Both the position numbers and the translations under genes were made by a program. 64,000 nucleotides of DNA from an uncultured Candidatus Berkelbacteria bacterium (GTDB taxonomy: Bacteria > Patescibacteriota > UBA1384 > UBA12157 > JAENIV01). This document shows positions 1 to 64,000 of the stretch, one piece after another (positions within the stretch are counted from its first letter, which is position 1; every line of letters starts with the position of its first letter). The stretch spans positions 465,830 through 529,829 of the forward strand of contig OY969116.1 of the NCBI GenBank assembly GCA_963698075.1. The letters are read 5' to 3'. The notes beneath the pieces are model-generated. The model saw only the letters and a program-made list of their open reading frames with translations, was not told the DNA's origin and searched no databases.

Positions 1-194
1 TCTTGCTGAATTAGCAAGTAAGTTTTCTTTTCCATTAAAAACTTTGCTGCCAAGAGACGGCGCGAGAAGTCCTTGATCTCAGCGGAAGAAAAAATGTCTT
101 CTAGAAACATTTCCAATTCAGCTTTGTCTTTTAGATCTCCTAAGGTCTCGACGAATAATTTTTTCGCCTCACTATCAATTCCTTTTTTCGGCAT
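1..194 (-). CDS. Partial CDS (3' end runs off the window): TrpR/YerC-like small DNA-binding protein
   Basis: The minus-strand translation begins MPKKGIDSEAKKLFVETLGDLKDKAELEMFLEDIFSSAEIKDFSRRLLAAKFLMEK. The ATG is at 192-194 (reverse complement), preceded by a GGAGGTGG ribosome-binding site. The call rests on family resemblance only. Confidence 0.35.
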   Translation of the reverse strand, partial: MPKKGIDSEAKKLFVETLGDLKDKAELEMFLEDIFSSAEIKDFSRRLLAAKFLMEKKTYLLIQQ

Positions 195-302
195 TTCCAC
201 CTCCGCATCTAATGTATCACTTCTTAACTGAAAAGTATGGAAGTGGAATACTAAAAGATTTATTGATTTCGAGACATATTTAAGATAAAATAGATTTGTT
301 AG

Positions 303-374
303 GGGCCTGTAGCTCAGTGGTAGAGCAATTGCCTTTTAAGCAATGTGTCGTGGGTTCGATCCCCACCAGGCCCT
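303..374 (+). tRNA. tRNA-Lys (anticodon TTT)
   Basis: Cloverleaf: acceptor GGGCCTG/CAGGCCC, D arm GCTCAGTGGTAGAGC, anticodon stem ATTGC/GCAAT with loop CTTTTAA, T arm GTGGG-TTCGATC-CCCAC, discriminator T. CCA is not encoded. Confidence 0.9.
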
Positions 375-455
375 TTGACTCCTAAATTCCCTTGACAGAT
401 GAGGGATTTTTTGGTAGAGTAAGGTGTCGGAAATTCTGTGGTGGAGGAGTGAGAG

Positions 456-785
456 ATGACTCGAGTTTCGGTTGTCATTTCGCGACAGCACTGCATAGGC
501 CACGCTAATAGAGGTTTTACTGCTAGTTGGAATCCACCGCGTACTTACGACTTCTGGAATGTCAGGGTGCACATATCTCTTGAGCTACTGGATAAAGAAG
601 TACACGGTTCAGAATCATGGCGTTGTGAGACAGAGAAGGAAGCAATCGAGCAAACAAGAAGATTACAGAGTGCCATCAGGAAGACTTTTTCTTCTTGCAA
701 AGTGAGAACGAAAAAACTGGAGACCAATATTGATGGCGACGAAAGTTTATACCCGACATTGAAGGCGGCTATGCACCTTGATTGA
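456..785 (+). CDS. Hypothetical protein (109 aa) in a GC-richer islet
   Basis: The ORF is preceded by GGAGGAG 7 nt upstream of the ATG. I see no recognisable motif and the GC content is higher than the surroundings. Confidence 0.25.
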   Translation: MTRVSVVISRQHCIGHANRGFTASWNPPRTYDFWNVRVHISLELLDKEVHGSESWRCETEKEAIEQTRRLQSAIRKTFSSCKVRTKKLETNIDGDESLYPTLKAAMHLD

Positions 786-1014
786 GGAGATTAGAATGGC
801 AAAGATAGTATGTCCTGCTTGTGGTAGTAGACTGCGACTCATCGAGTATGAAGCATATTCCTATCCTGTCGATGAGGATGGTACTGTCAAACGGTCCTTG
901 GAATCTTCCGTGAGAGTTCAGCCGAAAATAATTTGTGGCAATCCTGGCTGTTCGAGGGAGGGATTTCCCGAGTTTGAATCAATCCATAACGGCCATCATA
1001 TCATTAGACGTTAG
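778..1014 (+). CDS. Small zinc-ribbon protein (78 aa)
   Basis: CPACGS...CGNPGC pairs form a four-Cys zinc ribbon. The ORF is followed directly by an intrinsic terminator. Confidence 0.4.
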   Translation: MIEEIRMAKIVCPACGSRLRLIEYEAYSYPVDEDGTVKRSLESSVRVQPKIICGNPGCSREGFPEFESIHNGHHIIRR

Positions 1015-1043
1015 CCACCAACACACGCTTGGTGGCTTTTTCG
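1013..1043 (+). terminator. Rho-independent terminator
   Basis: The stem GCCACCAA(1014-1021)/TTGGTGGC(1029-1036), separated by a 7-nt loop (ACACACG), is followed by TTTTTCG. Confidence 0.5.
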
Positions 1044-1057
1044 TTAGAAAGCCAATT

Positions 1058-1130
1058 TAGACTTGAGAGTCCTCCAGTATGTGTTATCCTTTAACAAAGT
1101 TATAATAAGCCCAGATAAAGACCTTTGAAT
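1058..1130 (+). repeat. Copy 1 of a ~70-bp intergenic direct repeat
   Basis: GAGTCCTCCAGTATGTGTTATCCTTTAACAAAGTTATAATAAGCCCAGATAAAGACCTTT recurs at 2018-2088 with about 85% identity. The two copies flank the pfkB-family kinase gene. Confidence 0.5.
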
Positions 1131-1207
1131 CTATACCCTTGGTTCAATTTATAACTTTAAGGTTCAAAAATATCGCTTTTTGAGCGATTTTTTTGTAAAA
1201 TAATATT

Positions 1208-2011
1208 ATGAATAAAAAATTAGATTTAGTTGTAATTGGCCATATCTCTTATGATGAGAATAATACACCCTTCGGGACCAGAACCGTTCCAAGCGGCGGA
1301 GCATATTTAGTTGCATTGCCAGCTTCTATTTTCTCCAAAAAAATTGGGATTGTCTCACGAGTTGGGGAAGATTATGATTTAGAAAATTTAAAAAAATTAG
1401 GGATAGACTTAAGCGGGCTAAAAGTTATTTCTGAAGGAAAAACAACCAGATTTTACCACAAGTACAAAACATCCGATGGCTCGAGAAGAGATTTTCGACC
1501 AGAGCTTAATGTTGGGGCAGATTTGATTCCAGAAGACGTACCTAAACAATATTTAAATTCAAAATTTATTCATATTGCGACTATGCCACCACAACAACAG
1601 ATTAAGTTCGTAAATTTTTTGAAATCGAAAACCCAATCTAAGTTAAGCATTGATACTTTGGAACAATATATTCAACAATGGCCAGAAGAAGTTTTAGATG
1701 TTTTTTTAAAGGCTGATTTAATATTTGTAGATAAAAGAGAGCATCAATTGATAGGCGAAATGAAAGGGAAAAATATTGTCATCAAAAGAGGTGCGGAAGG
1801 GGCAGAATACATTTACGAGGGAAAAACTATTAAAGCCCCTGCACCAAAAATAAGAGTAGTTGACAAAACCGGAGCGGGAGATGTTCTCGCGGGTGTTTTT
1901 TTGACGTTGCTAGCTCGGGGCAAAGAACCGACCTTCTCATTAAAAAAAGCTGTTGATTTAGCTTCCAAATCAGTAACAGAATTCGGGATAGATTTTCTTT
2001 TAGAAAGATAA
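1208..2011 (+). CDS. PfkB-family carbohydrate kinase (ribokinase-like)
   Basis: The C-terminal VDKTGAGDVLAGVF matches the PfkB DTxGAGD signature. Length and domain order fit the family. Confidence 0.8.
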   Translation: MNKKLDLVVIGHISYDENNTPFGTRTVPSGGAYLVALPASIFSKKIGIVSRVGEDYDLENLKKLGIDLSGLKVISEGKTTRFYHKYKTSDGSRRDFRPELNVGADLIPEDVPKQYLNSKFIHIATMPPQQQIKFVNFLKSKTQSKLSIDTLEQYIQQWPEEVLDVFLKADLIFVDKREHQLIGEMKGKNIVIKRGAEGAEYIYEGKTIKAPAPKIRVVDKTGAGDVLAGVFLTLLARGKEPTFSLKKAVDLASKSVTEFGIDFLLER

Positions 2012-2017
2012 TTTTGG

Positions 2018-2088
2018 TTTAAGAGTCCTCCAGTACTCGTTATCCTTCAAAAGAGTTATAATAAGGTCAGACAAAGACCTTTTTTTAA
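2018..2088 (+). repeat. Copy 2 of the ~70-bp intergenic direct repeat
   Basis: AAGAGTCCTCCAGTACTCGTTATCCTTCAAAAGAGTTATAATAAGGTCAGACAAAGACCTTTTTTT is near-identical to 1058-1130. Confidence 0.5.
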
Positions 2089-2116
2089 AAAACGTAAAAG
2101 CCGCCAGTCATTGTTC

Positions 2117-2335
2117 TCAACCAGCAGCTAATTGATCTAGGTATCTTTGGGCGCTTTCCCGCATTACTTGCTTGGCGGCTTTCTTCATGAGTATCTTTCG
2201 GCTGAAGCCTTTGGGAAAAAGGCCGAGTAATCTCTCAGGATGGTCTGACAATTGCCACAATAGATGATGCTTGCATTGGTGGGTTGATGGTATGATGGCA
2301 ATATGGGTTCGCGCAATACTCCTCAAAGGAAACAT
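2117..2335 (-). CDS. Hypothetical small protein (72 aa) in a GC-richer patch
   Basis: This ORF lies downstream of lepA on the same strand. I see no recognisable motif. Confidence 0.2.
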   Translation of the reverse strand: MFPLRSIARTHIAIIPSTHQCKHHLLWQLSDHPERLLGLFPKGFSRKILMKKAAKQVMRESAQRYLDQLAAG

Positions 2336-2382
2336 GAAGTTCCACTCGGGTTCACCCCCTTTGTTCGAGTTCTAAGTATACA

Positions 2383-4260
2383 TTATCGTTGTAACATTTT
2401 CAAAAATACGTCGTCGGGAATTTGGACTTTGCCGAGTTGTTTCATTTTTTTCTTTCCTGCGGCTTGTTTTTTAAGAAGTTTGTTTTTCCTAGTAACGTCG
2501 CCGCCGTAAAGTTTAGCAATCACATCTTTACGCATTGCCGGGATATCTTCGCGGGCTAAAATTTTATTATTGACCGCCGCTTGAATTGAAACTTCGAACA
2601 TTTGCCGCGGGATAAGTTCTTTTAATTTTAAGACTAAATTTTTAGCTTCGGACATCATCTTATGGCGGGGGATAACCCGCGAGAATTCCTCGACTTTGTC
2701 GCCGGCAATTAAAACATCTAATTTTACTAAATCACCCGGACGGTAGCCGATGAATTCATAATTTTGCGACGCATATCCGGACGAGACAGATTTTAATTTA
2801 TCGTAAAAATCAACAATAATTTCCGCCAAAGGCACCTCGTATTCCAAAATTGTGCGGTCGCCTAAATAATTTGTATTTTTATAGATTGCCCGCCGCGATT
2901 GCACGAGTTCCATCACCGGCCCCACATATTCCTGCGGTGTTATAATCTCCAACCGCACCCACGGCTCTTCATAGTTGTTAGGTGTAAGTTTTAATCGATA
3001 TGCCACTTGGGGTTGAGTCACGATCAAATTGAGTCCGTATTCGCGTTCTAAACGCTCTTTGACGATTTCTAAATGTAATAACCCCAAAAAACCACAGCGA
3101 AATCCCTGGCCAAAGCTTTTTGATGATTCCGGTGTAAAATTTAAACTCGAATCATTAAGCGAAAGTTTTTCTAACGATTGGCGTAAAAGTTGGGGATCGC
3201 CGCCTTGAATATAGAAACTGGCAAAGACGAAACTTTTAGGAATTTTAAAACCCAAAATAGGGGAGACCGAAACGGGGGAGTCGCCCGTGATGGTATCGCC
3301 AACTTTAATATTTTTTAATTCCCGCTCGCCAGTGACAACGTAGCCGATCTCACCTACTTTCAAAAATTCGCATGGCTCATATTTTAGACGAAAGCTCCCC
3401 ACCTCGGTGGCAGTCTCAGTATTACTTGTTCCTAAAAATTTAATTTTATCGCCTTTTTTTACTTCCCCCTCGAAGACTCTCACATAAGCAATGGCTCCAC
3501 GAAATTCATCATAGACAGAATCAAAAATCAGGGCTTTAAAATCGCACACCCTCTCCCCTTTTGGCGCCGGTACACGATTAATAATTTCTTGTAATAGATT
3601 TTCCACGCCCTCACCGGTTTTAGCCGAGATTAATAATATTGCTTTTTCATCAATATTTAAGAGTTTCGCTATCTCCTCTTTCGTCTCTTCTATCCTTGCG
3701 CCTGGCAAATCAATTTTATTAATCACGGGAATAATTTTTAAATTGTGTTCTTGGGCGATACCTGTCTGCCGACAGGCAAGATGCAAATTCGCCAACGTTT
3801 GGGCCTGGATTCCTTTCGTCGCATCTACTAACAAAATCGCGCCCTCAACCGCCGCTAGCGACCGCGAAACTTCGTAGGAAAAATCAACATGACCAGGAGT
3901 ATCAATCAAATTCAGAATATATTCTGAATTTGCAATTTTTAAATCCGAATTTCTAATGTCTAAACTATTTGAATTTTTACTATTTTGAATTGAATGCCTT
4001 GCCTCTGGCAGTGGGGATTTGTTTAGGATTTCGGATTTAGGATTTAGGATTTCATGATTTGGTCTCCAAATCATGGTAACTGGTTGTAATTTAATTGTTA
4101 TCCCCCGCTCGCGTTCGAGATCCATCGTATCGAGCATTTGCGGTTTTAGTTTTTCGTGAGCGACGGTGCCGGTAATTTCCAACATCCTATCAGCCAAAGT
4201 TGATTTGCCGTGATCAATGTGAGCGATTATAACGAAGTTGCGTATATTTTCTTGATTCAT
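2383..4260 (-). CDS. lepA: Translation elongation factor 4 (LepA)
   Basis: N-terminal IIAHIDHGKSTLADR (G1) and LIDTPGHVDFSYEVSRSL (G3) are present, with full-length collinearity to LepA. A low-complexity insert of about 41 aa lies between the ITIK and DTPGH motifs. Confidence 0.9.
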   Translation of the reverse strand: MNQENIRNFVIIAHIDHGKSTLADRMLEITGTVAHEKLKPQMLDTMDLERERGITIKLQPVTMIWRPNHEILNPKSEILNKSPLPEARHSIQNSKNSNSLDIRNSDLKIANSEYILNLIDTPGHVDFSYEVSRSLAAVEGAILLVDATKGIQAQTLANLHLACRQTGIAQEHNLKIIPVINKIDLPGARIEETKEEIAKLLNIDEKAILLISAKTGEGVENLLQEIINRVPAPKGERVCDFKALIFDSVYDEFRGAIAYVRVFEGEVKKGDKIKFLGTSNTETATEVGSFRLKYEPCEFLKVGEIGYVVTGERELKNIKVGDTITGDSPVSVSPILGFKIPKSFVFASFYIQGGDPQLLRQSLEKLSLNDSSLNFTPESSKSFGQGFRCGFLGLLHLEIVKERLEREYGLNLIVTQPQVAYRLKLTPNNYEEPWVRLEIITPQEYVGPVMELVQSRRAIYKNTNYLGDRTILEYEVPLAEIIVDFYDKLKSVSSGYASQNYEFIGYRPGDLVKLDVLIAGDKVEEFSRVIPRHKMMSEAKNLVLKLKELIPRQMFEVSIQAAVNNKILAREDIPAMRKDVIAKLYGGDVTRKNKLLKKQAAGKKKMKQLGKVQIPDDVFLKMLQR

Positions 4261-4991
4261 TAGATCAATTTAGACAAAAGAAATATTAAACCAAAACCAA
4301 CCAAGGTTGCTAAAATTGTTGGAATTGATGAGTGGCGATGGTGGGCTTCGGGCAATAAATTAGCAGCCGCAATATAGATAAAAATGCCGGCGACCACAGC
4401 TAACAAGATTCCTAAAATTGCCGGTGGAAAGCCGACGAAAAAAACAAAGACGCCGATGACTGGCGTAATCGCATCGGCTAAAATCCACCAAATCATCTCT
4501 CGCCATGGCCGATCCGAAGGCAACAAAACCGCTACCACGCTGACCCCATCGGTCCAATCATGGGCAATGACTGCCAGTCCGACAATTATTCCCAATTTTA
4601 AACCAGCCTGAAAGGCCAAACCAATCACTACCCCATCCAATAATGAATGGAAAACCAAACTGGCAGCGGCAAATCTCCCTGCCCGGCGGGAATGTAAAAC
4701 ATTTTCACATCTGCCGTCAGTACATGACGGTAAAATACTTAAACGCTCAATGATATGATAGAACAAAAATCCGCCAATGGCTGCCAGAAGAATCATTTGT
4801 AAATTATTTTCCGTAATTCCACTTAAGCGATATGATTCCGGCAACAAATCCAAAAAGGCAGCGGTAATCAGTACGCCGGCGGAAAAACTGATAATCAAAT
4901 GAAGTTTGTCTTGCGAACGGTAAGCGAACAGTCCGCCAATTATTGTAAAAACAAATGTTAATACAGCAAAGCCGAAAAGTAAATAAATCAT
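4260..4991 (-). CDS. ZIP-family divalent metal transporter (ZupT-like)
   Basis: Polytopic membrane protein with His-rich motifs (HHRHS, AHDWTDG) typical of ZIP transporters. Confidence 0.55.
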   Translation of the reverse strand: MIYLLFGFAVLTFVFTIIGGLFAYRSQDKLHLIISFSAGVLITAAFLDLLPESYRLSGITENNLQMILLAAIGGFLFYHIIERLSILPSCTDGRCENVLHSRRAGRFAAASLVFHSLLDGVVIGLAFQAGLKLGIIVGLAVIAHDWTDGVSVVAVLLPSDRPWREMIWWILADAITPVIGVFVFFVGFPPAILGILLAVVAGIFIYIAAANLLPEAHHRHSSIPTILATLVGFGLIFLLSKLI

Positions 4992-6415
4992 TTTTCTTTT
5001 TCTATCATCTCCAAGGCTTCCTCGCGTATGGAAATTTTACCGTCCAAATAAGCTTGCTCAATTTTTGTCTTTATCTCCCCCACTTTTGGACCTGAATCAA
5101 TTTTTAAAATGTCCATAATATCCTGGCCTGTGATAAGCGTAAATTTTTTCACTTGTTGCTTTTCTTCGACGCTGGCTTCTTTTTCAAATTTTTCTTTTTT
5201 CTTTGTTGCTTCTTCATACATTGATAAATCAGCTTTCAAATCCGGACGCAAAGATGCCGCTAAATCCGCTTTAGTTAAATCTAACAATAAATCAATATGC
5301 GGGTGAGTAAACAAACGTTTTTGTTTTCGCTCACTCATCCCCCGAAAGGCATGGATGATCCGCATATGTTGGGAAATCGCCCAAACACAAGCGTCAATAA
5401 ATTCACGGGAAAATTTTAGCCGATCTAAAATCAGCCGTGCCATTTTAGCGCTTTCTTCATCGTGTTCAAAAAAAGTAATTTTACTTTTAGGATGATCGCG
5501 GAAACCTTGGGTTTGGGGTTTAGCAATATCGTGAAGCAAAACCGTCCAGGCCAATTCAACCGAAGGGTTTTCTAATTTTTCCATCGCCATTAAAGTATGA
5601 ATCCAAACATCGCCTTCGCTGTGAAATTCTGGCGGTTGAGCGACGCCGCGTAATTGAATAAGCTCGGGCAAAATCTCTTTTAGTAACCCTAACGATTCCA
5701 TTTGCATCAGCGCTTGTTCTCGCCCAGGTCCACAAATTATCGTCGAAAGTTCCTCACGAATTCTTTCAGCAGAAATTTTATTGATGTTTTTGGCTTCTTT
5801 TTTAATCGCTTCCGCCGCCTCAAAATCCAAAGCAAAACCCAAGCGATGAGTAAAACGAACGGCGCGAAGCATTCGTAGATAATCTTCGTCAATCCGCCAC
5901 TTTGGCAGGCCGACAAAACGAACAATTTTATTTTTTAAATCTTCGATGCCACCCGTAAAATCAATAATTTCCGATTTTTGGGAATCATAAAACAAAGCAT
6001 TGATCGTAAAATCGCGGCGTCGTGAATCATTTTCCGCCGAAGTGAACTCTACTCTCATGGGTCGACGATGGTCAGCCGTGCCAATATCAACGCGGAAAGT
6101 GGCAACTTCAAATTCAAAGTCGCCATTTTTGACGACAATGATGCCGAATGCTTTCCCTTGCTCGCGGTAGTTTTTAAATAATTTTTTGACCTCTTCCGGC
6201 TTGGCGGCTGTGGCAATATCAATGTCATGGGCTTCTTTTTCCAAATACAAATCACGGACAGCCCCGCCGGCAATATAGGTTTCAAAGCCAGCTTCCTGGA
6301 GTTTTTTGACAATTCCAAAAGCCGCCGCTTCTTCAGTGGTTGGCTGGCGTTTAATTTTGAATTCAATTGTCTCCATAGTAAATAAACCCACGATTAACAC
6401 CTGTGATATATCCAC
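4988..6415 (-). CDS. cca: CCA-adding tRNA nucleotidyltransferase with HD domain
   Basis: The polymerase-beta head motif GGAVRDL...DIDIAT is followed by an HD phosphohydrolase motif (LLHDIAK). Confidence 0.8.
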   Translation of the reverse strand: MDISQVLIVGLFTMETIEFKIKRQPTTEEAAAFGIVKKLQEAGFETYIAGGAVRDLYLEKEAHDIDIATAAKPEEVKKLFKNYREQGKAFGIIVVKNGDFEFEVATFRVDIGTADHRRPMRVEFTSAENDSRRRDFTINALFYDSQKSEIIDFTGGIEDLKNKIVRFVGLPKWRIDEDYLRMLRAVRFTHRLGFALDFEAAEAIKKEAKNINKISAERIREELSTIICGPGREQALMQMESLGLLKEILPELIQLRGVAQPPEFHSEGDVWIHTLMAMEKLENPSVELAWTVLLHDIAKPQTQGFRDHPKSKITFFEHDEESAKMARLILDRLKFSREFIDACVWAISQHMRIIHAFRGMSERKQKRLFTHPHIDLLLDLTKADLAASLRPDLKADLSMYEEATKKKEKFEKEASVEEKQQVKKFTLITGQDIMDILKIDSGPKVGEIKTKIEQAYLDGKISIREEALEMIEKEK

Positions 6416-6677
6416 AGGGGTTTACAAGATGATTTTAACACAAATTAACCTCATCGTCGATTATCTCTTGACTTGGAGAAGTTATCCTGCCGAAAAGCAG
6501 GAAAAGACCGCCGATTATTGACGGAGGGATTTATATATGTTATTGTTGGAATATACGCTTCATCGCGAAAGGAGGCGAGGCCTATCGCATCATACCAACA
6601 TTGTCCTACAAACCAGCAGTAAACGCAGTTTCCGCAGTAGTAGTTACCGCAGAATATCCTTGGAGGAAGAGGAGCCC

Positions 6678-6857
6678 ATGGGCGACGAATGCAAGCCGAA
6701 GGTAGTGGTCGTGACGCTGCCGAAGTGTTTGGCAGGCAGCGGAGTCAGGATCAAGTTCAGCGATTGCGCAACTGAAGCCTCGGTGTGCGTCCAGGACGTC
6801 TGCTGCGAGGCCAAGCCGGCCGCACCGGCCGCACCGGCCGCAGGCGCGACCACGTAG
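6678..6857 (+). CDS. Small cysteine-rich peptide (59 aa) in the GC-rich island
   Basis: GGAGG lies 11 nt upstream of the ATG at 6678. The product is MGDECKPKVVVVTLPKCLAGSGVRIKFSDCATEASVCVQDVCCEAKPAAPAAPAAGATT with six Cys. A strong terminator follows. Confidence 0.3.
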   Translation: MGDECKPKVVVVTLPKCLAGSGVRIKFSDCATEASVCVQDVCCEAKPAAPAAPAAGATT

Positions 6858-6886
6858 GTCGCGAGAGGCGAAGTGATCAGTCCAAG

Positions 6887-6924
6887 GGCGGGTCGACACG
6901 AGGTCGACCCGCCCCTCTTTTTTA
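6887..6924 (+). terminator. Strong rho-independent terminator
   Basis: A 12-bp GC-rich stem GGGCGGGTCGAC/GTCGACCCGCCC with loop ACGA is followed by CTCTTTTTTAT. Confidence 0.6.
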
Positions 6925-6999
6925 TATAGGACTCTTGATTTCTTTTCTTAATTTGATATAGTCTGAATATCTGATCGCACCCAGAGAGGAGCCCGAAGC

Positions 7000-8289
7000 A
7001 TGTCCTTCAAACCCAGGAATCCGCTCGACGAACTGCTCAAGCTCAGCGATCAAGAACTGCTAGAGCGCGGCATCATCACGGCTCGAGAAATCGCCCAACA
7101 ACCAGAAATGTGGCGTGATACGGCCAGAAGATTCGTAAACTTTGCCCCGGGACTTATGAATCAAGACAACACTGCAACTTACGGTCTACTTGACGTCCAT
7201 CATTATGACTGGGGTGTTCCTCAGGCGGCAAAGCTACCTCATGAGATTATCTTCACCGGCGCTGGCACTTCTCATTTCGTCGGTCTCTGCGTCATGGATG
7301 CCGTAGGCAAGGGACTTGGTCTGCGCACACTCGCCATCCCCACCACCGATATCGTCACCCATCCCGAAGATGCCTTTCGCGTTGTCTGGGGCGAAGACTG
7401 GCCAAGCATATTGGTTTCCTTTGCTCGATCCGGCAACAGTCCCGAAAGTCTGGCGGTCATCGATATTGCTTTCAAGCAATGGCATCTTTTGCGACACCTG
7501 GTAATCACCTGTAATCCGGACGGCCAACTGGCAAAACGAGTGCAAACAACATCCAAAAGCCAGGTGCTTGTCCTCCATCCGGCAACGAATGACCGGGGGT
7601 TGGCGATGACCAGTTCCTTCACCTCAATGGTCATTGCTGGCTTAGGACTTGCTTACTTACTAAAGGGAGAACCTCTTTCCCCCCGCTACTGCGCCGACGT
7701 TGCCATTGCCGCCAAAGCGGCTGAACATCTCATGCGGGAATATGCCTACTACATAGAGCAGCTCATCAATCACAATGACTTCCGGCGGGCCTGCTTCCTC
7801 GGCTCAGGTTCGCTTTACGGCGCAGCGGTGGAGTCTCATCTCAAACTCCAGGAACTGACGGACGGCCAAATCATCTGCCTGGCTGATACCTTCCTCGGCA
7901 TCCGTCACGGTCCGCGCGCCGCCATCCGCGACGACACCCTCGTCGTCTATTTCCTCTCTTCTGACCCGGCGGTCAGACGCTACGAGATGGACCTTGTCCG
8001 CCAAAACCTCGAGCAGAAAGTTGGTGCCGCCCATGTAATGGTTTGCGCCAACGATCCGGAATATGAGATCGGCAAGCTCACGACGGCCAAGGGACCATTT
8101 CGCTGGGACTTCGGTGTGCCGAAGAAAGACCAGCTTCCCGACCACATGCTTGCCCCGGTAATGACGATCGTTGGCCAACTTCTCGGTTTCTTCGCCTCGC
8201 TTAAGTACGGCTTCAAACCGGATACGCCCAGCGCGAGCGGCTCGATCAGCCGCGTTGTCGAGGGCGTGACAATCTACCCACGCGAATAG
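7000..8289 (+). CDS. SIS-domain sugar isomerase, AgaS/GlmS-C-like (putative tagatose-6-phosphate or glucosamine-6-phosphate isomerase)
   Basis: Two SIS-like segments and an N-terminal region resembling the AgaS family. The gene is about 55% GC, far above background. Confidence 0.6.
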   Translation: MSFKPRNPLDELLKLSDQELLERGIITAREIAQQPEMWRDTARRFVNFAPGLMNQDNTATYGLLDVHHYDWGVPQAAKLPHEIIFTGAGTSHFVGLCVMDAVGKGLGLRTLAIPTTDIVTHPEDAFRVVWGEDWPSILVSFARSGNSPESLAVIDIAFKQWHLLRHLVITCNPDGQLAKRVQTTSKSQVLVLHPATNDRGLAMTSSFTSMVIAGLGLAYLLKGEPLSPRYCADVAIAAKAAEHLMREYAYYIEQLINHNDFRRACFLGSGSLYGAAVESHLKLQELTDGQIICLADTFLGIRHGPRAAIRDDTLVVYFLSSDPAVRRYEMDLVRQNLEQKVGAAHVMVCANDPEYEIGKLTTAKGPFRWDFGVPKKDQLPDHMLAPVMTIVGQLLGFFASLKYGFKPDTPSASGSISRVVEGVTIYPRE

Positions 8290-8349
8290 ATCATCGTTCT
8301 TATACCAGGCGGTTCGACATTTGTCGGACCGCTTTCGCTATAGTTTTGT

Positions 8350-8877
8350 TCATTTTATCAACCCCCTTAAAAACTCCAAATCAATACTATGAAAATGATT
8401 GAACCCGGGCAAGATATGGATTCTGCCGGTAAGCGCTTCGGCATATTTTTTACCGTGGTCTAAAGACACGGCCATATCTTCGTCTTGGTAAACTAAATCA
8501 AACTTGGGACAATTAGTTTTAATTTTTTGCCAGTCAAAATTCCCCTCGAAAAAATTTTCTAAAGCTCCAAATTTCATTGACTCAAATGGCGTCGCCACCA
8601 ATATCGCCTGCTTTATCTTTTTAGGCGCTTTTTCTAAATATCGCAGAATTACTACCCCACCCAAAGAATGGCCAATCAAAATCCAATTCGCATCGACTCG
8701 GAATTTATCGATAACCTTGATCCATTCTTCTTGTTTAGGAAAATAATCGCCCGGGAGTTCCGGAACTTCCACATACCAACCCAATTTTTCCCACTGAACT
8801 TTGGCCTGCCAAAACCAATGGTCCTGGGGGCTGGCATTCCAACCATGCAAAATCAAAATCTTTTTAGGCATTGTCAT
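8350..8877 (-). CDS. Alpha/beta-hydrolase-fold serine hydrolase (YdeN/RBBP9-like esterase)
   Basis: GHSLGG nucleophile-elbow motif in a roughly 175-aa single-domain protein. Confidence 0.55.
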   Translation of the reverse strand: MTMPKKILILHGWNASPQDHWFWQAKVQWEKLGWYVEVPELPGDYFPKQEEWIKVIDKFRVDANWILIGHSLGGVVILRYLEKAPKKIKQAILVATPFESMKFGALENFFEGNFDWQKIKTNCPKFDLVYQDEDMAVSLDHGKKYAEALTGRIHILPGFNHFHSIDLEFLRGLIK

Positions 8878-9138
8878 CTATCTTTTTTCTTCAACCCCGC
8901 CTGCCGGCGAGGCAGGTTTTGGTTTTTTCTTCCAGACAATTAGCAAGCTTCCAGCTACAAACAAAACCATCGCCACCGCGCCCAAGATATCGGTCTTAAT
9001 CCCAACGGTTAGATTGGGAATTAAAAGAATAAAGGCGCCAGCAAAAATTAAAAAGCCCAATCCCATTTTGACTTGCCGAGTCCAAAAAGCGTAAAGACTA
9101 GCCAAAAGAGAAATAATCGCCAAAAAAGTTTGATACAT
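8878..9138 (-). CDS. Small membrane protein (86 aa, about 3 TM segments)
   Basis: Hydrophobic segments with a C-terminal KKKPKP tail. Confidence 0.35.
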   Translation of the reverse strand: MYQTFLAIISLLASLYAFWTRQVKMGLGFLIFAGAFILLIPNLTVGIKTDILGAVAMVLFVAGSLLIVWKKKPKPASPAGGVEEKR

Positions 9139-9163
9139 AGATTCCTTTCTTTTTGCATTCGCA

Positions 9164-9781
9164 TTATTTTAATTTACCGCTGATTAACATTTGGTCTTGT
9201 TCAAGTTGGACATCGTTAACTTGATAATTTTCATAAAGACTAGCAAAATTTTCATCCAAAATATTATTTAAAGATTTTTCGATTTCTGTCCGGAAATATC
9301 CCGGTAAATTTAGCCGGCTAACCATCACTTTTTGGACTTTTAGTTTTAATTTGCCATCCGAGATTTCTGGCATCGACATCATTTGTAAATTAAACTTTAT
9401 CAGTTTTAGTTTGACCAATTCGCCTTTAGTTTCGATGCCCAGTTCATCGATTGAAAATTCTAAATTTTGGACTTGCCAGCCACCAGTTGAAAGTATTCCT
9501 CCTGCCATAGAGTTTAAATCTTTGGCGGATATCGGAATTGAAAAAGTTGGATTGACCTGAGGATTCAGTTGAAATTTATTTGAAAAATTCTCTGATGCTC
9601 TCTTCGGCGATATTCTAACCGTTCTGATTTTACTGCCCCCATAAAAAGTTAACCCACCAACAATTAGCGCCATCAAAACAAACAGAATGATCATCGTTGG
9701 AAAGGTACAACAACTCCGCCGAGCGGTTTTTCGATCCATATCCTTGTAAAACTCACTCTCCGGGCTCGTTTTCTCGCTCAA
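9164..9781 (-). CDS. Hypothetical membrane-anchored protein (205 aa)
   Basis: The N-terminal TM segment MIILFVLMALIVGGLTFYG is the only recognisable feature. Confidence 0.35.
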   Translation of the reverse strand: MSEKTSPESEFYKDMDRKTARRSCCTFPTMIILFVLMALIVGGLTFYGGSKIRTVRISPKRASENFSNKFQLNPQVNPTFSIPISAKDLNSMAGGILSTGGWQVQNLEFSIDELGIETKGELVKLKLIKFNLQMMSMPEISDGKLKLKVQKVMVSRLNLPGYFRTEIEKSLNNILDENFASLYENYQVNDVQLEQDQMLISGKLK

Positions 9782-11357
9782 GCGACCTCCCTGAAACTCT
9801 GGCCCAAACTATTTTGATTGAATCGATTTCTTCACAATTGAAGATCCAAGCAATTAAAAGAAAGATGATTGTTCCCCCGAGCATAGCTAAAACAGTCTGC
9901 GTTAAAACTCCCCAAAAACGATGCATATCCACAAAAAGGGCGGCAAGAAATTTTATCTCCTGCATCGCCACTGCCATAATTAATGAAGCGACGATGACTT
10001 TAGCCACAAATGACAAAAGTGGCCACTCGTTTAAGAGAATTTTCTTTCTCAAAAGAAAGTATAAAATCAGAGAATTAAAAAATGAGCCGATTGAATAAGC
10101 TAGGGCCAGGCCAGTGATGCCCATTTTGGGCGCCAAAAAAAGACTGGCAATTATTGATAAGGCCACAGCAATTATCGTCACCATCATCGGGATTTTGGTG
10201 TTATGCAGGGCATAAAAAGATCTGGCCAGCAAAGGTACGGTGCTGGTAAAAACCAAAGCCACAGCAAAATATCCTAGGGTATTCGCTGTATCAATTGTTT
10301 GCTGCCAGCCAAAAAACCCTGAACCCAAAATTAACCGCACAATTTGGGCCCGAAGCAGAATTACCCCAAAAACAATTGGCACCATAAAGAAAAGAATTGA
10401 GCGCAACGTTTTGGTAAAATAATTAGCAAAACTTCCTAAATCATCTTTAGCATAATTTTCCGCCAAGGTCGGAAAAATCGCCATCGCAAAGGAAGTGCCG
10501 AAAACCACCATCGGCATCGTTTGAATATTGTCAGCTAAATTATAAACAGCCACTGCTGCTCCTCCCAGAGCCGAAGCTAACCCCGTAAAAACCAAAAGCA
10601 TGATTTGGTTGGCGCCAAGACCGATTGCCCGTGGAAACATCAAAACCCCAATTTTTCTCACGTAACTATTCTTATAATTTAAAATCTTTTGCCAGCGCCA
10701 ACCAAGAGAGACCGCCACTGGCACTTGGATGGCCATGTGTAAAAAAGCGCCGGCGACCACCGCTAAAGCAACGCCAACAATGCCGACCCGGTCAGCAAAA
10801 AAGATTGTTCCTAAAATAATTGAAACATTGTAAACCAATGGTGCTAAAGAATAGACCATAAATCTTTTGAAGGAATTCAAAATCGCCCCAAAAATGTAAG
10901 AAAGGCCGAAAAATATTGGTGAGGCCAGCATTATCCGGGCCAGATTCACCGTCAGATTTCTTTTAGCCTCGTCAAATCCTGGCACAAAAAGCGGAACTAT
11001 TAATGGCATTAAAATCGCCAAAATCGCACAAGCGATAATGAGCGAAATAATCGCAATATTAATCACCGAATTGGCAACTTCCCAGGCATCTTTTTGCTTT
11101 TTACTTGCCAAAAGAGAAGAGAAAATTGGAATAAAAGCTGAAGCAATTGCCCCCAAAATCAGGATATTAAATATTAGATCCGGAATTCTAAAAGCGGCAT
11201 AATAAACTGATAAAATATCAGTGGGAATTTTTTGAGAAAGATAATGGTCTCTAATAACGCCCAAAACATTCGATAAAAAAAGAGTGATAATTAGAATCAC
11301 GGAAGCGGCCCGATATGAATTTTTGCCGCCTAAAAATTTCGCGAAAAAATTCCTCAT
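9753..11357 (-). CDS. murJ: Lipid II flippase MurJ (MviN family)
   Basis: About 14 TM segments, 534 aa. The N-terminal KFLGGKNS...AAFRIPDLIFNILILGAIASAFIPIFS region is typical of MurJ. Confidence 0.8.
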   Translation of the reverse strand: MRNFFAKFLGGKNSYRAASVILIITLFLSNVLGVIRDHYLSQKIPTDILSVYYAAFRIPDLIFNILILGAIASAFIPIFSSLLASKKQKDAWEVANSVINIAIISLIIACAILAILMPLIVPLFVPGFDEAKRNLTVNLARIMLASPIFFGLSYIFGAILNSFKRFMVYSLAPLVYNVSIILGTIFFADRVGIVGVALAVVAGAFLHMAIQVPVAVSLGWRWQKILNYKNSYVRKIGVLMFPRAIGLGANQIMLLVFTGLASALGGAAVAVYNLADNIQTMPMVVFGTSFAMAIFPTLAENYAKDDLGSFANYFTKTLRSILFFMVPIVFGVILLRAQIVRLILGSGFFGWQQTIDTANTLGYFAVALVFTSTVPLLARSFYALHNTKIPMMVTIIAVALSIIASLFLAPKMGITGLALAYSIGSFFNSLILYFLLRKKILLNEWPLLSFVAKVIVASLIMAVAMQEIKFLAALFVDMHRFWGVLTQTVLAMLGGTIIFLLIAWIFNCEEIDSIKIVWARVSGRSLERENEPGE

Positions 11358-11398
11358 AGATCTATTTTAGTGCTAAATAAAGATAAATTCAATTTGCT

Positions 11399-12553
11399 TT
11401 AGATCATTTCATCATCATCGATATCTTCTCTACCTTCTGGCGGTTCGAATTGTCCCTTTTTCTTTTTCCGCCACCACCAAATAACAAAGATGGTAGCCGT
11501 AATCAAAACCGGGACGCCAATAAAGAGAATTAAGGCCCAGGTTGTCGAAATTCCAAAACCAGCGACTTTCGTTTCGGGCGAAGGCGTGAATTCAGACGGA
11601 AAGAGAGATTCAATGGGTGTTGGACTGCTGATAATTTCCGACGTCGGTGTCACCAAGGCCACCTCGGTCGGTGTCGGGCTGGGCAAGTTTTCGGGGGGTG
11701 ATGTCTCTGATGGCTCAGGCGTCGGTGAAGGTGAGGCTGGTGTTGGTGAGGGTTTTAGACAATCAGAATAGGTCACACATTCGTTGGCCCCCGCACCACT
11801 GACCTTGAGACAGACGCGCTTAGCGGCATTACAAACATGATGATGCTCAACGGCAACCTGACAGTCAATGTCACTTGAACACTGATTGGCGCCGGCGCCG
11901 CTCATTGTCTGGCAAGTTTGGCTCGATGTATCACAAACCGAGTGAGATTCGTTACCGGCAACAGTTATGTTCATTGGAACCGCAGAGGTCAAAATATCAT
12001 TACCCCCTGCCTTGGCAATCACATCGGTGTCGCCGATTGTCCCACTGGTAAAATCAAAATTCAAGTTAGATGTTCCCGCCGCCTTGGCACTGAAATAAAT
12101 TATTGCCACTGTGCCAGCTCCCGAAAAACCCAAACCATTCGCGTCAGGCGTCTTGGCGACATAAGTGACCTTGCCGGTCGTTGTCTCAACGCTATTTTCT
12201 AAAACCGCCAAATCTCCCAAAGAACCAGGAGCAACTTGAACCCCGGCGCTCGCTTCATCTTGATCGACAACATCTAAAACCGATGTATTGTAGTTAAATG
12301 ATCTCAGGGCCACCTCAGAAACCTCGGTACCTCCGGTATCAAGATTGATATAAACCGTGAAAGTGACTCCAGGTTTATAAGTTGACGAGTCTGATTGTAG
12401 ACTTAAAGAAGCCTCACCCGGTGCCGCAAGGGGGGTAATTTTGCCGACGGCAATCGCCCAAATAAAGACACCGACACCGAACAAAATCACGAGAACAATT
12501 AAAGAATAAATTACTTGAAGTTTTTTGGGCAGTCTCTTAAAACGGCGCCACAT
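11399..12553 (-). CDS. Surface protein with duplicated Cys-rich modules, a Pro/Thr/Ser linker and a C-terminal TM + KKKK anchor
   Basis: N-terminal signal anchor. Two C..C..SGAGAN(Q/E)C...DC repeats. A PSPTPE linker. C-terminal hydrophobic segment followed by WWWRKKKKG. Confidence 0.45.
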   Translation of the reverse strand: MWRRFKRLPKKLQVIYSLIVLVILFGVGVFIWAIAVGKITPLAAPGEASLSLQSDSSTYKPGVTFTVYINLDTGGTEVSEVALRSFNYNTSVLDVVDQDEASAGVQVAPGSLGDLAVLENSVETTTGKVTYVAKTPDANGLGFSGAGTVAIIYFSAKAAGTSNLNFDFTSGTIGDTDVIAKAGGNDILTSAVPMNITVAGNESHSVCDTSSQTCQTMSGAGANQCSSDIDCQVAVEHHHVCNAAKRVCLKVSGAGANECVTYSDCLKPSPTPASPSPTPEPSETSPPENLPSPTPTEVALVTPTSEIISSPTPIESLFPSEFTPSPETKVAGFGISTTWALILFIGVPVLITATIFVIWWWRKKKKGQFEPPEGREDIDDDEMI

Positions 12554-12589
12554 CCAAACCCTCCTTTATTATCTATCTTTAAAATATCT

Positions 12590-14404
12590 TTAACTAAAGA
12601 GTTTGTCAAACTCTGGACCTTCAATCGTTTCTTCCCGGACGAGTTTATCGGCGATTTTTTTTAAGATATTTTTCTTTTTCTTTAAAATTTCCGTCGCCAC
12701 TTTCTGGGCTTGCGAAATTATCGCTGAGACTTCTTTATCGATCTCCGCGGCGATTGTTTCGGAATAATTGCGTTCCTCGTGAATTTCCCGACCCAAAAAG
12801 ATTAATTCTTCTTTCTCACCTAAAACAACAGGGCCTAATTTCTCAGACATGCCATAAATCATTACCATATCTCGAGCCATTTTGGTGGCACGTCTGAGAT
12901 CATTTTGGGCGCCGGTCGTCACTTGTCCAAAAATTATTTTTTCCGCCGCAAAACCAGCTAACAATTGAGCGATGTCATCTTGAAATTTGGCTTTCGAATA
13001 GAGTTTACGATCTTCTTGAGGTAATGACCAAGTATATCCCAAAGCTACCCCGCGCGAGACCACCGAAACCTTGTGAATCGGGTCGCAATTGGGCAAAACT
13101 TTGCCGACGATTGAATGTCCGGCCTCGTGGAAAGCAGAAATTTCTTTTTCTTTGGGTGACATGAGGTGAGATTTTCTCTCGGGACCAAGCATGACTTTTT
13201 CAATTGAATCGGATAAATCTTTTTGTCTGATTTCTTTCTCGTTGTTGCGGGCTGCCAAAATTGCCGCTTCGTTCATAATATTGCGAAGATCGGCTCCCGA
13301 AAGACCGGCTGTTTGTTTGGCAATAATCCCTAAATCAGCTTCATGATCGAGAGGTTTTCCCCGTGAATGAATCTTCAAAATCGCCTCACGCTCATTAAGA
13401 TCGGGTAAGTCAATGACGATGCGCCGATCAAAACGGCCAGGTCTAAGTAGGGCCGGGTCTAAAACATCGGGACGATTGGTCGCCGCCACCACAATTACCC
13501 GTGTATCGGTCTCAAAACCGTCCATTTCCACCAAAATTTGATTTAAAGTTTGCTCTCTCTCGTCATGCGAACCGCCCAAACCCGCGCCCCGCTGACGGCC
13601 AATGGCATCGAGCTCATCGACAAAAAGAATCGCCGGAGCATTGCGTTTAGCTTTTTGGAATAAATCTCTTACTCTCGCGGCTCCCACCCCAACGAACATC
13701 TCGACAAATTCTGAAGCCGAGATCGAAAAGAAAGGCACGCCGGCTTCGCCAGCAACGGCTTTGGCCAAGAGAGTCTTGCCTGTCCCTGGCGGACCAACCA
13801 ACAGAACTCCCTTGGGAATTTCCGCCCCTAATTGTCTGAATTTACCAGGACTTCGTAAAAATTCCACTACTTCTTGAAGCTCTTGCTTTGGTTCAAGGAG
13901 ACCTGCCACATCGCGAAAGGTAATTTTTTTGGCACCAGGACCAAAAAGACGCGCCCGCGATTGACCAAAAGACATCGCCCTAATATTGCCAATTTGAGCT
14001 TGCCGAAGCATAAAGTACAAAAAACCGCCGATTAGAAGAAACGGTAAAACAATTGACAAGAATGTGGGCCAAAAAGTACTTTTATCAGGATTGTTGACGT
14101 CAATCGCCACTTTATCGGGAGTAATCCCATAATCTTTTAAAGTCGCCGAAGCTTCTTTATACCCTTGCTGCTCGGTACCATCTTTGAGTTTAGCCGTAAT
14201 TTGGTCTTGATTAACCGTAATCGAGGTCACCTTGCCATCCTGGACTTCTTGAGCAATCTCGGAAATCGGCACTTGCTGAGGTTTACTGCCAGATGGGGCC
14301 ACCAAAGAATAGATAATTAAGCCAACGACAAGGGCGACAATTACATAAAAAATATTACGAAAGCAATTTCCTCTATTCATAGAGATATATTTTAACCCAA
14401 CCAA
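12590..14404 (-). CDS. ftsH: ATP-dependent zinc metalloprotease FtsH
   Basis: Walker A GPPGTGKT, the AAA second region of homology, and the zinc-binding HEAGH motif, with N-terminal TM segments. Confidence 0.9.
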
Positions 14405-14426
14405 AATTTAATTTCAAGTGGCTAAT

Positions 14427-14616
14427 GGTGGCAGCGGCAAGATTCGAACTTGCGACCAACGGCTTATCTCTTCTTCGAATCAGAGATATTTTGCTTGGTG
14501 CCAGCGGCAGGATTTGAACCTGCGACCTAGGGCTTATGAGTCCCTCGCTCTACCCCTGAGCTACGCTGGCAAGCAAAATGGTGAGTCCGCTGCTCTACCA
14601 CTGAGCTACGCTGCCA
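14427..14616 (-). tRNA. Split CAU tRNA gene (5' exon about 14582-14616, 3' exon about 14427-14467 with encoded CCA) interrupted by a ~115-nt insert that contains a whole tRNA-Met gene
   Basis: 5' half: GGCAGCG-TA-GCTC-AGTGGTA-GAGC-A-GCGGA-CTCA. 3' half: (A)TAA-GCCGT-TGGTC-GCAAG-TTCGAAT-CTTGC-CGCTGCC-A-CCA. Joined, they give a perfect 76-nt cloverleaf with anticodon CAT. The insert is flanked by the 10-bp inverted repeat ATTTTGCTTG/CAAGCAAAAT. Confidence 0.5.
14496..14570 (-). tRNA. tRNA-Met (anticodon CAT), intact, nested inside the split tRNA
   Basis: Reverse complement: GCCAGCG-TA-GCTC-AGGGGTA-GAGC-G-AGGGA-CTCATAA-GCCCT-AGGTC-GCAGG-TTCAAAT-CCTGC-CGCTGGC-A-CCA. Confidence 0.8.
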
Positions 14617-14663
14617 CTTCTCAAAAAAAGGATATAATCCGTTTTAAAGGAAGGAATTTTGCT

Positions 14664-14738
14664 TGGTAGCGGGGGGCGGATTTGCACCGCCGATCTCGAG
14701 GTTATGAGCCTCGCGAGATACTACTTCTCCACCCCGCG
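14664..14738 (-). tRNA. Initiator-like tRNA-fMet (anticodon CAT) with atypical D and T loops
   Basis: Reverse complement: CGCGGGG-TG-GAGA-AGTAGTA-TCTC-G-CGAGG-CTCATAA-CCTCG-AGATC-GGCGG-TGCAAAT-CCGCC-CCCCGCT-A-CCA. It has a C1xU72 mismatch and an A11:U24 pair, both initiator hallmarks. The D loop lacks GG and the T loop is TGCAAAT. Confidence 0.65.
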
Positions 14739-14972
14739 TCGTAATATATCTTTGAGAAACTCCCTTCCGACACCACTCTTGAAATACTTCTCTTTTTTTC
14801 TAGCCTCTGTCCGCGACGAAAATTTCTCAGAATATATTAGTTTGTATGGTCTATATGCTTTTGTCGATCTATGATATCCATGCAGGTGTTCATGGAGCCT
14901 CCTCCTTATCGAATTAGTAATTCCCGTATATAAACGTTTATTATTATTCGCTAACACATAGACATAATACAT
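14721..14972 (-). CDS. GIY-YIG domain nuclease (YhbQ/URI-like, 83 aa)
   Basis: MYYVYVLANNNKRLYTGITNSIRRRLHEHLHG is the GIY-YIG motif. The last codons RGVEK-stop are encoded by the 5' end of the tRNA-fMet gene, an 18-nt overlap. Confidence 0.7.
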   Translation of the reverse strand: MYYVYVLANNNKRLYTGITNSIRRRLHEHLHGYHRSTKAYRPYKLIYSEKFSSRTEARKKEKYFKSGVGREFLKDILRRGVEK

Positions 14973-15003
14973 CTTAGTATACTAATGCATGCGCATTATA
15001 AGG

Positions 15004-15057
15004 CTCGCGAGACCTGCCTGCCGGCAGGCAGGTACTACTTCTCCACCCCGCGTCATC
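15004..15057 (-). pseudogene. Duplicated 5' fragment of the tRNA-fMet gene with a 22-nt palindromic insert
   Basis: CCACCCCGCG...ACTACTTCTCC repeats tRNA-fMet positions 1-20. Then comes the insert ACCTGCCTGCCGGCAGGCAGGT. Then an anticodon arm with loop CTTATAA and no 3' half. Confidence 0.5.
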
Positions 15058-15146
15058 TTTCACATCATACAACAAAAAACTCGAACTGGAGAGCTCATAA
15101 TTATTTTATCAGCAAATCGGCCAAAAATCAAGATATATGGAAATCT

Positions 15147-16241
15147 TTAAAATATCCAAGTAGCGGTAATTCCTACCTGCCGACCAGGCTGGCTTTTGGC
15201 AAGTTTACTTTTCCTTAAGATAACTAAACCAATCCCCGTCACAGCCAGGCCAGAAAAAACAATCACATAAATTATCCAATAATTTTTAAGGGAATTTTTG
15301 AAACCAGCAAATAAACCTTGTTCTTGCTCGCCCGTATTTTTGGTAATTACGGTTTTGTTGACGGTTAATTTTCCCAAGATCAAATTCGAGGATGTCCCAG
15401 CTTTATCTTTAGCCACAATTTTAACCTCGGCAGTCCCCTCTTTTTCGATTTTTTGACGAACTGTATAAGTTTTTTCACCATCGTTACTGGTGATTGTCGG
15501 CGCTTCCAAAAGATTTATCTTCTGATCAAAAACCTGGGCTTCAAGGCTTTGAACATCACCAGTAATCGTCGCTCCAAAAGTGACCTCCTCGCCAGCAAAA
15601 ATCGTTTGGGGAGAAAATGAAGATTTTTCCCTCACAAAAACCACCGGTTCGACTGAGGATGTCGGGGTTGGATTGGGATTAGCCGACTGATTGGCTTGAG
15701 GCTGGTTAGTAGTTTCGTTTGCCGGGGTCGCCTGTTCTGAAGCAACTTCCCCACCTTCAAGCGGCGTCCCAAATTCTTGAGCCACTAAAATCGTCTCTGC
15801 CCCCTCATAAGTGCCGGAGATGACGGCAATACCAATTTCTCGAAAGTTGGGATTTAAAATATTTTGACGGTGAGTGGCAGAAGCCATCCAAGCATTAAAA
15901 AGTTCGCTAGCATCAGTATAGCCAATAGCCAAGTTCTCGCCGGCATAGGAATAATTATAACCCGCGCCTTTAATAAAGTCCCAAGGGGTTTTCCCCGAAG
16001 GTGAAGTATGGGCAAAATATTGATTGGTAAGCATATCTTGGGCTTTAGCATAAGCCGCCGAAGAAAGTTTTGAGTTGGAAGTTAGCGCTCCCAGACCGTT
16101 ACGGGCGCGCGCCGAATTAGTCATTGAAACTAAGGATCCAGCTGAATAGGCCGCTTGAGCATAGCTAAAATTCGCGAGAACTAATGAAAGAAAAATAAAT
16201 CCGCTAATAAATTTTAAAACTTTGATTTTTGTTTTTGACAC
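15147..16241 (-). CDS. Secreted/anchored CAP-domain (SCP/PR-1, YkwD-like) protein with Pro/Thr-rich linker and C-terminal TM
   Basis: Signal peptide, then the CAP-domain core YFAHTSPSG...GENLA...W..S..H..N. C-terminal TM segment followed by RKSKLAK. Confidence 0.65.
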   Translation of the reverse strand: MSKTKIKVLKFISGFIFLSLVLANFSYAQAAYSAGSLVSMTNSARARNGLGALTSNSKLSSAAYAKAQDMLTNQYFAHTSPSGKTPWDFIKGAGYNYSYAGENLAIGYTDASELFNAWMASATHRQNILNPNFREIGIAVISGTYEGAETILVAQEFGTPLEGGEVASEQATPANETTNQPQANQSANPNPTPTSSVEPVVFVREKSSFSPQTIFAGEEVTFGATITGDVQSLEAQVFDQKINLLEAPTITSNDGEKTYTVRQKIEKEGTAEVKIVAKDKAGTSSNLILGKLTVNKTVITKNTGEQEQGLFAGFKNSLKNYWIIYVIVFSGLAVTGIGLVILRKSKLAKSQPGRQVGITATWIF

Positions 16242-16284
16242 ATCCCCTCCTGAGGATTTTATCCCTTTTTGAGGATATTAAAGT

Positions 16285-16313
16285 ATTGTACCATAAAAAT
16301 CGCCCCGTGTCAA
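16285..16313 (-). promoter_or_regulatory. Sigma70-like promoter for the CAP-domain gene
   Basis: On the minus strand, TTGACA (16308-16313), a 17-nt spacer, then TACAAT (16285-16290). An AGGAGG ribosome-binding site and the ATG follow about 40 nt downstream. Confidence 0.5.
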
Positions 16314-16480
16314 TACACGGTGTTCAAATTTCTAAGCTCCAATTTCTAAATAGCGAGCCATGTGTCCTCAAAAGTGGCTCTCGCAGGCCAAAAAGCACGG
16401 TCCCAGAGCGAAGCGGCGGGTTTTTGGCCGAGAGCGCAGGCACCGATTGCGCGCTGGAGCAATCGTAGTGCCGGCATCTT

Positions 16481-16509
16481 TTGACGGATACTGGCGAGCG
16501 ATATATAAT
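16481..16509 (+). promoter_or_regulatory. Sigma70-like promoter (TTGACG-17-TATAAT) reading into the GC-rich non-coding region
   Basis: TTGACG at 16481-16486, spacer GATACTGGCGAGCGATA, then TATAAT at 16504-16509. Confidence 0.45.
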
Positions 16510-16515
16510 AAAAAT

Positions 16516-16762
16516 GAGTTGACCGATCAATCGGGATGATGGATGAAAGGGGGTGATCTAGGAAGAAGTCTAATACTGTCTGTCCTCGGTGACTAGAGCC
16601 CTGCCGGCGTCATCGAGAAAAAAAGACGTGTGTATGTGGGTCGGTTGTAACTGGTCCCGTTGGGTTAGCAGGTCCAGCGGGGCCAGCTCTCATTCGACTC
16701 TTCTCATCGACATGCCTCTTGTGGTCCAGGGCCACTCCCCATGGGGTGGCCCTGTTGTTTTT
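16516..16762 (+). ncRNA. Candidate structured small RNA (~245 nt) of unknown class
   Basis: About 55-60% GC in a ~37% GC background. It starts about 7 nt after a consensus promoter. It ends at a 12-bp GC hairpin CAGGGCCACTCC/GGGGTGGCCCTG followed by TTGTTTTT. No convincing ORF. It contains a CAGGTCC segment loosely like SRP RNA helix 8, which I could not verify. Confidence 0.3.
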
Positions 16763-16783
16763 AAAAACTATCCGGATTTACGC

Positions 16784-16808
16784 AAAAACCCGCGGTTAGC
16801 GGGTTTTT
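16784..16808. terminator. Bidirectional intrinsic terminator
   Basis: AAAAACCCGC-GGTTA-GCGGGTTTTT has A/T runs on both sides. It lies just downstream of the minus-strand LPXTG gene. Confidence 0.5.
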
Positions 16809-16837
16809 GCTTTGTTTTTGATTTTGAATTTTTTAAA

Positions 16838-17341
16838 TTAAATCTTAATTTTTTGCCAACCGCGAACCTTTAAGTAATAGGTCAACATCAGCGAGCCGAT
16901 TATCAAGAAATAATAGATCCAGATGTAATTAACATCAGCACCAGTAACCGGTAATGTGCTTACTTCTGACGCCGTTGTGCCTAAAACTTGCGGAGTTGGA
17001 GTGGACCTTAAAGTTCCACCACCCTGGCAGCAGGGAGTATTGGTCAAGGTTGGGGTTGGGGTTGGTGTGGGCGTGCAAGTTGGGGTGGGAGTCGGTGTTG
17101 GCTGAGTTTTCCCAGGGCAACCCCCTGCAGGGGCTGGGATGATATCGCCACTGTGATGGATGTGACCATTAAGCTGACCCTGGTTGTCAACGGTAATTGT
17201 CACATATGGATTAGTTGCCGATCCTGTATGATGACACAAGGTTACCGGCTGAAAACCGCTACTTGATTGTTTCGCCTGGACAACTGAAGCAACAGAAACC
17301 ACCAATAAGAAAATGATTAAGCCAGCAAAAATTTTCGACAT
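16838..17341 (-). CDS. LPXTG-anchored surface protein (sortase substrate)
   Basis: Signal peptide, a TPTPTPTCTPTPTPTPT linker, and a C-terminal LPVTG followed by a hydrophobic segment and KVRGWQKIKI. Confidence 0.7.
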   Translation of the reverse strand: MSKIFAGLIIFLLVVSVASVVQAKQSSSGFQPVTLCHHTGSATNPYVTITVDNQGQLNGHIHHSGDIIPAPAGGCPGKTQPTPTPTPTCTPTPTPTPTLTNTPCCQGGGTLRSTPTPQVLGTTASEVSTLPVTGADVNYIWIYYFLIIGSLMLTYYLKVRGWQKIKI

Positions 17342-17370
17342 AAATTTCCCTTCCTAGCCCTCCACAATTT

Positions 17371-18021
17371 TCAATATTTTTTTCTAGCCTTAAGTTTTAA
17401 TATAAAAATATTTATTCCCGCCACTAAAAATAAGCCAATCAAAACGGTTATTACCGAGAGTACTGCATTATATCCAGTCTCCGGAAGACTTATAACACCC
17501 TCCGGGCCCACGGATTCTCCAAGGATACCCTTAGTTCCCCCACCCGACACTGCCTGCTCAAGCCAGCCGAAGATTAAATCAAATTTGACCTCTTGAGCTT
17601 GATATTCATTTCCGACATCATCCATTGCCACCTTGATATCGTAAACATAAGTGGTGCTGGCAGGAATATTTTCTAAAAAAGTTTCCGTGTCTTTGAGCGT
17701 TGATAATTTACTATTATATAAAGAGTTGCCGCCGCGCGAGATATCTACTGTTAAAACCGCAGCCAATTTTTCATCAGGCGTGCCTAAAAGATTTTGTAAA
17801 TTTAGCGCAAATTTTTGAGAACTATCGGTCAGATTTTTAACCGTGATTTGCTTGGTCACCGAGGAAAGCGGGGCTAAATTGGTTTCATTAAATAATGGCC
17901 CGGGTTGGCCGGCATAAGTCAGCTCAAACGAACCATTGGCTTGGGCTTTAGAGGCAAAACTAAAAATTCCTATGAGGGCTAAAATGAGCCAGAAAATTAA
18001 AAGGAGGGTGCGAAATTTCAT
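17371..18021 (-). CDS. LPXTG-anchored surface protein (sortase substrate)
   Basis: Signal peptide and a C-terminal LPETG followed by a TM segment and KLKARKKY. Confidence 0.7.
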   Translation of the reverse strand: MKFRTLLLIFWLILALIGIFSFASKAQANGSFELTYAGQPGPLFNETNLAPLSSVTKQITVKNLTDSSQKFALNLQNLLGTPDEKLAAVLTVDISRGGNSLYNSKLSTLKDTETFLENIPASTTYVYDIKVAMDDVGNEYQAQEVKFDLIFGWLEQAVSGGGTKGILGESVGPEGVISLPETGYNAVLSVITVLIGLFLVAGINIFILKLKARKKY

Positions 18022-18069
18022 AAATATTCCTTTCCCCTCCTAAGTTAAATCCTAAATTCTAATATCTAA

Positions 18070-18546
18070 TTATTCGGGAATTGATGAAGATTCGGATGGT
18101 GTAGGTGATGGTGATTCAGATGGTGAGACTGAAGGAGATGGAGACGGTGAGAGAGTAGCACCTAATGGCCCAGCCGGAATTTCACAATTATTATTCCAAA
18201 TTGCCTGTCCAGCTGTATCCCAGTTTTGTCCAGGAAAATACTGAATTGGATCGCCATAATAAAACGGTGGAATAATATCTCTTCCACCCTGATGGCTAGG
18301 TCCCACATGGCCGTTAATAACCCCTTCTGGATCTGGCGAAATGTTTTGATAATGGCCCTCTTGTCCAGTGGCATGACAAATTCTAACATTAGCACTCACG
18401 CTCGGCGAAGGCGTGGGTGTTTGCCACGTGCCGGCCACAATCTCGTTATTATCTATGCTACCTCTGGCAGTAAAATAAGCTGAGCTAGTAATTGCTAAAA
18501 CAGATACGGCAGCGAAAATGAAAAAGATTGATTTGAACGTTCTCAT
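18070..18546 (-). CDS. Secreted protein with a Ser/Pro-rich C-terminal tail
   Basis: Signal peptide and SPSPSPSVSPSESPSPTPSESS low-complexity tail. No sorting motif. Confidence 0.45.
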   Translation of the reverse strand: MRTFKSIFFIFAAVSVLAITSSAYFTARGSIDNNEIVAGTWQTPTPSPSVSANVRICHATGQEGHYQNISPDPEGVINGHVGPSHQGGRDIIPPFYYGDPIQYFPGQNWDTAGQAIWNNNCEIPAGPLGATLSPSPSPSVSPSESPSPTPSESSSIPE

Positions 18547-19130
18547 GTTACCTTCTTTCCCTCTTTCCTTAATCTTAATTCTTTTTTAATATTATTGATT
18601 TCGTCATAAATAATTAAAAGTGCGGGTATAATAATTAAAATAATAAAACCAGGTGTTGTCCTAGTGAAAGCGATAACATAACCAAGGTATGATATATGGG
18701 AGAATACTTTACCAATTATTTGTCCGCCCAAGATTTTGTCCAAATCTAAAGTGTTATTAGCATCACCTTTGGTCGTGTAAATTTTCGTACTATCAACTTC
18801 CTCGATCTGTTTTATTCTATGAGTAACAGGTTCTTTTGTATTAATTTTATTAAAAGTTATAATATCACCGACATTGTATTCTTCGGAAGGTCTTACAAAT
18901 ACCAAGCTCCCAGTTTTAATGGCTGGCTCCATTGAGCCTGATCTAACAACTAAAATTCTGAAATTTTTTGGAATTCCTCTTGAAGACATTAAAGATAATG
19001 CACCAACAATTACAAGAATTGCTAAAACAATCCAATAAATTATATTGGTTATTTTTTTGTACAATGGGTTTTTAAAATATTTGTTCATACTAATAAACCC
19101 GGTAGGTTGCGCAAATGGTTGCGCAACCAT
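18543..19130 (-). CDS. Signal peptidase I, SipW-type (S26B / archaeal-eukaryal type)
   Basis: N-terminal TM segment, then a catalytic-Ser box VVRSGSMEPAIKTGSLVFV and a second C-terminal TM segment. It sits directly next to a TasA-like gene. Confidence 0.7.
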   Translation of the reverse strand: MVAQPFAQPTGFISMNKYFKNPLYKKITNIIYWIVLAILVIVGALSLMSSRGIPKNFRILVVRSGSMEPAIKTGSLVFVRPSEEYNVGDIITFNKINTKEPVTHRIKQIEEVDSTKIYTTKGDANNTLDLDKILGGQIIGKVFSHISYLGYVIAFTRTTPGFIILIIIPALLIIYDEINNIKKELRLRKEGKKVT

Positions 19131-19137
19131 TCTGGAT

Positions 19138-19677
19138 TTACAAGTTTTCCGCTACAAAGATTTCATCCCAAGTACATGTAGTATTCTGATAAGGATCGTC
19201 GGCTGAAGGATCTAACTGGGCACGTTGCTTAATAACTTGGCTGATGTTGGGATTCAATTGATCAAATGGCGGATTAACTGTGGTTTCGACACGGTTGCCT
19301 GCACCAGTGATACCTGCTAACGAACCATTGTAAAGCAGATGGACTGTTTCATCACCACCCGCCCAACCAGTTCTAACCTCTAGATTGGTTTTGGGACAAG
19401 CGGCACCGGAAACATTATCAACATACATATAAACATTGGTTGGCAATGAACCGGTATTATAAAGTTCTGCTCTTCCCCAAGGTGTCCATTGTCCAGGAGC
19501 CATATTAGAAGTATTAATCGGTTTATTACCGCTGAAGTTATGGACTACGAGATCAACGCTACCACTAGAGATGGTGTTACCTGTAATCTGGTCTTGAGCA
19601 GTAAAAAGAGCGGAAGTCGTACCACCAACTAAAGCCGCCATGGCCATAATAACGACTAAACTTTTTAAAATTTTCAC
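19138..19677 (-). CDS. TasA/camelysin-like secreted protein with a SipW-cognate-type signal peptide
   Basis: MKILKSLVVIMAMAALVGGTTSALFTAQDQITGNTISSGSVDL matches the hallmark GGT..A.F....(T/N)....N.....G.(L/V)DL of SipW-dependent signal peptides. Confidence 0.55.
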   Translation of the reverse strand: MKILKSLVVIMAMAALVGGTTSALFTAQDQITGNTISSGSVDLVVHNFSGNKPINTSNMAPGQWTPWGRAELYNTGSLPTNVYMYVDNVSGAACPKTNLEVRTGWAGGDETVHLLYNGSLAGITGAGNRVETTVNPPFDQLNPNISQVIKQRAQLDPSADDPYQNTTCTWDEIFVAENL

Positions 19678-19913
19678 TTTTTCTCACCTCCCTTCTTTAG
19701 ATTTTCTATCTAAAACCCTTCGACTCGCTTTGCTCGCTCAGGGTATCGACCATCAAGTTTAAAAAGCACCATCCTCTTTTCCCTACCTTATTGACGGTGC
19801 TTATCCACAAATTAAAAATATCACATCTAGCAACAAAGGCAATATTCCTGTCAAGTCCCCATGCCTTTTTAGTAAAAAATTACCAGCTGGTTATCTTTGC
19901 AAGAAAGCCCCGC

Positions 19914-20411
19914 CTATTGCGGGGCCTGAAAAGGACGGATCTTCTCTCCCAATTTCATCTTATTTTTCCGAGTACCTTTACCTCTTAGTTGTTTTCCATG
20001 AGGTAGCCAGAGTCCACTCTTATTTAGGAGCCTTTTGGTGGACTGGATGAGATTACAGTCATAGCCTAACCCCAGGGTTTTACAAGCTTCTTTCAGCAGA
20101 CCAGCCGGGTCGGAAAAAATTCCTTCAGCGTCGGCCTTGGGAATCGAGAATTGAATCGCCAAACAAGCAATTGATTTAAGCCGATCAGCTTTGGTGTCTA
20201 TTAGTTCCAATAGCTGTTGATTAAGCTGGACCGACACTTGGGGTTGGGGTCGAGCAGGTTCATCTGCCTTGAAACATTTTCGACAGAGGAGAGGACATTG
20301 AAGATTAATCACCCCCCAGTTTGGCATTGGCCGTTGGCATTTAGGGTTAGCACACAAGGGAATAGCCGTCATCCGAGTCCACCTCCTGGATGATGTTACT
20401 GGTAAGGTCAT
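19914..20411 (-). CDS. Hypothetical zinc-finger protein in a GC-rich patch (start uncertain)
   Basis: Cys cluster CANPKCQRP...CPLLCRKC. About 52% GC. A hairpin terminator GCCCCGC-AATAG-GCGGGGC lies at the stop codon. The longer predicted ORF would overlap the ftsB-like gene, so the start is trimmed. Confidence 0.25.
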   Translation of the reverse strand: MTLPVTSSRRWTRMTAIPLCANPKCQRPMPNWGVINLQCPLLCRKCFKADEPARPQPQVSVQLNQQLLELIDTKADRLKSIACLAIQFSIPKADAEGIFSDPAGLLKEACKTLGLGYDCNLIQSTKRLLNKSGLWLPHGKQLRGKGTRKNKMKLGEKIRPFQAPQ

Positions 20412-20439
20412 TAAATACCCTAATCCAACCACTGTCAAC

Positions 20440-20853
20440 TTATTTAATAAAAAAATCCCACCAAAGCTGCCAATTAGGGGCAACTTTTGCTTGATTTTGG
20501 CCCGCAATCGCTTTTTGTTCTTGACTTACTTCTTCGGGGAAATTGGTGGCTGAGCCGCTAGGCGTAGGGGTTGGAAGAATCATCACTTGCTCGCCCGATG
20601 CTTTATAACCTAATTTTTTTCTCGCTTCAAGTTCTTTGAAAGCGGTTGATTGATAGTACAAGATTAAATTATTCAAATCTTTCTTTTCTTGCTCCAAGGT
20701 AGCAATCTGGCCCTGAAGCTTCCCAATCGAATTTTTCAAATTATAATTAGTTAAAATGGCTCGTCCCAAAAGAAACAAAATATACACAATAAAAACATAG
20801 GTCCCAATTTTAATTGCTAGATCAATTAGTTTTTTGCGCCGCCCGTTTTCCAT
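20440..20853 (-). CDS. Septum-formation initiator FtsB/DivIC-like protein
   Basis: Single N-terminal TM segment, a coiled coil (LQGQIATLEQEKKDL) and an ELEARKKLGY motif. Confidence 0.55.
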   Translation of the reverse strand: MENGRRKKLIDLAIKIGTYVFIVYILFLLGRAILTNYNLKNSIGKLQGQIATLEQEKKDLNNLILYYQSTAFKELEARKKLGYKASGEQVMILPTPTPSGSATNFPEEVSQEQKAIAGQNQAKVAPNWQLWWDFFIK

Positions 20854-20919
20854 CTCTACTATAGTATAGAATATTATCTGGATTAAACAAAAGACCCTGC
20901 CTAAAGGGTCTCTTGTCTT

Positions 20920-21972
20920 TTACCAACGACTACTTGATTTGGATGCGGGGGGCTCGTTATCTCGAGATTTGCCGGCATACCATTCATAACCATAATAACC
21001 ACCGATGGCGGCCCCGGCGGCAATAATGAGAATTGCCAAGGCCACCAATATTCGACTCCAGCCAGTTTTGGCTTCATTCTGGGGTGATGTTTGCGGTGTT
21101 GGCGTGGGTTGTTCTTGAGGTGTCGCTTTTTGAGCCACTTTTGGGGCGGCAGTGGAAACTCCAGTACCAATTGCCGGCGTAACCGTCTTGGGAACTTGGG
21201 TCTCTTCGCCAGCAACTTCTTTTTTCGGAGCAATCCCCAAAGTTTTAAGATTTATTGGCTTAGGTTCTCCTAAGGCACCTTTGGCCCCGATTGGCGTAAT
21301 CCTAATCTCATATACAGTCCCTGCCGTGAGGTTGCTAAGAGTGATTCTGGTTTTGCCTTCGATTTTTTTGAGTAGGAAATTTTTTTCGCCTTGGATACTC
21401 CATTCAACAAGGTAACTTTGAGCTCCTTGAATCGGATTCCAGGCCAAAAGAATTTCATCCTCGGCTATAGCATAAGTGTGAGCGATGGTAATTATCTTTT
21501 GCTCTAAAGTCAGCGGGAAAACAAAAGTACTAGTGCCGGCTGGATTTTGGGCATATATTTCGATTTTCTGACTGCCAAGGTTTAATTGACTGGTAAGATA
21601 TGGCGTGGTCAAATGCCAACCATTGCCTTCGGCTCTGACTTTAATCGTTGCGGGAAAATTTGGATCCAGTGAACCAATTTTCGCCCAAGAGTTGAGGATA
21701 ACGTTATCAAACATAAAGGCAACATTGATTCTTTCACCTTGCCGGTAAGTCATATTTTTGGAAAAACCTTTGGCCAGTCTCAAAGAGGGTAAACTAATTT
21801 TGCTTACCACCGCTGGAGATTCTTTAGCCGGTGTCGGTGTCGCCGTCTTTTCGGCCGCTTGCGCTTTAGGCGCCGAAGCCAGTACTAAGAAAAAACTGAC
21901 AGGCAAAACAACCATTACTGTCGCACCATAAATCAAGAGTTTTTTGACTATCTTGAAAAATCTTTCTAACAT
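20920..21972 (-). CDS. Membrane-anchored protein with a fibronectin type III domain and C-terminal TM
   Basis: Signal peptide. An FN3-like block LAWNPIQGAQSYLVEW...TAGTVYEIRITPI. A PT-rich linker. C-terminal TM segment. Confidence 0.45.
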   Translation of the reverse strand: MLERFFKIVKKLLIYGATVMVVLPVSFFLVLASAPKAQAAEKTATPTPAKESPAVVSKISLPSLRLAKGFSKNMTYRQGERINVAFMFDNVILNSWAKIGSLDPNFPATIKVRAEGNGWHLTTPYLTSQLNLGSQKIEIYAQNPAGTSTFVFPLTLEQKIITIAHTYAIAEDEILLAWNPIQGAQSYLVEWSIQGEKNFLLKKIEGKTRITLSNLTAGTVYEIRITPIGAKGALGEPKPINLKTLGIAPKKEVAGEETQVPKTVTPAIGTGVSTAAPKVAQKATPQEQPTPTPQTSPQNEAKTGWSRILVALAILIIAAGAAIGGYYGYEWYAGKSRDNEPPASKSSSRW

Positions 21973-22244
21973 GCATCTCCTTAATTTTTTAAGCTACCAT
22001 TAAATGTGCCATAGTCCGGATTTTGTGGCCCTACCCGCCGGGCAGAGCCCCTCTGGGCGGCGCCCCTTGCGCGTAAGACCATCCTCGAGCTTGTCAGTCA
22101 AATTAGAATGTCTGCGGAAACCATAGCAGGATTCAAAAATATCAGATAATAGTGAAGGGGGCAAATGTTGTCAAGCCCACAACCCTTATGAAATTTTTAC
22201 CGCTGAAAAATTACGTTAGCTTCCCGAGAAATACTTTTTTAACC

Positions 22245-23003
22245 AGATTTATCCCACCCCTGGGGTGGGATTTCAATGGTTCAATCAATCAATAAAGCTT
22301 TGATTTTAGAAAGTTGACGCTGATAAGCGGCTCTATCAAGGACAAATTTGCGATAAGAGGATGGTTTTATCTCAAAAAGATCCGCGTATTCACAAAGCGC
22401 TTTTTCCTCTTGCCCCAAATATTCTTTATAGGATGAATAAGTCCATTCCTCGGGTTTTTTAACCAACGATGCCGAGACGGGATTGAGGTGGATGTAGCGC
22501 GTTAAATGCAGTAATTGTTCGTCGTTCTTGACTAAAATATTTTTAAACTTGGCTTCCCACAAAGGCCCTTTTCTTTTGTGTTTGGAATTAAAATATCGGG
22601 TATAACTATTTAAAATATTGCCAAAATATTTGGAGATCCCGTCGTCCTGTAATTGTTTTAAAATAAGATGAATATGGGTTGGCATAATGCAAAAAGCAAT
22701 TATCTCTACGAGGTCATCCCCATCTTTTGTAAGCGCTTCAAAATAATTATCAAAGCCCTGTTTGGCCACACCTTCAAGAATAATAAAATCGGAAAATTTT
22801 ATGTCCGTTTCCCTCTGATAAAATCTTAATAATTGACGCATCCTTTGATAATCTTGTTTATCATTAAAAATTTTGTATTCAGCGATACTTCTACTTAAAA
22901 CATGGTAAATTTCGTCATTAACTAAGGGTACTTTCCGCTTCATAATTTTATAATACATAAATCTTTAACCTTCTACAACCCACCCCAGGGGTGAGTTATG
23001 GAT
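22245..23003 (-). mobile_element. IS200/IS605-like minimal insertion sequence (Y1 HUH transposase flanked by subterminal hairpins)
   Basis: Hairpins ATCCCACC-CCTGG-GGTGGGAT (22252-22272) and CACCC-CAG-GGGTG (about 22977-22997) bracket a RAYT/TnpA-like gene. Confidence 0.55.
22281..22958 (-). CDS. Y1 HUH tyrosine transposase, IS200/RAYT-like (225 aa)
   Basis: HUH motif AFCIMPTHIHLIL and catalytic-Tyr motif TRYIHLNPV, as in IS200 TnpA and REP-associated tyrosine transposases. Confidence 0.7.
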   Translation of the reverse strand: MYYKIMKRKVPLVNDEIYHVLSRSIAEYKIFNDKQDYQRMRQLLRFYQRETDIKFSDFIILEGVAKQGFDNYFEALTKDGDDLVEIIAFCIMPTHIHLILKQLQDDGISKYFGNILNSYTRYFNSKHKRKGPLWEAKFKNILVKNDEQLLHLTRYIHLNPVSASLVKKPEEWTYSSYKEYLGQEEKALCEYADLFEIKPSSYRKFVLDRAAYQRQLSKIKALLID

Positions 23004-23081
23004 GGTTAGATTCACATTCAGTCGCGCTCGCTCGAACCTTGGAAGAAGACACTGCAGGCGTTGTAAAATGCCTTTACAAAA

Positions 23082-23197
23082 TGGGCACACCAGGACTCGA
23101 ACCTGGAACCAGTTGTGTCTAAAACCTTCACAAAAATGGGATCGGATGGATTCGAACTATCGGCAACCTCCTTATTTCAAAATGTGCAACTTAAAAA
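23082..23197 (-). pseudogene. tRNA 3'-half fragments (two T-arm/acceptor remnants)
   Basis: 23082-23136 reverse complement: TGGTT-CCAGG-TTCGAGT-CCTGG-TGTGCCC-A. 23137-23175 reverse complement: ATAA-GGAGG-TTGCC-GATAG-TTCGAAT-CCATC-CGATCCC-A. Neither fragment has a contiguous 5' half. Confidence 0.4.
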
Positions 23198-23269
23198 TGC
23201 GCACGCCTGGATTCGGACCAGGAACCGTCGCCTTATAAGAGCGATGCTCTGCCATTGAGCTACGTGCGC
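23198..23269 (-). tRNA. tRNA-Ile (anticodon TAT)
   Basis: Reverse complement: GCGCACG-TA-GCTC-AATGGCA-GAGC-A-TCGCT-CTTATAA-GGCGA-CGGTT-CCTGG-TCCGAAT-CCAGG-CGTGCGC-A. No encoded CCA. Flanked by the 12-bp inverted repeat TTTCAAAATGTG (23175-23186) / CACATTTTGAAA (23269-23280). Confidence 0.75.
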
Positions 23270-23294
23270 ACATTTTGAAAAATGTCTAACATTT

Positions 23295-23329
23295 TAAGAG
23301 AGGTGCTCTAACCACTGAGCTACATGCCC
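23295..23329 (-). pseudogene. tRNA 5'-half fragment (acceptor, D arm and anticodon stem up to the loop)
   Basis: Reverse complement: GGGCATG-TA-GCTC-AGTGGTTA-GAGC-A-CCTCT-CTTA, then the repeat-flanked tRNA-Ile follows. It pairs imperfectly with the fragment at 23137-23175 through GGAGG, giving a UAU anticodon loop. Confidence 0.4.
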
Positions 23330-23455
23330 ATCCAATATAATTCTATCTTATTCTCCCCTTGACATCAAGCTTAAAATATGATACAATATCATAATTGATC
23401 AAAATCTGAAAATAAAAATCTACCTGTTGGTAGAAAAAACAAAAGTGAGGGGCAA

Positions 23456-24934
23456 ATGAACGGTCACGCCGCCGTCTTACCGCTTCCCAAATCAGCATCG
23501 TCAGCATCCAAAACCAAAAAATTAAAAAAAACTAAAAAGAGCGCTCTTTTTATTCCCCGGAAAACCTTAATTAAACTCGGAGTTGGGTTTTTAGTTCTAG
23601 CCATGTTCTTAGGTTCCGGCCTTGGGTATGTTAAAGCCTACGATGGTAAGATTTATCCTAAAATTGTGGTTGCTGGGGTCAAAATCGGCGGCATGACCCT
23701 TGACGAGGCCAAAAATGCGGTCGAAAAAAAGGCCCAAGAGCTAAACGAAAAGGGTCCGGAAATTACCTACAATGGTCAAACCCTCACACCCAAACTAGAC
23801 GAAATGGGCGTCACTTTTAATGTCGAAGAAGCAATCCAGGCCGCCTACCAATTCGGTCGCGCCGGTAATATTTTCCAAAAAATTAAAGAAAATATAATCT
23901 TATTGGGACGTCAAAACAAGATCGAAATTACGCCCCAAATTGATGAAGAAAAATTCAACGCCTACCTTGGTCATTTGGCAAGGGTCGCCGAAAAAGAATC
24001 GGTTAATGCCGGACTTTCGATTCGTCAGGGTTTAATTTCCCTTACTTCTCCGGAGGGCGGTCGCGGTTTAGACAAAGTCAAACTTAAAGATGATTTAAAA
24101 AACTTTATTAATTCCGGTCAAAACGGCCAAATTTCCATGGTCACCTCCGACCTGGAACCAGCAGTCAAAGAAGATGGCACCACTGAAGCCCGCGCTCAAG
24201 CGGAAAAATATCTTTCAGCCGCGCCGATTAGCGTTACCTTTGAAACTAACACTTGGCAAGCAGACCGGCCGGAAATCGGCTCTTGGATTAAATTTAATGT
24301 TTCAGGCCACAAATTGGTTGCCAGTGCTGATTCTTCGGGATTCGTCAATTGGGTGGCAAAACAAGTCGAAATTCCCGCCAAAGACAAAGAAATTGAAGAT
24401 GGCACAGGCACGGTTTTAAATGAAGGCCAAGACGGCCGCGGCGCGGATACCAATACTTTAAAAAACCAAATTAAAGATGTTTTATTTTCGGGTGCAGCCA
24501 ATGCCAGTTTTGCCCTAGTAACCTTTGCCATTCCTCGCGGCCAAACGACCATTTATCCTCACGCCGAGCCTGGCCGTTATTCCGGTCGCTACATTGATAT
24601 TAATTTATCAGAACAAACTTTATATGCCTTTGAAGGCGCCAATCAGGTAAATTCCTTCTTGGTTTCCACGGGTCGAAGGGGTTATTCGACCCCAACCGGT
24701 GAATTCCACATTTATGGCAAAGATCGCTACGCCTTGATGGATGGCCCAGATTATTACCTGCCTAATGTTCCCTTTGTTAGCTGGTTTCTTGGTGACTATT
24801 CCATTCACGGCACCTATTGGCACAGCAATTTCGGCCATGTAATGTCTCACGGCTGTGTCAATGCCTCCATTGGCGATGCGGAATGGATTTTTGGCTGGGC
24901 CGACATCGGCACCCCGGTGTATATTCATTACTGA
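23456..24934 (+). CDS. L,D-transpeptidase-family protein (YkuD catalytic domain) with N-terminal membrane anchor
   Basis: C-terminal catalytic motif YWHSNFGHVMSHGCVNASIGDAEWIF. Upstream peptidoglycan-binding/VanW-like region. N-terminal TM segment. Confidence 0.7.
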   Translation: MNGHAAVLPLPKSASSASKTKKLKKTKKSALFIPRKTLIKLGVGFLVLAMFLGSGLGYVKAYDGKIYPKIVVAGVKIGGMTLDEAKNAVEKKAQELNEKGPEITYNGQTLTPKLDEMGVTFNVEEAIQAAYQFGRAGNIFQKIKENIILLGRQNKIEITPQIDEEKFNAYLGHLARVAEKESVNAGLSIRQGLISLTSPEGGRGLDKVKLKDDLKNFINSGQNGQISMVTSDLEPAVKEDGTTEARAQAEKYLSAAPISVTFETNTWQADRPEIGSWIKFNVSGHKLVASADSSGFVNWVAKQVEIPAKDKEIEDGTGTVLNEGQDGRGADTNTLKNQIKDVLFSGAANASFALVTFAIPRGQTTIYPHAEPGRYSGRYIDINLSEQTLYAFEGANQVNSFLVSTGRRGYSTPTGEFHIYGKDRYALMDGPDYYLPNVPFVSWFLGDYSIHGTYWHSNFGHVMSHGCVNASIGDAEWIFGWADIGTPVYIHY

Positions 24935-25067
24935 AATTAACAATTTACAATGACCAATTTTCAATCAATTTCCAATGATACAATTCTCAAACTTGAAAAC
25001 TGAAAATTAGAAATTGAAAATTTAAAAAAGACCTTCAGCTTGCCCCTCCTGAAGGTCTTTTTTAGGA

Positions 25068-28000
25068 TTACTTCTCTTCTTTCTTCAATTTAATCGTCGT
25101 GGAAACTAATGTCCTTTCCTTCTGTAAGTACATTAGGTGTGATTTGAAATCAATATAGCCAGGTTTGGCCGCCACCAAATAGTAAACACCAGGGGCCACC
25201 AAGAAACGGAAGCGGCCTTCGTTATCAGTGACATCAGTCTCGAGCAGGCGATTATTTTCTTTGAGATAAATTCGCACAATCACCATCCCTAAAGGATGAT
25301 TATAAGTGTCAGTCACGATGCCATAAGGCCTGGCCTTGAAGGTTCTTAGGTATTCTAAAATTCCCAAGAGAAGATAGAAGATAAGCGACAAGAGATAGAG
25401 GATGTTATATGAGATAAAGACCATCACCAAAGCAAAGATTAAACCAAGAACCAGCAGCGGCAGACGGAGCTTCTGAAGTAAGCGGTTTAGTCTCACAATC
25501 CATATCCAAAGATTGACCACAAAACCCGGCCCAACGTGAGGATCCAGGGGAATGTTATAAGCGACAGTCTGATCTTTGCCGGCGATTTTAAAGTCCCCGC
25601 CAGCGTAAATTTTCTCATAAAATGTGGATGATTTTTCTTTGGGAGGAAAGGTATAGCCAGACTTTGAAGCTTGGATATAGAACGTCCCTTCTCTGACCAG
25701 GAATCCGTAGCGTCCCTGATTATCAGTGACCGCTTGCTCGAGGACCCGGTTATATCGTTTATCAAAAATTCTCACCATGGCCAAGGGGATTGGTTGACCA
25801 CTTTGAGAGTTAAAAACCAAACCCCAAGCTTTACGACGTTTCCTGATACCCAAGAGTTGCAATAATTGAATAAACCAATAAGAGATTTGTGGTAAAAGCG
25901 TTCCCAGACTAAAGGCTGTATTAACTAAAATTGGCGTCAAAAGAACGGCGGTGGTGGTGGTGATTACTCCAGTATTTACTTTCGACATATTTTGAGCATT
26001 AGTGAAGAAGTCGCGGACCACACTGGGCACCGCCGGCTGAGCTAAAACCTCTATTTCCACTGTTGAAGAGGTCGAATAATCGGAAACTGTCAGTTTTTGT
26101 TTGCCGCCGGTGTTTAAGACAAAATCTTTACCCGCAAATTCATGGATACCGGCATCAACATCAGTAAAGGTGTACATATTTTTAGTATCAATGGAAAGAC
26201 TCGCATTTTTGTCAGAAGAACTGAAGTAAACCGCCTTATTATACCCCGTAACAATCTTCCCACCGGCGTCGGCGGCGCTAATGCGGACATTATTCGGGAA
26301 TTGTTGACCAGCATTGATGGTATCGGGTAAATTACCCATTACCAGGAAGGCGGCAATTCCACCTTGTTCGACAATTTGTTTTTCTTCGGGGGTTAAAGGT
26401 GCACGGGTTGAAATCGTCAAAATATTCGAAAAATCAGAATAGTTATTTCCGGCATCATAAGCCCGGACCTTGAAGCGGTAGATGGTGCTGGGAGTAAGAC
26501 TATTCAAGCTATAAGAAGTTACGGTCGTCGTGCCAATTAGGATATTAGTGTCGGCGTTATAAAGCTCATAGCCCGCTACGCCAACATTATCAGTTGAAGC
26601 ATCCCATGCCAAATCAATCGCCGTGGTTCCAATATCGGTCGCCCTGAGATTTGACGGCGCGGTTGGCGCCTCTGTGTCACCTGCATTAGGAGTTGGAGTT
26701 GGAATTGGTGTCGGCGGCGGGACAACCTCATTAAAGGTAATTTGCGGATGATCATCTAAAGTACAAAGACTGCCAGCTGTCGTATCGCGAACCGTTAGTG
26801 TTGAAGTATGGGGAGTTCCCGAAGTCACATAGGCTAAGATTTGGCCATTAGTATCGGTATTGGCTCGATTAAAGCTAATGCTGTCCCCCGCCTGATCAGA
26901 ACTGACTGAAACCGTGTGACCGGCAAGTTTATTGCCAGGGGAATCTTTTAAGGTGATGGTCACGGTTGAAGTACTGCCAACGTCTAGCGAGGTCGGTGCC
27001 GCTACCGCTGTCGAGGCCCCCGCCGAACAGGGCCCTGGGATAACCGTAAATTCGCTTGATGTGCCGCCGCTACCAGTGCCGGAAATCGTCTGGATGCCGA
27101 CGCTCTTCATCACCACTCCAGAATATGTCACTAAACCATTAGTCATTGATGAGGCAGCCGGCAAAGAAGCGGCCCCGTCAGATGAAGTCAAAGTGACCGT
27201 ATCGCTTGAACTATTGTCTCGATAGTTACTCGCATCCGCGGCATAAATCGGCAAATCAAAAGAGGTGCCGGCAGTAACCGTATCAGGAGTGTTATCAGTA
27301 AATGTTAATTTATAATCTCCGGCTTGAGAAATTGCCTGGCCGGGGAGTTTGAATAATAATGCCGTTCCCGTGGTGGTTGTCCAAGGGCCAAATTGGTCTG
27401 AAAGCGATGTTTCCACCCCTTCGGCGTTACGAGCTTTAGCTTTATATTTATAGGCCTTGCCATGGGTAAGACCGACATCAGTTGTTGAAAGCGTTGTTGG
27501 CCAAGTAGTGAAGGCTGAGTCTTGACCGCCGCCCCACTCCGGGGGATTGCCCGATGTCTCGGCAAACTGGATGCCTGAAGAACCGACACTAATATTGGTG
27601 AAGCTGTCGGTGATTGTTAAGGCAATCGAATTCGGCGTAATTAGCCCCACTGTAATCGTCGCCGGCGTCTCAATCCGGGTGTATTTCCAGGAGCTGTCAG
27701 AAGGCGAGGTCACATTCGGGGTGCTATTGCCGTCGCGGGCTCTGGCAATGAAAGTATATTTAGAGTTGGTTAAAAGGCCTGTGGTAGTAATGCCCGACGA
27801 GCTCCCCCAATCAGCATAAGTCTGCCAAGAGGCATTATCAAAAGTTTGATTGCAGACCGCTGCCCCGCCTGATGGCGCCCCGAGCCAGGTCGTGCCGTTA
27901 TCGCAAGAAATCGCATATTGAGTATTATTAGAAGTTGAGCCATCAGCATTGACACCGCCAGTGGGATTATTATTTTGGCTAACTGTGATTTGCAAACGGT

Positions 28001-31000
28001 CGGTTGAGGTGGAATCGCCAGATTTAAAAGCCAATGTCCCTTGGCCGGGCTGATTGGCCCAAGTTGATTTGGCCACCCCAGTAGTGAAAGCACTCCCTGA
28101 AGCTGGCTGGCCGCTGGCTGGTCGTCTTTTGATCTGATAAGTATAGGTGGTATTAACTGCCAAAGAGGTATTAGCTTTGCCTGTACCGCTCCCCCAAGTA
28201 GCATAGGTCTCCCAGTCCTCCCCTGTCTGAACCCCGCCAGTGGCAGCAACAACATATTTACCTAAAGTTTGATTGTAAACAGCAAAATTCATGTCTGGCG
28301 GATCAGAACCTGGATTAGTAATAATCTGCAAAGAAGTGGTTGAATTAATATTGACTGTCGGCAGCCCGGGTGCCGCCAATGAAGTGTAGACTGCATCGGA
28401 ACTGACATTATAAAGCGAACTGGCGCCATCGGTAACATAAGCTTGGGCTTGAAAACAATAAGGTAAATATTCTGCCAATCCGGTGTCGGGATTGGTCGCC
28501 GAAGTAGCGCCGCTCATGTCGGTGCAGTCAGCTGTTTGTTTATGCTGATAATTGTAATCTGATTTATTGGAAGAGTTGTCAGTAATGTCCCAAGTAATCT
28601 GTAATTCGTCCGCTGTCCCCCCTGTCACTGTCGGCCCATAGCCGGAGTAAACCGCGCGGATGCCGGTAGCATCGAGGGCGGTGTTGAAGATGGTGAAATC
28701 GGAGATGAGACCATTAAGGGGATAAGTTCCGTCAGCGCTTCCAACGTATAAAGAAGTATCTAATGTTCCTTGTATTATCCCAGTTGCCGGTGTTCCGACC
28801 TCTGCACCATTTAAATATAGCCTCAAATAACCAGAGGTAGTATCCCAAGATGCGGCAACATGTTGCCAGGTATTAGCAGACCAATCGACCGCGTAATCAA
28901 CCTGCTTATTACTGCCACCACCCCGATAATAAATCCGTAGCACATTCTCAGCTCTTTTCTGGAAACTAATAAGATTACTACTATCAACACTGACATCAGC
29001 AATCACATGTACAGCATTATCATTGCCGGCCCAATCTGTCTTAATCCAAGCCGAGAAAGTTCCCGCGGTCATACTAATATTACTGCTACTAGGATAGGTT
29101 AATACTTCCGCATTTCTTGTCAACTGCCCGGTGGCACCGGTTGGAATATAGGTAGTGGCAAAAGCGCCGAGTTCAGCTTGAGCGCAATCAACATAGACGG
29201 TTTGGCTCGCTTTAACATAAAAACCTAAATTCCAAGAGGCGGCGGTGCCGGTAAAAGTCGCAGTCAGACGATACCAGTCTGTTGAACCAACTTGAGTATA
29301 AGTAGTTGATAATCCGGAAGATGTCAGATCAGTCGCGGCATAAAGTTGAATTACCGTTGCATCAACTGTGCCGCCGCCAGATTTTTGCGCATAACCTGAA
29401 ATAGTATGAGTAGCCGCTGTCAGGGTTTGGGCTTGATAATATCTTTTATCAGCCGCGCCATTGGTCAGTCGCGAACTGTACGAAGGATTCAAATAAGGAC
29501 TTGAAACTCGGGCTGGTGTCAGACCGGATTCGGCGGTCCAGCCAGTTGGTGGAGCGCCGTTGCTAAAATTGCCATAAGTGATTAAGTTCGTCCTCGCCTC
29601 TTCAATCCTCACCCCCCCGCCGGGGTTTTGGGCAATATCGGCAGTCGAGACTTTTTCGATCCGGCCTTTCAAGTTGTTGCTATCAACACCAAGAATATGT
29701 GTCGTATCATTGATGTAACTGGCATTGGCGCCGGAATTGGTAATCGTTGCCGCTCCGGAACCCGCAGCTTTATCAGCATTAAGATCAATATTAGTGCCTT
29801 GCATTCTGAAAGTAATTTGATCATCTAAGCTGGTCGAAGGCTTTAGTTTATTAGCCAAAGTCTGACCCCTGGTAGTGTAAACATATCCCGAATCAGGCGC
29901 ACTGGTTTTGGCAGCGTGGACGCGGTAACAATAGCTGGTGTTGGCACTGGGACTACCATCGGTGTAATTAGGATCATTGCCGCCAATAGTGGTGGAAATA
30001 TCAGTCCAACTGCCTTCACAATTGCCTTGCCTTTCAAGATGGAGATTAGTGGCATCTGAAGAGTTAACTGTCCAGTTAACTCTTAATTGATTAATATCAG
30101 CATCACTGATATTGATATCACTCGGCGCGTAACCTTGATAAACTCCTTTGACTTTTTCGCCACTTAGGGCGGTGTTGAAGATGGTGTAGTCGGAAATGAG
30201 GGAATTAGCGTACCCCCGGCCTCCGCCAACATAAATTGTATTATTGGCCCAACCTGATGGTGGTGGATTAGAACCACTAATTGTCCCAACATTAGTACCA
30301 TTGATATAAACCTGACCAGTACTCCCAGTATCACCCCAAGTCAGAGCGACATGAGTCCATGTGTTTTGCGGAATAATGTCACTGGTAGTGGTCCATTGTG
30401 GATAGAGAGTATCTCCATTTGGCACCCGAAAATACCAAATATTGCTTGAATATTTAAATATTTGGATTCTTCTTGCATCTGGTGCGGAGGGTCCACCAAT
30501 TACTGTCAAGGCGTGAGTCCCGTTATCACCGACAGGAAATTCTGGATTCACCCAAAAAGCAACTGTCCCAGCGATTGGTGAAGCATTATTAGTGGCGGCG
30601 TAGTATAGGACTTCCGCATTTCTTGTCGCCGCCGCGGTGGTGGTGGGAATATAGGAGGTGGCATAAGCACCGAGTTCTTCTTGCTCAGCGTCCATATAGA
30701 CATAAACACTTTTAGTATAGACATATAAATCTAGATTGGAATGATCATGAGCGGCTGCCGCTGTAAGAGTAGCGGTGAGCTTGGTCCAACCAGTACCAAT
30801 AGCCACCGCACCAGTAGAACCCGCCTCGTTTCCATTAATACCAGTGGCCCAAACGGCAAAATTAACACTTGCCGAACTATCGGATTTGACCCAAACGCTA
30901 CCAGTGTACTTATCACCTGCATTAATGGTCATGGATTGACCTATGCTCAGCGAGCCCCATGTTCCGCCGCCAGTCAAAATGCCACGGCAGACTTTTGACC

Positions 31001-32363
31001 CATGGACTGGACTTGCGCCCGCGTAATCGTCGGCTGTCATTGTTCCACCGTCAGTAGCAACATAATGATAATCGGTAAAATTAGCCGATTCACAACTGGA
31101 ATCTGCCAGATTATTCGTCCTTGCCTCTTCAATCCTCACCGCCCCACCAGGGTCTCGGGCAATGCCCGAGGTTGTCACTCGTTCAACCCGGCCTTTGTCG
31201 GAATTCTCGACCGTAATGATATTGCCGGAGTCATTTGTATAGGTGGCACTGCCGCCGGCAGAGGTGATGGTCGCCGCGGCCGAGCCGCCTGATTTATCGG
31301 CAGTTAAATTGGTGGTTGTCCCTTGAACCCGTAGAGTGGTGGCGTCATTTAAAGTTGTCGAAGGCAAAAGTTTGGTCGCCAAAGTCTGCCCCCGGGCAAC
31401 ATTGGAATAATCTGAATAACCTCCGTTATAAGCTCGAAGTCGAAAACAATAACTGGTATTGCTAGTTAAACTACCAACATTAGTGGTTGCCACATCGCCA
31501 GTGGCTGATTCCGCGCCATATGAACCGGTGCAGCCAGCGGATTTCGAAATATAATAATTGGTGGCGCCGCTGGCTTTCGTCCAGTTGACCGTTAACTGCG
31601 AGTCTGTGGCGCCACTGCCGATATAAACCGCGGTCGGCGGCAAAAGCGGATTATAATCAACATGGGCGTAAACCTGGGTAACATAGGCATAATTAACGGC
31701 AGCATTGGCTTGCACTCCAATCTGTAAATTATCAACATCAGACCAAGTCCAGGCAACGCTCGTCTTTGGATTGGTCGCCCAAGTATCAGAGTAAGTCGCA
31801 TAAGAAGTGGTTGGACTTTGCCAAGCACCATAGTAAGCAGTGCCGCCGGTTTTTAAAGCTGATCTTACCTGAACGCCGGCGGTAGAACCGCGCTTGGCGA
31901 CATAATAAACCGAAACCGAATTGATAATGCCGAACTGGGAAGAATTGGTAATATTATATAAATCACCCGCACTGGCTGTGCCAGTTGAAACATAAGAAGT
32001 ATCTGCGTCATTAGTGGTTGTCACGCACCAGTTGGCTGAACCGCAGCCAATGCTGCCAGTTGGTGTCCATTGAGTACTATCGCCGGCGGCATTGGGGGCA
32101 AAATCAACTGTTGCGGCAAAAACCTTTCCAGGTTGAGCAAAATTGATCCGATAAAAAAGCGTCCCAATAAAGATCAAAAAAACGATCAAGAAAAAAGTAT
32201 GCACCCATTTTGAATATTTAAAACTTGACCATTGGTAATACCAATGAAACCGTTGCCTTAAAACATCGTGCAACGGCAAAAGAGCCGGCACAGTTGTCCG
32301 GGTGCTTTTTTGGAGCCGGATAATTTCTTTATCGAGGGATTCAAGCTCCTCGTCCGGTATCAT
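25068..32363 (-). CDS. Giant membrane-anchored surface protein (2431 aa) with LamG-like domains, FN3 repeats and C-terminal TM segments plus CarboxypepD_reg-like domains
   Basis: N-terminal cytoplasmic stretch and TM anchor. Three LamG-type C-terminal signatures (LISDYTIFNTALSGEKV, LISDFTIFNTALDATGIRAVY, and a third). FN3-like Y...Y..Y..V.A repeats. C-terminal hydrophobic helices flanking VTDNQGRYGFLV and VTDNEGRFRFLV modules. Confidence 0.65.
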   Translation of the reverse strand: MIPDEELESLDKEIIRLQKSTRTTVPALLPLHDVLRQRFHWYYQWSSFKYSKWVHTFFLIVFLIFIGTLFYRINFAQPGKVFAATVDFAPNAAGDSTQWTPTGSIGCGSANWCVTTTNDADTSYVSTGTASAGDLYNITNSSQFGIINSVSVYYVAKRGSTAGVQVRSALKTGGTAYYGAWQSPTTSYATYSDTWATNPKTSVAWTWSDVDNLQIGVQANAAVNYAYVTQVYAHVDYNPLLPPTAVYIGSGATDSQLTVNWTKASGATNYYISKSAGCTGSYGAESATGDVATTNVGSLTSNTSYCFRLRAYNGGYSDYSNVARGQTLATKLLPSTTLNDATTLRVQGTTTNLTADKSGGSAAATITSAGGSATYTNDSGNIITVENSDKGRVERVTTSGIARDPGGAVRIEEARTNNLADSSCESANFTDYHYVATDGGTMTADDYAGASPVHGSKVCRGILTGGGTWGSLSIGQSMTINAGDKYTGSVWVKSDSSASVNFAVWATGINGNEAGSTGAVAIGTGWTKLTATLTAAAAHDHSNLDLYVYTKSVYVYMDAEQEELGAYATSYIPTTTAAATRNAEVLYYAATNNASPIAGTVAFWVNPEFPVGDNGTHALTVIGGPSAPDARRIQIFKYSSNIWYFRVPNGDTLYPQWTTTSDIIPQNTWTHVALTWGDTGSTGQVYINGTNVGTISGSNPPPSGWANNTIYVGGGRGYANSLISDYTIFNTALSGEKVKGVYQGYAPSDINISDADINQLRVNWTVNSSDATNLHLERQGNCEGSWTDISTTIGGNDPNYTDGSPSANTSYCYRVHAAKTSAPDSGYVYTTRGQTLANKLKPSTSLDDQITFRMQGTNIDLNADKAAGSGAATITNSGANASYINDTTHILGVDSNNLKGRIEKVSTADIAQNPGGGVRIEEARTNLITYGNFSNGAPPTGWTAESGLTPARVSSPYLNPSYSSRLTNGAADKRYYQAQTLTAATHTISGYAQKSGGGTVDATVIQLYAATDLTSSGLSTTYTQVGSTDWYRLTATFTGTAASWNLGFYVKASQTVYVDCAQAELGAFATTYIPTGATGQLTRNAEVLTYPSSSNISMTAGTFSAWIKTDWAGNDNAVHVIADVSVDSSNLISFQKRAENVLRIYYRGGGSNKQVDYAVDWSANTWQHVAASWDTTSGYLRLYLNGAEVGTPATGIIQGTLDTSLYVGSADGTYPLNGLISDFTIFNTALDATGIRAVYSGYGPTVTGGTADELQITWDITDNSSNKSDYNYQHKQTADCTDMSGATSATNPDTGLAEYLPYCFQAQAYVTDGASSLYNVSSDAVYTSLAAPGLPTVNINSTTSLQIITNPGSDPPDMNFAVYNQTLGKYVVAATGGVQTGEDWETYATWGSGTGKANTSLAVNTTYTYQIKRRPASGQPASGSAFTTGVAKSTWANQPGQGTLAFKSGDSTSTDRLQITVSQNNNPTGGVNADGSTSNNTQYAISCDNGTTWLGAPSGGAAVCNQTFDNASWQTYADWGSSSGITTTGLLTNSKYTFIARARDGNSTPNVTSPSDSSWKYTRIETPATITVGLITPNSIALTITDSFTNISVGSSGIQFAETSGNPPEWGGGQDSAFTTWPTTLSTTDVGLTHGKAYKYKAKARNAEGVETSLSDQFGPWTTTTGTALLFKLPGQAISQAGDYKLTFTDNTPDTVTAGTSFDLPIYAADASNYRDNSSSDTVTLTSSDGAASLPAASSMTNGLVTYSGVVMKSVGIQTISGTGSGGTSSEFTVIPGPCSAGASTAVAAPTSLDVGSTSTVTITLKDSPGNKLAGHTVSVSSDQAGDSISFNRANTDTNGQILAYVTSGTPHTSTLTVRDTTAGSLCTLDDHPQITFNEVVPPPTPIPTPTPNAGDTEAPTAPSNLRATDIGTTAIDLAWDASTDNVGVAGYELYNADTNILIGTTTVTSYSLNSLTPSTIYRFKVRAYDAGNNYSDFSNILTISTRAPLTPEEKQIVEQGGIAAFLVMGNLPDTINAGQQFPNNVRISAADAGGKIVTGYNKAVYFSSSDKNASLSIDTKNMYTFTDVDAGIHEFAGKDFVLNTGGKQKLTVSDYSTSSTVEIEVLAQPAVPSVVRDFFTNAQNMSKVNTGVITTTTAVLLTPILVNTAFSLGTLLPQISYWFIQLLQLLGIRKRRKAWGLVFNSQSGQPIPLAMVRIFDKRYNRVLEQAVTDNQGRYGFLVREGTFYIQASKSGYTFPPKEKSSTFYEKIYAGGDFKIAGKDQTVAYNIPLDPHVGPGFVVNLWIWIVRLNRLLQKLRLPLLVLGLIFALVMVFISYNILYLLSLIFYLLLGILEYLRTFKARPYGIVTDTYNHPLGMVIVRIYLKENNRLLETDVTDNEGRFRFLVAPGVYYLVAAKPGYIDFKSHLMYLQKERTLVSTTIKLKKEEK

Positions 32364-32509
32364 TTTCTCCCCTCCTCGTTAGATAACTCAAAAACTTCCT
32401 TTTCGCTCGAGAAAAAAGAAGCCTTATTCTATAACCATCATACAGAAAATATCAATCAACTGTCAAGAATTTTGGAAATATTGCCTACAATATATATAAT
32501 AGTATAGCC

Positions 32510-34396
32510 ATGCAAAAAAGTAAATTGCCAATTTTGATGGGCGTGGGTCTTTTCCTGGTTGTTTTGATTATTTATCTTATTTTTCTTTGTCCTTCCATTC
32601 ATCCCCGGGATAATCCCGATATCGTCACCGCTGCCGCCACCTTAGGGATTCCCCACAGCCCTGGCTATCCTCTGTTTACGGTTTTAGGCCATCTTTTTAC
32701 CAAAATCCCAATCAGCACTATCCCCTGGCGGGTTAATTTAATGTCCGCGATTTTTTCCGCTGCCAGTGTTTTCGTTATTTATCTGATTATCCTCAAATTA
32801 ACCAAAAAACCTGCCTCGCCGGCAGGCGGGGTGGTACCCGCTTTAATTGGCGCCAGTATCCTTGCTTTCTCCTATTATTTTTTCTTGCAATCCTTATCTG
32901 CTGATGTCTTGAGTCTCAATAATCTTTTAGTTGGCCTGGAAATTCTGATTCTTTTAATTTGGTATGAAAAAAGAGAACAAAAATATTTATATTTATTTGC
33001 TCTATTCTTTGGTTTAGCTTTTTCCAATCATCAGATTTCTTTTATTCTTTTGCCGGCTTTTATTTATCTTTTTTGGGTAACGGATAAAGAAATCTTCCTT
33101 AATTGGCAATTGTTAATCAAACTGGCAATTTTTTTCATTTTAGGACTATTACCCTTCATTTATTTGCCAATCAGAGCCGCTCAAAATCCAGCCTATATCT
33201 GGGGTGAGCCGAATTCCTTTTTGGGATTTTTATATATGATTACGCGCAAGGAATATGTTGGCGACAACTTTCAAAATATCTCTTATTTTGCCTGGAGGAT
33301 TTGGGATTGGCTTAAATTAATCAGTTGGAAGGAATTTCTGCTTATTGGCTTAGGGCTGGGTATTTTAGGGATTGCCAGTTTTTGGAAAAAAGATAAAAAA
33401 CTGGCGATTTTTTTTCTTTTTTTGATAATCTTAAGCGGCCCAGTTTTTGCATTTTTCTCTGATATTCCCTCGGAGTGGGTAGAAGCAATTGGGATGGAGA
33501 GATTTTTTATTTTTTCGTACTTTATTTTTGCCATTGTCATCGGCTTAGGAATCAATTGGTTTTTTGAAAAATATCAAAAATTAAACTATCTATTAATCCT
33601 TTTGCCAATCGGATTTTTCCTCTTTAATTTTCATTTAATCAATTTACGCCATTATTACTATGCTTATGATCTGGGTCAAAATATTTTAAAAAATTTACCC
33701 GAAAACACGGTTTTGTTTGCTGGTTCTGATGTCCCTTTATTTGAGCTTTGGTACTTGCAAAAAGTCGAAAATGTAAGAACCGACGTTCAAGTTTTACCTG
33801 GGGCTGATCCAAAATTAGTTGGCCTGCCTTCATCAACCAAAAAACGCATTTTAGAAGAATTTCCTGATTATAACTTGCCAATTGAAGAATTAGCTAAAAA
33901 ATATCCGATTTATACCACTAATAATATTGATATCTTTTGGGGACCGCAGATAAAAAATTTTATTCCTGAAGGCATAGTCTATCAATATTCGCAAGATTTA
34001 GATTGGTTTAAGAATTTTGATGGGCTGACTGCCTTGAAGAATTTAAAAGTTTACCAAACCAGTGGTGAATACAAAATCAAAAATATTCCTGAACAATTCA
34101 CCTGGGAGATCGTCTACTATTACATTAATGGCTGGACAAGTTTAGGCGAAGCTTATCAAAAAAGAAAATTACCGGCTGACGCTGCCTTCTGTTATGAGAA
34201 GGCTTTAGAAATGGATCCTGATTATTTAGTTGCTCAAAACAATTATGCCGGCACCTTTTTGGAAAGAGGGCTGTATCAAGAAGCCATTGATCGTTTTAAG
34301 GCTATTTTGAAAAAATATCCTGGTCAACAATCAGCCCAGAATGGTCTGATGATGGCCCAACAAAAACTTACCGAACAGCAGTCTCCTGGCCAATAA
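32510..34396 (+). CDS. GT-C-type membrane glycosyltransferase (DUF2723/TMEM260-like) with C-terminal TPR repeats
   Basis: About 11 TM segments with an HSPGYPLFTVLGHLF motif near the N-terminus. C-terminal TPR repeats AYQKRKLPADAAFCYEKALEMDPDY.... Confidence 0.5.
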   Translation: MQKSKLPILMGVGLFLVVLIIYLIFLCPSIHPRDNPDIVTAAATLGIPHSPGYPLFTVLGHLFTKIPISTIPWRVNLMSAIFSAASVFVIYLIILKLTKKPASPAGGVVPALIGASILAFSYYFFLQSLSADVLSLNNLLVGLEILILLIWYEKREQKYLYLFALFFGLAFSNHQISFILLPAFIYLFWVTDKEIFLNWQLLIKLAIFFILGLLPFIYLPIRAAQNPAYIWGEPNSFLGFLYMITRKEYVGDNFQNISYFAWRIWDWLKLISWKEFLLIGLGLGILGIASFWKKDKKLAIFFLFLIILSGPVFAFFSDIPSEWVEAIGMERFFIFSYFIFAIVIGLGINWFFEKYQKLNYLLILLPIGFFLFNFHLINLRHYYYAYDLGQNILKNLPENTVLFAGSDVPLFELWYLQKVENVRTDVQVLPGADPKLVGLPSSTKKRILEEFPDYNLPIEELAKKYPIYTTNNIDIFWGPQIKNFIPEGIVYQYSQDLDWFKNFDGLTALKNLKVYQTSGEYKIKNIPEQFTWEIVYYYINGWTSLGEAYQKRKLPADAAFCYEKALEMDPDYLVAQNNYAGTFLERGLYQEAIDRFKAILKKYPGQQSAQNGLMMAQQKLTEQQSPGQ

Positions 34397-35456
34397 CTTT
34401 AAGATAGAAATCCTCTTGAATCTTGGCCGCTTCATCCCACGAGGGCAAAGGTTTATAAATCATTTTTTTTGATATTTCTGAAGCGTTCTCCCAGGCATAG
34501 ATAATTTTTTTTGCCAAATCTTCGATATCAAAAGACTTGGCAAAAACAGCTTGTTTTTGACTTTGTTCCACTAAAGCAGAATTGTCAAAAGTAACCATGG
34601 CTTTTTTTAATAACAAGCATTCATTGGCGACAATGCATCCCGATTCATAGCGGGATGGTACCACGACTATTCTTGCCTCTTGAAGATATCTAATTTTCTC
34701 TTTCGAGACTATTTGGCCAATTAATTTTACATATTTTTCAAGGTTTAATACTTTGATTAATTTTTCGATTTTTTCTTTGTCTTTTCCTTCCCCGGCAACG
34801 AGCAAAGGCATTTTAGCTTTATTGGGAATCTTTGAATAAGCTTTAATCAAGAGATCGAGGCCTTTTTGATGAATATCTAAGCGGCCAATAAAAAGGATAT
34901 AATTTTTGGTTTGAATGTTTTTTATCGAACGGGGAAATTCAGACAAAGTTTGATTATTCAAAGTTAAAATCTTTAAGCCAGTTTGTCTGTCTCTTAGAAC
35001 ATTTTTTTGAATCGCTTGCGTCGGGAAAATGAAATTTTTGTATAATCGCAAACCGATTTCATAGGGTATAAAGAAGGGCAATTTATATTTGGATGACATT
35101 TCCCAGGCAAAAGCCCAGTCCACCATCGCAATCACTGGCTTTTGGGTAAAACGCGGGCTCCAGACCGGGCCAAAAGGCGGGGTAAAATTTTCTACTAATA
35201 GGTCAAAATTATTCTTTTTAACTATTTCAGGGACGTGCCAGAAAAAACTTAAAAAATTCCAGGGGAATTTTTTTTGACCAATTCTTAAATAGCTAATCTC
35301 TTCAATTATCTCATTTTTAGCCCCTGGATAATTGCCGGTAACAACCATAACCTGATGTTTTTTAGCCAATCGCCGATTAATTTCAAAAGTTCTAACTGCC
35401 TGGCCTCCGCCTAAAGGATTTTTTAAGTCATCAAAGTCAAGATGTAATATTTTCAT
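34368..35456 (-). CDS. GT4-family glycosyltransferase
   Basis: GT-B fold. C-terminal Glycos_transf_1 region with an E..G motif (SRYESGCIVANE). Confidence 0.65.
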   Translation of the reverse strand: MKILHLDFDDLKNPLGGGQAVRTFEINRRLAKKHQVMVVTGNYPGAKNEIIEEISYLRIGQKKFPWNFLSFFWHVPEIVKKNNFDLLVENFTPPFGPVWSPRFTQKPVIAMVDWAFAWEMSSKYKLPFFIPYEIGLRLYKNFIFPTQAIQKNVLRDRQTGLKILTLNNQTLSEFPRSIKNIQTKNYILFIGRLDIHQKGLDLLIKAYSKIPNKAKMPLLVAGEGKDKEKIEKLIKVLNLEKYVKLIGQIVSKEKIRYLQEARIVVVPSRYESGCIVANECLLLKKAMVTFDNSALVEQSQKQAVFAKSFDIEDLAKKIIYAWENASEISKKMIYKPLPSWDEAAKIQEDFYLKVIGQETAVR

Positions 35457-35486
35457 TTAGATTCTCATCATTGCTAATTAGCAAGG

Positions 35487-37511
35487 TTAATTAGCGAGCT
35501 CTGCATTTCTAATCATCACTTCACCCCTCATTGGCGTCCGAGAAACAATTCCAAAACTGAAAACATATTTCTCATTAAAATTCGGTTTACTGTTGGGAAG
35601 ATTAAATTGAAACATTTCAAAGGGAATATAGATTCTTTTCCAGCCTTGCCAATCACAGCTAAAATCATAAGATAGATAATTATTATCTTCCCCCGTAAGA
35701 GCAATCGAACAAAGCTTGTCATTGCTATCACCAAGAATTTCCAAATACAGGCCTTTATTTTCTTCCTCATTAATTAAAATTTTTCGATTATTGGTCAACA
35801 GAAAACGATTGTCTTCTAAATCAGTGTTTTTAAAAGCCTTGGTAAAAGAGTAATCAACTTTTAAAACATCATCTTCAATCGCAAAGCTCGGCTCATTATT
35901 AATCATTTTTATTTGCCAATCCTTTTTTGAACCGATTGCTAATGGTTTTTGCAAATGGACTTTTGAATAATCAGCTCGATAGATTCTTGCCAATTCAATT
36001 CCCTTCACCCGAATAATTTCGACCGGCTCATCTTTTAATAATTCCTGGGCTGTCAGACCAATATTTCCTTCTGAAAAAATTCGAGGTAAGACTATAAAAT
36101 CGGCGGCCCGAGCAAAACCAGCGACTTCTCCTTCATTGATAAAAATTGGGGTCGCTGAACGAGCGTCCTGAAGATATTTTTTAAGTTGCCAATCATAACC
36201 CATAATCGCCGTCCTCGAATCTTGAGGACTATTTTCATTCAGATATTGGCCAATCAATGGCACTGTTTCTCCTTCAGTACCGACTGGATATAATTTAAAG
36301 GCATTCTTGGTCCCACCCACTAAAATACTTGAATATAATCCCCAAAATGCGGGGCTGAAGGCAGTCAAAGGCAAGACAAGACATATCATTATCCCTAAAA
36401 TAATCAGATTTCTCATTAATCGAATGGGAAAATATTGGATTATTTGGTCAAGTCCTAGGGCGGCAATAATTAAAACGAGCGGGATGATTGGCAGCAACTG
36501 ATGAGAGGCGCCGTAATTGGTGACAATGCCGTTATAAGTTAAATAAATTAAAAGTAAAGCAACAATTAAAAATAATTTGTATTGGCTTTCCAAACCTTTT
36601 TTAATAAGATCTTTTAAAAAGACAATAATTTTGAAAAAGAGACCTAAAACAATAATCGGCGCCAACACGCCGAGAACCATGAGATAATAATATCTTAAAA
36701 TCGGAAAAGGATAATTCAAAAGATAAGGAGTGTAAGTTTTCGATTTGTAAAGCAAATACATCCCCTTAATATGCTCAACGTCTCGAAAACCCGACCACAA
36801 AAGAAGGGGCGTGCCAATCATGAATAGTAAAAAAATTACGTAAGGAAACCAAAATTTTTTTTCTTTAAGTCTTTTGTAGGAAACAATTGGAATCAAAACC
36901 ACGATTGAAAGAGCTAAAATGAAAATCGTTAATTTGACAAGGATTGATAATCCCAGGATAAATCCCAAATAATATAAATATTTAGTTTTATGGGTTTTAA
37001 AATAACTCAATAACAATTCTATCTGAATGATGATAAGCAAAACTAAAACTGTCTCCAAGTAAGCGCTTGAATTGTTGGTCACCACTAGCGGCAAAACGGC
37101 AAAGGCGAAACCGGCAAAAAAACCTGTTCTTAAATTAAACCAATTTTTGCCCAGCCTAAAAAGTAAAAGGGCAGAAATAGAACCAATAAAACAATTGACT
37201 AACCTAGCGCCAATCAGAGTTGAAAAGTTAAACTTCTCCGCGATCCAAATGCCGGCTGTCATCACCCACATTGCCAATGGTGGATTGCCAAAAACCGGTG
37301 ATGCTGGCGGATAAATCTGGTGCTTAAGTTGAAAAAAATAAGCCCAAAAATGCTTGGCAAACCATCCACCAATCCAATCAACATAAACTATTTCATCAGG
37401 CCTCCAGGCCATTTTTAAAGCCGCGATAATTCTTAAAATTAAGGCCAGTATAAAAATAAATATGGCGATAATCCATGATTTCTTTTTTAGTAAAAGTATA
37501 AAATTTTTCAT
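35487..37511 (-). CDS. GT-C-type polytopic membrane glycosyltransferase (ArnT/PMT-like) with a C-terminal soluble domain
   Basis: N-terminal region with 12 or more TM segments and an extracytoplasmic loop after TM1. A roughly 250-aa C-terminal domain. Confidence 0.5.
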   Translation of the reverse strand: MKNFILLLKKKSWIIAIFIFILALILRIIAALKMAWRPDEIVYVDWIGGWFAKHFWAYFFQLKHQIYPPASPVFGNPPLAMWVMTAGIWIAEKFNFSTLIGARLVNCFIGSISALLLFRLGKNWFNLRTGFFAGFAFAVLPLVVTNNSSAYLETVLVLLIIIQIELLLSYFKTHKTKYLYYLGFILGLSILVKLTIFILALSIVVLIPIVSYKRLKEKKFWFPYVIFLLFMIGTPLLLWSGFRDVEHIKGMYLLYKSKTYTPYLLNYPFPILRYYYLMVLGVLAPIIVLGLFFKIIVFLKDLIKKGLESQYKLFLIVALLLIYLTYNGIVTNYGASHQLLPIIPLVLIIAALGLDQIIQYFPIRLMRNLIILGIMICLVLPLTAFSPAFWGLYSSILVGGTKNAFKLYPVGTEGETVPLIGQYLNENSPQDSRTAIMGYDWQLKKYLQDARSATPIFINEGEVAGFARAADFIVLPRIFSEGNIGLTAQELLKDEPVEIIRVKGIELARIYRADYSKVHLQKPLAIGSKKDWQIKMINNEPSFAIEDDVLKVDYSFTKAFKNTDLEDNRFLLTNNRKILINEEENKGLYLEILGDSNDKLCSIALTGEDNNYLSYDFSCDWQGWKRIYIPFEMFQFNLPNSKPNFNEKYVFSFGIVSRTPMRGEVMIRNAELAN

Positions 37512-39658
37512 TGATAAACTCTTTTCAAAACATAAGCTAATCCTTTTAGGCGAAAAAGTCGGTATAAACGATTAAGTTTTTTGATAAAAATAGGACCGCT
37601 GGCTGGTACCATATAATAATCTACATCTGAACAAGCTAATAAACAACCAGGACAATTTTTTTGTTGAGTATATTTTAGAATTTCCGCTCTTTTCTTTCCC
37701 AAAAAAATTTCTTTAAGGGAATCATTTTTAATATCGCCTAAAATTATTTTATCCCAGCCCCAACATGGAAAAACCTTACCATTATTTTGGATAATTAAAG
37801 AATTTTTAAGTATTTGACAAAATCTCTTGGGATAAATTTTACCGTTTAATAAAAAATAATTAGGAATAGACCTTAATAAACCTTCTGACATAATATCAAC
37901 TTTTTTTATATGCGCATAAGAAATAGTATTTTCGATTTCCTTTTTTAGTTTCTTTAAATCAGACCCCGAAATCCAATAATACTGATGTTTATTTTTTCTT
38001 TTGAATAAATAATCTTTAGAAAAAGGTTGGAATGAAACTTGATAAATTTTTTCTTGTGAGGCTAAGTCTATTACCGATTTCATCTGATTGTAATTTATTT
38101 TCGAAACAACCATCGAAATATTAGTTAAGATTTTTTTATTCTTTAATAACTTGATCGCTCTTAAAATGTTTTCATAACTGTTTGGGCCTCTTATTTTTTC
38201 ATGCATTTCTTTATTGCCATCTACTGAAATATAAATTCTATCAACATATTTAGTAATTAGAGGAGCAGTTTGGGAATCAATTAAACTACCATTTGTTGTC
38301 AAAAAAACCTGATATCCAAGCTCCTTAGCCATTTTCAAAGTATTTAAAATATTAGGATAAAGTAATGGCTCCCCTCCGGAAAAAGAAACCTGCTCTGCCC
38401 CCAAGTTTCGTGCCTGTCTCAAAACCTTTTTTACTAAATTAAAAGATAAAGATTGTTTTTTTGTTTGCCAAATATCACACATCTGGCAATGAAAATTGCA
38501 AGCTGTTGTTAGTTCAATAAAAAGATTTTGTAATCTATTTTTAAAAAGAGGTTTTTGCCTCATTTCTATATTTTTTATCAACTTATCTACAGCCCTTGCT
38601 GTTTGATCCCAACTAAATTTTTTAGCAAATTTTATTGCTTCTTGTCCTGCTTTCTCTCTTTTTTCTTTATTAATCAAAACCTCGATAATAAGATTTTTTA
38701 ACTGGTTGAAATTATTTTTTTCAAATAACCAGCCTGTCTTCTCATTTAAAATTGAATCTTTTAAACCGGGAGCATTGGAAGCAATGGTCGGGGTTCCGCA
38801 GGCCGCTGCTTCAACCACTGTTAATCCCCACCCTTCTTTTATTGATGGCTGAACCGTCACCCAAGCCCTTTGAAACCATTTGGCCTTTTCTTTTTCAGAT
38901 AAAAATCCCAAAAAAGAAACATAAGAATCAAGTTTTAATCTTTGAGTTAATTTTTCAAGTCTTTTTTTGTCATTCCCTATTCCAATTATGACTAAACGGA
39001 TTTTAGGTATCAACCGGATAATGTCTTTAAAAACTTTCAAAAGTAAATCCACCCGTTTATATTTTTTTAGTCTCCCCAAATAAACAATTAGAGCTTCTTT
39101 TTGCTTAGGACCCGGAAGATAAGTAGTATAAGATAATCCTGGATTGATAATTTTAATATTTGAATAGCTAACCCCAAGATTAAATAATTCTTGCCCAGTA
39201 CTTTTAGAAATGGAGATAAAACAGCTTTTTTTATAGAGCAAGAAAAATCCCCGCTCTATTATCGCTAAAATATGGCCTAAAAATCCAAATTCTTTGACAA
39301 ATATTTCTCCAAAAATATCAAGCGCAATCGCAATACAGGGTTTAGATCTTACAAAAAGTGGAGTACAGTAAGGAATTTTATTGGTAAAATCCAAGACTAA
39401 ATCAAATTTATCTTTGTTCTTTAAATACCAAAAAACCGATGTTAAGTTAATAAGCCAGGTAGGTCCCCTTCTGATGACATTGATGCCATTGATTTTTTCT
39501 TCTGGCTTGCTTTTGGGAAATTTAGCACAAAGTAATGTTATTTCATATCTCTTTGTCAATCGAGAAAAAACCTCGTTAAGATAAACTTCGGCTCCGCCGG
39601 CTTTCGGATTTTTAATATCCCACCAATTAAAAATTAAAATTCTTTTTTTCCTTTGCAT
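37508..39658 (-). CDS. Fusion protein: N-terminal GT4 glycosyltransferase plus C-terminal radical SAM enzyme with a SPASM/twitch-like Cys cluster
   Basis: GT4 region EGWGLTVVEAAACGTP. Radical SAM CX3CX2C motif TTACNFHCQMCD with a GGEPLL glycine-rich motif. A C-terminal CWGW...CPGCLLAC cluster. Confidence 0.65.
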   Translation of the reverse strand: MQRKKRILIFNWWDIKNPKAGGAEVYLNEVFSRLTKRYEITLLCAKFPKSKPEEKINGINVIRRGPTWLINLTSVFWYLKNKDKFDLVLDFTNKIPYCTPLFVRSKPCIAIALDIFGEIFVKEFGFLGHILAIIERGFFLLYKKSCFISISKSTGQELFNLGVSYSNIKIINPGLSYTTYLPGPKQKEALIVYLGRLKKYKRVDLLLKVFKDIIRLIPKIRLVIIGIGNDKKRLEKLTQRLKLDSYVSFLGFLSEKEKAKWFQRAWVTVQPSIKEGWGLTVVEAAACGTPTIASNAPGLKDSILNEKTGWLFEKNNFNQLKNLIIEVLINKEKREKAGQEAIKFAKKFSWDQTARAVDKLIKNIEMRQKPLFKNRLQNLFIELTTACNFHCQMCDIWQTKKQSLSFNLVKKVLRQARNLGAEQVSFSGGEPLLYPNILNTLKMAKELGYQVFLTTNGSLIDSQTAPLITKYVDRIYISVDGNKEMHEKIRGPNSYENILRAIKLLKNKKILTNISMVVSKINYNQMKSVIDLASQEKIYQVSFQPFSKDYLFKRKNKHQYYWISGSDLKKLKKEIENTISYAHIKKVDIMSEGLLRSIPNYFLLNGKIYPKRFCQILKNSLIIQNNGKVFPCWGWDKIILGDIKNDSLKEIFLGKKRAEILKYTQQKNCPGCLLACSDVDYYMVPASGPIFIKKLNRLYRLFRLKGLAYVLKRVYQ

Positions 39659-40485
39659 TTTTTTCTCCAGGCTAAAGCATATATATCAATCAAGAAAAAA
39701 GGTCTAAATGGCCAAAGTCGAAGAAGGGCTATTATAATTTTCTTAGTCCGGGAAGATTTCGCGCCCTGTTCCAACATCTCAACAAACCAACCTCCTTCGG
39801 ACCAAACCTGATAACCAAATCGATGTTTTTTGAGAATCCTTTTTAAAAGAAAAGGTGTTTGTTCATTGATGTGCATAATCGGATCATAATAATCATCTTT
39901 TATTTTTTCTTTCGGCGGCTTTCGATAAATTAAATAGTGCCAAAGTTTATATAAGGAAAAGCCATAAAAAGCCAAACGATTAGGATAAGTATAAATAATG
40001 AGAAATCCGGAGTCTTTGAGTGATTTTTTTATTTTTGGTAAAAGAAAATCAATTTCCCAGGATCTAAGATGTTCAATCACCTGCATTAAAAAGATTCTGT
40101 CATAACAATTTTTGGGCAAGTTTAAATTTTTAAAATCTGTTTGTTTTAAACTGATCCTATCTCTAATTTTTTTATGCTGATTCAGAATAGACTCTTGAGA
40201 TAATTTAATGGCAGCTTCTGCAAAATCAACTCCTTCAACGATAGCTCCTAGCCGCGCGAACCGAACCAAAATTTCCCCTCTTCCACAACCTAAATCTAAG
40301 ATTTTCATTCCAGGTTTGATTTGAGAGATATCAATAACTCTTTTATATTCTTTATCTATTTTAGTTCCTTGACTTTTAAGAAAATCTGAATAGTTGCCCC
40401 AACTTAAAAAATACTCTTCGGTATAATATTTCGGGTCGACAGAAAGTGAAAAATTCTTTTTCCTCATTAAAAATCCTTTTTCCAC
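39634..40485 (-). CDS. Class I SAM-dependent methyltransferase
   Basis: Motif I ILDLGCGRGEIL. Confidence 0.6.
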   Translation of the reverse strand: MEKGFLMRKKNFSLSVDPKYYTEEYFLSWGNYSDFLKSQGTKIDKEYKRVIDISQIKPGMKILDLGCGRGEILVRFARLGAIVEGVDFAEAAIKLSQESILNQHKKIRDRISLKQTDFKNLNLPKNCYDRIFLMQVIEHLRSWEIDFLLPKIKKSLKDSGFLIIYTYPNRLAFYGFSLYKLWHYLIYRKPPKEKIKDDYYDPIMHINEQTPFLLKRILKKHRFGYQVWSEGGWFVEMLEQGAKSSRTKKIIIALLRLWPFRPFFLIDIYALAWRKKCKGKKEF

Positions 40486-40493
40486 ATTCTTCT

Positions 40494-41246
40494 TTAAACT
40501 GTTGCAGTAATTCTTTTCAAATCGAATAAATCATTTTCTTGTCCATCTTCTGTGGAGAATGCTGCCAAATATCCTGTTTTTTTAACTATTATTTTAATAG
40601 TTTCGTTTGTCTGGCCGTAAGGATAAGCTAAAAAATAAATTTTCTTCCTTAATTTTTTCTCAATTTCTAATTTTGAACTTAAGATTTCTTCTTGAAGTTT
40701 ATTCTCCGTAATTTGGGTTAATAAAGAATGGGTTTTTGTATGAGAGCCGAAAGCAATTAAGCTGTCTTTCATTTTTTTGATCTCATTCCAAGATAAATAA
40801 TTCCCAAATCTATTTCTTTTCCCAATATAATTACTGATTAAAAACAAGGTGGCTGGAATATTGTATTTTTTCAAAATCGGATAGGCATTAGTGTAGCTAT
40901 CTTTATAGCCATCATCCAAAGTAATGACCAGTGAGATCGACGATAATTCAACTTTTCCCTTTAAAGCCGAAACTAAATCATCTAAAGAAATTATCGGATA
41001 TCTTTTTGATAAATATTTCATTTGAAATTCAAAATTCTTTTTAGAAATAGACCAATCCTGTAATAAAGAAGAATTTCTTTTCCGCTCATTAGGTATTATT
41101 TGATGGTAGTTCAAAATATAAAATTTCCTTTTATGACTGAATAATTTATCCTTAAGAATCAGTAAATTTAAATAAAAAATAAAACCTATCTGATACTTAA
41201 CTAACAAATAAATAAAACTTTTAATTTTAATCAATAAATTTCTCAT
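40494..41246 (-). CDS. Polysaccharide deacetylase (NodB-homology, CE4)
   Basis: LTLDDGYKDSY...ATLFL...HTKTH motifs. Confidence 0.65.
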   Translation of the reverse strand: MRNLLIKIKSFIYLLVKYQIGFIFYLNLLILKDKLFSHKRKFYILNYHQIIPNERKRNSSLLQDWSISKKNFEFQMKYLSKRYPIISLDDLVSALKGKVELSSISLVITLDDGYKDSYTNAYPILKKYNIPATLFLISNYIGKRNRFGNYLSWNEIKKMKDSLIAFGSHTKTHSLLTQITENKLQEEILSSKLEIEKKLRKKIYFLAYPYGQTNETIKIIVKKTGYLAAFSTEDGQENDLFDLKRITATV

Positions 41247-41967
41247 TCGACCTCTTTATATCTTTGGCCAAATTAAAATCAGGATATTGGGAAAGTAAAA
41301 TATCCAAATTTTCCATTACGCAATGTCCACTAATGACACCGGGGAAAGTATTCGGCTGACAAATTTTTTTCATTCCTAATTTTTCATATCCTTTATTATA
41401 CATATTGATAAATTGAGTGATGACTTCATTAAAATCCAATCCAATTTGGTCGCAAATTCTGGCTTCTTCTTGGGCTCGGGCAATTGCCAAACCATAACGA
41501 AAAGTTGAAAAAAGTTTAGCAAATTCTGTTATTTCAGAAGATTTTTTAATTTTCGGATTTAAACCTGCTTGTTTGAAATATTTATATGCTTTATAGCAAG
41601 CAGAATGAGAAGTCCCACCGATCCATTTTTCAAAAGTTTTGAGTCCTTTGATTAAATTATTATGTTGACCAACCACTGGTGAATGAACGCAAAAAACATT
41701 AGTAAATTCTTGAATTGCTTTTGTAGTGCCTACTTTTACGGTTGAATGAATTATTACCAGTCGAGGTTTGAATTTCTTGATATATTCTATTGTTATAGTT
41801 TCAAAGGATTGAGAATAAGGTAGACAAATATGCATTATATCAATTGGGGTCTGAATTTCTTTTTTTTCTTTATCTAAAGTTTGTAAAGTTTTATCGCTTT
41901 TTTTAAAAATTTCATAAAGAGCTTGACCAACCTGACCCATGCCGATAATAAGATTAAAATTAGTCAT
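41227..41967 (-). CDS. NAD(P)-binding Rossmann-fold protein (UDP-sugar dehydrogenase-like, short)
   Basis: N-terminal IIGMGQVGQALYEIF dinucleotide-binding motif. Function is not resolved. Confidence 0.35.
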   Translation of the reverse strand: MTNFNLIIGMGQVGQALYEIFKKSDKTLQTLDKEKKEIQTPIDIMHICLPYSQSFETITIEYIKKFKPRLVIIHSTVKVGTTKAIQEFTNVFCVHSPVVGQHNNLIKGLKTFEKWIGGTSHSACYKAYKYFKQAGLNPKIKKSSEITEFAKLFSTFRYGLAIARAQEEARICDQIGLDFNEVITQFINMYNKGYEKLGMKKICQPNTFPGVISGHCVMENLDILLSQYPDFNLAKDIKRSNEKFID

Positions 41968-42890
41968 AATTTTTTCCCTTTTATTGAATTAGAGAGGCCC
42001 TTCCTGATTTGAAAACCATGATAAATCATCCCCAACCTGAAGATTCGATAGGTCAAAATATCCAAAATGGGGATAAGTAAATAAATCAATTTTTCTTTCC
42101 GATATTCAAAGGGTAATTGTTTGTATAAAACAGAAATTCTTTTTGGCCAGCTAAATAAATTCTTTAAAAAAAATTGTTTTTCCCTGGGTAAATTTTTCCG
42201 ATGTTTAGATAATAATTTTGCTTTCCACCAGCCATAAAGATAATATTTTTTTATTAAATTAGTAAGAGTTTTGGGCATTTCATGAAAAACAATTGCCTTT
42301 GGTTTGTATAAAAATTTATAACCCATAAAATAAATTCTCCAGCTTAGATCAGCATCTACGCACCATCTAAAAGATGGATCAAATAAGCTTGCCTTTTTGA
42401 CCAGCTCAATTTTATAGGCACAATTAGCAGTGGCCAAGAAGGGTGGTTGGAGCTTGTTATCTATCATATGCTTTTTAGGATGGAATAAGCATACCTCGGC
42501 ATACTTTTCAATTAGATTTTTAGGGTTTAGGGCCCGGATGTCTCCTCCTACCCCAGCTATTTTTTTATTTTGAGAAAAACCTCTAACCAGATGGAATAAC
42601 CAGTCCTTGTCGGCGGCACAGTCAGCATCAATAAAAGCAACGATTTCTCCTTTGGCTTTTTTAATTCCTAAATTTCTTGCCGAAGCAACTCCCAATTTTT
42701 TTTCTTTAAAATAGCGAACATTGTATTTTTTAATAATATTGGCTGTTGAGTCGGTTGAATTATTATCTATAATCAATATCTCATATTTGTTCTTTGGATA
42801 AGTTAAATTCAGAAGAGATTGAATGCAGATTTCGATTGTTTTTTCCTCGTTGTAGGCGGGAACAATGATTGTAACTTTAGGATAAGTCAT
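41964..42890 (-). CDS. GT2-family glycosyltransferase
   Basis: VTIIVPAYNEE...IIDNNSTD...DADC motifs of GT-A fold family 2. Confidence 0.7.
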   Translation of the reverse strand: MTYPKVTIIVPAYNEEKTIEICIQSLLNLTYPKNKYEILIIDNNSTDSTANIIKKYNVRYFKEKKLGVASARNLGIKKAKGEIVAFIDADCAADKDWLFHLVRGFSQNKKIAGVGGDIRALNPKNLIEKYAEVCLFHPKKHMIDNKLQPPFLATANCAYKIELVKKASLFDPSFRWCVDADLSWRIYFMGYKFLYKPKAIVFHEMPKTLTNLIKKYYLYGWWKAKLLSKHRKNLPREKQFFLKNLFSWPKRISVLYKQLPFEYRKEKLIYLLIPILDILTYRIFRLGMIYHGFQIRKGLSNSIKGKKL

Positions 42891-42897
42891 CTTAATT

Positions 42898-43803
42898 TTA
42901 TCGATATTTTATCTTAGCGCTAATGATTCCTATAAAAAAGGCTAACTGCCTTAAAAAGGATAAAAATAAGGCAATAATTTTTTCAGGCCATTTGGGAAAA
43001 AAATGAGCAATTTTAAAGGGAAAAATAAAAATTTCATCAAGAGTTTTTTTGAAAACTGATAAGGGATCGGATTTGATATAGAAAGAGTTTTGATGTTTTT
43101 TCCTAACTAAATACATTCCTCTACCATAAGTAAAATTTTGTAACAAAAAAGAACTAAATGTATCCCTTTGCAAATGTTCAACTTGCATTCTCGGCTCATA
43201 AATTAATTTATAACCATTTTTTATTATTCTCCAACAAAATTCTGAATCTTCACCTGCTTCTTTATCAAAATCCGTGTCAAAATTGCCTATTTTAGCAAAG
43301 ATCTCCTTTTTAATAGACAGATTACAGGTGGGTAAAAATAAGGCTTCTTTATCTTTCTTGAACTTATTAATAAAATGATTCAAAATAGCCTGGTCTATCT
43401 GGGCGATAATGTTTTGTTTATAAAATTTTACCACTGTTGGACCGCCAATTCCTCCAACTCTCTTGGGCGCTTTTCCAAAACTCATCAAGATTGATTCCAG
43501 CCAATTTTTATTAGCAATACAATCCGTATCAATAAAAACAATGATTTTCCCCTTTGTTTTTTTGATGCCTAGATTACGGGAGGAAGCCCAGCCTTTATTT
43601 CTTTGATAAAAATAATTTAGATTATACGCATTGTATTTGGACTGAAGCCCAGTAATAAACTCTTTAGTGCCATCATTAGAACCATCATCAACAATAATAA
43701 TTTCATATTTTTCTTTAGGATAGGTTTGATTAAAAAGAGACTTTAAGCAATTTGCTAAAAAAATTTTTCTGTTATATGTCGGAATGATTATTGAGATATC
43801 CAT
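42898..43803 (-). CDS. GT2-family glycosyltransferase
   Basis: ISIIIPTYNR...VDDGSNDGT...DTDC motifs. Confidence 0.7.
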   Translation of the reverse strand: MDISIIIPTYNRKIFLANCLKSLFNQTYPKEKYEIIIVDDGSNDGTKEFITGLQSKYNAYNLNYFYQRNKGWASSRNLGIKKTKGKIIVFIDTDCIANKNWLESILMSFGKAPKRVGGIGGPTVVKFYKQNIIAQIDQAILNHFINKFKKDKEALFLPTCNLSIKKEIFAKIGNFDTDFDKEAGEDSEFCWRIIKNGYKLIYEPRMQVEHLQRDTFSSFLLQNFTYGRGMYLVRKKHQNSFYIKSDPLSVFKKTLDEIFIFPFKIAHFFPKWPEKIIALFLSFLRQLAFFIGIISAKIKYR

Positions 43804-43849
43804 TTTTTATTGTTTTATTATTCTCTTTTTCATTTCTCTGATATAATTC

Positions 43850-45367
43850 TTGCAGAAGAAAGGATTGTTAATGTTTTTTCGGCGTCTTATTGCCTACAAT
43901 GCACTTGTCCAAATTATTGGTAAAGCCTTAGGCATTGCTTTTTCTTTGGGCACCGTGATTCTCTTGACGCGTTATTTAGGAATTGCCGGTTTTGGCCAAT
44001 ATAGCACAGCTTTAGCTTTTGTCGGTTTCTTTGTTATCTTGGCTGATTTGGGTATTTATGGAATCACGGTCAGAGAAATGGCTCAAAAGAAAGAAAAAAA
44101 AGTCAAGATTTTGAGCAATGTTTTTATCTATCGAATATTTTCTTCCTTTTTGATTTTCGGAGTTGCCTTTTTCATTAGTCTTTTAATGCCTTATGATCCA
44201 ATAGTTAAGTTGGCCATTGGCATTGTCGCTTTACAATCATTATTTGCCAGTTTAACCACTTTTTACGGCACAATTTTCCAGGTTAATTATCGAATGGATT
44301 TACCAACATTTATTGAAATATTTTCGCGGGCGTTGTATTTTGCTCTGACATATCTAGCAATTCAATTTAAATTTAATCTCTTAGGAATTTTTTGGTTTTT
44401 TGTGATTTCGACTTTTATCAATCTACTTTTAGTTTACCTATTAAGTTTGAAATTTATCAAATTAAAATTGCAACTTGATTGGAAATTTTTAAGATACTTT
44501 TTCCGCGAAAGTTGGCCTTTGGGTTTAGTCGCTGTTTTGGGAATGATCAATTTTCAAATTGGTATTATTTTACTTTCTTTCTCTAAACCAATGAATGATG
44601 TCGGAATTTATGGTAGCGCTTACCGTGTCTTCGAGAATTTAATTATTATCCCTGTAATTTTTGTTAATTTAATTTTCCCAAAATTATCCCAATTAATTAA
44701 GAAAGACTTTGCTGAATCCAAAAAATTTTTTCAAAAAACATTTAATATTTTATTAATAGTGGTTTTCCCTATCGTAATTTTTTTCTTTTTTTTGGCTCCC
44801 TACTGTATTTATATCATTGCTGGCAAAGAATTTATTGCCGCTTCAGAGCCACTAAAGGTTCTGATGGTCGTTCTTTTATTTACTTTCTTATCTTATCCCT
44901 TAACTCAGCTTTTGGTGGCAGGTGGTAAACAGAAATGGCTAATTTGGAATGCCGCCTTTTTTATTGGTCCAACGATAATTTTAAACCTTATTTTCATTCC
45001 TCATTATACCTATAACGGTACTGCTTTGGCCACTTTAATAACAACTTTTATTAATTTTTTATTTCTTTTGATACTTACTCATTATTTACTTAAGATCCAA
45101 CCAAACTTTAACTTAATTAAAAAACTTATTCTACCATCTTCCCTTTTGATCTTTTTCCTCTATTTAATACTTTCTACTTCATTTTTTTCTCAAGAAAGAT
45201 TCAGCCAAATCAGTTTAATTAATCAATTACTTTTAGCCATTTCTGCCTTTGTGGCTACTGGTAGTCTTTACTCGCTGGTTCTTTTAGGACTCGGGATAGT
45301 TCCTTTAAATTTTATCAAAGGGCTTATTTTCAAGAGGTCGAATACCCGAAGCTTGCTTCGAGGATGA
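43850..45367 (+). CDS. Wzx-like oligosaccharide/polysaccharide flippase (MOP superfamily)
   Basis: About 14 TM segments, 505 aa, with a polysacc_synt-like N-terminus. Confidence 0.65.
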   Translation: MQKKGLLMFFRRLIAYNALVQIIGKALGIAFSLGTVILLTRYLGIAGFGQYSTALAFVGFFVILADLGIYGITVREMAQKKEKKVKILSNVFIYRIFSSFLIFGVAFFISLLMPYDPIVKLAIGIVALQSLFASLTTFYGTIFQVNYRMDLPTFIEIFSRALYFALTYLAIQFKFNLLGIFWFFVISTFINLLLVYLLSLKFIKLKLQLDWKFLRYFFRESWPLGLVAVLGMINFQIGIILLSFSKPMNDVGIYGSAYRVFENLIIIPVIFVNLIFPKLSQLIKKDFAESKKFFQKTFNILLIVVFPIVIFFFFLAPYCIYIIAGKEFIAASEPLKVLMVVLLFTFLSYPLTQLLVAGGKQKWLIWNAAFFIGPTIILNLIFIPHYTYNGTALATLITTFINFLFLLILTHYLLKIQPNFNLIKKLILPSSLLIFFLYLILSTSFFSQERFSQISLINQLLLAISAFVATGSLYSLVLLGLGIVPLNFIKGLIFKRSNTRSLLRG

Positions 45368-45450
45368 AGGCCTTTTTTGCCAGCAAAATTTACTACTTGA
45401 AAAAAACTTCTCCGTAAGGAGTAATACCTCGAGGCTTGCTTCGAAGAAAG
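45342..45450. repeat. Left arm of inverted repeats bracketing the GT2 gene at 45492-46214
   Basis: AAAAAACTTCTCCGTAAGGAGTAATACCTCGAGGCTTGCTTCGAAG (45399-45446) is the near reverse complement of 46247-46297. An additional CCCGAAGC-TT-GCTTCGAGG palindrome lies at 45344-45362. Confidence 0.5.
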
Positions 45451-45491
45451 TTTATTCATCCAAGAAAAACTGGCAATCAATCCCGGCCTTT

Positions 45492-46214
45492 TTAATAATC
45501 TTTTTGGATTTTGTCGTTGAGTCTTAATCTTAAAATAGTGACACTGGCTTCATTGATGATACCAACGCCCATTTTGCTTTTGCCTCGGCGGCGTTCCTTG
45601 AAAATAATTGGTATTTCAATTGGTTTAAATCCAGCTTTTAAAGCCTGGTATTTGGTGGCCACTTGAAAAGCGTAGCCATTGGGAAATTCGGCATTTTTTA
45701 GATTAATTTTGGCCAAGATTTTTTTGGGCCACGAGCAAAATCCCGATGTCCAATCTTTAATTTGAAACCCTAAAATTACTTTAGTATAAGTATTACCCAA
45801 CCAACTCAAGAGCAACCTTTTCATATTCCAACCTTTGATTTTACCGCCCGGAACATAGCGAGAAGCGATGACCCAATGATTATCGTTCGCAAAAGCAATC
45901 AGGATTGGAATCATTTGCGGATTATGAGAAAAATCGGCATCCATTTGGATAATATAGTCAAAATTATTCTTTAAAGCGAAGTTAAATCCTGAAATATAAG
46001 CTGGTCCCAAACCTTCTCTAAATTCCCGTTCAATCAAATTTAGGTTTGAATATTTTTTCTGCAATTTTTTAACAATTGTGGCGGTTCTATCTGGTGAATC
46101 ATCATCAACCACTAAAATATGGTAATGAGGATCTACTTGAAAAACCGCCTCAATAATTTCCTTGATGTTTCCCTTCTCATTATAAGTTGGAATGATAATT
46201 AAAACTTTCATCAA
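45492..46214 (-). CDS. GT2 polyprenol-phosphate glycosyltransferase (DPM1/polyprenol-monophosphomannose or -glucose synthase-like)
   Basis: VLIIIPTYNE...VVDDDSPD...DADFSH motifs. About 240 aa with a C-terminal amphipathic region. Confidence 0.7.
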   Translation of the reverse strand: MMKVLIIIPTYNEKGNIKEIIEAVFQVDPHYHILVVDDDSPDRTATIVKKLQKKYSNLNLIEREFREGLGPAYISGFNFALKNNFDYIIQMDADFSHNPQMIPILIAFANDNHWVIASRYVPGGKIKGWNMKRLLLSWLGNTYTKVILGFQIKDWTSGFCSWPKKILAKINLKNAEFPNGYAFQVATKYQALKAGFKPIEIPIIFKERRRGKSKMGVGIINEASVTILRLRLNDKIQKDY

Positions 46215-46224
46215 TCTGTAGAAT

Positions 46225-46330
46225 AAACTATTGTTTGAAAATAAACTACTCCCGAAGCAGGCTTCGAGGTATGACTCCTTTCGGAGAAGTTTTTTTCAAA
46301 CAGGTTGAAAATAAACTACTCTCCAGTAAA
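46225..46330. repeat. Right arm of the inverted repeats, plus tandem GAAAATAAACTACTC motifs
   Basis: CTACTCCCGAAGCAGGCTTCGAGGTATGACTCCTTTCGGAGAAGTTTTTTTC (46241-46292). GAAAATAAACTACTC occurs at 46233 and 46307. Confidence 0.5.
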
Positions 46331-46369
46331 ATCCTCGACAAATTCATTGATATCTGGTAGAATCAACAT

Positions 46370-46927
46370 ATGTGGAAATTGCAAAAATTACGACCTTGGA
46401 TTCTTGTTTTGGTCGTTTTGCTAATAATTACCGGTTTTGGTGTTTGGCAAATCAAGCCAACTTCTCAAACTCTAACAACAGATAGCCCTAGCCCTTTATA
46501 CGAAGATTTTCATTTGCTCATCCCCTCTTTAAATATCGAGGTCCCGGTGATAGCCGATGTTGATGGCGCTGACCAAACCGCCTACGATAAAGCCCTCGAA
46601 AATGGTGTGGCTCAGCTCAAAGGTTCGGCCAAACCCGGCGAGGGTTCCAATATCTTTATTTTCGGTCACTCTTCCTTTTATTGGTATAAACCGGGCAATT
46701 ACAAAACTATCTTTGCTAAATTAGAGGATGTCAAAATCGGTGACGAGGTGATTTTATGGTATGCAAAGAAAAAATATATCTATATCGTCAGCGAAACAAA
46801 GGTCGTTGATCCTCAGGAAGTCGATGTTTTAAAACCTACTACTCAAGAACAAGTCAGTTTAATGACTTGTGTCCCACCAGGGACAACCTTACATCGGCTG
46901 ATTGTGATCGCTAAACGCATCCAATAA
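46370..46927 (+). CDS. Sortase-family transpeptidase
   Basis: N-terminal TM segment. His motif IFIFGHSS. Catalytic LMTCVPPGTTLHRLIV (TLxTC...R). Confidence 0.7.
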   Translation: MWKLQKLRPWILVLVVLLIITGFGVWQIKPTSQTLTTDSPSPLYEDFHLLIPSLNIEVPVIADVDGADQTAYDKALENGVAQLKGSAKPGEGSNIFIFGHSSFYWYKPGNYKTIFAKLEDVKIGDEVILWYAKKKYIYIVSETKVVDPQEVDVLKPTTQEQVSLMTCVPPGTTLHRLIVIAKRIQ

Positions 46928-46932
46928 ACCAA

Positions 46933-47298
46933 TTATTCTCGGGTGGCGCCAACAACGACTTTCAAAGCGACCACTACACCCGCGGCCGCCGCAAAAGTGA
47001 CAAAGCTGGTAAGCACGGTTTGAACCCAGGTATAAACCGTTCCCAAAACAGATAACGCCTGCAGACCAGCCACACCGATAACGAGCAAGGCGACTACGGC
47101 CATCAAGAATTCATTCGCTTCTTTGTCAGTGACATTCAAGAAACCGACGATTAACCCCAAAATCACGAGCAGCAGCGAAGAATAACTAAAAGTAACAAAT
47201 CCTAAAAGGACCGCGATAATTAGGCCAATAATAAATGCCCATCGACCCATTTTTGCTTGGGACATGACCCTCCTTTCTTTAATATTATCATACAACAA
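46933..47298 (-). CDS. Small membrane protein (about 3 TM segments); the true start is probably the internal ATG after the AAGGAGG site
   Basis: Hydrophobic helices. An AAGGAGGG ribosome-binding site precedes MSQAKMGRW. Confidence 0.4.
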   Translation of the reverse strand: MLYDNIKERRVMSQAKMGRWAFIIGLIIAVLLGFVTFSYSSLLLVILGLIVGFLNVTDKEANEFLMAVVALLVIGVAGLQALSVLGTVYTWVQTVLTSFVTFAAAAGVVVALKVVVGATRE

Positions 47299-47325
47299 TT
47301 TGACGGAAATGTCAAATTACATAAT

Positions 47326-47428
47326 GTTAAAGCTTAAATGGTAAAACTTAAAACTGCAACTTAAATGAAAAAGGAATAAATCTTTTTTACTTTTTGCTGT
47401 TGCTTTAACATTTGCGTTTTTAGCTTTA
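47326..47428 (-). repeat. Copy R1 of a ~105-bp repeat family (degenerate leader mini-ORF MLKQQQKVKKIYSFFI)
   Basis: Shares the core TTTTAACATTTGCGTTTTTAGCTTT and flanking sequence with 55548-55660 and 57761-57873. Confidence 0.55.
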
Positions 47429-47431
47429 CGC

Positions 47432-48856
47432 TTATTTCTCGGCCCAATCTTTCATGAAGCTAATTGCTTGTTTGGCAAAAAACCAGAAATCTGAAGGTTT
47501 CTTGACGAACTTTTTCAGGCGTCCCCAAATATAAGAAGGTCTAAGATAAAATTGCAAATAGGCGCGGCGGCGCCAAGAAGCTAGTTTTTCCACCGGCAAT
47601 TTTGGCGTGGAAATAATGTTTTTACCGAGTTCGTAATCTTCCCAATCCTTTGAAATTATCCATCCTTTTTGGACGGCTTCTTCATAAAATTTTGTTCCCG
47701 GAAAAGGAATCGCTGAATAAAATTGAATATAGTCAGGATCGATCTCTTTAACAAATTTTATCGTCTGTTTAATCGTCTCCTCAGTTTCTCCCGGCAGGCC
47801 AAAAATGATGTGGGCCGCGCTTTCAATGTCGGCTTCACGTGTCCAGCCAAAAGCCTGGCGAATTTCTTTTAAGGTAATATTTTTACCAATATGGTTTAAT
47901 ATTTTTTGAACTCCTGATTCAACGCCATAGGAAATAATCTGGCAACCGGTCGACTTCATCTCTTTGAGCATCCCAAGATCCACCCGATCAACTCTCGCAT
48001 TGCTCATCCAGCGAAATCTTAGTCCCCTATCTTTAATCCCTTGGCAAATTTTTAGGACGAAATTGCGATCAAAGGTAAAAGTATCGGCCCAAAAAGTAAT
48101 ATCGCGGATTTTATGGACTCGCAAAATCTCTTCAACCTCATCTAAAACATTTTCCGGGCTACGCATCCTGATTTTTGTCCCATAATAGAGATTGGCGGTG
48201 CAAAAACTGCAGTTATTAGGACAGCCGCGGGCGGTAATCACCAGGGTATAAGGCCGATTGTAAATCGGCATTTTGTAGCGTTCGTTCTTTAAGAGATCCC
48301 GGGCAGGAAATGGTAAAAGATCTAAATTATTGATAAATGGCCGCGTCGGGTTATTAACAAAGGTGGGATTACCCCTATATGAAAGACCCTTCACATATCT
48401 TAATCTTTCTTTAGTTCGAAGGTTTTCCGCTAAATCCAAAGCTGTCATTTCTGGTTCGCCGCGGATAATCGAATCTAGAGCAGTTTCAATTAAGGTTAAT
48501 TCCGGCAGCGTCGACACGTGAACGCCAATGGCTGAAAGATGGGTTTTGGGTAAAATTTTTTTAAGTTTTAGAGCAAAGTCGCGGTCAGCGCTAAAAGTGG
48601 CAGTCGAAAAGTTGAGGATTACCAATTTTGGCTTAAAGTGGACAATCTGCCTGATGACCGCTTCGGCTGACATTTCTTCGGCCATACAATCGATCAGTTT
48701 CACTTCAAAACCCTTTTGGCGCAAAACCGCCGCAATTGATGGCAAAGAGATTGGCACCATCAGATATTGAAAAGATGAGGCCCTTTGCTCACAGCGACCT
48801 TCACGAATGTATTTTTCGTGATTAGGCGCTGGCGGGTTGATAATTGCAATTTTCAA
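47432..48856 (-). CDS. B12-binding-domain radical SAM enzyme (class B)
   Basis: N-terminal cobalamin-binding-like Rossmann region (MKIAIINPP...) and CX3CX2C motif GCPNNCSFCTAN. Confidence 0.7.
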   Translation of the reverse strand: MKIAIINPPAPNHEKYIREGRCEQRASSFQYLMVPISLPSIAAVLRQKGFEVKLIDCMAEEMSAEAVIRQIVHFKPKLVILNFSTATFSADRDFALKLKKILPKTHLSAIGVHVSTLPELTLIETALDSIIRGEPEMTALDLAENLRTKERLRYVKGLSYRGNPTFVNNPTRPFINNLDLLPFPARDLLKNERYKMPIYNRPYTLVITARGCPNNCSFCTANLYYGTKIRMRSPENVLDEVEEILRVHKIRDITFWADTFTFDRNFVLKICQGIKDRGLRFRWMSNARVDRVDLGMLKEMKSTGCQIISYGVESGVQKILNHIGKNITLKEIRQAFGWTREADIESAAHIIFGLPGETEETIKQTIKFVKEIDPDYIQFYSAIPFPGTKFYEEAVQKGWIISKDWEDYELGKNIISTPKLPVEKLASWRRRAYLQFYLRPSYIWGRLKKFVKKPSDFWFFAKQAISFMKDWAEK

Positions 48857-48898
48857 TTGTCCCTCCTTCCGGGTGATTTAGATATATTTATATTGTCA

Positions 48899-49318
48899 TT
48901 AAATTTTAATTTTTTCAACCTCTTCCGTTTTCTGGCTAAAAACCCATTTTTTTGTTATAAAAAAATTAAATATTGCCGAAACGGCGGTTGCAAAAATTTT
49001 AGCTAAGATATACCAAAGACCAAATACTTCTACCAAAAAAACTAAAATTATTAAATTAATTCCATTTCCAAGCGCATGAGTTAAAACATATTTAAAAAAT
49101 TGACCCAGATATTTTTTTCTTCCGTCTCTAAAAGTCCAGTATTTATTGATGCTAAAACTGATCCAAAGCACAATTGCAATGGAGCCAACAGCAGCGACAA
49201 GATAAAAAAGATGCAGATATTCAACCAAACTATAAAGAAATAAAAAATCTAAACCAGTTCCCAAGAAGCCAACTAAGATATATTTTAAAAATTGTTTCGA
49301 TAGAAAATAGTTAGACAT
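48899..49318 (-). CDS. GtrA-family membrane protein
   Basis: Four TM segments, about 139 aa, with the GtrA-like pattern (YILVGFLGTGLDFLFLY ... KYWTFRD). Confidence 0.65.
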   Translation of the reverse strand: MSNYFLSKQFLKYILVGFLGTGLDFLFLYSLVEYLHLFYLVAAVGSIAIVLWISFSINKYWTFRDGRKKYLGQFFKYVLTHALGNGINLIILVFLVEVFGLWYILAKIFATAVSAIFNFFITKKWVFSQKTEEVEKIKI

Positions 49319-49321
49319 TGT

Positions 49322-50131
49322 TCAGCTCCCTTTTGGTAATTTCTGGCAAATTGCTATAAAAGCTCCAGTTTTAGATAAATCTTCGGAATAATAAATATCA
49401 GACAACTCGATTTTTTTGGGATGAGAGATACCTTTTTGATATGTCCAAAAGTAAATTTTTAAATACCCGTGGTAAATTAGCTTTTTTATTATCGAAGGTA
49501 GATTGGCGTATAGGATTCTGACGAATCTTTTCGGACTCCATTTGGGATATAACAATCTTTCGGAACCTTTAAAATATTGACCTAATATTTTTTGGATTTT
49601 AAAGCCTATTAATATTTTTTTGAAATCATTGAGAAACCATTCGTGATAGTGAAAGGGGTGAAAAGGTTTTTTGGTGTCAGGGGAATAGATTGCTTTATTA
49701 GGAGTGGAGATAATCAGCAGACCACCTGGTTTTAAGACTCGAAGAAGTTCGCTGACTGCTTTCTCGTAATTCTTGATATGTTCAATAACCTCAAACGCGC
49801 AGATTTGATCGAAAGAATTATCGTCAAAGTCTAAATGAGTAATATCCCCCTGTTTGAAGAAAAGGCGGGGATTAAAGTGATGGGTTTGGCAGTATTCAAT
49901 TGAATTAGCAATGATGTCAACACCGTAGACCTTTTTAGCGCCGGCGCGAATAAGTTTGTAAGATCCATAGCCAGCGCCACAGCCGATATCTAAAATAACC
50001 TTATCTTGGGCATATTGAGTTGCTAATTTGTAGCGCGCTGATGAGGCTTGTGCCTCATGCAGAAATTTTGTCTTAGTCGGTATTAGAGAACTTTCTAAAT
50101 AATAATAGTTATCTTTTTTTCTTGAGAACAT
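49322..50131 (-). CDS. Class I SAM-dependent methyltransferase
   Basis: ILDIGCGAGYGSYKL motif I and VLKPGGLLII motif. Confidence 0.65.
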   Translation of the reverse strand: MFSRKKDNYYYLESSLIPTKTKFLHEAQASSARYKLATQYAQDKVILDIGCGAGYGSYKLIRAGAKKVYGVDIIANSIEYCQTHHFNPRLFFKQGDITHLDFDDNSFDQICAFEVIEHIKNYEKAVSELLRVLKPGGLLIISTPNKAIYSPDTKKPFHPFHYHEWFLNDFKKILIGFKIQKILGQYFKGSERLLYPKWSPKRFVRILYANLPSIIKKLIYHGYLKIYFWTYQKGISHPKKIELSDIYYSEDLSKTGAFIAICQKLPKGS

Positions 50132-52731
50132 TATGAATCCTTTCTTGGTTTAATGATCCATCTGATTATTAGCGGCAGAAGAAAAATAATAACAAACAAG
50201 AGATTTAACCAGCTACTATATTTCTGAACAGGTGAATTTCCAAGTTTATAATTCATTTCTATTTGATGAGCCCCGGCTGGCAGATCGAGAGCCATCAGAT
50301 TTTCAACCCTATAAATTTTGATTTCTTGACCATCTAAATAGGCCTTCCAATATGGTGAATAAGTGAAGGAAATTAAAACAGGAGTTGATTTTTCGGCAGT
50401 ATAGGAGAATTTTTTAGATTCCGGTTCCAATATCTGATTAGAGAAGGTAATTTGGGGGGAATTTTGTTTAGTACTAACATCGGTATTATGTACAAGTTCT
50501 TTAATAAATTCAATTTCTTGGTCGTTATGGGTAAGAAAGGCATGATAATAAAGATTACCTCCTATAAACCAGACCTTACTGCTTGCCCCTTCGGGGCCCT
50601 CGATTTCTTTATAGCCAACAATGTCAGTTTCTTCGCCAGTTTCATTCATTTTCAGAACAGATCCATCCAAGCCCATATAACTCATAAATCCCCATTCTTT
50701 AAATGGTTTTTCAGCATAGTCCCCAAAACCAGTTAAATCTTGAATTTCATTTGGCATTTCAATTTTTGTAGGAACGTAATTTGGGCTGTCATTGTTTTTT
50801 TCTAAAGAAAGGGTATTTGTTATTTTTCTGGGGATTCCCGTTACTCCTAAAAAATATGGAAGATCTTCTAACTTACCTTTTTCAATTCCCTGAAAATCAA
50901 TAATTACTTTCCCGCCGCCTTTAGCATATTCCTTGATTAAAACTTCTGCCTTTTTCTTGTCATGATAGCCAAAACCGTAAAGGACAAGGCTATCAAAATT
51001 TTTTAAAAAATCAAGATCGTAGTCATCGATGAAAGTCGAATTGCCTTGAATAGCCATTAAATTTCTGTCTGATAGAACCGCGGCGGCGGTATTGGCATAA
51101 TTGCCGACAACTAAGGTTTTTTCTTTGATCGGGATTATGTATTCCGATGGGGCATCTTTATAATATAGGATATAATCTTTACCATGATAAATTATCTTAA
51201 AGCCGTCTTCTTCCATTTTTTTAAGGAAATCTATGGCATAGCCAACTCTTTTTTGGCGAAGCGGCGAGAAGGCCTTGGGATCTTTTTGGTAAAGTTCTTC
51301 AGTCGCTTGAAATTCAGCGCGTATCAAGACATAGCGAACATTTTGATATTTTATAGCGTTGATGGCTTGGTTGCCAAAGTCATATTCAATATCATCAAAA
51401 ATCCAAGCGATGTTAGGACCTGTTCTAGCCAGAGCAAAATACAGACCATCGTTAGAGGAAAAACCGGTTGCCTCGGCTAATTCAGGCCAAAGCAAAGTGA
51501 TTCCGAAGGTGGCGTGTACAGGCATAACCCGTCCACCATTCTGAGTGAATTTGTTTAATAATTCGGGGGCGAAAAATGCCACTTGTGGATTTGAAAGTTG
51601 AGTAAAATGATAGATCTTATCAGATTGGTAAAGTCCCAGAGTCAAAATTACCAGTGCCGCCACAATCTTTACACTAATGATTTTAAAACCGAAGGTTTTT
51701 TTAAAATCAATGGCGCTTGCCGTCAAATAAATAAAACCAAAAGTCGCCACATAAACCCAGAGTGATGGACGAATAAAGGAAATGACGATAGGGATGGGAG
51801 CATTAACTCCTAAGCTAAGATAGAATGCAAACAAGGAGAGCACGAAAAGAGCTGTTTTTTGAGCCTGACGATTTTGGATAACAGAATAAAAACTAACTAA
51901 AATATAAATAACTGGTACGATGTTTTTTAAAAGATAATAAATTGAAAAAAATGAAGTTTCTCTAAGTGTTTCTCCGCTCATCGCGGACACATTGCCGTAT
52001 TCTAAGACAAAAGGAAGAAGGTAAAATGAGACTAAAGCAAGCGCGAATATTTGAGCGGCTAATAACATTAGAAAATGAATGCTGGACATTTTTGAAGAGA
52101 AAAGGACATAAAGAAAGCCGTAGAGTACCACTGCTGCCATAATGACTAAACCTACCATTGGATGGGCTAAGAGCGAGAGACCAAGTATTAATGATAAAAT
52201 CAACAGGCGAGAATACCTTCCTTTTTCTAAAAGTTGATTTGTGCAGTAAAAGGCGAGTGGTAAACAAACTAAAGCCAAGGCTTTTGTTCGAGCTTCAGTG
52301 AATATTACTGGAGAGATGGCCCACATTAAAGAACCCAACAACGTTGTAAAAAGATTGAATTTTTTTCTTAAAACAAAAAACATTGCTAACGCACTTAGCA
52401 GGGCGATTACGAAAAAGACAAGCGTGCCGGTATAATCAATATTATTAGTTAGCCAATAAATTAAGATAATTAAAGGGTGAATCAGGGGAGGAGCGTATTT
52501 TATTTCAAAGTTGTTATACCAATGAGGATCAATTAAAGCTATTTTATGATATTGCTGCCAATAATCAGCGATGATTTTTGCCGTATGAGTGAAAGAAAGA
52601 GTGTCAATGCCAATTGGCGGACCAGGGGTAAAAAGAACATTTCGAAAAATAAAAGTCAGGAAAGCGATTAAAATTACCAGGGCAATGATGGCCGCTAATA
52701 TCGCCTCGATCCTTTTGGGTGGTTTTTCCAT
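50131..52731 (-). CDS. Large polytopic membrane protein (866 aa) of the YfhO / PTPS-related membrane-protein type, with a C-terminal extracytoplasmic domain
   Basis: About 13 N-terminal TM segments, a roughly 450-aa soluble domain and a final C-terminal TM segment. The family assignment is by architecture only. Confidence 0.45.
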   Translation of the reverse strand: MEKPPKRIEAILAAIIALVILIAFLTFIFRNVLFTPGPPIGIDTLSFTHTAKIIADYWQQYHKIALIDPHWYNNFEIKYAPPLIHPLIILIYWLTNNIDYTGTLVFFVIALLSALAMFFVLRKKFNLFTTLLGSLMWAISPVIFTEARTKALALVCLPLAFYCTNQLLEKGRYSRLLILSLILGLSLLAHPMVGLVIMAAVVLYGFLYVLFSSKMSSIHFLMLLAAQIFALALVSFYLLPFVLEYGNVSAMSGETLRETSFFSIYYLLKNIVPVIYILVSFYSVIQNRQAQKTALFVLSLFAFYLSLGVNAPIPIVISFIRPSLWVYVATFGFIYLTASAIDFKKTFGFKIISVKIVAALVILTLGLYQSDKIYHFTQLSNPQVAFFAPELLNKFTQNGGRVMPVHATFGITLLWPELAEATGFSSNDGLYFALARTGPNIAWIFDDIEYDFGNQAINAIKYQNVRYVLIRAEFQATEELYQKDPKAFSPLRQKRVGYAIDFLKKMEEDGFKIIYHGKDYILYYKDAPSEYIIPIKEKTLVVGNYANTAAAVLSDRNLMAIQGNSTFIDDYDLDFLKNFDSLVLYGFGYHDKKKAEVLIKEYAKGGGKVIIDFQGIEKGKLEDLPYFLGVTGIPRKITNTLSLEKNNDSPNYVPTKIEMPNEIQDLTGFGDYAEKPFKEWGFMSYMGLDGSVLKMNETGEETDIVGYKEIEGPEGASSKVWFIGGNLYYHAFLTHNDQEIEFIKELVHNTDVSTKQNSPQITFSNQILEPESKKFSYTAEKSTPVLISFTYSPYWKAYLDGQEIKIYRVENLMALDLPAGAHQIEMNYKLGNSPVQKYSSWLNLLFVIIFLLPLIIRWIIKPRKDS

Positions 52732-54408
52732 CTATCCTCTTTCCTTAATCTTCTGCTCATTAAAAACTCCATCAAATCTTTTTGTTCCATTAAAACCGTT
52801 CGGCTTCGTATTAGGACTAATGCCTAAGCCAAAACCGTCCAATTCGGCGATTTTCTCCTCATAATAAGGCGCTGGTTCAACTTTGCGGCCGCTAATAAAT
52901 TGCCAAACTTTCAAGCCAAAATTGGTTGTTTTTTGATAACCACCTTTGAGCGAAGAACGGTATTCCTTAACCGATCGAACCGGATTAATCGGAGTAGTCC
53001 AGGCCTGGGGTTCTTTTAGTGTTTCCAAATAGCCGGCAAAACGGAAATAAAAGGTTAAAAGCCGAAAAAAAGGTGTTACGAGACAAAATTGGATGCTGTT
53101 TTTAATTTGTTCTCTCGCTTCTTTGTCAACAACCCGGTAACAATATAAAGCATTCAAAAAATCTATCAAAACATAAAAAGCGTACATAAGAGAGATTGCC
53201 TCAATAATTAAAGTCATCGAGTAGCCGAAGAGAAAGAACAAGGGAAGCATGAAAATCCAGATAATTCGGGGAAAACTAAAAGTATGGTCTATTATTAAAA
53301 GGATGGTCAGCCAAAAATTGCGCCAAAAACCCTTACGGAAATTGCCGTACCAATCAAGATGCAGACCAATGACTTCAATCTGACCCCGGTGCCAACGAAT
53401 TCTTTGAGCGTAGAACCTTTCAAAAGATAGAACAGGTTTAAGATAGGCTTTGGCATCGGCAACAAAGCCAAGACGGATATTTTGTCCTTGGAGATCTAAA
53501 GTTAAGTCAGTGTCTTCGGCAACGGTTCGGGATTGGTACATCGCCGAATGAAGGATTACCTCCCTTCGGAAAGCCGAAAATGCTCCAGAGAAAGTGTACA
53601 TCGAGCCGGTAATGTCCTGAAACTGGCGACCCAAACGAAACGAAGTTAAGTATTCCATAAACTGGGATTTGGCGAGGAAATTTTCCTTACGGGATAATTC
53701 CCTTGGTTTATAATGACCGTCGTCCAAAAGATAGTTACCTTGCAGATCGCGCTCATAAATTAACCGCCAGCCAATCTCGACGTTGCCGGTTAAAGCGCCG
53801 TATTCTGGTTGGGTGACAAATTTCCTGACCATATTATAAATTGCATCCGGCGCCAAAAACGACCGGCAGTCAATGTTAATAATGATTTCGCCCTGCGAGA
53901 GACGAATGCCGGCATTGAGCGCTTTGGCCTTGCCTTTTTCATTACGAACCACCAATCTTAAAAGTCCGCCATAGCTTTTAAACTCGTAAGCATGGCCATC
54001 AACTATGAGTTGGCGGTGATGATTATTTGAATGCACTGCATTCCCTTGTTTTACCTGCCAAATCTCTTTCATGTGTTTTTTGACAATATTACTTGTCTCA
54101 TCGGTCGAACCGTTATCAACCACGATTATTTCCATTTTTTCTTGCGGATAATTCTGAATCTTTAAGTAATCTAAGCATTCGTTGATATTTTCCTCTTCGT
54201 TGTAAGTTGGAATGATGACGGAAACTTTTGGCAGTTTACTCGGATCAAGTTTCACCTTACTGGCGATATCGCGTTTGGCAATAGTATGATACTTTTCGGT
54301 AAAAACAATCGTGAGCATGTAAATTAGAGTTAATACCCCGTCAAAAAGCACCGGAATAATAATCCAAACTCCCCAGAAAACCGCCAAAATAAACAAGTTA
54401 TTATTCAC
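52732..54408 (-). CDS. Processive GT2 glycosyltransferase (cellulose/chitin/poly-GlcNAc synthase-like) with membrane domain
   Basis: SVIIPTYNEE...VVDNGSTD...INIDCRS...RIRWHRGQ (QxxRW-like) motifs. N- and C-terminal TM helices. Confidence 0.7.
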   Translation of the reverse strand: MNNNLFILAVFWGVWIIIPVLFDGVLTLIYMLTIVFTEKYHTIAKRDIASKVKLDPSKLPKVSVIIPTYNEEENINECLDYLKIQNYPQEKMEIIVVDNGSTDETSNIVKKHMKEIWQVKQGNAVHSNNHHRQLIVDGHAYEFKSYGGLLRLVVRNEKGKAKALNAGIRLSQGEIIINIDCRSFLAPDAIYNMVRKFVTQPEYGALTGNVEIGWRLIYERDLQGNYLLDDGHYKPRELSRKENFLAKSQFMEYLTSFRLGRQFQDITGSMYTFSGAFSAFRREVILHSAMYQSRTVAEDTDLTLDLQGQNIRLGFVADAKAYLKPVLSFERFYAQRIRWHRGQIEVIGLHLDWYGNFRKGFWRNFWLTILLIIDHTFSFPRIIWIFMLPLFFLFGYSMTLIIEAISLMYAFYVLIDFLNALYCYRVVDKEAREQIKNSIQFCLVTPFFRLLTFYFRFAGYLETLKEPQAWTTPINPVRSVKEYRSSLKGGYQKTTNFGLKVWQFISGRKVEPAPYYEEKIAELDGFGLGISPNTKPNGFNGTKRFDGVFNEQKIKERG

Positions 54409-55545
54409 TTAATCCTCCTTGATGATATCGATTAAATAACTTGAAGGCTCTTTGCCAATGTTTTTCACTCTAATTTCTAAAATATCTTCCATTCCAACAT
54501 CAATGTCTTTACCAAAAACTTTGTAATCTATAAGAATACCTTGAGCTGGAACAATCGCCCGATTTTGCAAAATGTCACCCAGATAAACTTCGATCATTAC
54601 CGGGCCTTTGCCTTCCTTGATTTGAAGATTCATTTGATCGGGTTCGAGGATGCTTCTTCGATATTGCCATGCTTGTCCTGGGGCTAAATCTTTAATATTG
54701 ATTTGATCTAGACGATTGAAGCTGGATTCCTCGCCCAAAATTGCTGGCGATGAAGTCATGCCCGTTTCTTCTTGATAAATTATCGGCCGTTCTTGCTTGG
54801 CAACTTGGATAAACGCTTTGTGCCACTCATTGCTCATCTTGAAGCTCACAAATGACAAGCCGATGGCAAGAATGATAACCATGGCTTGAGCTAAAGTGTG
54901 GCGCCACGTCAGGGAATGGCCAGATCTTGCGGTTTGAGCTAATGACTGGTGGTTACTAATGCTATCGCCAACTGACTTGACCGACGGCTTGGTCATCAGA
55001 TACCAATATAATAGTAGTTCGAGAAGGAAGAAGAAAACCCTGGCCACGCCGGCATGAGCTAAGAATATATAGTCGGGTCCAAACTTATAAGCCATCAACA
55101 CAATAATCATCAAACGGACGATGTTGATGACATAAGTTACAACCAGACCAAAAACAATTCTTAACGCTCGCTGGCGCAAACTAAATAAAGGATAAAAAGC
55201 GATAAGACCGATTAATATGCTCGATTCCAAAATCGCCGAACACTCAATGCCAAGCTTCAGAATCGAACTGCCGCCATCGGTTAGCACAATTTGAAACCGG
55301 CCGTTGGACATCAGTTCCATTGGAATATGGAAAATATCTTTGCTGATGAGGTCGACATGGAAACTAGCCATGTTCACCAAAAGCTGGTCAAGGCCGAAAT
55401 ATTCGGCCAAAAAAACCAATTGGATCGTCAGTCCAAAAGCGGCGATTAAGTAATAGAAAAGCCACTGGCGATGTCGGCGAAACACCAGCACAAGTGTCAG
55501 CCAGATCGGGAAGATGATAATTGTGGCAAGTAAGCGTGAATCCAT
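54409..55545 (-). CDS. Exosortase/archaeosortase-family protein (XrtG-like context) with a C-terminal EpsI-like extension
   Basis: Eight TM core with a Cys motif LKLGIECSAILESS and an Arg motif NIVRLMIIV. One extra TM segment plus about 130 aa of soluble C-terminal domain. Immediately upstream of the GT2 synthase. Confidence 0.6.
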   Translation of the reverse strand: MDSRLLATIIIFPIWLTLVLVFRRHRQWLFYYLIAAFGLTIQLVFLAEYFGLDQLLVNMASFHVDLISKDIFHIPMELMSNGRFQIVLTDGGSSILKLGIECSAILESSILIGLIAFYPLFSLRQRALRIVFGLVVTYVINIVRLMIIVLMAYKFGPDYIFLAHAGVARVFFFLLELLLYWYLMTKPSVKSVGDSISNHQSLAQTARSGHSLTWRHTLAQAMVIILAIGLSFVSFKMSNEWHKAFIQVAKQERPIIYQEETGMTSSPAILGEESSFNRLDQINIKDLAPGQAWQYRRSILEPDQMNLQIKEGKGPVMIEVYLGDILQNRAIVPAQGILIDYKVFGKDIDVGMEDILEIRVKNIGKEPSSYLIDIIKED

Positions 55546-55547
55546 AA

Positions 55548-55660
55548 TAAACTTAAAACTTAAATGTCAAAGCTAAAAGTTTCATGAAAAAGTTTAAAGG
55601 ATGAATCTTTTTAGTTTTTTGCTGCAGTTTTAACATTTGCGTTTTTAGCTTTTAGTTTTG
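55548..55660 (-). repeat. Copy R2 of the ~105-bp repeat family
   Basis: Near-identical to R3. It carries the mini-ORF MLKLQQKTKKIHPLNFFMKLLALTFKF (55553-55636), which ends 7 nt before the exosortase ATG. Confidence 0.55.
55553..55636 (-). CDS. Leader-like mini-ORF (27 aa) encoded by repeat copy R2
   Basis: ATG at 55636, TAA at 55553-55555. Homologous to the N-terminal 27 aa of the 742-aa protein. No ribosome-binding site is visible. Confidence 0.2.
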   Translation of the reverse strand: MLKLQQKTKKIHPLNFFMKLLALTFKF

Positions 55661-57873
55661 TATTCTCTTCGCGAAATTCCATCAATCGACTTTGTCACCC
55701 GTAGCTTTAGCGAAGGGTGAACTTGATGGTTATGTATAATCTGCTTATTATCTGAACCTAATGTTTCTACCGGTGGAATATGTTTATTTGGCGGATCTTG
55801 AATATCTTTCAGCCCGATATTGCCATTCTTTCTAATTCTGATAACTCCGGTTCTCACCCCCAGAAAAACGGCGCAGCCGATCAGCATCATAAACAACAAC
55901 TCCGTCAGCGTCGGTACAGAGGTAAAGGTGACTGTGGCAGTGGCGTAGATGATAGTATCGCCAGTGTTGTGCCATTTTGCCCAAATAGTATAGGTGGTGT
56001 TGGAGGGAAAATTGTTGTTGGCACAGCTTTGAATGTCCTCGGCGTTGCTATTCGCCGCCACATCTAAACCGGTTTTTTCCCAGGTAAAGTTAGCCTCGGA
56101 AGCCCAGGCGGCTGATCCGGCGCAAGCCGCCGTTATGTACGTTTCGTCAATATCCGGAATGCCATCGCTATCACCGTCAATGAAAATGATGTATTTAATG
56201 TGGGTGCCGGTGCGGTTGGCGCTCGTATTGTTATAGGCGGTGGCGGTGACAGTGATAGTTTGACCTAACGTTGGATAAGAACCCGAATCGGTGGCCACCG
56301 TCATGTAAGAAGTATTTCGCCAGTACTGATACGAAAATCCCTGCTGCGGATGATTGGGTTTAGTACCCAAAGAGGAAGCGGAGGCCATATTGCTCCAAGC
56401 CAAATTTCCCGAAGAATCCATCGTGAGTTTATAAGCGACAATTTGATTAGTTGAATCAGAAAGAGATTGGATTAATTCGGCAGGGTTAAACGGATTCATG
56501 TCCGTGTCGTAACGGCCGCGGGTATCGTTTATGGAGGGCGTACTGGTATAATCACTAGGCGAAGAAATGGCTCCGCCGTTTATGGCATATTTGTAGCCGA
56601 TCCCTGTTCCGGTATTGTCGTCATAAGATATGTACCATTTCGTATTGCCATTATTTGTCAGCCATCCGGTTGTTACCTTCTTTGATCCCACAGAAACCGT
56701 CGTTTCGGTGCTTGTATCCACATTCGCATAACCGGTCCAAGGCCCGGTACCGTCCCAATAGCCTGCCGACATGTCAAAGCTGACGCCCCCTATGCCTGCC
56801 ATCGCCATTTTGTTTGAAAGGGGATCTGCAGAAAGGTCTATCGTCATACACTCATCCGCCGGCCCCGGCAATGTGGTCAGTGCCGACCAAGTACAACCTG
56901 AAGTTCCTCCCGTGCATGTCATATACCGGTAACCATTCGTGCCGCTGGCGCCGGCCGAATTTCCCCAGACAACCATATATTCACCTGACAAAGATTCCGC
57001 TTGAACATCAAAGTTATCGCTATCACCTACTGCACTTTGATGCTCCATAGACGTTTCTATTTGCTTAAAGTTTGTGAAAGCAGAGCCACTCCATATCGCT
57101 CCACCTAAATCGGCATTAGTGGCGGCATTGTCGAGCCAAACCCAGGCGCTCAAATTTTGAGCAGACCTGCCGTCGCGGGCGGCTTTGACCCACATTACAG
57201 TCGCGCTTGTTGCGGTGGTAGTGGTTGGAAAATTCGCCGCGGCAGCCCAATTTGCGGTTCCACAACCTGTGCTTCCCGCTTTAGTTCGGTAGGCCAAAGC
57301 GTTGACCGCAGCTGTGTTTCTCGAATAGGCTACAGTGACATCACCGGTGGCTGTTTCATAAGCAATATCAAACCGCCGAGTGGTCGGCGTGCCAGCGCCT
57401 GCCACTGCCACAGTCCAATCTTCAGACCAGGTTGTGCCGTCATAACAGAGTACCCGCAAATTTCCGGAAGTGTCCTGGTAGCCGGCAATCGCTTCTCGCC
57501 TGGTCGGTGAAGTTTTAATTTGATTGATTACTGGTTGAGCGCCGACCACAGTACCGGCGTTCGCCGAAAAATCATTGGTTGCATTATCATACGTTCTAAA
57601 TTGTGGGGTTGTATTTCCCGAGGCGGCATAAAAAAGGATGCCATCGCCATTACTGGCCGTCGCGTAAGCTTTCTTTGGCGCGACACCGCTAAAAATGCCA
57701 ACGACAATAGTCGCGATGAGCAGCCAGGCAATTTGTCGTGCCAGCCATCGAGCCGAAACTGAAAACTTAAATGGCAAAACTAAGAGCTTCATGAAAAAGG
57801 ATAGAAGATTAATCTTTTTAGTTTGTTGCTGTTGTTTTAACATTTGCGTTTTTAGCTTTAAGTTTTTTGCCAT
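55645..57873 (-). CDS. Secreted 742-aa protein with a Lys/Gln-rich N-terminal extension, signal peptide and a C-terminal motif-TM-basic segment; unknown domains
   Basis: Start set at MAKNLKLKTQ (57873), because the longer ORF would overlap the upstream gene. Signal peptide AWLLIATIVVGIFSGVAPKKAYA. About 50% GC. C-terminal VPTLTE-LLFMMLIGCAVFLGV-RTGVIRIRKN is followed by about 65 more residues. Confidence 0.5.
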   Translation of the reverse strand: MAKNLKLKTQMLKQQQQTKKINLLSFFMKLLVLPFKFSVSARWLARQIAWLLIATIVVGIFSGVAPKKAYATASNGDGILFYAASGNTTPQFRTYDNATNDFSANAGTVVGAQPVINQIKTSPTRREAIAGYQDTSGNLRVLCYDGTTWSEDWTVAVAGAGTPTTRRFDIAYETATGDVTVAYSRNTAAVNALAYRTKAGSTGCGTANWAAAANFPTTTTATSATVMWVKAARDGRSAQNLSAWVWLDNAATNADLGGAIWSGSAFTNFKQIETSMEHQSAVGDSDNFDVQAESLSGEYMVVWGNSAGASGTNGYRYMTCTGGTSGCTWSALTTLPGPADECMTIDLSADPLSNKMAMAGIGGVSFDMSAGYWDGTGPWTGYANVDTSTETTVSVGSKKVTTGWLTNNGNTKWYISYDDNTGTGIGYKYAINGGAISSPSDYTSTPSINDTRGRYDTDMNPFNPAELIQSLSDSTNQIVAYKLTMDSSGNLAWSNMASASSLGTKPNHPQQGFSYQYWRNTSYMTVATDSGSYPTLGQTITVTATAYNNTSANRTGTHIKYIIFIDGDSDGIPDIDETYITAACAGSAAWASEANFTWEKTGLDVAANSNAEDIQSCANNNFPSNTTYTIWAKWHNTGDTIIYATATVTFTSVPTLTELLFMMLIGCAVFLGVRTGVIRIRKNGNIGLKDIQDPPNKHIPPVETLGSDNKQIIHNHQVHPSLKLRVTKSIDGISRREYKTKS
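57761..57873 (-). repeat. Copy R3 of the repeat family (fused in-frame as the N-terminus of the 742-aa protein)
   Basis: Same sequence family as R1 and R2. It encodes MAKNLKLKTQMLKQQQQTKKINLLSFFMKLLVLPFKFS. Confidence 0.55.
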
Positions 57874-57874
57874 A

Positions 57875-58255
57875 TTAAACCTCGCTCTTCCTAAGGAAGT
57901 CTTCAAAATCGTCCTCGCGGATGCGGTAGAATTTACCAATCTTTATCGCTTTTAGTTTCTTTTGCTTTATAAGACGCGCGACATAGGTGCGGTGGATCTT
58001 TAAGGTTTCCGCGACATCATCAATCGTCAATATCGCGACAAGTTTGCCGCCGATAAGCTTTTCTAACTGATCTTCTCTAATACGATAAAAGCGGCCGATC
58101 TTTAAGGCCGCTAATTTGTCCGTCTTTATAAGCGTCGCGACATAGGTGCGGTGTACTTTCAGTATCTCGGCTATCTCTTCAATTGTGTACACCCCCACAC
58201 CAAATTTTTTGGTAGTGGGGGTAAATTCTGGTTTTCTATTCTTGTCGCTATTCAT
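57875..58255 (-). CDS. Tandem double helix-turn-helix DNA-binding protein (excisionase/Xis-MerR-type HTH x2)
   Basis: Two internally repeated modules, IEEIAEILKVHRTYVATLIKTDKLAALKIGRFYRIREDQLEKL and IDDVAETLKIHRTYVARLIKQKKLKAIKIGKFYRIREDDFEDF. Confidence 0.6.
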   Translation of the reverse strand: MNSDKNRKPEFTPTTKKFGVGVYTIEEIAEILKVHRTYVATLIKTDKLAALKIGRFYRIREDQLEKLIGGKLVAILTIDDVAETLKIHRTYVARLIKQKKLKAIKIGKFYRIREDDFEDFLRKSEV

Positions 58256-58526
58256 TTTTATACATAAATGTCTATCAAAACGACTTTATATTTACTAAAA
58301 TATCTTGATTTTATACAAAATGTCTTAATTGAGTCAAAAAGACTCAATTTAATTTTATCTGTCTTTATTTAACACAATATAACATTCTGCTGTCAAGTCC
58401 TCGTCTATCTCTCCTTTTGGTTGTGGATATTTTTTCTTACCTGTGGATAACTTTTTCGCTTGGCGTCGGTTTTACCCAACGAAATTTTCGTCTAGATGTC
58501 ATTTCCCTGTCGCGAAGATGTCTTGA

Positions 58527-58555
58527 CATTGTCACGACACATTATATATATTAAT
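58527..58555 (+). promoter_or_regulatory. Sigma70-like promoter upstream of the four-helix-bundle gene, inside a region with repeated ATGTC(T/A)T motifs
   Basis: TTGACA at 58527-58532, spacer TTGTCACGACACATTAT (17 nt), then TATATA. A TAGGAGGG ribosome-binding site precedes the ATG. Five ATGTCNT-like repeats lie between 58265 and 58545. Confidence 0.4.
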
Positions 58556-58586
58556 AGTAGGAGGGTTGTGACAACGCAAAACTTAA

Positions 58587-58964
58587 ATGGCAAAACTCAA
58601 AGTTACAACAGAAAACTCAAAGCAGAATCTGAAATATCGTTCTTACCTATATTCTTTAGAGATCGTTAAATTTGTCGTGGCTTTGCCGCATTCAAAGATT
58701 ACAGAAATTATGGGTGCGCAACTTTTGCGGTGTGGAACAAGTACGGGAGCTAATATTGTTGAAGCCCAAGCAGGCACATCGAGAAAAGACTTTATTAATT
58801 TTTATTCTCATGCTTTAAAATCAGCCAATGAGGCCAAATTTTGGTTATGTTTATTTCGCGATTCTAAGACTAGCAATCGAGACAAAGTTCTCTTTTTGTT
58901 AGATGAAACCATCCAAATAGCCAATATGCTTGCTAAAAGCATCTTAACTTTGAAAGGTAAATAA
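58587..58964 (+). CDS. Four-helix-bundle protein (TIGR02436 / 23S rRNA intervening-sequence-protein family)
   Basis: YRSYLYSLEIVKFV...QLLRCGTSTGANIVEAQAG.S.KDFINFYSHALKSANE pattern. Confidence 0.65.
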   Translation: MAKLKVTTENSKQNLKYRSYLYSLEIVKFVVALPHSKITEIMGAQLLRCGTSTGANIVEAQAGTSRKDFINFYSHALKSANEAKFWLCLFRDSKTSNRDKVLFLLDETIQIANMLAKSILTLKGK

Positions 58965-58965
58965 T

Positions 58966-59012
58966 CTTTTTAGATTTTTACTGAATTTTTAACATTTAAC
59001 ATTTTAGTTTTG
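58966..59012 (+). repeat. Partial copy R5 of the repeat family
   Basis: AATCTTTTTAGATTTTTACTGAATTTTTAACATTTAACATTTTAGTTTTGAGC matches the 3' half of R2 and R3. Confidence 0.45.
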
Positions 59013-59582
59013 AGCTTGGAGAAGATTATGGACGATTTAATTACCTTAACCGATGCCGCGACACTTGTCGGCAAAAACTTAAGAACCATCCAGCGCTATA
59101 TTCAAAACGGCCAACTGACGCGTCATAAGAAAGATGGCAAAAACTTTGTCAGCCACAAGGAGCTCGAGAGCAAATTCAATGTTAAAACGACAAAATCGCC
59201 AGAATCTGTCGTCACTCAAAAAACCGAAGACGCGACAAAGACGCGTCAAGAGCCGTCTGTCAATGATTACCAAAAAAAATGGGTCGAAGAGATCCAAAAG
59301 CACGCCGAAACTCGCGAAGAGTTGGGCATTTGGAAGGGCCGAGCCGAGGCCTATCAGGCCTTTGCCAGCCGGCTCTTGGGTACAGGCCCCAACGGGGTAA
59401 ACGAAAAAATTGGTTTAGAGCAAAATCCGCCAGAAAGCATGCGAAATAAAAAAGACGAGCCGATTATCAATGTCAACCGCTCGCCCCAAATGCCATATTC
59501 CTTAATTTATTATATCGCCTTCGCGGTTCTCTTTGTGATTTTAATTCTTTTATTTGTCTTGATTAGAATTTATACGTCCTAA
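59010..59582 (+). CDS. HTH DNA-binding protein with a C-terminal TM segment
   Basis: N-terminal ITLTDAATLVGKNLRTIQRYIQNGQL helix-turn-helix. C-terminal hydrophobic helix IYYIAFAVLFVILILLFVLIRI. Confidence 0.4.
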   Translation: MSLEKIMDDLITLTDAATLVGKNLRTIQRYIQNGQLTRHKKDGKNFVSHKELESKFNVKTTKSPESVVTQKTEDATKTRQEPSVNDYQKKWVEEIQKHAETREELGIWKGRAEAYQAFASRLLGTGPNGVNEKIGLEQNPPESMRNKKDEPIINVNRSPQMPYSLIYYIAFAVLFVILILLFVLIRIYTS

Positions 59583-59600
59583 ATTGGCTCCAAGCCAATC

Positions 59601-60065
59601 TCAAGGCTTCCAAATTTTTAAATTAAACTCTTTTTCAAAGATCTTAAAATGTTGATCAAAAGTTAAGATATAGTTGACACCATATTCCTGCGCGATAATG
59701 ACCGAAGCGCAATCGGCAAAACTAAGGTCTTTTTGTTTAACACTTCTAAATAACTCCCAAGTTTTACGCTCTATCGCTTCGTCAATTAAAAACTCGCCAA
59801 TCGCCCCATAAAAAACCAGAGAAAAAATCCATTTGCCAAATTTAAGGGCTTTTTTTCGGCCGGCACGCATACTCAAAACTGTTAAGACCTCGTAAATAAC
59901 CAAATTACTGGTCAAACGCGGTACATCGGAAGGTAAATCTTGAATAAGTTTTTTCGCTTTCTGGTGATCAATATCTTCTCTATTAAACCAGGCAATCAGA
60001 ATATTCGAATCAATAAAAATTGACCTTTTAGTGCCAGGCTTTAATTTAGCCATAAACCACCTCAT
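59601..60065 (-). CDS. vapC: PIN-domain toxin (VapC-like)
   Basis: N-terminal IFIDSNILIAW acidic PIN motif. About 150 aa. Overlaps the upstream RHH antitoxin gene by 20 nt. Confidence 0.6.
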   Translation of the reverse strand: MRWFMAKLKPGTKRSIFIDSNILIAWFNREDIDHQKAKKLIQDLPSDVPRLTSNLVIYEVLTVLSMRAGRKKALKFGKWIFSLVFYGAIGEFLIDEAIERKTWELFRSVKQKDLSFADCASVIIAQEYGVNYILTFDQHFKIFEKEFNLKIWKP

Positions 60066-60285
60066 CTATTCTCCGAGAGAGATCTTTCGGGACACCTTTC
60101 CAGGATAATTTTTCGCCCTCCCTGACTAAATCCATCGCAATGGCCCGGAAACTTTTTGCTTGAGGAGTAATCTTATAGGTAATTCTCTCTCTGATGACTT
60201 CAGAAAGACTGATATTTTTCCGGCGGGACTGATAAGAGAGCTCCTGGTAAAGCTCTTCGGGCAAATAAATTTGGGTTCTTTTCAT
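60046..60285 (-). CDS. vapB: Ribbon-helix-helix antitoxin (VapB/CopG-like)
   Basis: MKRTQIYLPEELYQELSYQSRRKNISLSEVIRERI is a RHH fold signature. Confidence 0.55.
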   Translation of the reverse strand: MKRTQIYLPEELYQELSYQSRRKNISLSEVIRERITYKITPQAKSFRAIAMDLVREGEKLSWKGVPKDLSRRIDEVVYG

Positions 60286-60387
60286 AATTATCCTTTCTGT
60301 ATTTATTATACATTATGATGTATATTTGTCAAGAGGCAATTTGGGAGGTTTACAATCGAACCAAAGATATGTATTATAATGGTGTAT

Positions 60388-60462
60388 TCCCCGGTAGCTC
60401 AATGGTAGAGCATCGCCCTGTTAAGGCGCTGGTTGTCCGTTCGAATCGGACCCGGGGAGCCA
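60388..60462 (+). tRNA. tRNA-Asn (anticodon GTT), CCA encoded
   Basis: TCCCCGG-TA-GCTC-AATGGTA-GAGC-A-TCGCC-CTGTTAA-GGCGC-TGGTT-GTCCG-TTCGAAT-CGGAC-CCGGGGA-G-CCA. A TATAAT box lies at 60375-60380, 7 nt upstream. Confidence 0.85.
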
Positions 60463-60470
60463 ACATCAAC

Positions 60471-60974
60471 ATGGATCAAAATAATTCAGAGCGAAAAGAA
60501 AATCTTCAGCTTCCCAAGATTATTTGTGGGATTTTAACTCTGGTGACCATCGCCACCATTCTCTTGGGATTCTATTATAAGAATCCATTTATCATAATTT
60601 GCGGCATTTTCCCAGCCGCGATCTATGAGATGGTCCGAACTGAAGGCTATTATACCCGCTCGGGCTCAATCATCATCACCATTTTAGTAATTTTAGAGAT
60701 CTTGGCCATCAAAGGCATCCTCAAATTCAATCTCAGCCAATGGCTGGGCCGCGATCAGGTCTATTTGAGCGGTTATTGGTTGCCTTTAGGCGATATTACT
60801 TTTATCTTTCCCGCCGTTGCCGTCATTATCTCGATTGTCCTCTTTTTCCGCACCTACGGCATTTATACCAAATGGCTGGCAATCTTGCTTTTAGCCAGTT
60901 CAGCTTGCCTGCTTTACTTAGTCAATAAAGAAACTCTTTTTGAACTAATTAGAACCCAAAATTATCTATTTTAA
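60471..60974 (+). CDS. Membrane protein (about 5 TM segments, 167 aa); the start is trimmed to follow the tRNA-Asn
   Basis: The longer predicted ORF overlaps the tRNA. The first in-frame ATG after the tRNA is at 60471. Confidence 0.4.
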
Positions 60975-62108
60975 ATAGTCCTTTAATTTCCCCGCCTGTT
61001 CGTCTTTTTTGAGTTTCTGTAAAGATTTGGCCTCAATTTGACGGATGCGCTCGCGGGTAACGCCGAATTCTTTGCCGACCTCTTCCAAAGTATGGGTCCG
61101 GCCGTCTTCGAGACCAAAACGCATTTTGAGGATTTTTTGTTCGCGTGGAGATAAAAACACCAGCGATTCGCCGACATGACCTCTCATTAACTGATAAATG
61201 GCATTTTCTTCTGGTGACAAGGATACTTTGTCTTCAATAAAGTCGCCCAGACGCGAGTCTTCTTCTTCACCAACTGGTGTCTCAAGCGAGACGGTTTCTT
61301 GGGAAATCTTAAGGATATGCTCGACTTTTTCCACTGGTAAACCCATTTCCGCGGCAATTTCCTCTGGTAGGGGCTCGCGGCCCAAATCTTGAACTAATTG
61401 CCGCTGGGTGCGGATCATTTTGTTGATGGTTTCCACCATATGGACCGGGATCCGGATGGTCCGCGCCTGGTCGGCAATCGCCCGGGTAATGGCCTGACGA
61501 ATCCACCAAGTGGCATAAGTCGAAAATTTATAGCCCTTATGATAGTCAAACTTTTCCACCGCTCGAAGCAATCCCGTATTCCCTTCCTGGATAAGATCCA
61601 ATAAAGATAAACCTCGGCCAATGTATTTTTTGGCAATGGAGACGACTAGGCGTAAATTGGCCTCAGCCAGTTTCCTTTTGGCGGTTTCATCCCCGGCTTC
61701 AATTCTTTTGGCTAAGCGAATCTCATCTTCAGTTGATAAAAGGGAGATTTTACCAATTTCTCGTAAGTACATCCTCACCGAATCATCGGAAATATCTTTC
61801 AGTTCGCCGACTTTCTGCGTCCCCTCCTCTTGGATTTCCAAAAGTTTTTTGCCCTCTTTGACATCAATCGCCTGCAAGAAAAACTCGTCATAAAGAGCAT
61901 CCAGAAGAGCGACTTTCTTTTCCGGCTCTGGAAAGGCTTGCATGATTTCTTGATAGGTAACAAAACCATGCTGATGACCTTTTTCCAGAAGGGCCTCCAG
62001 TTCAGGGGAATATTTAACTTCTTTTTCTTTTTTATTCTTTATCTTTCGACTCACATACCTTGATACAGGCGGAACTCTCGGTTTTCTAATTTTATCTACT
62101 GATTTCAT
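60966..62108 (-). CDS. rpoD: RNA polymerase primary sigma factor (sigma70/SigA)
   Basis: Regions 1.2 through 4 are present. The region 2.4 motif is [54 protein letters not shown]. The C-terminal region 4.2 HTH is [20 protein letters not shown]. Confidence 0.9.
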
Positions 62109-63813
62109 CCTGAAACTCCTTAATTAATTTTTTTAAACGATCAAAGTCTCGTGCGTTCTCTGCTTTTTTGATCTCTTGGGCGTAATGTTCCCTGAGATCT
62201 TCTTTAGTATCCTTCTTCATGTGGCTAATCGCCTGAGCAAAATCTTGATTAATTAGGTCCTTATCGTCTTCATACAATTTTTCCGCTTCTGCTATCAAAT
62301 TATCAATCAAAATATTGATCTCGCGAGAGACGGTGTTTTTTAATCTTTTAAGAACGTTTTTCTTATCTTTATAGTACTCGCTTTCGAGACCCGTGTAAAT
62401 CGTCGCGAGATTTTTATTCTTAAAATTTTCTAATTTTATTTTTCCATGAGTCTCCGGAATTTTCTCAGGCGAAAAGAGCATTATGGCCAGAAGCAAACCT
62501 TCAGCGTCGATATTTCCTTTTTTTATCTGGGGTGGTTTTAGCTTTTCTTGTCTGGCTCGAGAGACTTTTGTTAGAGCGTCAAAGACGACGTCTTCATTAA
62601 CTTCTAATCTTTTTGATAATAAATTTACAAAATGGGCTTGTTCAATCGAATCGGGGATAATCTTAATGACCGGCAAAATTTCTCGGGCGATTTCTTTCTT
62701 TTGTTGTGATGTCAATTTCTCATCGCTAGTCTCTAGTCGTTGGAATGCTATCTGAAAGTACCAATCAATAACCGATTGGGCGTTTTTAACCGCCTCCTGC
62801 CATAGTTTGGGATCAGCGGCGATCATTTCGCCGGGATCTTTGAAAGCACCAAGGTTCACCATCCGGACATTAAAGCCCTCGGTAATTGCCATTTCGTAGG
62901 CCTTTTTCGCTGTCGTCAGACCCGCGGTGTCGCTATCAAAGGCAAAAATAATGTTGGGTGTATAACGATACAAAATTAGTAAATGCTCGGCTGTCAGCGC
63001 CGTTCCCGAGGTGGCGACGACATTTTTAACGCCGGCTTGGTGTGAGGCAATCACATCCATTTGACCTTCAACCACGATGGTAACTCTTTCTTGCTTGATG
63101 GGACCGCGGGCCTGGTTTAAATTGTAAAGAATCCGTCCTTTATGAAAGATGATGGTCTCGGCAGTATTGAGATATTTCGGTTCTTGATCGGTAGATATCG
63201 CCCGGCCGGTAAAAGCAATCGTATTTCCCATGGCATCTCTGATGGGAAACATAATCCGGCGAAAAAAACGGTTGGGCGAACCCGCGGATTCAATTTCCGA
63301 TTTCCTAAAGCCCTTCTTGATAAGAAAGCCCTCAAGTATTTTGGTGCTGGGAGCATAGCCCACCATAAAATCTTTAATTGTCTGAGTTGTTATCCCCCGC
63401 TTTTTAAGATATTCTCTGGCCATTTTGCCGGCTGGATGATCAAGAAGAATTTTTTGAAAAACTTTGGCGGATAAATTATTGATCTGGAAAAGCCGGGTTT
63501 TCCGATCTTTCCCCTCTTCTGGTTTGAAACTTCGGCGGCGAAGTTGAACCCCAGCGCGTTCCGCCAGCATGCGCAGGGCTTCCGGAAACTCTAAGTTCTC
63601 CATTTTCATCACAAAGGAAAAAATATCCCCGCCTTCACCGCAGCCGAAACATTTAAAAATTTGCTTTTCACCGGAAACCATAAACGAGGGCGTTTTTTCC
63701 TGATGAAAAGGACAGAGCGCCCGGTAGTTGGCGCCAGCTTTTTTAAGCGTGAGGTATGTCGAGATAAAATCAACAATATCCAGCCGACGCTTTATTTCTT
63801 CGACTTCATCCAT
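62092..63813 (-). CDS. dnaG: DNA primase DnaG
   Basis: N-terminal CHC2 zinc finger [26 protein letters not shown] and a TOPRIM domain [10 protein letters not shown]...DSDTAG. It sits immediately upstream of rpoD. Confidence 0.9.
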
Positions 63814-63854
63814 AGTGATTTCAATATATCAGAAAAGTTTCTAAAAACAATTTG

Positions 63855-63998
63855 TTAGCAGCCAGTGTCTTTTTGCAACAAGGGGCTGTTGATTTTTTCT
63901 TCGTAGGCCAAGATAGTGGCGACGTTTTTGTTCTCTAGGGTCGACAGCATTGATTCACTAAAATTCTCATCAACATGATACCAGCTTTTCGTGGCAAA
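63855..63998 (-). CDS. Partial CDS (C-terminal 47 aa of an upstream gene; the 5' end runs off the window)
   Basis: One frame reads through to ...NSPLLQKDTGC-stop. Identity unknown. Confidence 0.25.
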   Translation of the reverse strand, partial: FATKSWYHVDENFSESMLSTLENKNVATILAYEEKINSPLLQKDTGC

Positions 63999-64000
63999 GT

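What the first reader, a model, noticed from the sequence alone, without database searches (positions are those of the whole stretch)
14427..14616. A complete tRNA-Met gene lies inside the anticodon loop of a second CAU tRNA gene, bracketed by a perfect 10-bp inverted repeat
On the minus strand, a 5' half at 14582-14616 and a 3' half with CCA at 14427-14467 are separated by about 115 nt. Joined at CTCA|TAA, they give a flawless 76-nt cloverleaf with anticodon CAU. The spliced product would read GGCAGCG-UA-GCUC-AGUGGUA-GAGC-A-GCGGA-CUCAUAA-GCCGU-UGGUC-GCAAG-UUCGAAU-CUUGC-CGCUGCC-A-CCA. The intervening sequence holds an intact, paralogous tRNA-Met(CAU) gene at 14496-14570. That gene is flanked exactly by ATTTTGCTTG (14488-14497) and CAAGCAAAAT (14570-14579), which would extend its acceptor stem into a ~10-bp helix. 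A further hairpin, ATCTCT-N10-AGAGAT, lies between the insert and the 3' half. This is either a tRNA 'intron' carrying another tRNA, which would imply RNase P/Z release of the inner tRNA plus ligation or splicing of the outer halves, or a recent nested duplication that disrupted a gene. The same architecture recurs at 23.2 kb with different repeat sequences. That argues for a mechanism, not an accident.
Basis: seen in the sequence. Interest (0 to 1): 0.8.

Follow-up and report, generated by a model that had tools for sequence, protein, structure and literature searches.

The report
tRNA gene nested inside tRNA gene
In this ultra-small (Patescibacteria/CPR) bacterium a complete methionine-tRNA gene sits exactly inside the anticodon loop of a second one, and the same Russian-doll design recurs in over a hundred related metagenomic contigs, most likely because small cassettes carrying a spare tRNA keep invading and replacing the resident tRNA gene.

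Summary
On the minus strand, 14615-14582 plus 14466-14426 join into a 75-nt tRNA-Met(CAU). They are split between nucleotides 35 and 36 by a 115-nt insert that holds an intact paralogous tRNA-Met (14570-14496).

The window comes from a Berkelbacteria-like CPR bacterium. This is not an accident. A generic pattern for "5' half followed too soon by a second tRNA" found at least 120 metagenome contigs. They hold 104 distinct nests (Ile-UAU, Met-CAU, Ile-GAU, Val), and the cargo almost always shares the outer gene's anticodon.

Relatives with 84-92% identical FtsH show every state at this locus:
- an uninterrupted outer-type gene
- reciprocal nests
- three-level dolls
- lone 5' or 3' relics

Outer copies often carry anticodon-loop lesions and extra cargo-less palindromes in the D or T loops.

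My best reading (about 0.6) is recurrent DNA-level insertion of non-autonomous, tRNA-carrying hairpin cassettes at an A|T step of the anticodon loop. The cargo replaces the gene it breaks. The window's outer gene would be a very young pseudogene.

A true intron with exon ligation is not excluded (about 0.15). The 23.2-kb locus is a decayed multi-level nest, not a clean second copy. I found no published description.

The parts
14582..14615 (-). Outer tRNA-Met(CAU) 'type A', 5' half (positions 1-35): GGCAGCG..GCGGA CTCA
   Evidence: It pairs 7/7 with the acceptor strand at 14426-14466.
14571..14581 (-). Insert leader s1 (CCATTTTGCTT). The left arm of the leader-trailer helix, ATTTTGCTTG, runs one base into the inner tRNA (14579-14570).
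   Evidence: The same 'CCA + helix arm' start is seen in L087, L196, L203, L205 and L121.
14496..14570 (-). Inner, intact tRNA-Met(CAU) 'type B' with encoded CCA. This is the presumed working gene.
   Evidence: ARAGORN. Rfam tRNA 70.4 bits.
14467..14495 (-). Insert trailer s2. It holds the right helix arm (CAAGCAAAAT, overlapping the CCA), then ATATCT, then a hairpin that abuts the 3' junction.
   Evidence: A conserved '(T)ATTTC-hairpin-GAAG|TAA' end occurs in relatives L196, L203, L205, L207, L208 and L210.
14426..14466 (-). Outer tRNA-Met 'type A', 3' half (positions 36-76, CCA encoded).
   Evidence: Uninterrupted orthologues exist in L002 and L201.
14664..14738 (-). Initiator-type tRNA(CAU), 48 nt upstream of the nest. 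Its trailer, CCAAGCAAAAT, is identical to the inner tRNA's trailer.
14721..14972 (-). 83-aa ORF consisting only of a GIY-YIG nuclease domain. It lies between an initiator relic and the real initiator tRNA.
   Evidence: Pfam GIY-YIG, 56.7 bits. Homologous small GIY-YIG ORFs lie next to tRNA-Met nests in L004, L008, L202, L087 and L104.
14996..15052 (-). Relic of an initiator tRNA. It holds the first 20 nt (identical to the real gene), then a perfect 20-nt palindrome CCTGCCTGCCGGCAGGCAGG in the D loop (15013-15032), then a degenerate anticodon arm.
23295..23329 (-). Locus 2: outer tRNA-Ile(UAU) 5' half, ending CCTCT CTTA.
23198..23270 (-). Locus 2: inner intact tRNA-Ile(UAU). It is flanked by s1 (23294-23271) and s2 (23197-23175), which form a 13-bp inverted repeat TTTCAAAATGTGC/GCACATTTTGAAA.
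23137..23174 (-). Locus 2: 3' half of a different tRNA-Ile (acceptor strand CGATCCC). It mismatches the outer 5' half, so it is a relic of an intermediate level.
   Evidence: two acceptor mismatches and one T-stem mismatch. A GGGATCG-type tRNA-Ile exists as the inner gene in L101.
23082..23110 (-). Locus 2: T arm plus acceptor 3' strand that pairs 7/7 with the outer 5' half. This is the displaced remainder of the outermost gene.

Best explanation
The window shows one fresh round of a recurrent DNA-level process in Patescibacteria.

**The cassette.** It is short (about 100-225 nt) and non-autonomous. It consists of a leader, a complete tRNA gene and a trailer. Leader and trailer pair into a helix. 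Two scaffold types occur:
- the trailer ends in a hairpin flush with the junction (the window's type)
- a GC-rich palindrome closes the whole insert (CC[CT]GCC[TC]GCC...GGC[GA]GGCAGG)

**The insertion.** The cassette inserts precisely, in one orientation and without target duplication. The site is an A|T step in the anticodon loop of a tRNA gene with the same anticodon: 35/36 in Met and Ile, 37/38 in Val.

**The outcome.** The resident gene is split and becomes a pseudogene, and the cargo takes over decoding. New cassettes then invade the cargo, giving Russian dolls. Recombination between the directly repeated halves trims them to '5' half + gene' or 'gene + 3' half'. Dead outer copies collect cargo-less palindromes in their D and T loops and point lesions in the loop.

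**In the window.** The type A gene was hit by a type B cassette so recently that its halves are still perfect.

**Shown:** the architecture, its recurrence, the precision of the junctions, the scaffold families, presence/absence polymorphism, serial and reciprocal nesting, and decay.

**Inferred:**
- The outer RNA is not rejoined.
- Only insertions that bring a matching spare survive in genomes with single-copy tRNAs.
- A trans-acting DNA enzyme does the work. My favoured candidate is a break made by the small GIY-YIG or LAGLIDADG-like nucleases that sit beside these loci, with the split halves serving as homology arms for spread. A structure-specific single-strand DNA transposase or recombinase acting on the exposed loops of the folded tRNA gene is the alternative.
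For: **Recurrence**
- 119 of 123 matches have an ARAGORN tRNA starting 7-33 nt after the 5' half.
- There are 104 distinct nests. In 86 the cargo shares anticodon positions 34-35 with the outer gene. 45 of those 86 have a contiguous 3' half with at least 16 of 17 stem pairs.

**Cassette as a unit**
- Inner tRNA plus leader and trailer are conserved while the outer gene and its flanks are unrelated: L090/L189, L119/L122, L175/L179.
- One scaffold family occurs with Ile-UAU, Ile-GAU, Met and Val cargos, each in the matching host gene.
- The leader-trailer helix has a median of 9 contiguous Watson-Crick pairs against 4.7 in shuffles, with unrelated sequences.

**Turnover at this very locus (CAP-[tRNAs]-FtsH)**
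- L201 (FtsH 92%) and L002 (78%) have type A uninterrupted.
- The window and L001 have type A as the outer gene, with different cassettes.
- L207 has type A as the inner gene.
- L196 has the reciprocal nest, B[A''].
- L205/L206 have B[A''[B]].
- L202, L208, L209 and L210 have relics and chimeric halves.

**Serial replacement elsewhere**
- The same tRNA-Met allele is outer in some genomes and inner in others, forming chains P0<-P1<-P2<-P5.

**Decay of outer copies**
- C32 deleted: L203.
- C34 to T or A: L093, L112, L177, L178, L208.
- T36 to G, A or C: L087, L121, L197, L003, L167.
- CTCA changed to CTAC: L202.
- Extra palindromes in the T or D loops: L107, L126, L111, L001, L004.
- In the orthologous pair L087/L196 the inner tRNA has 9 substitutions, all compensatory. 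The outer has 6, including a killed anticodon and a broken 2-71 pair.

**Palindrome behaves as a repeat**
- The same palindrome occurs without cargo in the window, as terminator-like hairpins (8895-8916 and 32810-32831) and in the D loop of the initiator relic.

**Nuclease genes**
- Small nuclease genes adjoin the nests, including a GIY-YIG ORF in the window.

**No need for interrupted genes**
- In 95 complete Patescibacteria genomes, standard tools miss only Asn and Asp tRNAs. Interrupted genes are therefore not needed to complete the tRNA set (PMC13011429).
Against: - No enzyme is identified. The RAYT-like gene beside locus 2 has its own different palindromes and no homologue near other nests. 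The GIY-YIG and LAGLIDADG-like ORFs are absent from most contigs and their activity is untested.
- Outer halves are better preserved than a long-lived pseudogene should be. There are many perfect cloverleaves, even in three-level dolls.
- In the syntenic pair L086/L142 the outer gene differs by three compensatory pairs, while the inner tRNA is identical and the spacers are about 22% diverged. That could mean selection on the outer fold.
- Lesions concentrate in the anticodon loop rather than the stems.
- Inner and outer genes often share identical D and anticodon arms but differ compensatorily in acceptor and T stems. This needs gene conversion, transfer between relatives or selection to explain.
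- 'Inner always intact' is partly built in, because inner genes were defined by ARAGORN detection.
- The survey pattern only sees tRNAs with a TAGCTCAG D arm and A35.
Confidence: 0.6

Rival explanations
1. True tRNA intron. The whole unit is transcribed. RNase P and 3' processing release the inner tRNA. An unknown endonuclease trims leader and trailer at the helix or hairpin bases. An RtcB-type ligase then joins the outer halves, so one gene yields two tRNAs.
For: - The window's halves join into a proper cloverleaf with a correct 7-nt CUCAUAA loop.
- The precursor's minimum-energy fold keeps all outer and inner helices.
- About three quarters of well-preserved nests restore the cargo's anticodon on simple joining.
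- The scaffold helices and hairpins show covariation.
- Extra inserts sit in D, anticodon and T loops with perfect exons, as in multi-intron archaeal tRNAs.
- There are compensatory differences in the outer gene of the syntenic pair L086/L142.
- Patescibacteria do splice group I introns at the same 35/36 site (PMC13011429; an Rfam group I hit in the initiator tRNA of L209).
Against: - No known bacterial protein-dependent tRNA splicing pathway exists (own knowledge).
- There is no bulge-helix-bulge motif, and both junctions lie at one end of a helix junction.
- There is no ribozyme or group I signal in the insert.
- No ligase or endonuclease is encoded among the window ORFs scanned.
- Roughly a third of Met nests have an outer anticodon loop that cannot give CAU.
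- The cargo always duplicates the outer gene's anticodon, so the outer gene adds no decoding capacity.
- Turnover is fast and uninterrupted alleles exist in the closest relatives.
Confidence: 0.15
2. There is no dedicated insertion mechanism. The nests are by-products of local duplication, unequal crossing-over and gene conversion among tandem paralogous tRNA genes. Breaks at hairpin-forming anticodon arms may stimulate this.
For: - Extra stacked 5' halves that reuse the same leader occur in L205, L159 and L085.
- Chimeric halves occur in L087 and L210.
- '5' half + gene' and 'gene + 3' half' forms (L004, L007, L209) are what direct-repeat recombination predicts.
- In L003 and L100 the inner gene is nearly identical to the outer.
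Against: - Recombination between direct repeats deletes or stacks sequence. It does not place a complete gene precisely between nucleotides 35 and 36.
- The junction is the same A|T step in hundreds of independent cases, without loss or gain of bases.
- Scaffold sequences are conserved across unrelated host genes, tRNA species and contigs.
- Heterotypic nests (A in B, B in A, C in A) have unrelated leaders.
Confidence: 0.12
3. The outer halves are kept for a non-decoding role. They could serve as homology arms that let the cassette home into intact alleles, or as a tRNA-like frame that guides folding and processing of the inner precursor. Their stems would then be selected but their anticodon would not.
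For: - Stems are often perfect while positions 32, 34 and 36 are mutated.
- Outer exons in L087/L196 are less diverged (about 8%) than the spacers (about 25%).
- Inner and outer acceptor and T stems are usually different, which would prevent mispairing in a common transcript.
Against: - Many nests have lost one half altogether or carry chimeric, non-pairing halves.
- The D arm is near-universal and may be maintained by gene conversion.
- There is no direct evidence for homing.
Confidence: 0.1
4. Assembly artefact: similar tRNA genes were mis-joined by short-read assemblers.
For: The tRNA paralogues share 18-34-nt identical stretches, which can confuse assemblers.
Against: - Identical three-level nests appear in independent ENA and JGI assemblies (L205/L206), and identical nests in two Logan runs (L203/L204).
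- Nests occur in NCBI, ENA, JGI and Logan records.
- Junctions are precise and the inserts contain unique, structured, conserved non-tRNA sequence.
Confidence: 0.01

Closest known systems
Group I introns at position 35/36 of Patescibacteria tRNA genes (Nakagawa et al. 2026, PMC13011429)
   Same: - Same phylum and the same unusual insertion point in the anticodon loop.
- Patchy presence among relatives.
- Homing-endonuclease genes are sometimes associated.
- A relative of this very locus has a group I intron in the neighbouring initiator tRNA (L209, Rfam 66 bits).
   Different: - The insert here is 115 nt, of which 75 nt are a tRNA.
- There is no group I core.
- The exon and intron terminal bases do not fit the group I rules.
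- The insert carries a working copy of the interrupted gene.
Archaeal bulge-helix-bulge tRNA introns, transposing introns of Thermoproteales, and split or tri-split tRNAs (reviewed in PMC4090602 and PMC4390854; summary in PMC10714607)
   Same: - Short protein-spliced inserts at several positions (D, anticodon and T loops).
- Multiple inserts per gene.
- The inserts behave as mobile elements.
- Leader-trailer helices hold the halves together.
   Different: - The organism is a bacterium.
- There is no bulge-helix-bulge geometry at the junctions.
- No archaeal intron is known to contain a complete tRNA of the same anticodon (own knowledge).
- Many outer genes here are visibly dead.
Integrative elements and phages that insert into tRNA genes and carry a copy of the displaced 3' part (own knowledge: Williams 2002 survey of tRNA integration sites)
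   Same: - The element targets a tRNA gene, often at the anticodon loop.
- It repairs the damage it causes by bringing tRNA sequence with it.
- It leaves displaced tRNA fragments, as in L007, L066 and L068.
   Different: - Those elements are kilobases long and encode an integrase.
- They duplicate a core (att) sequence at both ends and restore the same gene as a chimera.
- Here there is no core repeat and no integrase inside the insert. A whole independent gene is supplied and the host gene is left split.
Free-standing homing endonucleases that drive inheritance of a linked resistant allele, for example the GIY-YIG SegB in the phage T4 tRNA cluster (own knowledge); conceptually, synthetic 'cleave-and-rescue' drives
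   Same: - Small GIY-YIG or LAGLIDADG-like genes lie next to the tRNA genes concerned.
- The resident allele is replaced by an incoming one.
- Relatives show patchy distribution.
   Different: - Nuclease activity and target are untested.
- The nuclease gene is outside the 115-nt insert and absent from most contigs.
- The replacement copy is placed inside the target rather than substituted for it.
REP/REPIN palindromes mobilised by RAYT (IS200-like Y1) transposases, and IS200/IS605 'peel-and-paste' elements (own knowledge)
   Same: - Hairpin-ended, non-autonomous elements with no target duplication.
- Insertion into single-strand-prone sites.
- The same palindrome is used as a terminator-like hairpin elsewhere in the window.
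- A RAYT-like gene lies next to locus 2.
   Different: - REPINs carry no genes.
- The window's RAYT is flanked by a different palindrome (CACCCC[AT]GGGGTG).
- No conserved target tetranucleotide is seen beyond ...A|T.

Membership tests
Group I intron | Match to the conserved catalytic core (Rfam RF00028) | tested here: not met
   There is no Intron_gpI hit in the window at gathering score, nor at E<=10 in 14350-15100. The same search does find one in relative L209.
Group I intron | Size and helices P1-P9 (about 200 nt or more) | tested here: not met
   The insert is 115 nt. 75 nt of it fold as a canonical tRNA and the rest as one helix plus one hairpin.
Group I intron | 5' exon ends in U (U.G in P1) and the intron ends in G | tested here: not met
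   The 5' exon ends ...CUCA (or CUC). The insert ends ...AGAGA (or AGAG). Locus 2 ends ...GAAA.
Archaeal/eukaryal BHB intron | Bulge-helix-bulge at the two splice sites | tested here: not met
   In the predicted fold both junctions open into one three-way junction at the top of the anticodon stem. There are no 3-nt bulges separated by 4 bp. In the palindrome family both junctions sit at the same base-pair step.
Archaeal/eukaryal BHB intron | Splicing endonuclease and RNA ligase encoded by the organism | not testable with these tools
   Neither appears among the window ORFs scanned. Only 64 kb of the 929-kb contig is accessible.
tRNA-targeting integrative element | Direct repeat of the att core or tRNA 3' part at both ends | tested here: not met
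   The left junction is CTCA|CCAT and the right junction is GAGA|TAAG. They share at most one base.
tRNA-targeting integrative element | Integrase encoded inside the element | tested here: not met
   The 115-nt insert has no ORF. The Xer-like genes near some nests are part of a conserved Xer-DivIC-tRNA synteny.
DDE transposon / MITE | Terminal inverted repeats plus target-site duplication | tested here: not met
   Inverted repeats are present, but no duplication occurs. Simple joining restores a 7-nt loop.
IS200/IS605-type or REP/RAYT element | No duplication, hairpin ends, strand-specific insertion 3' of a fixed short target | tested here: inconclusive
   The element has no duplication, has hairpins at or near its ends, and inserts in a single orientation. 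The only shared target feature is ...A|T in a loop: CTCA, CTTA, CTGA, TTCA and CACA all occur.
IS200/IS605-type or REP/RAYT element | Cognate Y1 transposase recognising the element's hairpin | tested here: inconclusive
   A RAYT-like ORF lies at 22281-22958 (75 bits against a cut-off of 80). It is flanked by different palindromes and has no homologues in the 200+ other loci.
Free-standing homing-endonuclease cassette | Nuclease gene adjacent to the gene it targets | tested here: met
   A GIY-YIG ORF lies at 14721-14972 in the window. GIY-YIG or LAGLIDADG-like ORFs abut nests in L086, L087, L104, L142, L191, L202, L208 and L209.
Free-standing homing-endonuclease cassette | Nuclease cleaves the cassette-free allele at the insertion site | not testable with these tools
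   This needs a biochemical or genetic assay.
Split / permuted tRNA genes | Halves at separate loci or in 3'-5' order, joined in trans | tested here: not met
   The halves are collinear, on one strand and 115 nt apart.

The most novel reading that the evidence does not exclude
The nests are genuine bacterial tRNA introns of a new class. The precursor would be cut by RNase P/Z, releasing the inner tRNA, and then by a structure-specific nuclease at the scaffold helix or hairpin. A ligase would rejoin the outer exons. Patescibacteria would then possess a protein-dependent tRNA splicing pathway and make two tRNAs from one nested gene. The decayed copies would simply be tolerated because the cargo is redundant.
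Probability: 0.15. Interest if true: 0.95.

Novelty: new variant of a known kind. Interest (0 to 1): 0.8.

Why it matters
If the invasion-and-replacement reading is right, this is a natural selfish element that breaks an essential gene and carries the spare that makes the break survivable. It differs from both known ways mobile DNA lives in tRNA genes, which are splicing out as an intron or rebuilding the gene from a carried fragment. It would explain several things:
- How single-copy tRNA genes in minimal CPR genomes turn over so fast.
- Why these loci are littered with tRNA halves.
- How split and intron-bearing tRNA genes can arise from ordinary ones, which bears on the long debate over the origin of tRNA introns and split tRNAs.

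It also has practical consequences. Standard tRNA finders see only the innermost gene. Intron-aware modes call chimeras. Half-genes can be mistaken for split tRNAs.

If the minority reading is right, it would reveal the first protein-dependent tRNA splicing in Bacteria and a job for bacterial RtcB-type ligases.

Tried and rejected
- **Phage tRNA cluster.** Rejected. The neighbours are FtsH, MurJ, YkuD, LepA, sigma-70 and the CCA-adding enzyme. FtsH relatives are Berkelbacteria/Patescibacteria MAGs.
- **Group I intron or small ribozyme in the insert.** No Rfam hit, even at E<=10.
- **Bulge-helix-bulge intron.** The geometry is absent.
- **Integrase-type att duplication, or transposon target duplication.** Absent.
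- **The RAYT-like gene beside locus 2 as the driver.** It has its own different flanking palindromes and no homologues near other nests.
- **Compensatory differences between the window's and L001's outer genes as proof of function.** Rejected, because the two inserts are unrelated, so the insertions are independent and the differences may predate them.
- **Partitioned substitution counts on similar nest pairs, to test for selection on outer exons.** The result is mixed. L087/L196 shows decay. L086/L142 shows compensatory change. Several pairs are clearly the same cassette in different hosts.
- **ARAGORN intron mode as a nest detector.** It calls chimeras between inner and outer halves, so I used a custom parser instead.
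- **Exact-protein look-up of the window's FtsH with the TTG start.** It found nothing. The annotated 596-aa form is P0001.
- **Literature.** Seven full-text searches found no description of nested tRNA genes in bacteria.
Full report
**What is in the window**

All coordinates in this section are on the minus strand. The region 14738-14426 holds, in order:
- An initiator-type tRNA(CAU), 14738-14664.
- 48 nt of spacer.
- The first 34 nt of a tRNA-Met, ending GCGGA-CUCA (14615-14582).
- A 115-nt insert (14581-14467).
- The remaining 41 nt of that tRNA, UAA-GCCGU...CGCUGCC-A-CCA (14466-14426).

The insert consists of:
- An 11-nt leader.
- A complete, canonical tRNA-Met(CAU), 14570-14496 (ARAGORN; Rfam 70.4 bits).
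- A 29-nt trailer.

With the correct ones, ARAGORN calls the joined product tRNA-Met(cat), 75 nt. Its intron mode finds the same gene with a 115-nt intron. The 10-bp inverted repeat and the hairpin next to the 3' junction are exact. The minimum-energy fold of the 190-nt unit is the nested structure. The single A31.G39 mismatch is shared with the inner gene and with orthologues.

A pattern for 'a 5' half followed too early by another tRNA start' matches twice in the window, against 0.00 expected from shuffles.

**The organism**

The neighbours are FtsH, MurJ, an L,D-transpeptidase, LepA, the CCA-adding enzyme, sigma-70 and many glycosyltransferases. The nearest FtsH genes belong to Candidatus Berkelbacteria and other Patescibacteria MAGs. 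The window's own FtsH lies on a 929-kb contig.

**The second locus**

At 23.3 kb there is an outer tRNA-Ile(UAU) 5' half (23329-23295) and an intact inner tRNA-Ile(UAU) (23270-23198), flanked by a 13-bp inverted repeat. Two 3' pieces follow:
- A 3' half with a foreign acceptor strand (23174-23137).
- Further on, the T arm and acceptor strand that pair with the outer 5' half (23110-23082).

This is a decayed multi-level nest, not a clean replica of the first locus.

**Relatives at the same locus**

The tRNAs lie between a CAP-domain gene and FtsH in all close relatives. The states differ in almost every genome.

| Locus | FtsH identity | State |
|---|---|---|
| L201 | 92% | Outer-type ('A') gene uninterrupted |
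| L002 | 78% | Type A uninterrupted |
| L001 | 84% | Type A split at the same CUCA\|UAA point by an unrelated cassette with a third tRNA-Met type, plus a 20-nt hairpin in the D arm |
| L207 | 87% | Type A is the inner gene of another outer gene |
| L196 | about 90% (same lineage as L205/L206) | Reciprocal of the window: type B outer, type A-like inner |
| L205/L206 | 90% (independent ENA and JGI assemblies) | Three complete levels, B[A''[B]], plus a further 5' relic |
| L203/L204 | 90% | Nest whose outer loop has lost C32 |
| L202, L208, L209, L210 | 84-90% | Stacked 5' relics, D- and T-loop inserts, C34-to-T changes, and halves that no longer belong together |
| L004, L209 | 69%, 84% | '5' half + gene' |
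| L007 | 64% | 'Gene + 3' half', with the repeat starting exactly at U36 |

The last two rows are what recombination between directly repeated halves predicts. The locus therefore turns over faster than 10% FtsH divergence.

**How widespread it is**

- 119 of 123 matches have a tRNA starting right after the 5' half.
- After removing duplicates there are 104 nests.
- 86 share anticodon positions 34-35 between inner and outer: 29 Ile-UAU, 27 Met, 11 Ile-GAU and 19 Val.
- Of those 86, 45 have a contiguous 3' half with at least 16 of 17 stem pairs. 7 have a 3' half broken by a further insert. 26 have none.
- Mismatched pairs almost never have a 3' half.

FtsH genes on these contigs are closest to those of labelled Patescibacteria MAGs. 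Labelled examples include Berkelbacteria, other Patescibacteria and Moranbacteria-like MAGs. The pattern can only see tRNAs with this D arm and A35, so the true range is unknown.

**Anatomy of the inserts**

Junctions are precise. They fall at A35|U36 in Met and Ile, and at A37|U38 in one Val family. Nothing is duplicated or lost in about three quarters of the well-preserved nests.

Two scaffold designs recur:
- A GC-rich closing palindrome flush with both junctions (A|CC[CT]GCC[TC]GCC ... GGC[GA]GGCAGG|U). It is found with Ile-UAU, Ile-GAU, Met and Val cargos.
- The window's design: a leader that pairs with the trailer next to the tRNA, followed by a hairpin that ends one base before the 3' junction. 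In the Berkelbacteria group this reads |CCA..., ...(T)ATTTC-hairpin-GAAG|UAA.

The leader-trailer helix has a median of 9 contiguous Watson-Crick pairs against 4.7 in shuffles, with unrelated sequences, so its structure is conserved.

The palindrome also occurs without cargo:
- In the window, as two identical terminator-like hairpins (8895-8916 and 32810-32831).
- In the D loop of an initiator-tRNA relic (15013-15032).
- In the D or T loops of many outer genes elsewhere.

**Is the cassette a unit?**

In several pairs the inner tRNA and scaffold are 85-100% identical, while the outer gene and the flanks are unrelated (L090/L189, L119/L122, L175/L179). That is the pattern of a mobile unit in different hosts.

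In one CPR clade with conserved Xer-DivIC-tRNA-TrpRS-FtsH synteny, the same tRNA-Met allele is outer in some contigs and inner in others. The alleles form chains of successive replacement.

**Is the outer gene alive?**

*Against:*
- Outer Met genes have lost C32 (L203).
- Others have changed C34 (L093, L112, L177, L178, L208).
- Others have changed U36 (L087, L121, L197, L003, L167).
- One has a scrambled CUCA (L202).
- One Val family cannot be joined into a 7-nt loop at all.
- In the orthologous pair L087/L196 the inner gene changed nine times, always compensatorily. The outer gene changed six times, including a killed anticodon and a broken pair.
- The cargo always repeats the outer gene's anticodon.
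- Complete Patescibacteria genomes do not need interrupted genes to complete their tRNA sets (PMC13011429).
- The scanned window ORFs encode no ligase or splicing endonuclease.

*For:*
- The window's halves are perfect.
- Many nests, even triple ones, are perfect.
- Lesions cluster in the loop rather than the stems.
- The syntenic pair L086/L142 differs by compensatory pairs in the outer gene.

These points may reflect youth, independent insertions into already diverged alleles, gene conversion, or selection on the halves as homology arms. They keep the splicing reading alive at roughly 0.15.

**What drives insertion**

This is unknown.
- The RAYT-like gene beside locus 2 is flanked by its own different palindromes and is not found near other nests.
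- Small GIY-YIG ORFs and 220-aa LAGLIDADG-like ORFs lie directly beside many nests.
- The window itself has an 83-aa GIY-YIG ORF (14972-14721) wedged between an initiator relic and the real initiator. This suggests that the initiator gene was once replaced in the same way.
- In L209 the initiator carries a group I intron at the same CUCA|UAA site. This is the site reported as typical for Patescibacteria.

I therefore favour nuclease-initiated spread, with the split halves as homology arms. A structure-specific single-strand DNA enzyme acting on the exposed loops of the folded tRNA gene is the alternative. Neither is shown.

**Comparison with known systems**

The insert fails the tests for:
- a group I intron
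- a BHB intron
- an integrase-borne element
- a duplication-making transposon

It is compatible with, but not demonstrably a member of, the IS200/REP-type hairpin elements or the free-standing homing-nuclease cassettes.

Seven full-text searches found no description of tRNA genes nested in tRNA genes in bacteria. I rate it a new variant of a known kind: mobile DNA that lives in tRNA genes and neutralises its own damage. The new solution here is to bring a whole spare gene.

**Verdict**
- 'A mechanism, not an accident' is confirmed.
- The most likely mechanism is serial DNA invasion and replacement (0.6).
- A true intron remains possible (0.15).
- Interest: 0.8.

Noticed in passing
window 14996-15052 (-), palindrome 15013-15032: A relic of the initiator tRNA. 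Its first 20 nt are identical to the real gene at 14738. A perfect 20-nt palindrome, CCTGCCTGCCGGCAGGCAGG, sits in the D loop. The anticodon arm is degenerate (CTTATAA).
   Followed up: partly
window 14721-14972 (-): An 83-aa ORF that is only a GIY-YIG nuclease domain. Its last 18 nt overlap the start of the initiator tRNA. Similar ORFs recur next to tRNA-Met genes in relatives.
   Followed up: partly
window 8895-8916 (+) and 32810-32831 (-): Two identical 22-nt GC-rich hairpins (CCCCGCCTGCCGGCGAGGCAGG), each followed by a T run. They look like terminators and share the arm sequence of the palindrome that closes many nests elsewhere.
   Followed up: partly
window 22255-22993, ORF 22281-22958 (-): A 225-aa REP-associated tyrosine transposase-like gene (NCBIfam 75 bits, just under the cut-off of 80). 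It is flanked on both sides by the palindrome CACCCC[AT]GGGGTG and lies immediately downstream of the tRNA-Ile nest.
   Followed up: partly
window 23198-23270 (-); many loci: The working AUA decoder appears to be tRNA-Ile(UAU), which is rare in bacteria. It is the commonest nested species in the survey. Whether these genomes lack tilS and a lysidine-type tRNA-Ile2 could not be checked.
   Followed up: no
window 23198-23270 (-); L001, L115, L126, L202 inner or outer genes: The T loops read TCCGAAT/TCCGAGT (C at position 55 instead of the universal U/pseudouridine) in otherwise canonical tRNAs.
   Followed up: no
L208 260-490 and L209 258-469: The initiator tRNA of two relatives (FtsH 84-85%) carries a roughly 210-230-nt insert at CTCA|TAA. 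In L209 it is a group I intron (Rfam 66 bits). It is followed by a free-standing 226-aa LAGLIDADG-like ORF.
   Followed up: partly
proteins P0046 and P0060: FtsH homologues of about 1000 aa with intein and LAGLIDADG domains (PF14890, PF14528). These are intein-containing FtsH genes in relatives.
   Followed up: no
window 25068-32363 (-): A 2431-aa ORF in a slightly GC-richer stretch (0.46-0.48). It was not characterised.
   Followed up: no
window 32000-48000: A low-GC block (0.31-0.37, against about 0.43 elsewhere). It is full of glycosyltransferases, radical-SAM/SPASM, methyltransferase, deacetylase and flippase genes, and is probably a cell-surface glycan island.
   Followed up: no
L050 5250-5550, L061 5700-6110, L095: tRNA-Val genes of Moranbacteria-like CPR carry a different D-loop insert with the ends G[CT]TTGCCCCGTCAC...GTGACGGGGTGAAG. 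They also form three-level nests that reuse the same flanks (TTCACCCCGTTAGAT...ATCTAACGGGGCA). Their outer loops cannot be restored to 7 nt.
   Followed up: partly
L066 2632-2651, L068 2834-2854: 20-21-nt duplicates of the 3' end of tRNA-Leu(UAG) lie about 160 nt downstream of the gene. This is the classical footprint of an integrase-type element rather than a nest.
   Followed up: no

Follow-up and report, generated by a model that had tools for sequence, protein, structure and literature searches.

A 314-nt insertion with a minimal GIY-YIG nuclease gene in the initiator tRNA gene of a Berkelbacteria-like bacterium, best read as a selfish element

How can a nuclease gene come to lie inside an initiator tRNA gene while the cell keeps a perfect tRNA? 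The question is raised by a locus in which, on the minus strand, a stump of tRNA-fMet is followed by a palindrome, a decayed copy of tRNA positions 21–38, a GIY-YIG nuclease gene and an intact tRNA-fMet gene. The locus is part of a 64-kb stretch of DNA (64,000 nt), which as a whole is called the window below. Our best reading of it is that a 314-nt autonomous selfish element would have settled within the gene for the initiator tRNA in a Berkelbacteria-like CPR bacterium.

The intact tRNA-Met(CAT) at 14664–14738 (minus strand) was recognized by both ARAGORN and Rfam (56.2 bits), in agreement with the earlier note on this DNA, and its sequence has the C1xU72 mismatch and the A11:U24 pair of initiator tRNAs. 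The 20-mer CGCGGGGTGGAGAAGTAGTA at its 5' end (14719–14738) occurs exactly twice in the 64-kb window, with 0.00 matches expected in shuffled sequence. The other copy, at 15033–15052, belongs to the displaced stump of the resident tRNA gene (15033–15055, minus strand; tRNA positions −3 to 20), and the identity between stump and tRNA continues for 3 nt upstream of tRNA position 1. The spacing of the two 20-mers is 314 nt and, together with the comparison with an empty allele, defines the whole insertion as 14719–15032 on the minus strand, although any break point within the 20–23 nt repeat is equally valid. In the window only the stump copy is interrupted, by a perfect 22-nt palindrome at 15012–15033, the outer A and T of which are tRNA bases 20 and 21. 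The conserved core of this palindrome, CCTGCCTGCCGGCAGGCAGG at 15013–15032 (hereafter PAL), is itself a perfect palindrome of 20 nt and lies between tRNA positions 20 and 21, where the D-loop meets the 3' strand of the D-stem. The number of PAL-like sequences expected by chance in the 64-kb window is 0.00.

On the 3' side of PAL, the element carries a decayed copy of tRNA positions 21–38 (14996–15012, minus strand; 88% identity) with two changes, GAGGCTCATAA to GAGCCTTATAA. The second 5' copy of the tRNA that had been reported at 15004–15057 is present, but its span is 14996–15055; the altered anticodon loop ascribed to it is also found (CTCATAA to CTTATAA(T)). This alteration yields a TATAAT box 24 nt before the nuclease ORF, and similar, equally placed TATAAT boxes are found in four homologous loci (L017, L021, L055, and L060). 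The decayed tRNA piece would today supply a −10 box.

The same locus in the relative L241, whose FtsH is 92% identical, lacks the 314 nt and has an identical tRNA; the insertion is therefore recent. Insert-free alleles, which the earlier note had proposed to look for, are thus available in L241, and the site is empty in L237, L244, and L245 as well. Altogether, the GIY-YIG gene is missing at this locus in relatives with 90–92% FtsH identity. The relative L239 has an ORF-less remnant at the site, and L243 a group I intron inside its tRNA-fMet (RF00028, 66.1 bits, which served as a positive control). A GIY-YIG gene in L236, 36% identical, has tRNA stumps and no PAL. In addition, other hairpin inserts have gathered in dead tRNA fragments of the relatives. 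TRNA-inside-tRNA nests adjoin the locus; splicing of the nested neighbor tRNA as an intron is unlikely, the outer halves being mismatched in L244 and the 3' half having an extra insert.

The order of parts within the element is PAL, decayed tRNA piece, nuclease gene and a fresh copy of tRNA positions 1–20. These positions (14719–14738) would have been brought by the element, and positions 21–76 would be resident; joined to each other, they still give the cell a flawless tRNA-fMet, and the former 5' end remains upstream as a stump together with its promoter. The promoter-like site native to the tRNA (15103–15131, minus strand; TTGATT, 17 nt, TAAAAT, with TG) has this block, TTGATTTTT...GATAAAATAAT, in common with the region 5' of the intact tRNA-fMet in L241, L237, and L244. 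Because the site now lies upstream of the stump, it would be expected to drive the stump, PAL, the ORF and the tRNA. Target duplication, as claimed previously, holds in the sense that a tRNA segment is duplicated; it is not the short duplication typical of transposons, and the carried segment makes the resident gene whole again. In sister elements the segment is the 3' part of a tRNA instead of the 5' part.

The nuclease gene (14721–14972, minus strand) encodes a minimal protein of 83 aa. Its Pfam match to GIY-YIG (PF01541; E = 3.1e-15, 56.7 bits versus a cut-off of 22.6) and the conserved catalytic residues place it in the GIY-YIG superfamily; Y5, Y15, G17, R25, H29, and E61 are invariant in an alignment of 30 sequences that includes the window protein. 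In a profile comparison with the PDB, the UPF0213 proteins 1zg2 (E = 1e-11) and 1ywl (E = 1.6e-11) were closest, SLX1 followed with E = 2e-5 to 8e-4, and I-TevI reached only E = 4e-3. The protein, a minimal domain nearest to UPF0213 and SLX1 and not to UvrC or I-TevI, thus belongs to the Slx1/UPF0213 (YhbQ-type) branch. Neither a second Pfam domain nor a DNA-binding module for a long target, as a homing endonuclease would have, was found in the 83 aa, and searches of NCBIfam and PADLOC gave no match above the cut-offs. The last codons of the ORF, CGC GGG GTG GAG AAG TAG, are tRNA positions 1–18 and encode R-G-V-E-K and the stop, exactly as the earlier note had it. This tRNA-encoded C-terminus is real but probably incidental, because the conserved domain ends at about residue 77 and the variable tails of the homologs read through into whichever tRNA comes next.

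To which family does the element belong? A search for homologous loci, seeded with an alignment of eight sequences, gave 80 genome loci from several phyla. A tRNA on the same strand abuts the ORF in 66 of the 80 loci (35 downstream, 29 upstream, 2 on both sides); the ORF overlaps the tRNA in 19, and 13 contain tandem arrays. A place beside a tRNA is thus the rule in this protein family, and this adjacency, together with the insert-free L241, bears out the idea that a mobile insert entered a tRNA gene and that part of the tRNA was duplicated. Nearly all loci have a partial tRNA copy on the far side of the gene; the carried piece is the 5' part if the gene is upstream of the tRNA and the 3' part if it is downstream. 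In 59 of the 80 loci, PAL with up to 3 mismatches lies no more than 150 nt from the ORF (exact in 38); its side is divided evenly, half of the loci having it upstream of the ORF and half downstream. Most loci without PAL are accounted for by indel and variant hairpins, and some members have other hairpins instead. In most mapped cases PAL is located at the exact break of the partial tRNA copy, and the break with PAL or a variant is usually in the D-, anticodon or T-loop. The repeat length follows the tRNA break point and ranges from 14 to more than 40 nt; some partial copies contain two hairpins, and most PAL-bearing tRNA copies are truncated.

In a neighbor-joining tree of 87 ORFs, the proteins are grouped by tRNA type and not by host taxonomy, with Leu, Arg, and Asn clades each extending across CPR, Bacteroidota, Ignavibacteria, and proteobacterial MAGs. 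The protein family comprises 7,403 cluster representatives at E ≤ 1e-10. The 150 best of these representatives provide an independent sample, in which 16 have PAL translated (as LPAGRQ, PACRQA or CLPAGR) in mis-called N-terminal extensions, and a VAELAD/VELAD-type peptide that precedes several translated PALs we read as translated 5' sequence of tRNA-Leu. A peptide-pattern search of IMG/VR found no relatives, and among cultured phages and plasmids there were only distant ones, in 13 phage records with at most 46% identity and in 1 plasmid record. No account of such a system turned up in full-text literature searches for the PAL sequence and for GIY-YIG combined with tRNA, palindrome, hairpin or UPF0213. 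The element belongs to a large, apparently undescribed family beside tRNA genes in many bacterial phyla.

PAL is also found alone: at least 120 stretches of metagenome DNA and 35 of viral DNA contain it. The ORF lies no more than 150 nt away at just 9 of 169 PAL sites, so that about 95% of the exact sites are without the gene nearby. It is identical across phyla and across GC contents of 29–71%, and its presence at many unrelated sites and in many genomes, far above chance, identifies it as a dispersed palindromic repeat. The palindrome had been noted as an interruption of the tRNA copy; it is indeed perfect, but an invariant core that spans phyla and occurs by itself is not an incidental interruption. 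The most widely shared protein family within 1.5 kb of PAL is GIY-YIG (7 loci, other families at most 4), and no RAYT/HUH-like or DDE transposase-like family was recognized among the proteins in that range. A location of most solo PALs at the tips of existing hairpins was not supported by the flank counts: inverted flanks of at least 7 nt were observed at 11% of the sites versus 3.5% of the controls, and hairpin targeting is therefore a tendency and not a rule. Direct repeats were observed at 19% versus 3.7%. PAL was found nested inside PAL (L032) and in tandem (L053). It can also be tolerated within genes. In the window, the lepA gene contains a solo PAL-like copy with 3 mismatches, CCTGTCTGCCGACAGGCAAG at 3761–3780, which is read in frame with a net gain of 21 nt or 7 residues, and these residues are missing from all 60 of the 60 LepA homologs with the motif. 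A P-type ATPase is a second in-frame survivor, and one viral tRNA-Met with PAL as its variable arm is still called a tRNA.

Taken together, these results lead us to favor, with moderate confidence, a nuclease-driven mobile element in which the carried tRNA pieces serve as homology arms and PAL is a dispersing hallmark. The nuclease would be structure-specific like Slx1, and the enzymatic steps that we infer are the following. It would nick or cut hairpin- or cloverleaf-forming DNA, for example tRNA genes and PAL cruciforms, at loop/stem junctions. A naive tRNA gene broken in this way would be repaired from an element-bearing copy, either through one crossover on the correct side of PAL or through synthesis-dependent annealing there, and only products with a rebuilt tRNA would survive. 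The carried tRNA segments would act in this repair as portable homology arms, so that the element could move into every genome that has this tRNA, irrespective of the DNA around it. PAL would be the cognate hairpin of the nuclease and would also be inserted alone, as a MITE-like non-autonomous partner. The protein resembles the UPF0213 proteins 1zg2 and 1ywl and eukaryotic SLX1 in its minimal domain, its catalytic residues and its best sequence matches. SLX1 cuts branched and stem-loop DNA at junctions, and junction cutting fits the insertion points at loop/stem boundaries observed here; an Slx4-like partner for the nuclease was not evident. Cleavage of tRNA-gene loops or of PAL by the protein is purely hypothetical. 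Several points count against the favored reading. The homology arms are short (15–32 nt on one side), and self-cutting is unexplained because the rebuilt tRNA restores the presumed target, although the tandem arrays suggest that re-entry happens. Solo PALs at non-tRNA sites need a non-homologous route, and we know of no reaction in which a GIY-YIG hydrolase puts a 20-mer into DNA. The entry of PAL into dead tRNA copies could be secondary, some partial copies having two hairpins. On the same side count the roughly 95% of exact PAL sites with no gene nearby, hairpin targeting as a mere tendency, and the members with other hairpins in place of PAL.

Parts of this arrangement are known from other mobile elements. 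Integrase-borne genomic islands and prophages with tRNA genes as their integration sites also bring a piece of the tRNA along, so that the tRNA is restored and the displaced partial copy stays behind as a direct repeat, as with the element; in contrast to them, it has no integrase, is 314 nt in total, carries a 5' or a 3' part and has a palindrome at the junction. Group I introns are likewise selfish inserts that leave the tRNA functional, but here function is kept by duplication of a part of the gene instead of splicing. PAL itself resembles Rickettsia palindromic elements, REP/RAYT, MITEs, and mitochondrial GC clusters in being a short, GC-rich, scattered palindrome that is tolerated in frame in conserved proteins and also in structural RNA genes. 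However, with only 20 nt it shows phylum-spanning identity, it usually lacks a target duplication, and instead of a RAYT/HUH or DDE transposase a GIY-YIG nuclease is the sole protein linked to it.

A more far-reaching reading, which we put forward tentatively and regard as possible rather than probable, is that PAL and the minimal Slx1-like nuclease form a new class of mobile system, in which the bare, structure-specific nuclease would insert PAL, its cognate palindrome, into folded DNA and the nuclease gene would travel in tRNA genes by bringing a replacement tRNA segment. If true, PAL would be driven into hairpin loops and other exposed positions, in bacteria as well as in phages and across many phyla, which would explain the in-frame 7-residue inserts in conserved proteins, the tRNAs with an extra arm and possibly the adjoining tRNA-inside-tRNA nests.

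It is unlikely that the gene encodes a classical free-standing homing endonuclease, which would cut one tRNA gene by sequence, perhaps as a dimer or with a host partner, and be copied in by double-strand-break repair. The Seg family, for example SegB in the tRNA gene cluster of T4, consists of free-standing GIY-YIG homing endonuclease genes of T-even phages. The element resembles them as follows: a small intron-less nuclease gene lies beside or between conserved genes, including tRNA genes, its presence is polymorphic, and spread is presumed to occur via a break repaired from the element-bearing copy. The contrast between the filled window and the empty relatives is such a polymorphism, with a conserved gene as the target; the GIY-YIG domain of the ORF and the specificity of the protein clades for tRNA type also agree with this view. 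PAL would then be an immunity spacer or an autoregulatory operator in a disabled copy, and the solo copies unrelated debris; I-TevI, which represses its own gene via an operator resembling its site, offers a precedent. However, Seg and Tev proteins have a DNA-binding domain and are of the UvrC/homing lineage, whereas the element encodes a bare 83-aa domain of the Slx1 branch, and Seg genes are not known to have a partial target duplication or an invariant palindrome. A disrupted recognition site is not seen either: the tRNA 3' of the ORF is that of the empty allele, and a rebuilt target is not the usual homing immunity. Furthermore, a spacer of any sequence would confer immunity, but the 20-mer is the same in different phyla and spreads by itself; being on the upstream side of the ORF about as often as on the downstream side, it cannot be an operator in general. 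The description as homing-nuclease-like was thus not upheld in the classical sense.

Alternatively, the gene might be an ordinary host GIY-YIG gene, for example for repair, that is prone to lie in tRNA operons, with stumps formed by local recombination and with PAL as an independent REP- or RPE-like repeat that is moved otherwise and colonizes dead tRNA fragments. We consider this improbable. The minimal stand-alone domains of the Slx1 lineage, 1ywl and 1zg2 among them, are regarded in bacteria as mainly vertically inherited, with an inferred role in repair (PMC1564403), and the many PAL sites without the gene and the other hairpin inserts in dead tRNA fragments of the relatives also agree with a host gene. 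In contrast to that bacterial family, this clade behaves as a mobile element: the gene is missing from the same locus in close relatives, occurs in tandem arrays, follows the tRNA type across phyla in the tree, and has a constant architecture with a rebuilt tRNA. PAL accompanies this protein lineage in particular, being lacking beside the 36%-identical GIY-YIG gene with stumps in L236, and near PAL GIY-YIG outnumbers any other family.

An action on RNA, with the locus as an RNA-processing module instead of a DNA parasite and with the nuclease trimming tRNA-like transcripts or removing the PAL hairpin from RNA so that PAL-bearing tRNAs or genes stay functional, is very improbable: the location of PAL in tRNA loops, the viral tRNA-Met, the tolerance of PAL within lepA and the fusion of a bacterial Slx1-like domain to a TrmH-like tRNA G18 (D-loop) methyltransferase (PMC1564403) would fit it, but most PAL-bearing tRNA copies would not work even after removal of PAL, the insertion polymorphism exists at the DNA level, and no excision is needed for the in-frame copies in lepA and the ATPase.

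Several other candidates were rejected. A transposon with terminal inverted repeats is contradicted by a single PAL at one end; nor can PAL be taken as a pair of 10-nt ends joined head to head, since a half-PAL is missing from the far junction of single-copy loci. A target-site duplication of fixed length does not fit the variable tRNA repeats, and an immediate direct repeat was found at only 3 of 160 solo PAL sites. For a group I intron or its remnant, no Rfam match was obtained in the region 13500–16500, where a permissive scan (E up to 1) gave only two tRNAs and two weak, unrelated matches below the threshold. The insert holds one 83-codon ORF and no tyrosine or serine recombinase, which argues against an integrase-type element; with exactly 314 nt between CAP and ftsH genes that are syntenic with the relatives, it is also not a large integrated island. 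An assembly artifact or adapter is excluded, as PAL is present in hundreds of assemblies made independently and also in genomes of isolates and complete genomes.

If the favored reading is true, the element, with about 300 nt and an 80-residue nuclease, would be the smallest self-contained tRNA-targeting mobile element known to us, and it would leave an essential gene alive not by splicing but by supplying a replacement for the affected part of that gene. It would account for tRNA pseudo-fragments, for LPAGRQ/PACRQA mis-calls at N-termini and for 7-residue inserts in conserved proteins, and a 20-bp sequence common to distant phyla and phages would be identified. Genome engineering could profit from a compact nuclease that has a defined hairpin site and works with homology arms, and scarred tRNA loci could serve as strain markers in uncultured CPR bacteria. 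For the family, a function would be suggested for one clade of a very large, uncharacterized group of proteins that were previously taken for repair enzymes.

All features of the locus lie on the minus strand and are bounded by a CAP-domain gene (15147-16241) on one flank and by ftsH (12590-14404) on the other. Both ARAGORN and Rfam identify a tRNA-Met(CAT) gene at 14664-14738, which has the initiator features of a C1xU72 mismatch and an A11:U24 pair, and an ORF of 83 codons at 14721-14972 matches the Pfam GIY-YIG domain (E=3e-15). The two genes overlap, with positions 1-18 of the tRNA being the last six codons of the ORF (CGC GGG GTG GAG AAG TAG). Upstream of the ORF, the 20-base 5' end of the tRNA is repeated exactly at 15033-15052, and the repeat continues into 3 bases of the 5' flank; the 64 kb window contains two copies of this 20-mer, compared with 0.00 expected. 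This tRNA stump is followed by a 20-nt perfect palindrome, PAL (CCTGCCTGCCGGCAGGCAGG, 15013-15032), and by a copy of tRNA positions 21-38 with two changes (14996-15012), in which the anticodon loop has become TATAAT. A promoter-like site (TTGATT-17-TAAAAT, 15103-15131) is located upstream of the stump. Because the tRNA, the ORF overlap, the repeated 20 bases, the palindrome and the altered loop were all found, the observation made in the earlier note was correct, and only its coordinates for the partial copy were slightly shifted.

Judged by its FtsH sequence, the window organism is one of the Berkelbacteria-like CPR bacteria, and we compared the CAP-to-ftsH interval from nine contigs of its relatives. 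Insert-free alleles, which the earlier note had suggested looking for, were found. In one relative (L241; FtsH identity, 92%), the promoter block is followed by a tRNA-fMet gene identical to that of the window, without stump, PAL or ORF; relative to this allele, the window has exactly 314 extra bases, at 14719-15032. As a result, the native promoter is now upstream of the stump, and the ORF and the working tRNA are downstream of that promoter. The tRNA-fMet gene is likewise empty in L237/L238, L244 and L245 (FtsH, 83-90%) and in L236 (FtsH, 90%). In L239/L240 (FtsH, 90%), positions 1-13, a different palindrome (CGCTGGTTGCCAGCAGCCAGCG) and 14 nt precede an intact tRNA-fMet (about 1637-1690 in L239), an arrangement that looks like an ORF-less remnant. 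In L242 and L243 (FtsH, 84-85%), the anticodon loop of tRNA-fMet contains an insert of about 230 nt; that of L243 (1758-1969) matches the group I intron family RF00028 with 66.1 bits, and the similar insert of L242 is below the gathering score. Given a group I intron-type insert at the same locus in relatives, tRNA-fMet is a target of several kinds of selfish elements. Downstream of the intron-bearing tRNA in L243 lies a 225-aa ORF with an HTH domain. L236 has a GIY-YIG gene of a second lineage (3309-3575; 36% identical to the window protein), which abuts another tRNA(CAT) fragment and reads into its 5' end; the D-loop of this fragment harbors a 67-nt hairpin insert (CCCCGT...ACGGGG) in place of PAL, and further tRNA 5' halves are arranged in series down to about 3990.

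Homologues of the window protein, with at most 59% identity, are encoded in CPR, Bacteroidota, Ignavibacteria, Chlorobiota, Margulisbacteria and proteobacterial MAGs, and the wider family comprises 27,635 matches at E<=1e-3 and 7,403 at E<=1e-10 in a profile search of 1.84 billion representatives. The C-terminal tails of many homologues are translated tRNA 5' ends. A tRNA on the same strand abuts the ORF in 66 of 80 genome loci. The tRNA is immediately downstream in 35 of the 80 (-49 to +24 nt; 19 overlap), as in the window, its end is 0-120 nt upstream in 29 (about 45-55 nt in the loci inspected), and two loci have a tRNA on both sides. Beyond the far side of the ORF, nearly every locus contains a partial copy of the same tRNA; loci with a downstream intact tRNA have its 5' part there, and those with an upstream intact tRNA have its 3' part. 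Tandem ORFs, in two or three copies, are present in 13 of the 80 loci, and the arrays follow one of two schemes, either [1-x] + n(PAL, x+1..y, ORF, 1-x) + [x+1..end] or [1-x] + n(x+1..75, spacer, ORF, PAL) + [x+1..75]. With an upstream tRNA, the carried piece includes the hairpin-plus-T-run of the tRNA, which we read as terminator-like, and the host-specific downstream flank stays with the displaced resident piece. The element therefore supplies a substitute for part of the tRNA gene, and the functional tRNA is chimeric. A neighbor-joining tree of 87 ORFs is ordered by the type of tRNA beside them: members from several phyla come together in each of the Leu, Arg and Asn clades, and a single clade can contain both orientations. 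That the insert is a mobile selfish element of this family appears to us highly probable.

The residues of the catalytic set (Y5, Y15, G17, R25, H29 and E61) are invariant among the homologues. The conserved domain ends near residue 77, and thus the tRNA-encoded tail is read-through and not a functional module. Among solved structures, the UPF0213 proteins 1zg2 and 1ywl match best; SLX1 comes next, and I-TevI is marginal. Both UPF0213 proteins are minimal stand-alone domains of the Slx1 lineage, which is considered to descend vertically and to stand apart from the selfish enzymes of homing and restriction, and which includes a fusion with a TrmH-like tRNA G18 methyltransferase (PMC1564403).

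In 59 of the 80 loci, a copy of PAL with up to 3 substitutions is no more than 150 nt away from the ORF, and in 38 it is exact; the proteins are only about 50% identical. Most of the remaining loci have a PAL variant with indels, a larger loop flanked by the PAL arms, or a different GC hairpin. Usually PAL interrupts the partial tRNA copy, with break points at the D-loop/stem boundary, the start of the anticodon loop or the T-loop. In the window, it is at the D-loop/stem boundary after the A at position 20 (window count), the conserved A21, and an A directly precedes PAL in 36 of 41 distinct cases. In an independent sample, translated PAL (LPAGRQ, PACRQA or CLPAGR) was found in mis-called N-terminal extensions of 16 of the 150 best cluster representatives.

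These features bear on what kind of system this is. The earlier note had proposed a homing-nuclease-like insertion with target duplication; the insertion and the duplicated tRNA segment were borne out, but not a typical homing gene. In its way of working the element is like a free-standing homing endonuclease gene, but it neither disrupts its target nor has a DNA-binding domain. It shares with integrase-borne islands the trick of carrying a tRNA piece, but lacks a recombinase, and it is not a transposon because terminal repeats or a fixed duplication are missing. The dispersed palindrome is reminiscent of the Rickettsia palindromic elements, and without an HUH or DDE partner PAL is not REP- or MITE-like. 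A classical sequence-specific homing enzyme, for which PAL would be a spacer or an operator, is unlikely in view of the bare 83-aa domain, the fact that PAL can lie upstream or downstream of the ORF, and the identity of PAL across phyla. Still less probable is a host gene accompanied by an unrelated repeat that colonizes dead tRNA fragments, given the insertion polymorphism, the tandem arrays, the protein tree ordered by tRNA type, and the fact that PAL tracks this protein lineage and not tRNA debris in general. An RNA-level role seems very improbable. An assembly artefact is ruled out by many independent assemblies.

PAL also travels without the gene: exact copies were found in at least 120 metagenome and 35 viral stretches. 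Among the matches listed, the GC content of the host contigs is between 29% and 71%, just 9 of 169 sites have the GIY-YIG ORF within 150 nt, and this GIY-YIG is the most recurrent protein family nearby (7 loci; the next, 4). At the solo sites listed, target duplication is rare (3 of 160), and the flanks are moderately enriched in direct repeats (19% versus 3.7% in controls) and inverted repeats (11% versus 3.5%). One locus has PAL nested in PAL (L032, about 2450-2490), which suggests that PAL can insert into or beside itself, and another has tandem multimers of two or three copies (L053, 2288-2347 and 2754-2793). Within lepA of the window (2383-4260, minus strand), a PAL-like 20-mer with 3 mismatches (3761-3780; 0.00 expected) forms an in-frame 7-residue insertion, CRQTGIA; exactly these residues are missing from solved structures of LepA and from each of the 60 motif-bearing homologues. 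LepA additionally has a low-complexity insertion of about 45 residues (WRPNHEILNPKSEILNKSPLPEARHSIQNSKNSNSLDIRNSDLKIANSE; residues about 65-113) ahead of the DTPGH motif. An exact PAL in a P-type ATPase gene (L173, 12286-12305) is translated in frame to LPAGRQ, directly ahead of VAFVGDGINDAPAL (GDGINDAPAL motif), and deleting its 20 nt breaks the reading frame. On a viral contig (L225, 2239-2330), exact PAL forms the long variable arm of a 92-nt tRNA-Met(CAT) that ARAGORN still calls; in this position, PAL may be tolerated as an extra arm. A similar sequence is present in L202.

The neighboring tRNA(CAT) gene (14426-14615, minus strand) is split after A35 by 115 nt into halves at 14582-14615 and 14426-14466. 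The insert consists of CCA + ATTTTGCTT, a complete tRNA-Met different from the outer one (14496-14570, minus strand), AAGCAAAAT and a hairpin. When joined, the outer halves are identical to the uninterrupted L241 gene at 69 of 75 positions, with compensatory stem changes. The same nesting, with other inner tRNAs, occurs in L237, L239 (three deep), L244 and L245, and its signature is CTCA + CCA + helix strand, inner tRNA, complementary strand, hairpin and TAAGCC, with helix strands that covary between cassettes. The nested tRNA looks like a mobile replacement-tRNA cassette. Because the outer halves of L244 no longer match, splicing is unlikely, and the nests are probably relics of DNA-level insertion, not introns. 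A connection with the GIY-YIG elements is plausible, though unproven. Both intact CAT tRNAs of the window share one 3' trailer, ACCA-AGCAAAAT (14488-14499 and 14656-14667), and the complement of this trailer is the ATTTTGCTT that precedes the inner tRNA-Met. The window also contains a tRNA-Ile with the anticodon TAT (23197-23270, minus strand), which is unusual in bacteria; it may make a lysidine-modified tRNA-Ile(CAT) dispensable, which bears on which CAT tRNAs of the locus are essential.

Taken together, the data show that the insertion is polymorphic, that the element carries a tRNA segment which restores the gene, that lineages are faithful to one tRNA type across phyla, that PAL occurs both at the junction and dispersed, and that the nuclease is of the Slx1 type and has intact catalytic residues. 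SLX1, in SLX1-SLX4, cuts structured DNA at loop/stem junctions. By analogy, the nuclease of the element would cut structured DNA at such junctions, and the break in a naive tRNA gene would be repaired from an element-bearing copy, with the tRNA pieces as the sole homology. Such repair would explain why the duplication begins at tRNA position 1, beyond which different genomes are no longer homologous, and why lineages keep one tRNA type without a sequence-reading domain. Both observed orientations and the arrays would result if the side without PAL underwent a single crossover or synthesis-dependent annealing; products of a crossover on the PAL side, whose sole full-length tRNA copy would contain PAL, would be lost. 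The ORF would be expressed from the strong tRNA promoter, and in the window, RNase P cleavage at tRNA position 1 would strip the stop codon from the ORF and might limit expression. The nuclease would have PAL as its cognate hairpin, and solo PAL copies would be non-autonomous derivatives. Weak points of this model are that it does not explain how the rebuilt target is tolerated, that the arms are short and that it offers no chemistry by which a 20-mer would be inserted, and we propose this specific enzymology only tentatively. Full-text searches of the literature, for the PAL sequence as well, gave no description of the system. The composite of a mobile selfish element and the proposed enzymology is the best explanation, one that we slightly favor, and the system might possibly, though we would not presume it, constitute a new class of nuclease-and-palindrome mobile systems.

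Follow-up and report, generated by a model that had tools for sequence, protein, structure and literature searches.

In Bacillus, STAB-SD sequences hold a bound ribosome that shields the 5' end of the RNA, the ribosome acting as a block to RNase J1 as in hbs. The cry3A mRNA is described as being stabilized by a Shine-Dalgarno (SD) sequence of its 5' UTR through 30S binding (Agaisse & Lereclus 1996; PMC12970973), and the cry3A stabilizer is also listed in PMC7509114. RsaE/RoxS and other Rsa sRNAs of Firmicutes base-pair with SD regions through UCCC motifs (PMC2790875), and comparative pipelines for ncRNA candidates in GC-rich intergenic DNA have been described (DIMPL, PMC8723152; PMC11109978).

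Here, we analyzed a GC-rich intergenic island of an uncultured, Berkelbacteria-like CPR bacterium within a 64-kb window (the whole stretch of DNA under study), and found that it is two separate things: a plus-strand promoter-to-terminator unit and a palindromic element upstream of it. The reading that we favor for the unit, with a probability of about 0.45, is a lineage-specific, dispensable non-coding sRNA whose STAB-SD-like motif would stabilize it by predicted 30S binding. Like the Bacillus STAB-SD sequences, it has extended complementarity to the 16S 3' end, located tens of nucleotides from its 5' end, and an SD unused for starting an adjacent ORF, and 30S shielding is proposed for both; however, it stands alone as a terminated RNA, lacks a gene downstream and belongs to a CPR host. 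With the C-rich-motif Rsa sRNAs it shares a stand-alone, Hfq-independent-style organization with its own promoter and intrinsic terminator, as well as a C/U-rich run complementary to the SD, whereas sequence or Rfam similarity is absent and its single CU-run is predicted to be masked by a G-run. DIMPL-type candidates resemble this locus as long GC-rich intergenic regions with conserved hairpins in AT-richer genomes, but here no match was found among their Rfam 15 families and the distribution is far narrower (four contigs, one locus).

The promoter-to-terminator unit and its homologs

The island lies between two minus-strand genes, a CAP-domain gene (15147-16241; Pfam CAP, E=3e-20) and a convergent gene for a 167-aa LPVTG-motif protein (16838-17341). 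The sequence-only reading had described about 600 bp of roughly 55% GC in a background of roughly 37%. We found 48.8% GC for 16229-16830 (top 10% of 600-nt windows), and the higher value held only for the core at 16352-16762 (54.7%, top 1.5%); the measured mean of the window was 40.7%, so that the contrast over the full span is about half as large as claimed. A coding stretch at 6600-8050 exceeds the island in GC (57-64%).

Both divergent promoters that had been proposed were recovered. On the minus strand, the CAP-domain gene is preceded by TTGACA-17-TACAAT at 16313-16285 (-35 at 16313-16308, -10 at 16290-16285); its 5' UTR and promoter together (16242-16313) are 97% identical in the related contig L003 and contain many invariant columns over eight relatives. 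The -35 box is overlapped by a palindrome, CCGTGTCAATACACGG (16305-16320), which is common to L003 only and resembles a terminator because GGCGATTTTT comes next on the minus strand. Upstream of this promoter, an AT-rich spacer carries two direct copies of AATTTCTAA (16327-16335 and 16341-16349), both of which are present in contig L004; the segment is deleted in L003. On the plus strand, TTGACG-17-TATAAT occupies 16481-16509 (-10 at 16504-16509). Promoter sites with at least 11 of 12 matches numbered nine in the window on both strands, compared with 3.2 +/- 1.7 in shuffled sequences, an approximately three-fold enrichment, and two of the nine stand back to back in the island.

The predicted terminator was likewise confirmed as a 12-bp hairpin with nine G-C pairs followed by a T-tract (16727-16762, plus strand). 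Placing the start by the -10 box and the end by the T-tract gives a candidate sRNA at 16515-16762 on the plus strand (approximately 247 nt). Its transcription would begin at a sigma-70-type promoter, diverge from that of the CAP-domain gene and stop at this intrinsic terminator, and the unit, previously put forward as a candidate sRNA of about 245 nt, behaves like a real non-coding RNA gene. A separate, bidirectional terminator belongs to the LPVTG-motif gene (16782-16810) and is kept in all relatives; in those without the sRNA, the distance between it and the CAP -35 is at most about 10-20 nt.

Lookup of 12 CAP-homolog proteins by exact protein match yielded three RNA-bearing loci. Three metagenome contigs of related CPR (Berkelbacteria-like) bacteria carry the unit at the syntenic locus, on the minus strand in each: L003 (3892-3645), L019 (~165-1, incomplete because the contig stops there) and L006 (3892-3772, a 116-nt short form). 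These homologs are split between two clades of the CAP-protein tree, between which four-fold-degenerate sites are saturated (identity 0.40). The relatives keep the promoter, the terminator and two internal hairpins of the unit while the remainder diverges; as for a stand-alone sRNA gene, its own promoter and intrinsic terminator are conserved and a conserved ORF or coding signature is absent. In the promoter, TATAATAAAAA is invariant in all four homologs, and the variants comprise TTGACG-16-TATAAT in L019, TTAACG-18-TATAAT in L006 and an extended -10, TGCTATAAT, in L003. Further downstream, AAGGGGGUGAUC is invariant in three homologs and compatibly changed in the fourth, and UCAUCGAG is retained by the three long forms. 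The terminators of L003 and L006 have other stem sequences, but their hairpins are just as strong and also lead into a T-tract. Comparison of the window with L003 shows five stem positions altered on both sides, as in compensatory change.

The region 16515-16765 folds with a z-score of -4.0, and the sRNA is predicted to fold better on the plus strand (-104.6 kcal/mol) than on the minus strand (-85.1 kcal/mol), by 19.5 kcal/mol. Two hairpins occur in the minimum-energy fold of each long form (window, L003 and L019). Hairpin A (16585-16617, plus strand; CUCGGUGAC ... GUCAUCGAG) corresponds to CUCGAUGAUU/AAUCAUCGAG in L003, where one C-G pair is replaced by U-A, a compensatory change, and one G.U pair by A-U; its loops are unrelated between the two. 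Hairpin B (16651-16686, plus strand; CUGGUCCCGUUGGG ... UCCAGCGGGGCCAG) has a conserved base, CUGG(U/C)CC/GGG(G)CCAG; its stem has 7 bp and is capped by a UUCG loop in L003, whereas that of L019 has about 9-16 bp. The RNAalifold covariation term was about zero (+1.64) with only 3-4 sequences, the both-sided changes numbering 1 + 5; covariation has no statistical power in a set of just four homologs that includes a truncated one.

The extended Shine-Dalgarno-like motif and coding potential

The best-conserved internal element of the sRNA is an extended SD-like motif or 'super-SD', GAAAGGGGGUGAUC (16545-16558, plus strand), complementary to 14-15 nt of the canonical 16S rRNA 3' tail, GAUCACCUCCUUUC(U). 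The canonical tail (GAUCACCUCCUUUCU) was assumed for this organism, with the SDs of local genes as its only backing. The window, L003 and L006 share an identical core, AAGGGGGTGATC, and the changed form of L019, AGAAGGGGGGUGGUC, preserves pairing with the tail. The predicted duplex reached -25.0 kcal/mol in all four homologs, compared with -10 to -22 kcal/mol for five real SD contexts, and its uninterrupted complementary run was 14 nt, versus 4-9 nt in 39 of the 40 ORFs of the window and 13 nt in the remaining one. No AUG, GUG or UUG occurs 4-12 nt downstream of the motif in the window, L003 or L006. The element is thus STAB-SD-like in its extended complementarity to the (canonical) 16S 3' end and in the absence of a start codon at initiating distance.

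The motif could instead drive translation of a short ORF, which would make the unit a small protein-coding gene. The perfect SD-like sequence would suit such a gene, and so would an AUG 6 nt past the G-run in L019 and ORFs of about 46-52 codons in L003 and L006 that begin at a GUG within the motif. However, the ORF opened by the L019 AUG has 10 codons and is not conserved, and the window has no start codon within reach, its own GUG being followed by a stop after two codons (GUG AUC UAG). No conserved ORF was found in the unit: frame, length and sequence of the ORFs vary among the four homologs, the window and L003 are separated by frame-breaking indels of 1, 4 and 22 nt, and five ORFs of the island matched no Pfam family. 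We therefore regard a protein-coding gene as highly improbable. Reading UGA as a sense codon gave a long ORF in the window only, and L003 has UAA in frame.

Under the favored sRNA reading, the motif would recruit a 30S subunit or ribosome without translation, and the bound particle would protect the RNA from 5'-end-dependent decay, resulting in a long-lived sRNA. The consensus fold and the L006 minimum-energy fold both pair the G-run with a second short element, the CU-rich, anti-SD-like run UGCCUCU (16713-16719, plus strand; CGCCCCU in L003 and CGCCUCU in L006). A universal helix between the two was rejected, since it is optimal in L006 only and the penalty for imposing it is +3.9 kcal/mol for the window and +9.7 kcal/mol for L003; the partner of the G-run, like the multi-branch fold, varies between the minimum-energy folds of the homologs. 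The GCCYCU sequence just 5' of the terminator may pair with the G-run of its own RNA or with mRNA SD regions, and would most likely be the regulatory seed. The CAP mRNA was rejected as a target, since the best duplexes between the sRNA and the CAP 5' UTR did not exceed those of shuffled controls in any of the four genomes.

The same motif might also act in trans, as a ribosome decoy that binds the 16S tail, titrates or parks 30S subunits, and damps translation or aids hibernation. That the duplex surpasses every SD examined, that the motif is the sole strongly conserved internal element, and that the minimal L006 form retains little beyond the motif and a CU-run able to mask it would all fit this idea; on the other hand, titration by one sRNA gene would demand extreme abundance, the sRNA has been lost in close relatives, and base pairing in the predicted folds takes up part of the motif, whose mean unpaired probability is 0.17-0.49. 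To our knowledge, there is no precedent for a trans-acting ribosome-decoy sRNA, and we think such a role quite doubtful. Equally doubtful is its extension to a new kind of CPR ribosome-directed regulatory RNA, which would be under selection for pairing with the anti-SD tail of 16S rRNA and in which 30S decoy or parking would be switched by the internal CU-rich masking strand.

The palindromic element between the two promoters

The view that the whole island is a structured RNA agreed with our results for the promoter-to-terminator unit and not for 16353-16500, a separate palindromic element upstream of the RNA start. This element (~16353-16500, 107-150 nt, 60% GC) lies between the two divergent promoters and consists of an outer stem (16357-16374 with 16478-16495) and two hairpins. 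The first pairs GGCCAAAAA at 16386-16394 with TTTTTGGCC at 16421-16429, so that the enclosure previously placed at 16391-16434 is located at 16386-16429; the second pairs 16439-16450 with 16459-16472. The right end of the element supplies or overlaps the sRNA -35, and this boundary cannot be placed exactly, since GCATCTTTTGACGG is similar to the L019 native promoter.

The element is missing at the same junction in L003, L004, L006 and L019 and is present in this genome only. We infer that it is a separate DNA insertion, outside the sRNA and of putative mobile origin, with a MITE/REP-like anatomy. It resembles MITE/REP-like insertions in being short, GC-rich, non-coding and differently carried among relatives, and in its outward-facing -35-like hexamer. 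Its terminal inverted repeats of about 18 nt (GCCATGTGTCCTCAAAAG / GCCAGTATCCGTCAAAAG) and the direct repeats at its flanks (GCGAGCCATGTG and GCGAGCGATATA, with 9 of 12 positions identical) may also be of that type; both are imperfect. Unlike them, it was single-copy within the DNA searched: BLAST revealed no second copy in the 64-kb window or in 21 loci (114 kb), and none was found in GTDB genomes (22-mer scan of a set that does not include the source genome), in viral contigs (21-mer scan) or in phages and plasmids (blastn). Such an insertion would have pushed apart two -35 boxes that once stood back to back, although deletion in the relatives instead of insertion here may account for the distribution. 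In another assembly of the same organism, two Logan contigs end at 16382 and 16475, which could reflect a repeat, a polymorphism or merely low coverage. A Y1 (IS200-like) transposase gene flanked by palindromes (CCCACCCCWGGGGTGGG) is present nearby; these palindromes occur only twice in the window and are unrelated to the island element.

An alternative would treat the whole island (about 16340-16762) as a single large structured RNA or as a divergent SRP, 6S, RNase P or tmRNA. Each half has a fold z-score near -4 (-4.3 for 16340-16500), and the sequence CAGGUCC had been said to recall SRP helix 8. However, the relatives that have the right half all lack the left half, a conserved promoter separates the two, and the left half shows no strand preference (fold z of the element -4.28 on the plus and -4.37 on the minus strand). 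CAGGUCC lies at 16669-16675, in an extension of hairpin B that is missing in the closest relative, and the SRP resemblance is thus not conserved. The earlier failure to match RNase P, tmRNA, 6S or SRP RNA held, with nothing found in Rfam even at E<=10: at gathering thresholds the whole window contained five tRNAs and nothing else, at E<=10 the island, L003 and L019 gave low-score, terminator-driven matches with no family common to all three, and ARAGORN found no tmRNA. A single large RNA is therefore hardly credible. A sub-threshold CRISPR-DR13 match (31.4 bits, gathering threshold 37) on the 5' end of L003 is absent from the window and was rejected.

Distribution, loss and significance

Outside the locus, the sRNA was not found in the DNA searched. 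An nhmmer search for paralogs with a four-sequence profile (178 kb) recovered syntenic copies only. An exact-pattern scan of JGI metagenomes gave only two chance matches, one with a real SD followed by a GTG start (L016) and one within an ORF (L017), a three-part pattern gave only two in GTDB species genomes (both Bacteroidota), and viral contigs gave no match. The finding of chance matches only may mean either that the sRNA family is very narrow or that the patterns were over-strict.

Between the window and L003, identity was 0.60 over the whole sRNA and 0.66 at the four-fold sites of the neighbouring gene, and therefore most of the RNA evolves about neutrally. The sRNA was absent from at least four close relatives (L010, L011, L013 and L008), a 10-nt stub remains as a relic in L004/L005, and L006 has lost about half of the RNA relative to its sister L019. 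Because of the repeated loss, the L004 relic and the deletion of approximately half the RNA in L006, selection on the sRNA appears to be weak. These identities and losses are also what a former small-gene or sRNA transcription unit would leave as a decaying, now functionless relic, with the conserved blocks surviving by chance or through overlap with the CAP regulatory region. We consider this unlikely, since a 12-nt block is identical across the saturated clades (at 0.40 per site, a neutral expectation of ~2e-5 per pair), the -10 and the A-run are unchanged in all four homologs, and the terminator stem has been maintained through its both-sided changes. Moreover, the L019 motif changes keep the pairing with the 16S tail, and the conserved blocks, at 230-500 nt from the start of CAP, do not fall within its promoter. 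The sRNA gene is probably real, narrowly distributed and often lost. As an accessory RNA, it would date back to the last ancestor shared by the sampled clade, with at least two later losses and, in one lineage, a shortening to 116 nt.

CPR/Patescibacteria are ultra-small, uncultured and probably host-dependent bacteria with reduced genomes, and our literature search found no description of a regulatory RNA from this group. The impact of the present case is limited by the size of the family, a handful of metagenomic contigs at a single locus. The frequent loss and remodelling of the sRNA illustrates a fast turnover of accessory sRNAs. If the favored reading is true, it would provide a concrete, testable case of ribosome-mediated RNA protection, and possibly of ribosome targeting, beyond Firmicutes.

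Transcription signals and composition of the island

The island (16242-16837) is intergenic, with a minus-strand gene on each side: the CAP-domain gene (15147-16241; Pfam CAP, E=3e-20) and a gene (16838-17341) whose 167-aa product has a signal peptide, a TP-rich linker and, ahead of a hydrophobic tail, an LPVTG motif. Given these features, the sequence-only reading was fair in describing the flanks as surface-protein genes. The gene content of the window is typical of CPR/Patescibacteria, and the named homologs of the CAP-domain protein belong to 'Candidatus Berkelbacteria' and 'Patescibacteria group' MAGs. The transcription signals were found where that reading had placed them: two promoters close to consensus, a minus-strand TTGACA-17-TACAAT (16313-16285) and a + strand TTGACG-17-TATAAT (16481-16509), and a 12-bp terminator with a T-tract (stem 16727-16754). 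A second, bidirectional terminator lies at 16782-16810. Sites agreeing at 11 or more of the 12 promoter positions occurred nine times in the whole window versus 3.2 +/- 1.7 times in shuffled sequences, and two of the nine were in the island. The proposed GGCCAAAAA/TTTTTGGCC enclosure also exists, although its arms lie at 16386-16394 and 16421-16429. On the other hand, the claimed GC contrast was overstated: the core (16352-16762) does reach 54.7%, but the full span first described has only 48.8%, and the window 40.7%. Coding DNA of a SIS-domain protein gene (7000-8289) is richer in GC than the island (57-64% at 6600-8050). Thus, RNA genes are not the only GC-rich DNA in this genome.

Several other features were observed around the island. 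The 5' UTR of the CAP gene (16242-16285) is by far the best-conserved part of the intergenic region (97% identity between the window and L003, a relative's contig; many alignment columns do not vary among eight relatives). A duplicated AUCCUCA...GGGAU motif within it could hide the SD through AUCCUC-GGGGAU pairing, and the UTR may represent a conserved leader for translational control. The CAP -35 box has two direct repeats of AATTTCTAA upstream (16327-16349, starts 14 nt apart); as L004 carries both copies too, a regulator may bind there. To the right lies a minus-strand run of genes (16838-19677) whose products are small secreted proteins ending in LPXTG-like motifs (LPVTG in the 167-aa protein, LPETG in a 216-aa protein). 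The run, which resembles a cluster for the cell surface or for fibre assembly, includes an S24/S26-type signal peptidase gene (18543-19130) and the gene of a 179-aa protein that matches no Pfam family and whose SD is complementary to the 16S tail over 13 nt. To the left, 94 nt separate two tRNA-Met(CAU) genes (14496-14972 region), and the 3' end of a minus-strand GIY-YIG nuclease ORF (14721-14972) overlaps the second of them (14664-14738) by 18 nt.

A palindromic element upstream of the candidate RNA unit

The segment 16353-16500 (60% GC) forms an outer stem with two hairpins and folds equally well on either strand (z -4.28 and -4.37). With imperfectly inverted ends and direct repeats on either side, it appears MITE-like in anatomy. 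Neither L003 nor L004 has it at this junction, and it could be either an insertion in the window genome or a deletion in the relatives. Its right edge, GCATCTTTTGACGG, resembles the native promoter of L019, another relative's contig; in L019 and L006, no more than a few nucleotides separate the two -35 boxes (GTCAAGCATCTTGACGG in L019). No second copy was detected in the 64-kb window, the relatives' loci, or the phage, plasmid, viral and GTDB genome collections. Two Logan contigs of the same organism, from an independent assembly (L001 and L002; ERR10755944), are 100% identical to the window and end inside the element, at 16382 and 16475. These breaks flank a 92-nt stretch of it and would fit a repeated sequence, a polymorphism, or a strong hairpin that was poorly covered.

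Palindromes of the form CCCACCCC(W)GGGGTG(G/A)G were also observed 6 kb away, on both sides (22253-22269 and 22979-22995) of a minus-strand gene for a 225-aa IS200-like Y1 transposase (22281-22958; Pfam Y1_Tnp, E=3e-10). This is a RAYT/REP-like or IS200-like arrangement, with no further palindrome copies in the window, and the palindromes are unrelated to the element. Adjoining the transposase gene is a minus-strand gene (23197-23270) for a tRNA-Ile whose anticodon, UAU, is unusual in bacteria. Two apparent orphan tRNA 3' halves (T-arm and acceptor; near 23083-23111 and 23138-23172) lie upstream of this gene and may have been left behind by integration events.

Conservation and distribution of the candidate RNA unit

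The earlier failure to match the island to known RNA families was borne out. Rfam 15 gave no match at gathering thresholds and, at E<=10, only weak matches for which the two terminators account, and no tmRNA was found by ARAGORN. The suggested SRP resemblance was spurious. The homologous regions of L003 and L019 gave the same outcome, with no family assigned. At the 5' end of the L003 homolog (3865-3894, minus strand), a sub-threshold CRISPR-DR13 match was observed (31.4 bits; gathering threshold 37), which is probably due to chance because the window and L019 have no such match.

Among relatives' loci encoding CAP homologs (50-83% identity), the + strand unit (16515-16762) was found again at three, each time between the CAP promoter and a bidirectional terminator: L003 (~243 nt), L019 (at least 161 nt, the contig ending within it) and L006 (a 116-nt short form). 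L004/L005 retain only about the first 10 nt, and no more than ~10-20 nt separate the CAP promoter from the terminator in L010, L011, L013 and the outgroup L008. In a neighbour-joining tree of CAP proteins, RNA-bearing loci formed two clades, (window, L003) and (L019, L018, L006), with RNA-less loci nested between them; the unit was therefore ancestral and has been lost at least twice. A profile search of 178 kb (window plus relatives' loci) detected no paralogs, and exact-pattern scans of JGI metagenomes, GTDB species genomes and IMG/VR yielded only chance matches or nothing.

A coding function is very unlikely: the window and L003 differ by indels of 1, 4 and 22 nt, each homolog has possible ORFs of its own frame, length and sequence, and no Pfam family matches any island ORF. 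Most of the RNA drifts, since it is 60% identical between the window and L003 versus 66% at four-fold-degenerate sites of the adjacent CAP gene. However, between the two clades such sites are saturated (40%), yet several RNA blocks survive: TATAATAAAAA (-10 box and start region) in all four homologs, AAGGGGGUGAUC in three of four, UCAUCGAG (3' strand of hairpin A) in all three long forms, and the base of hairpin B. In hairpin A, a C-G pair has become U-A, a compensatory change, and a G.U pair has become A-U. Five of the 12 terminator pairs have changed on both sides between the window and L003, although both sequences still form a 12-bp hairpin with a T-tract; hairpin B has 14 bp in the window and 7 bp with a UUCG loop in L003. 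The + strand of the region folds at -104.6 kcal/mol (z -4.0) versus -85.1 for the minus strand, and the RNAalifold covariation term is about zero. As the sequences are so few, these observations are indications of selection rather than statistics.

An extended Shine-Dalgarno-like motif and its possible role

The one unusual feature of the candidate sRNA is a conserved, ORF-less extended SD-like motif. With one G.U pair allowed, GAAAGGGGGUGAUC (16545-16558) is fully complementary to the canonical 16S 3' tail GAUCACCUCCUUUC, giving an uninterrupted run of 14 nt, whereas the best runs of 40 window ORFs of at least 150 aa were 4-9 nt, with one of 13. The predicted duplex has -25.0 kcal/mol in all four homologs, compared with -10 to -22 kcal/mol for real SD contexts (n=5). 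The L019 motif has an additional G and an A-to-G substitution, which leave the pairing intact and even lengthen it. The window, L003 and L006 lack a start codon within usable reach downstream; in L019, an AUG opens a 10-codon ORF that is not conserved. The G-run of the motif can pair with a CU-rich run located ahead of the terminator (UGCCUCU / CGCCCCU / CGCCUCU), and this helix is optimal only in L006.

The closest precedent for the motif is STAB-SD (Agaisse and Lereclus, 1996, as described in PMC12970973), in which 30S subunit binding stabilises mRNA; PMC5737220 describes a ribosome block to RNase J1 on hbs mRNA, a related case. On these grounds, we propose that the motif would render the sRNA ribosome-protected, and the CU-rich run would be a likely seed against SD regions. 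The more radical reading, that the sRNA acts as a 30S decoy, seems improbable. No evidence was found for the neighbouring CAP mRNA as a target. The 'GC island' is a composite, but the transcription signals were read correctly and the + strand unit is plausible as a new sRNA gene, one that is narrowly distributed and evolutionarily labile.
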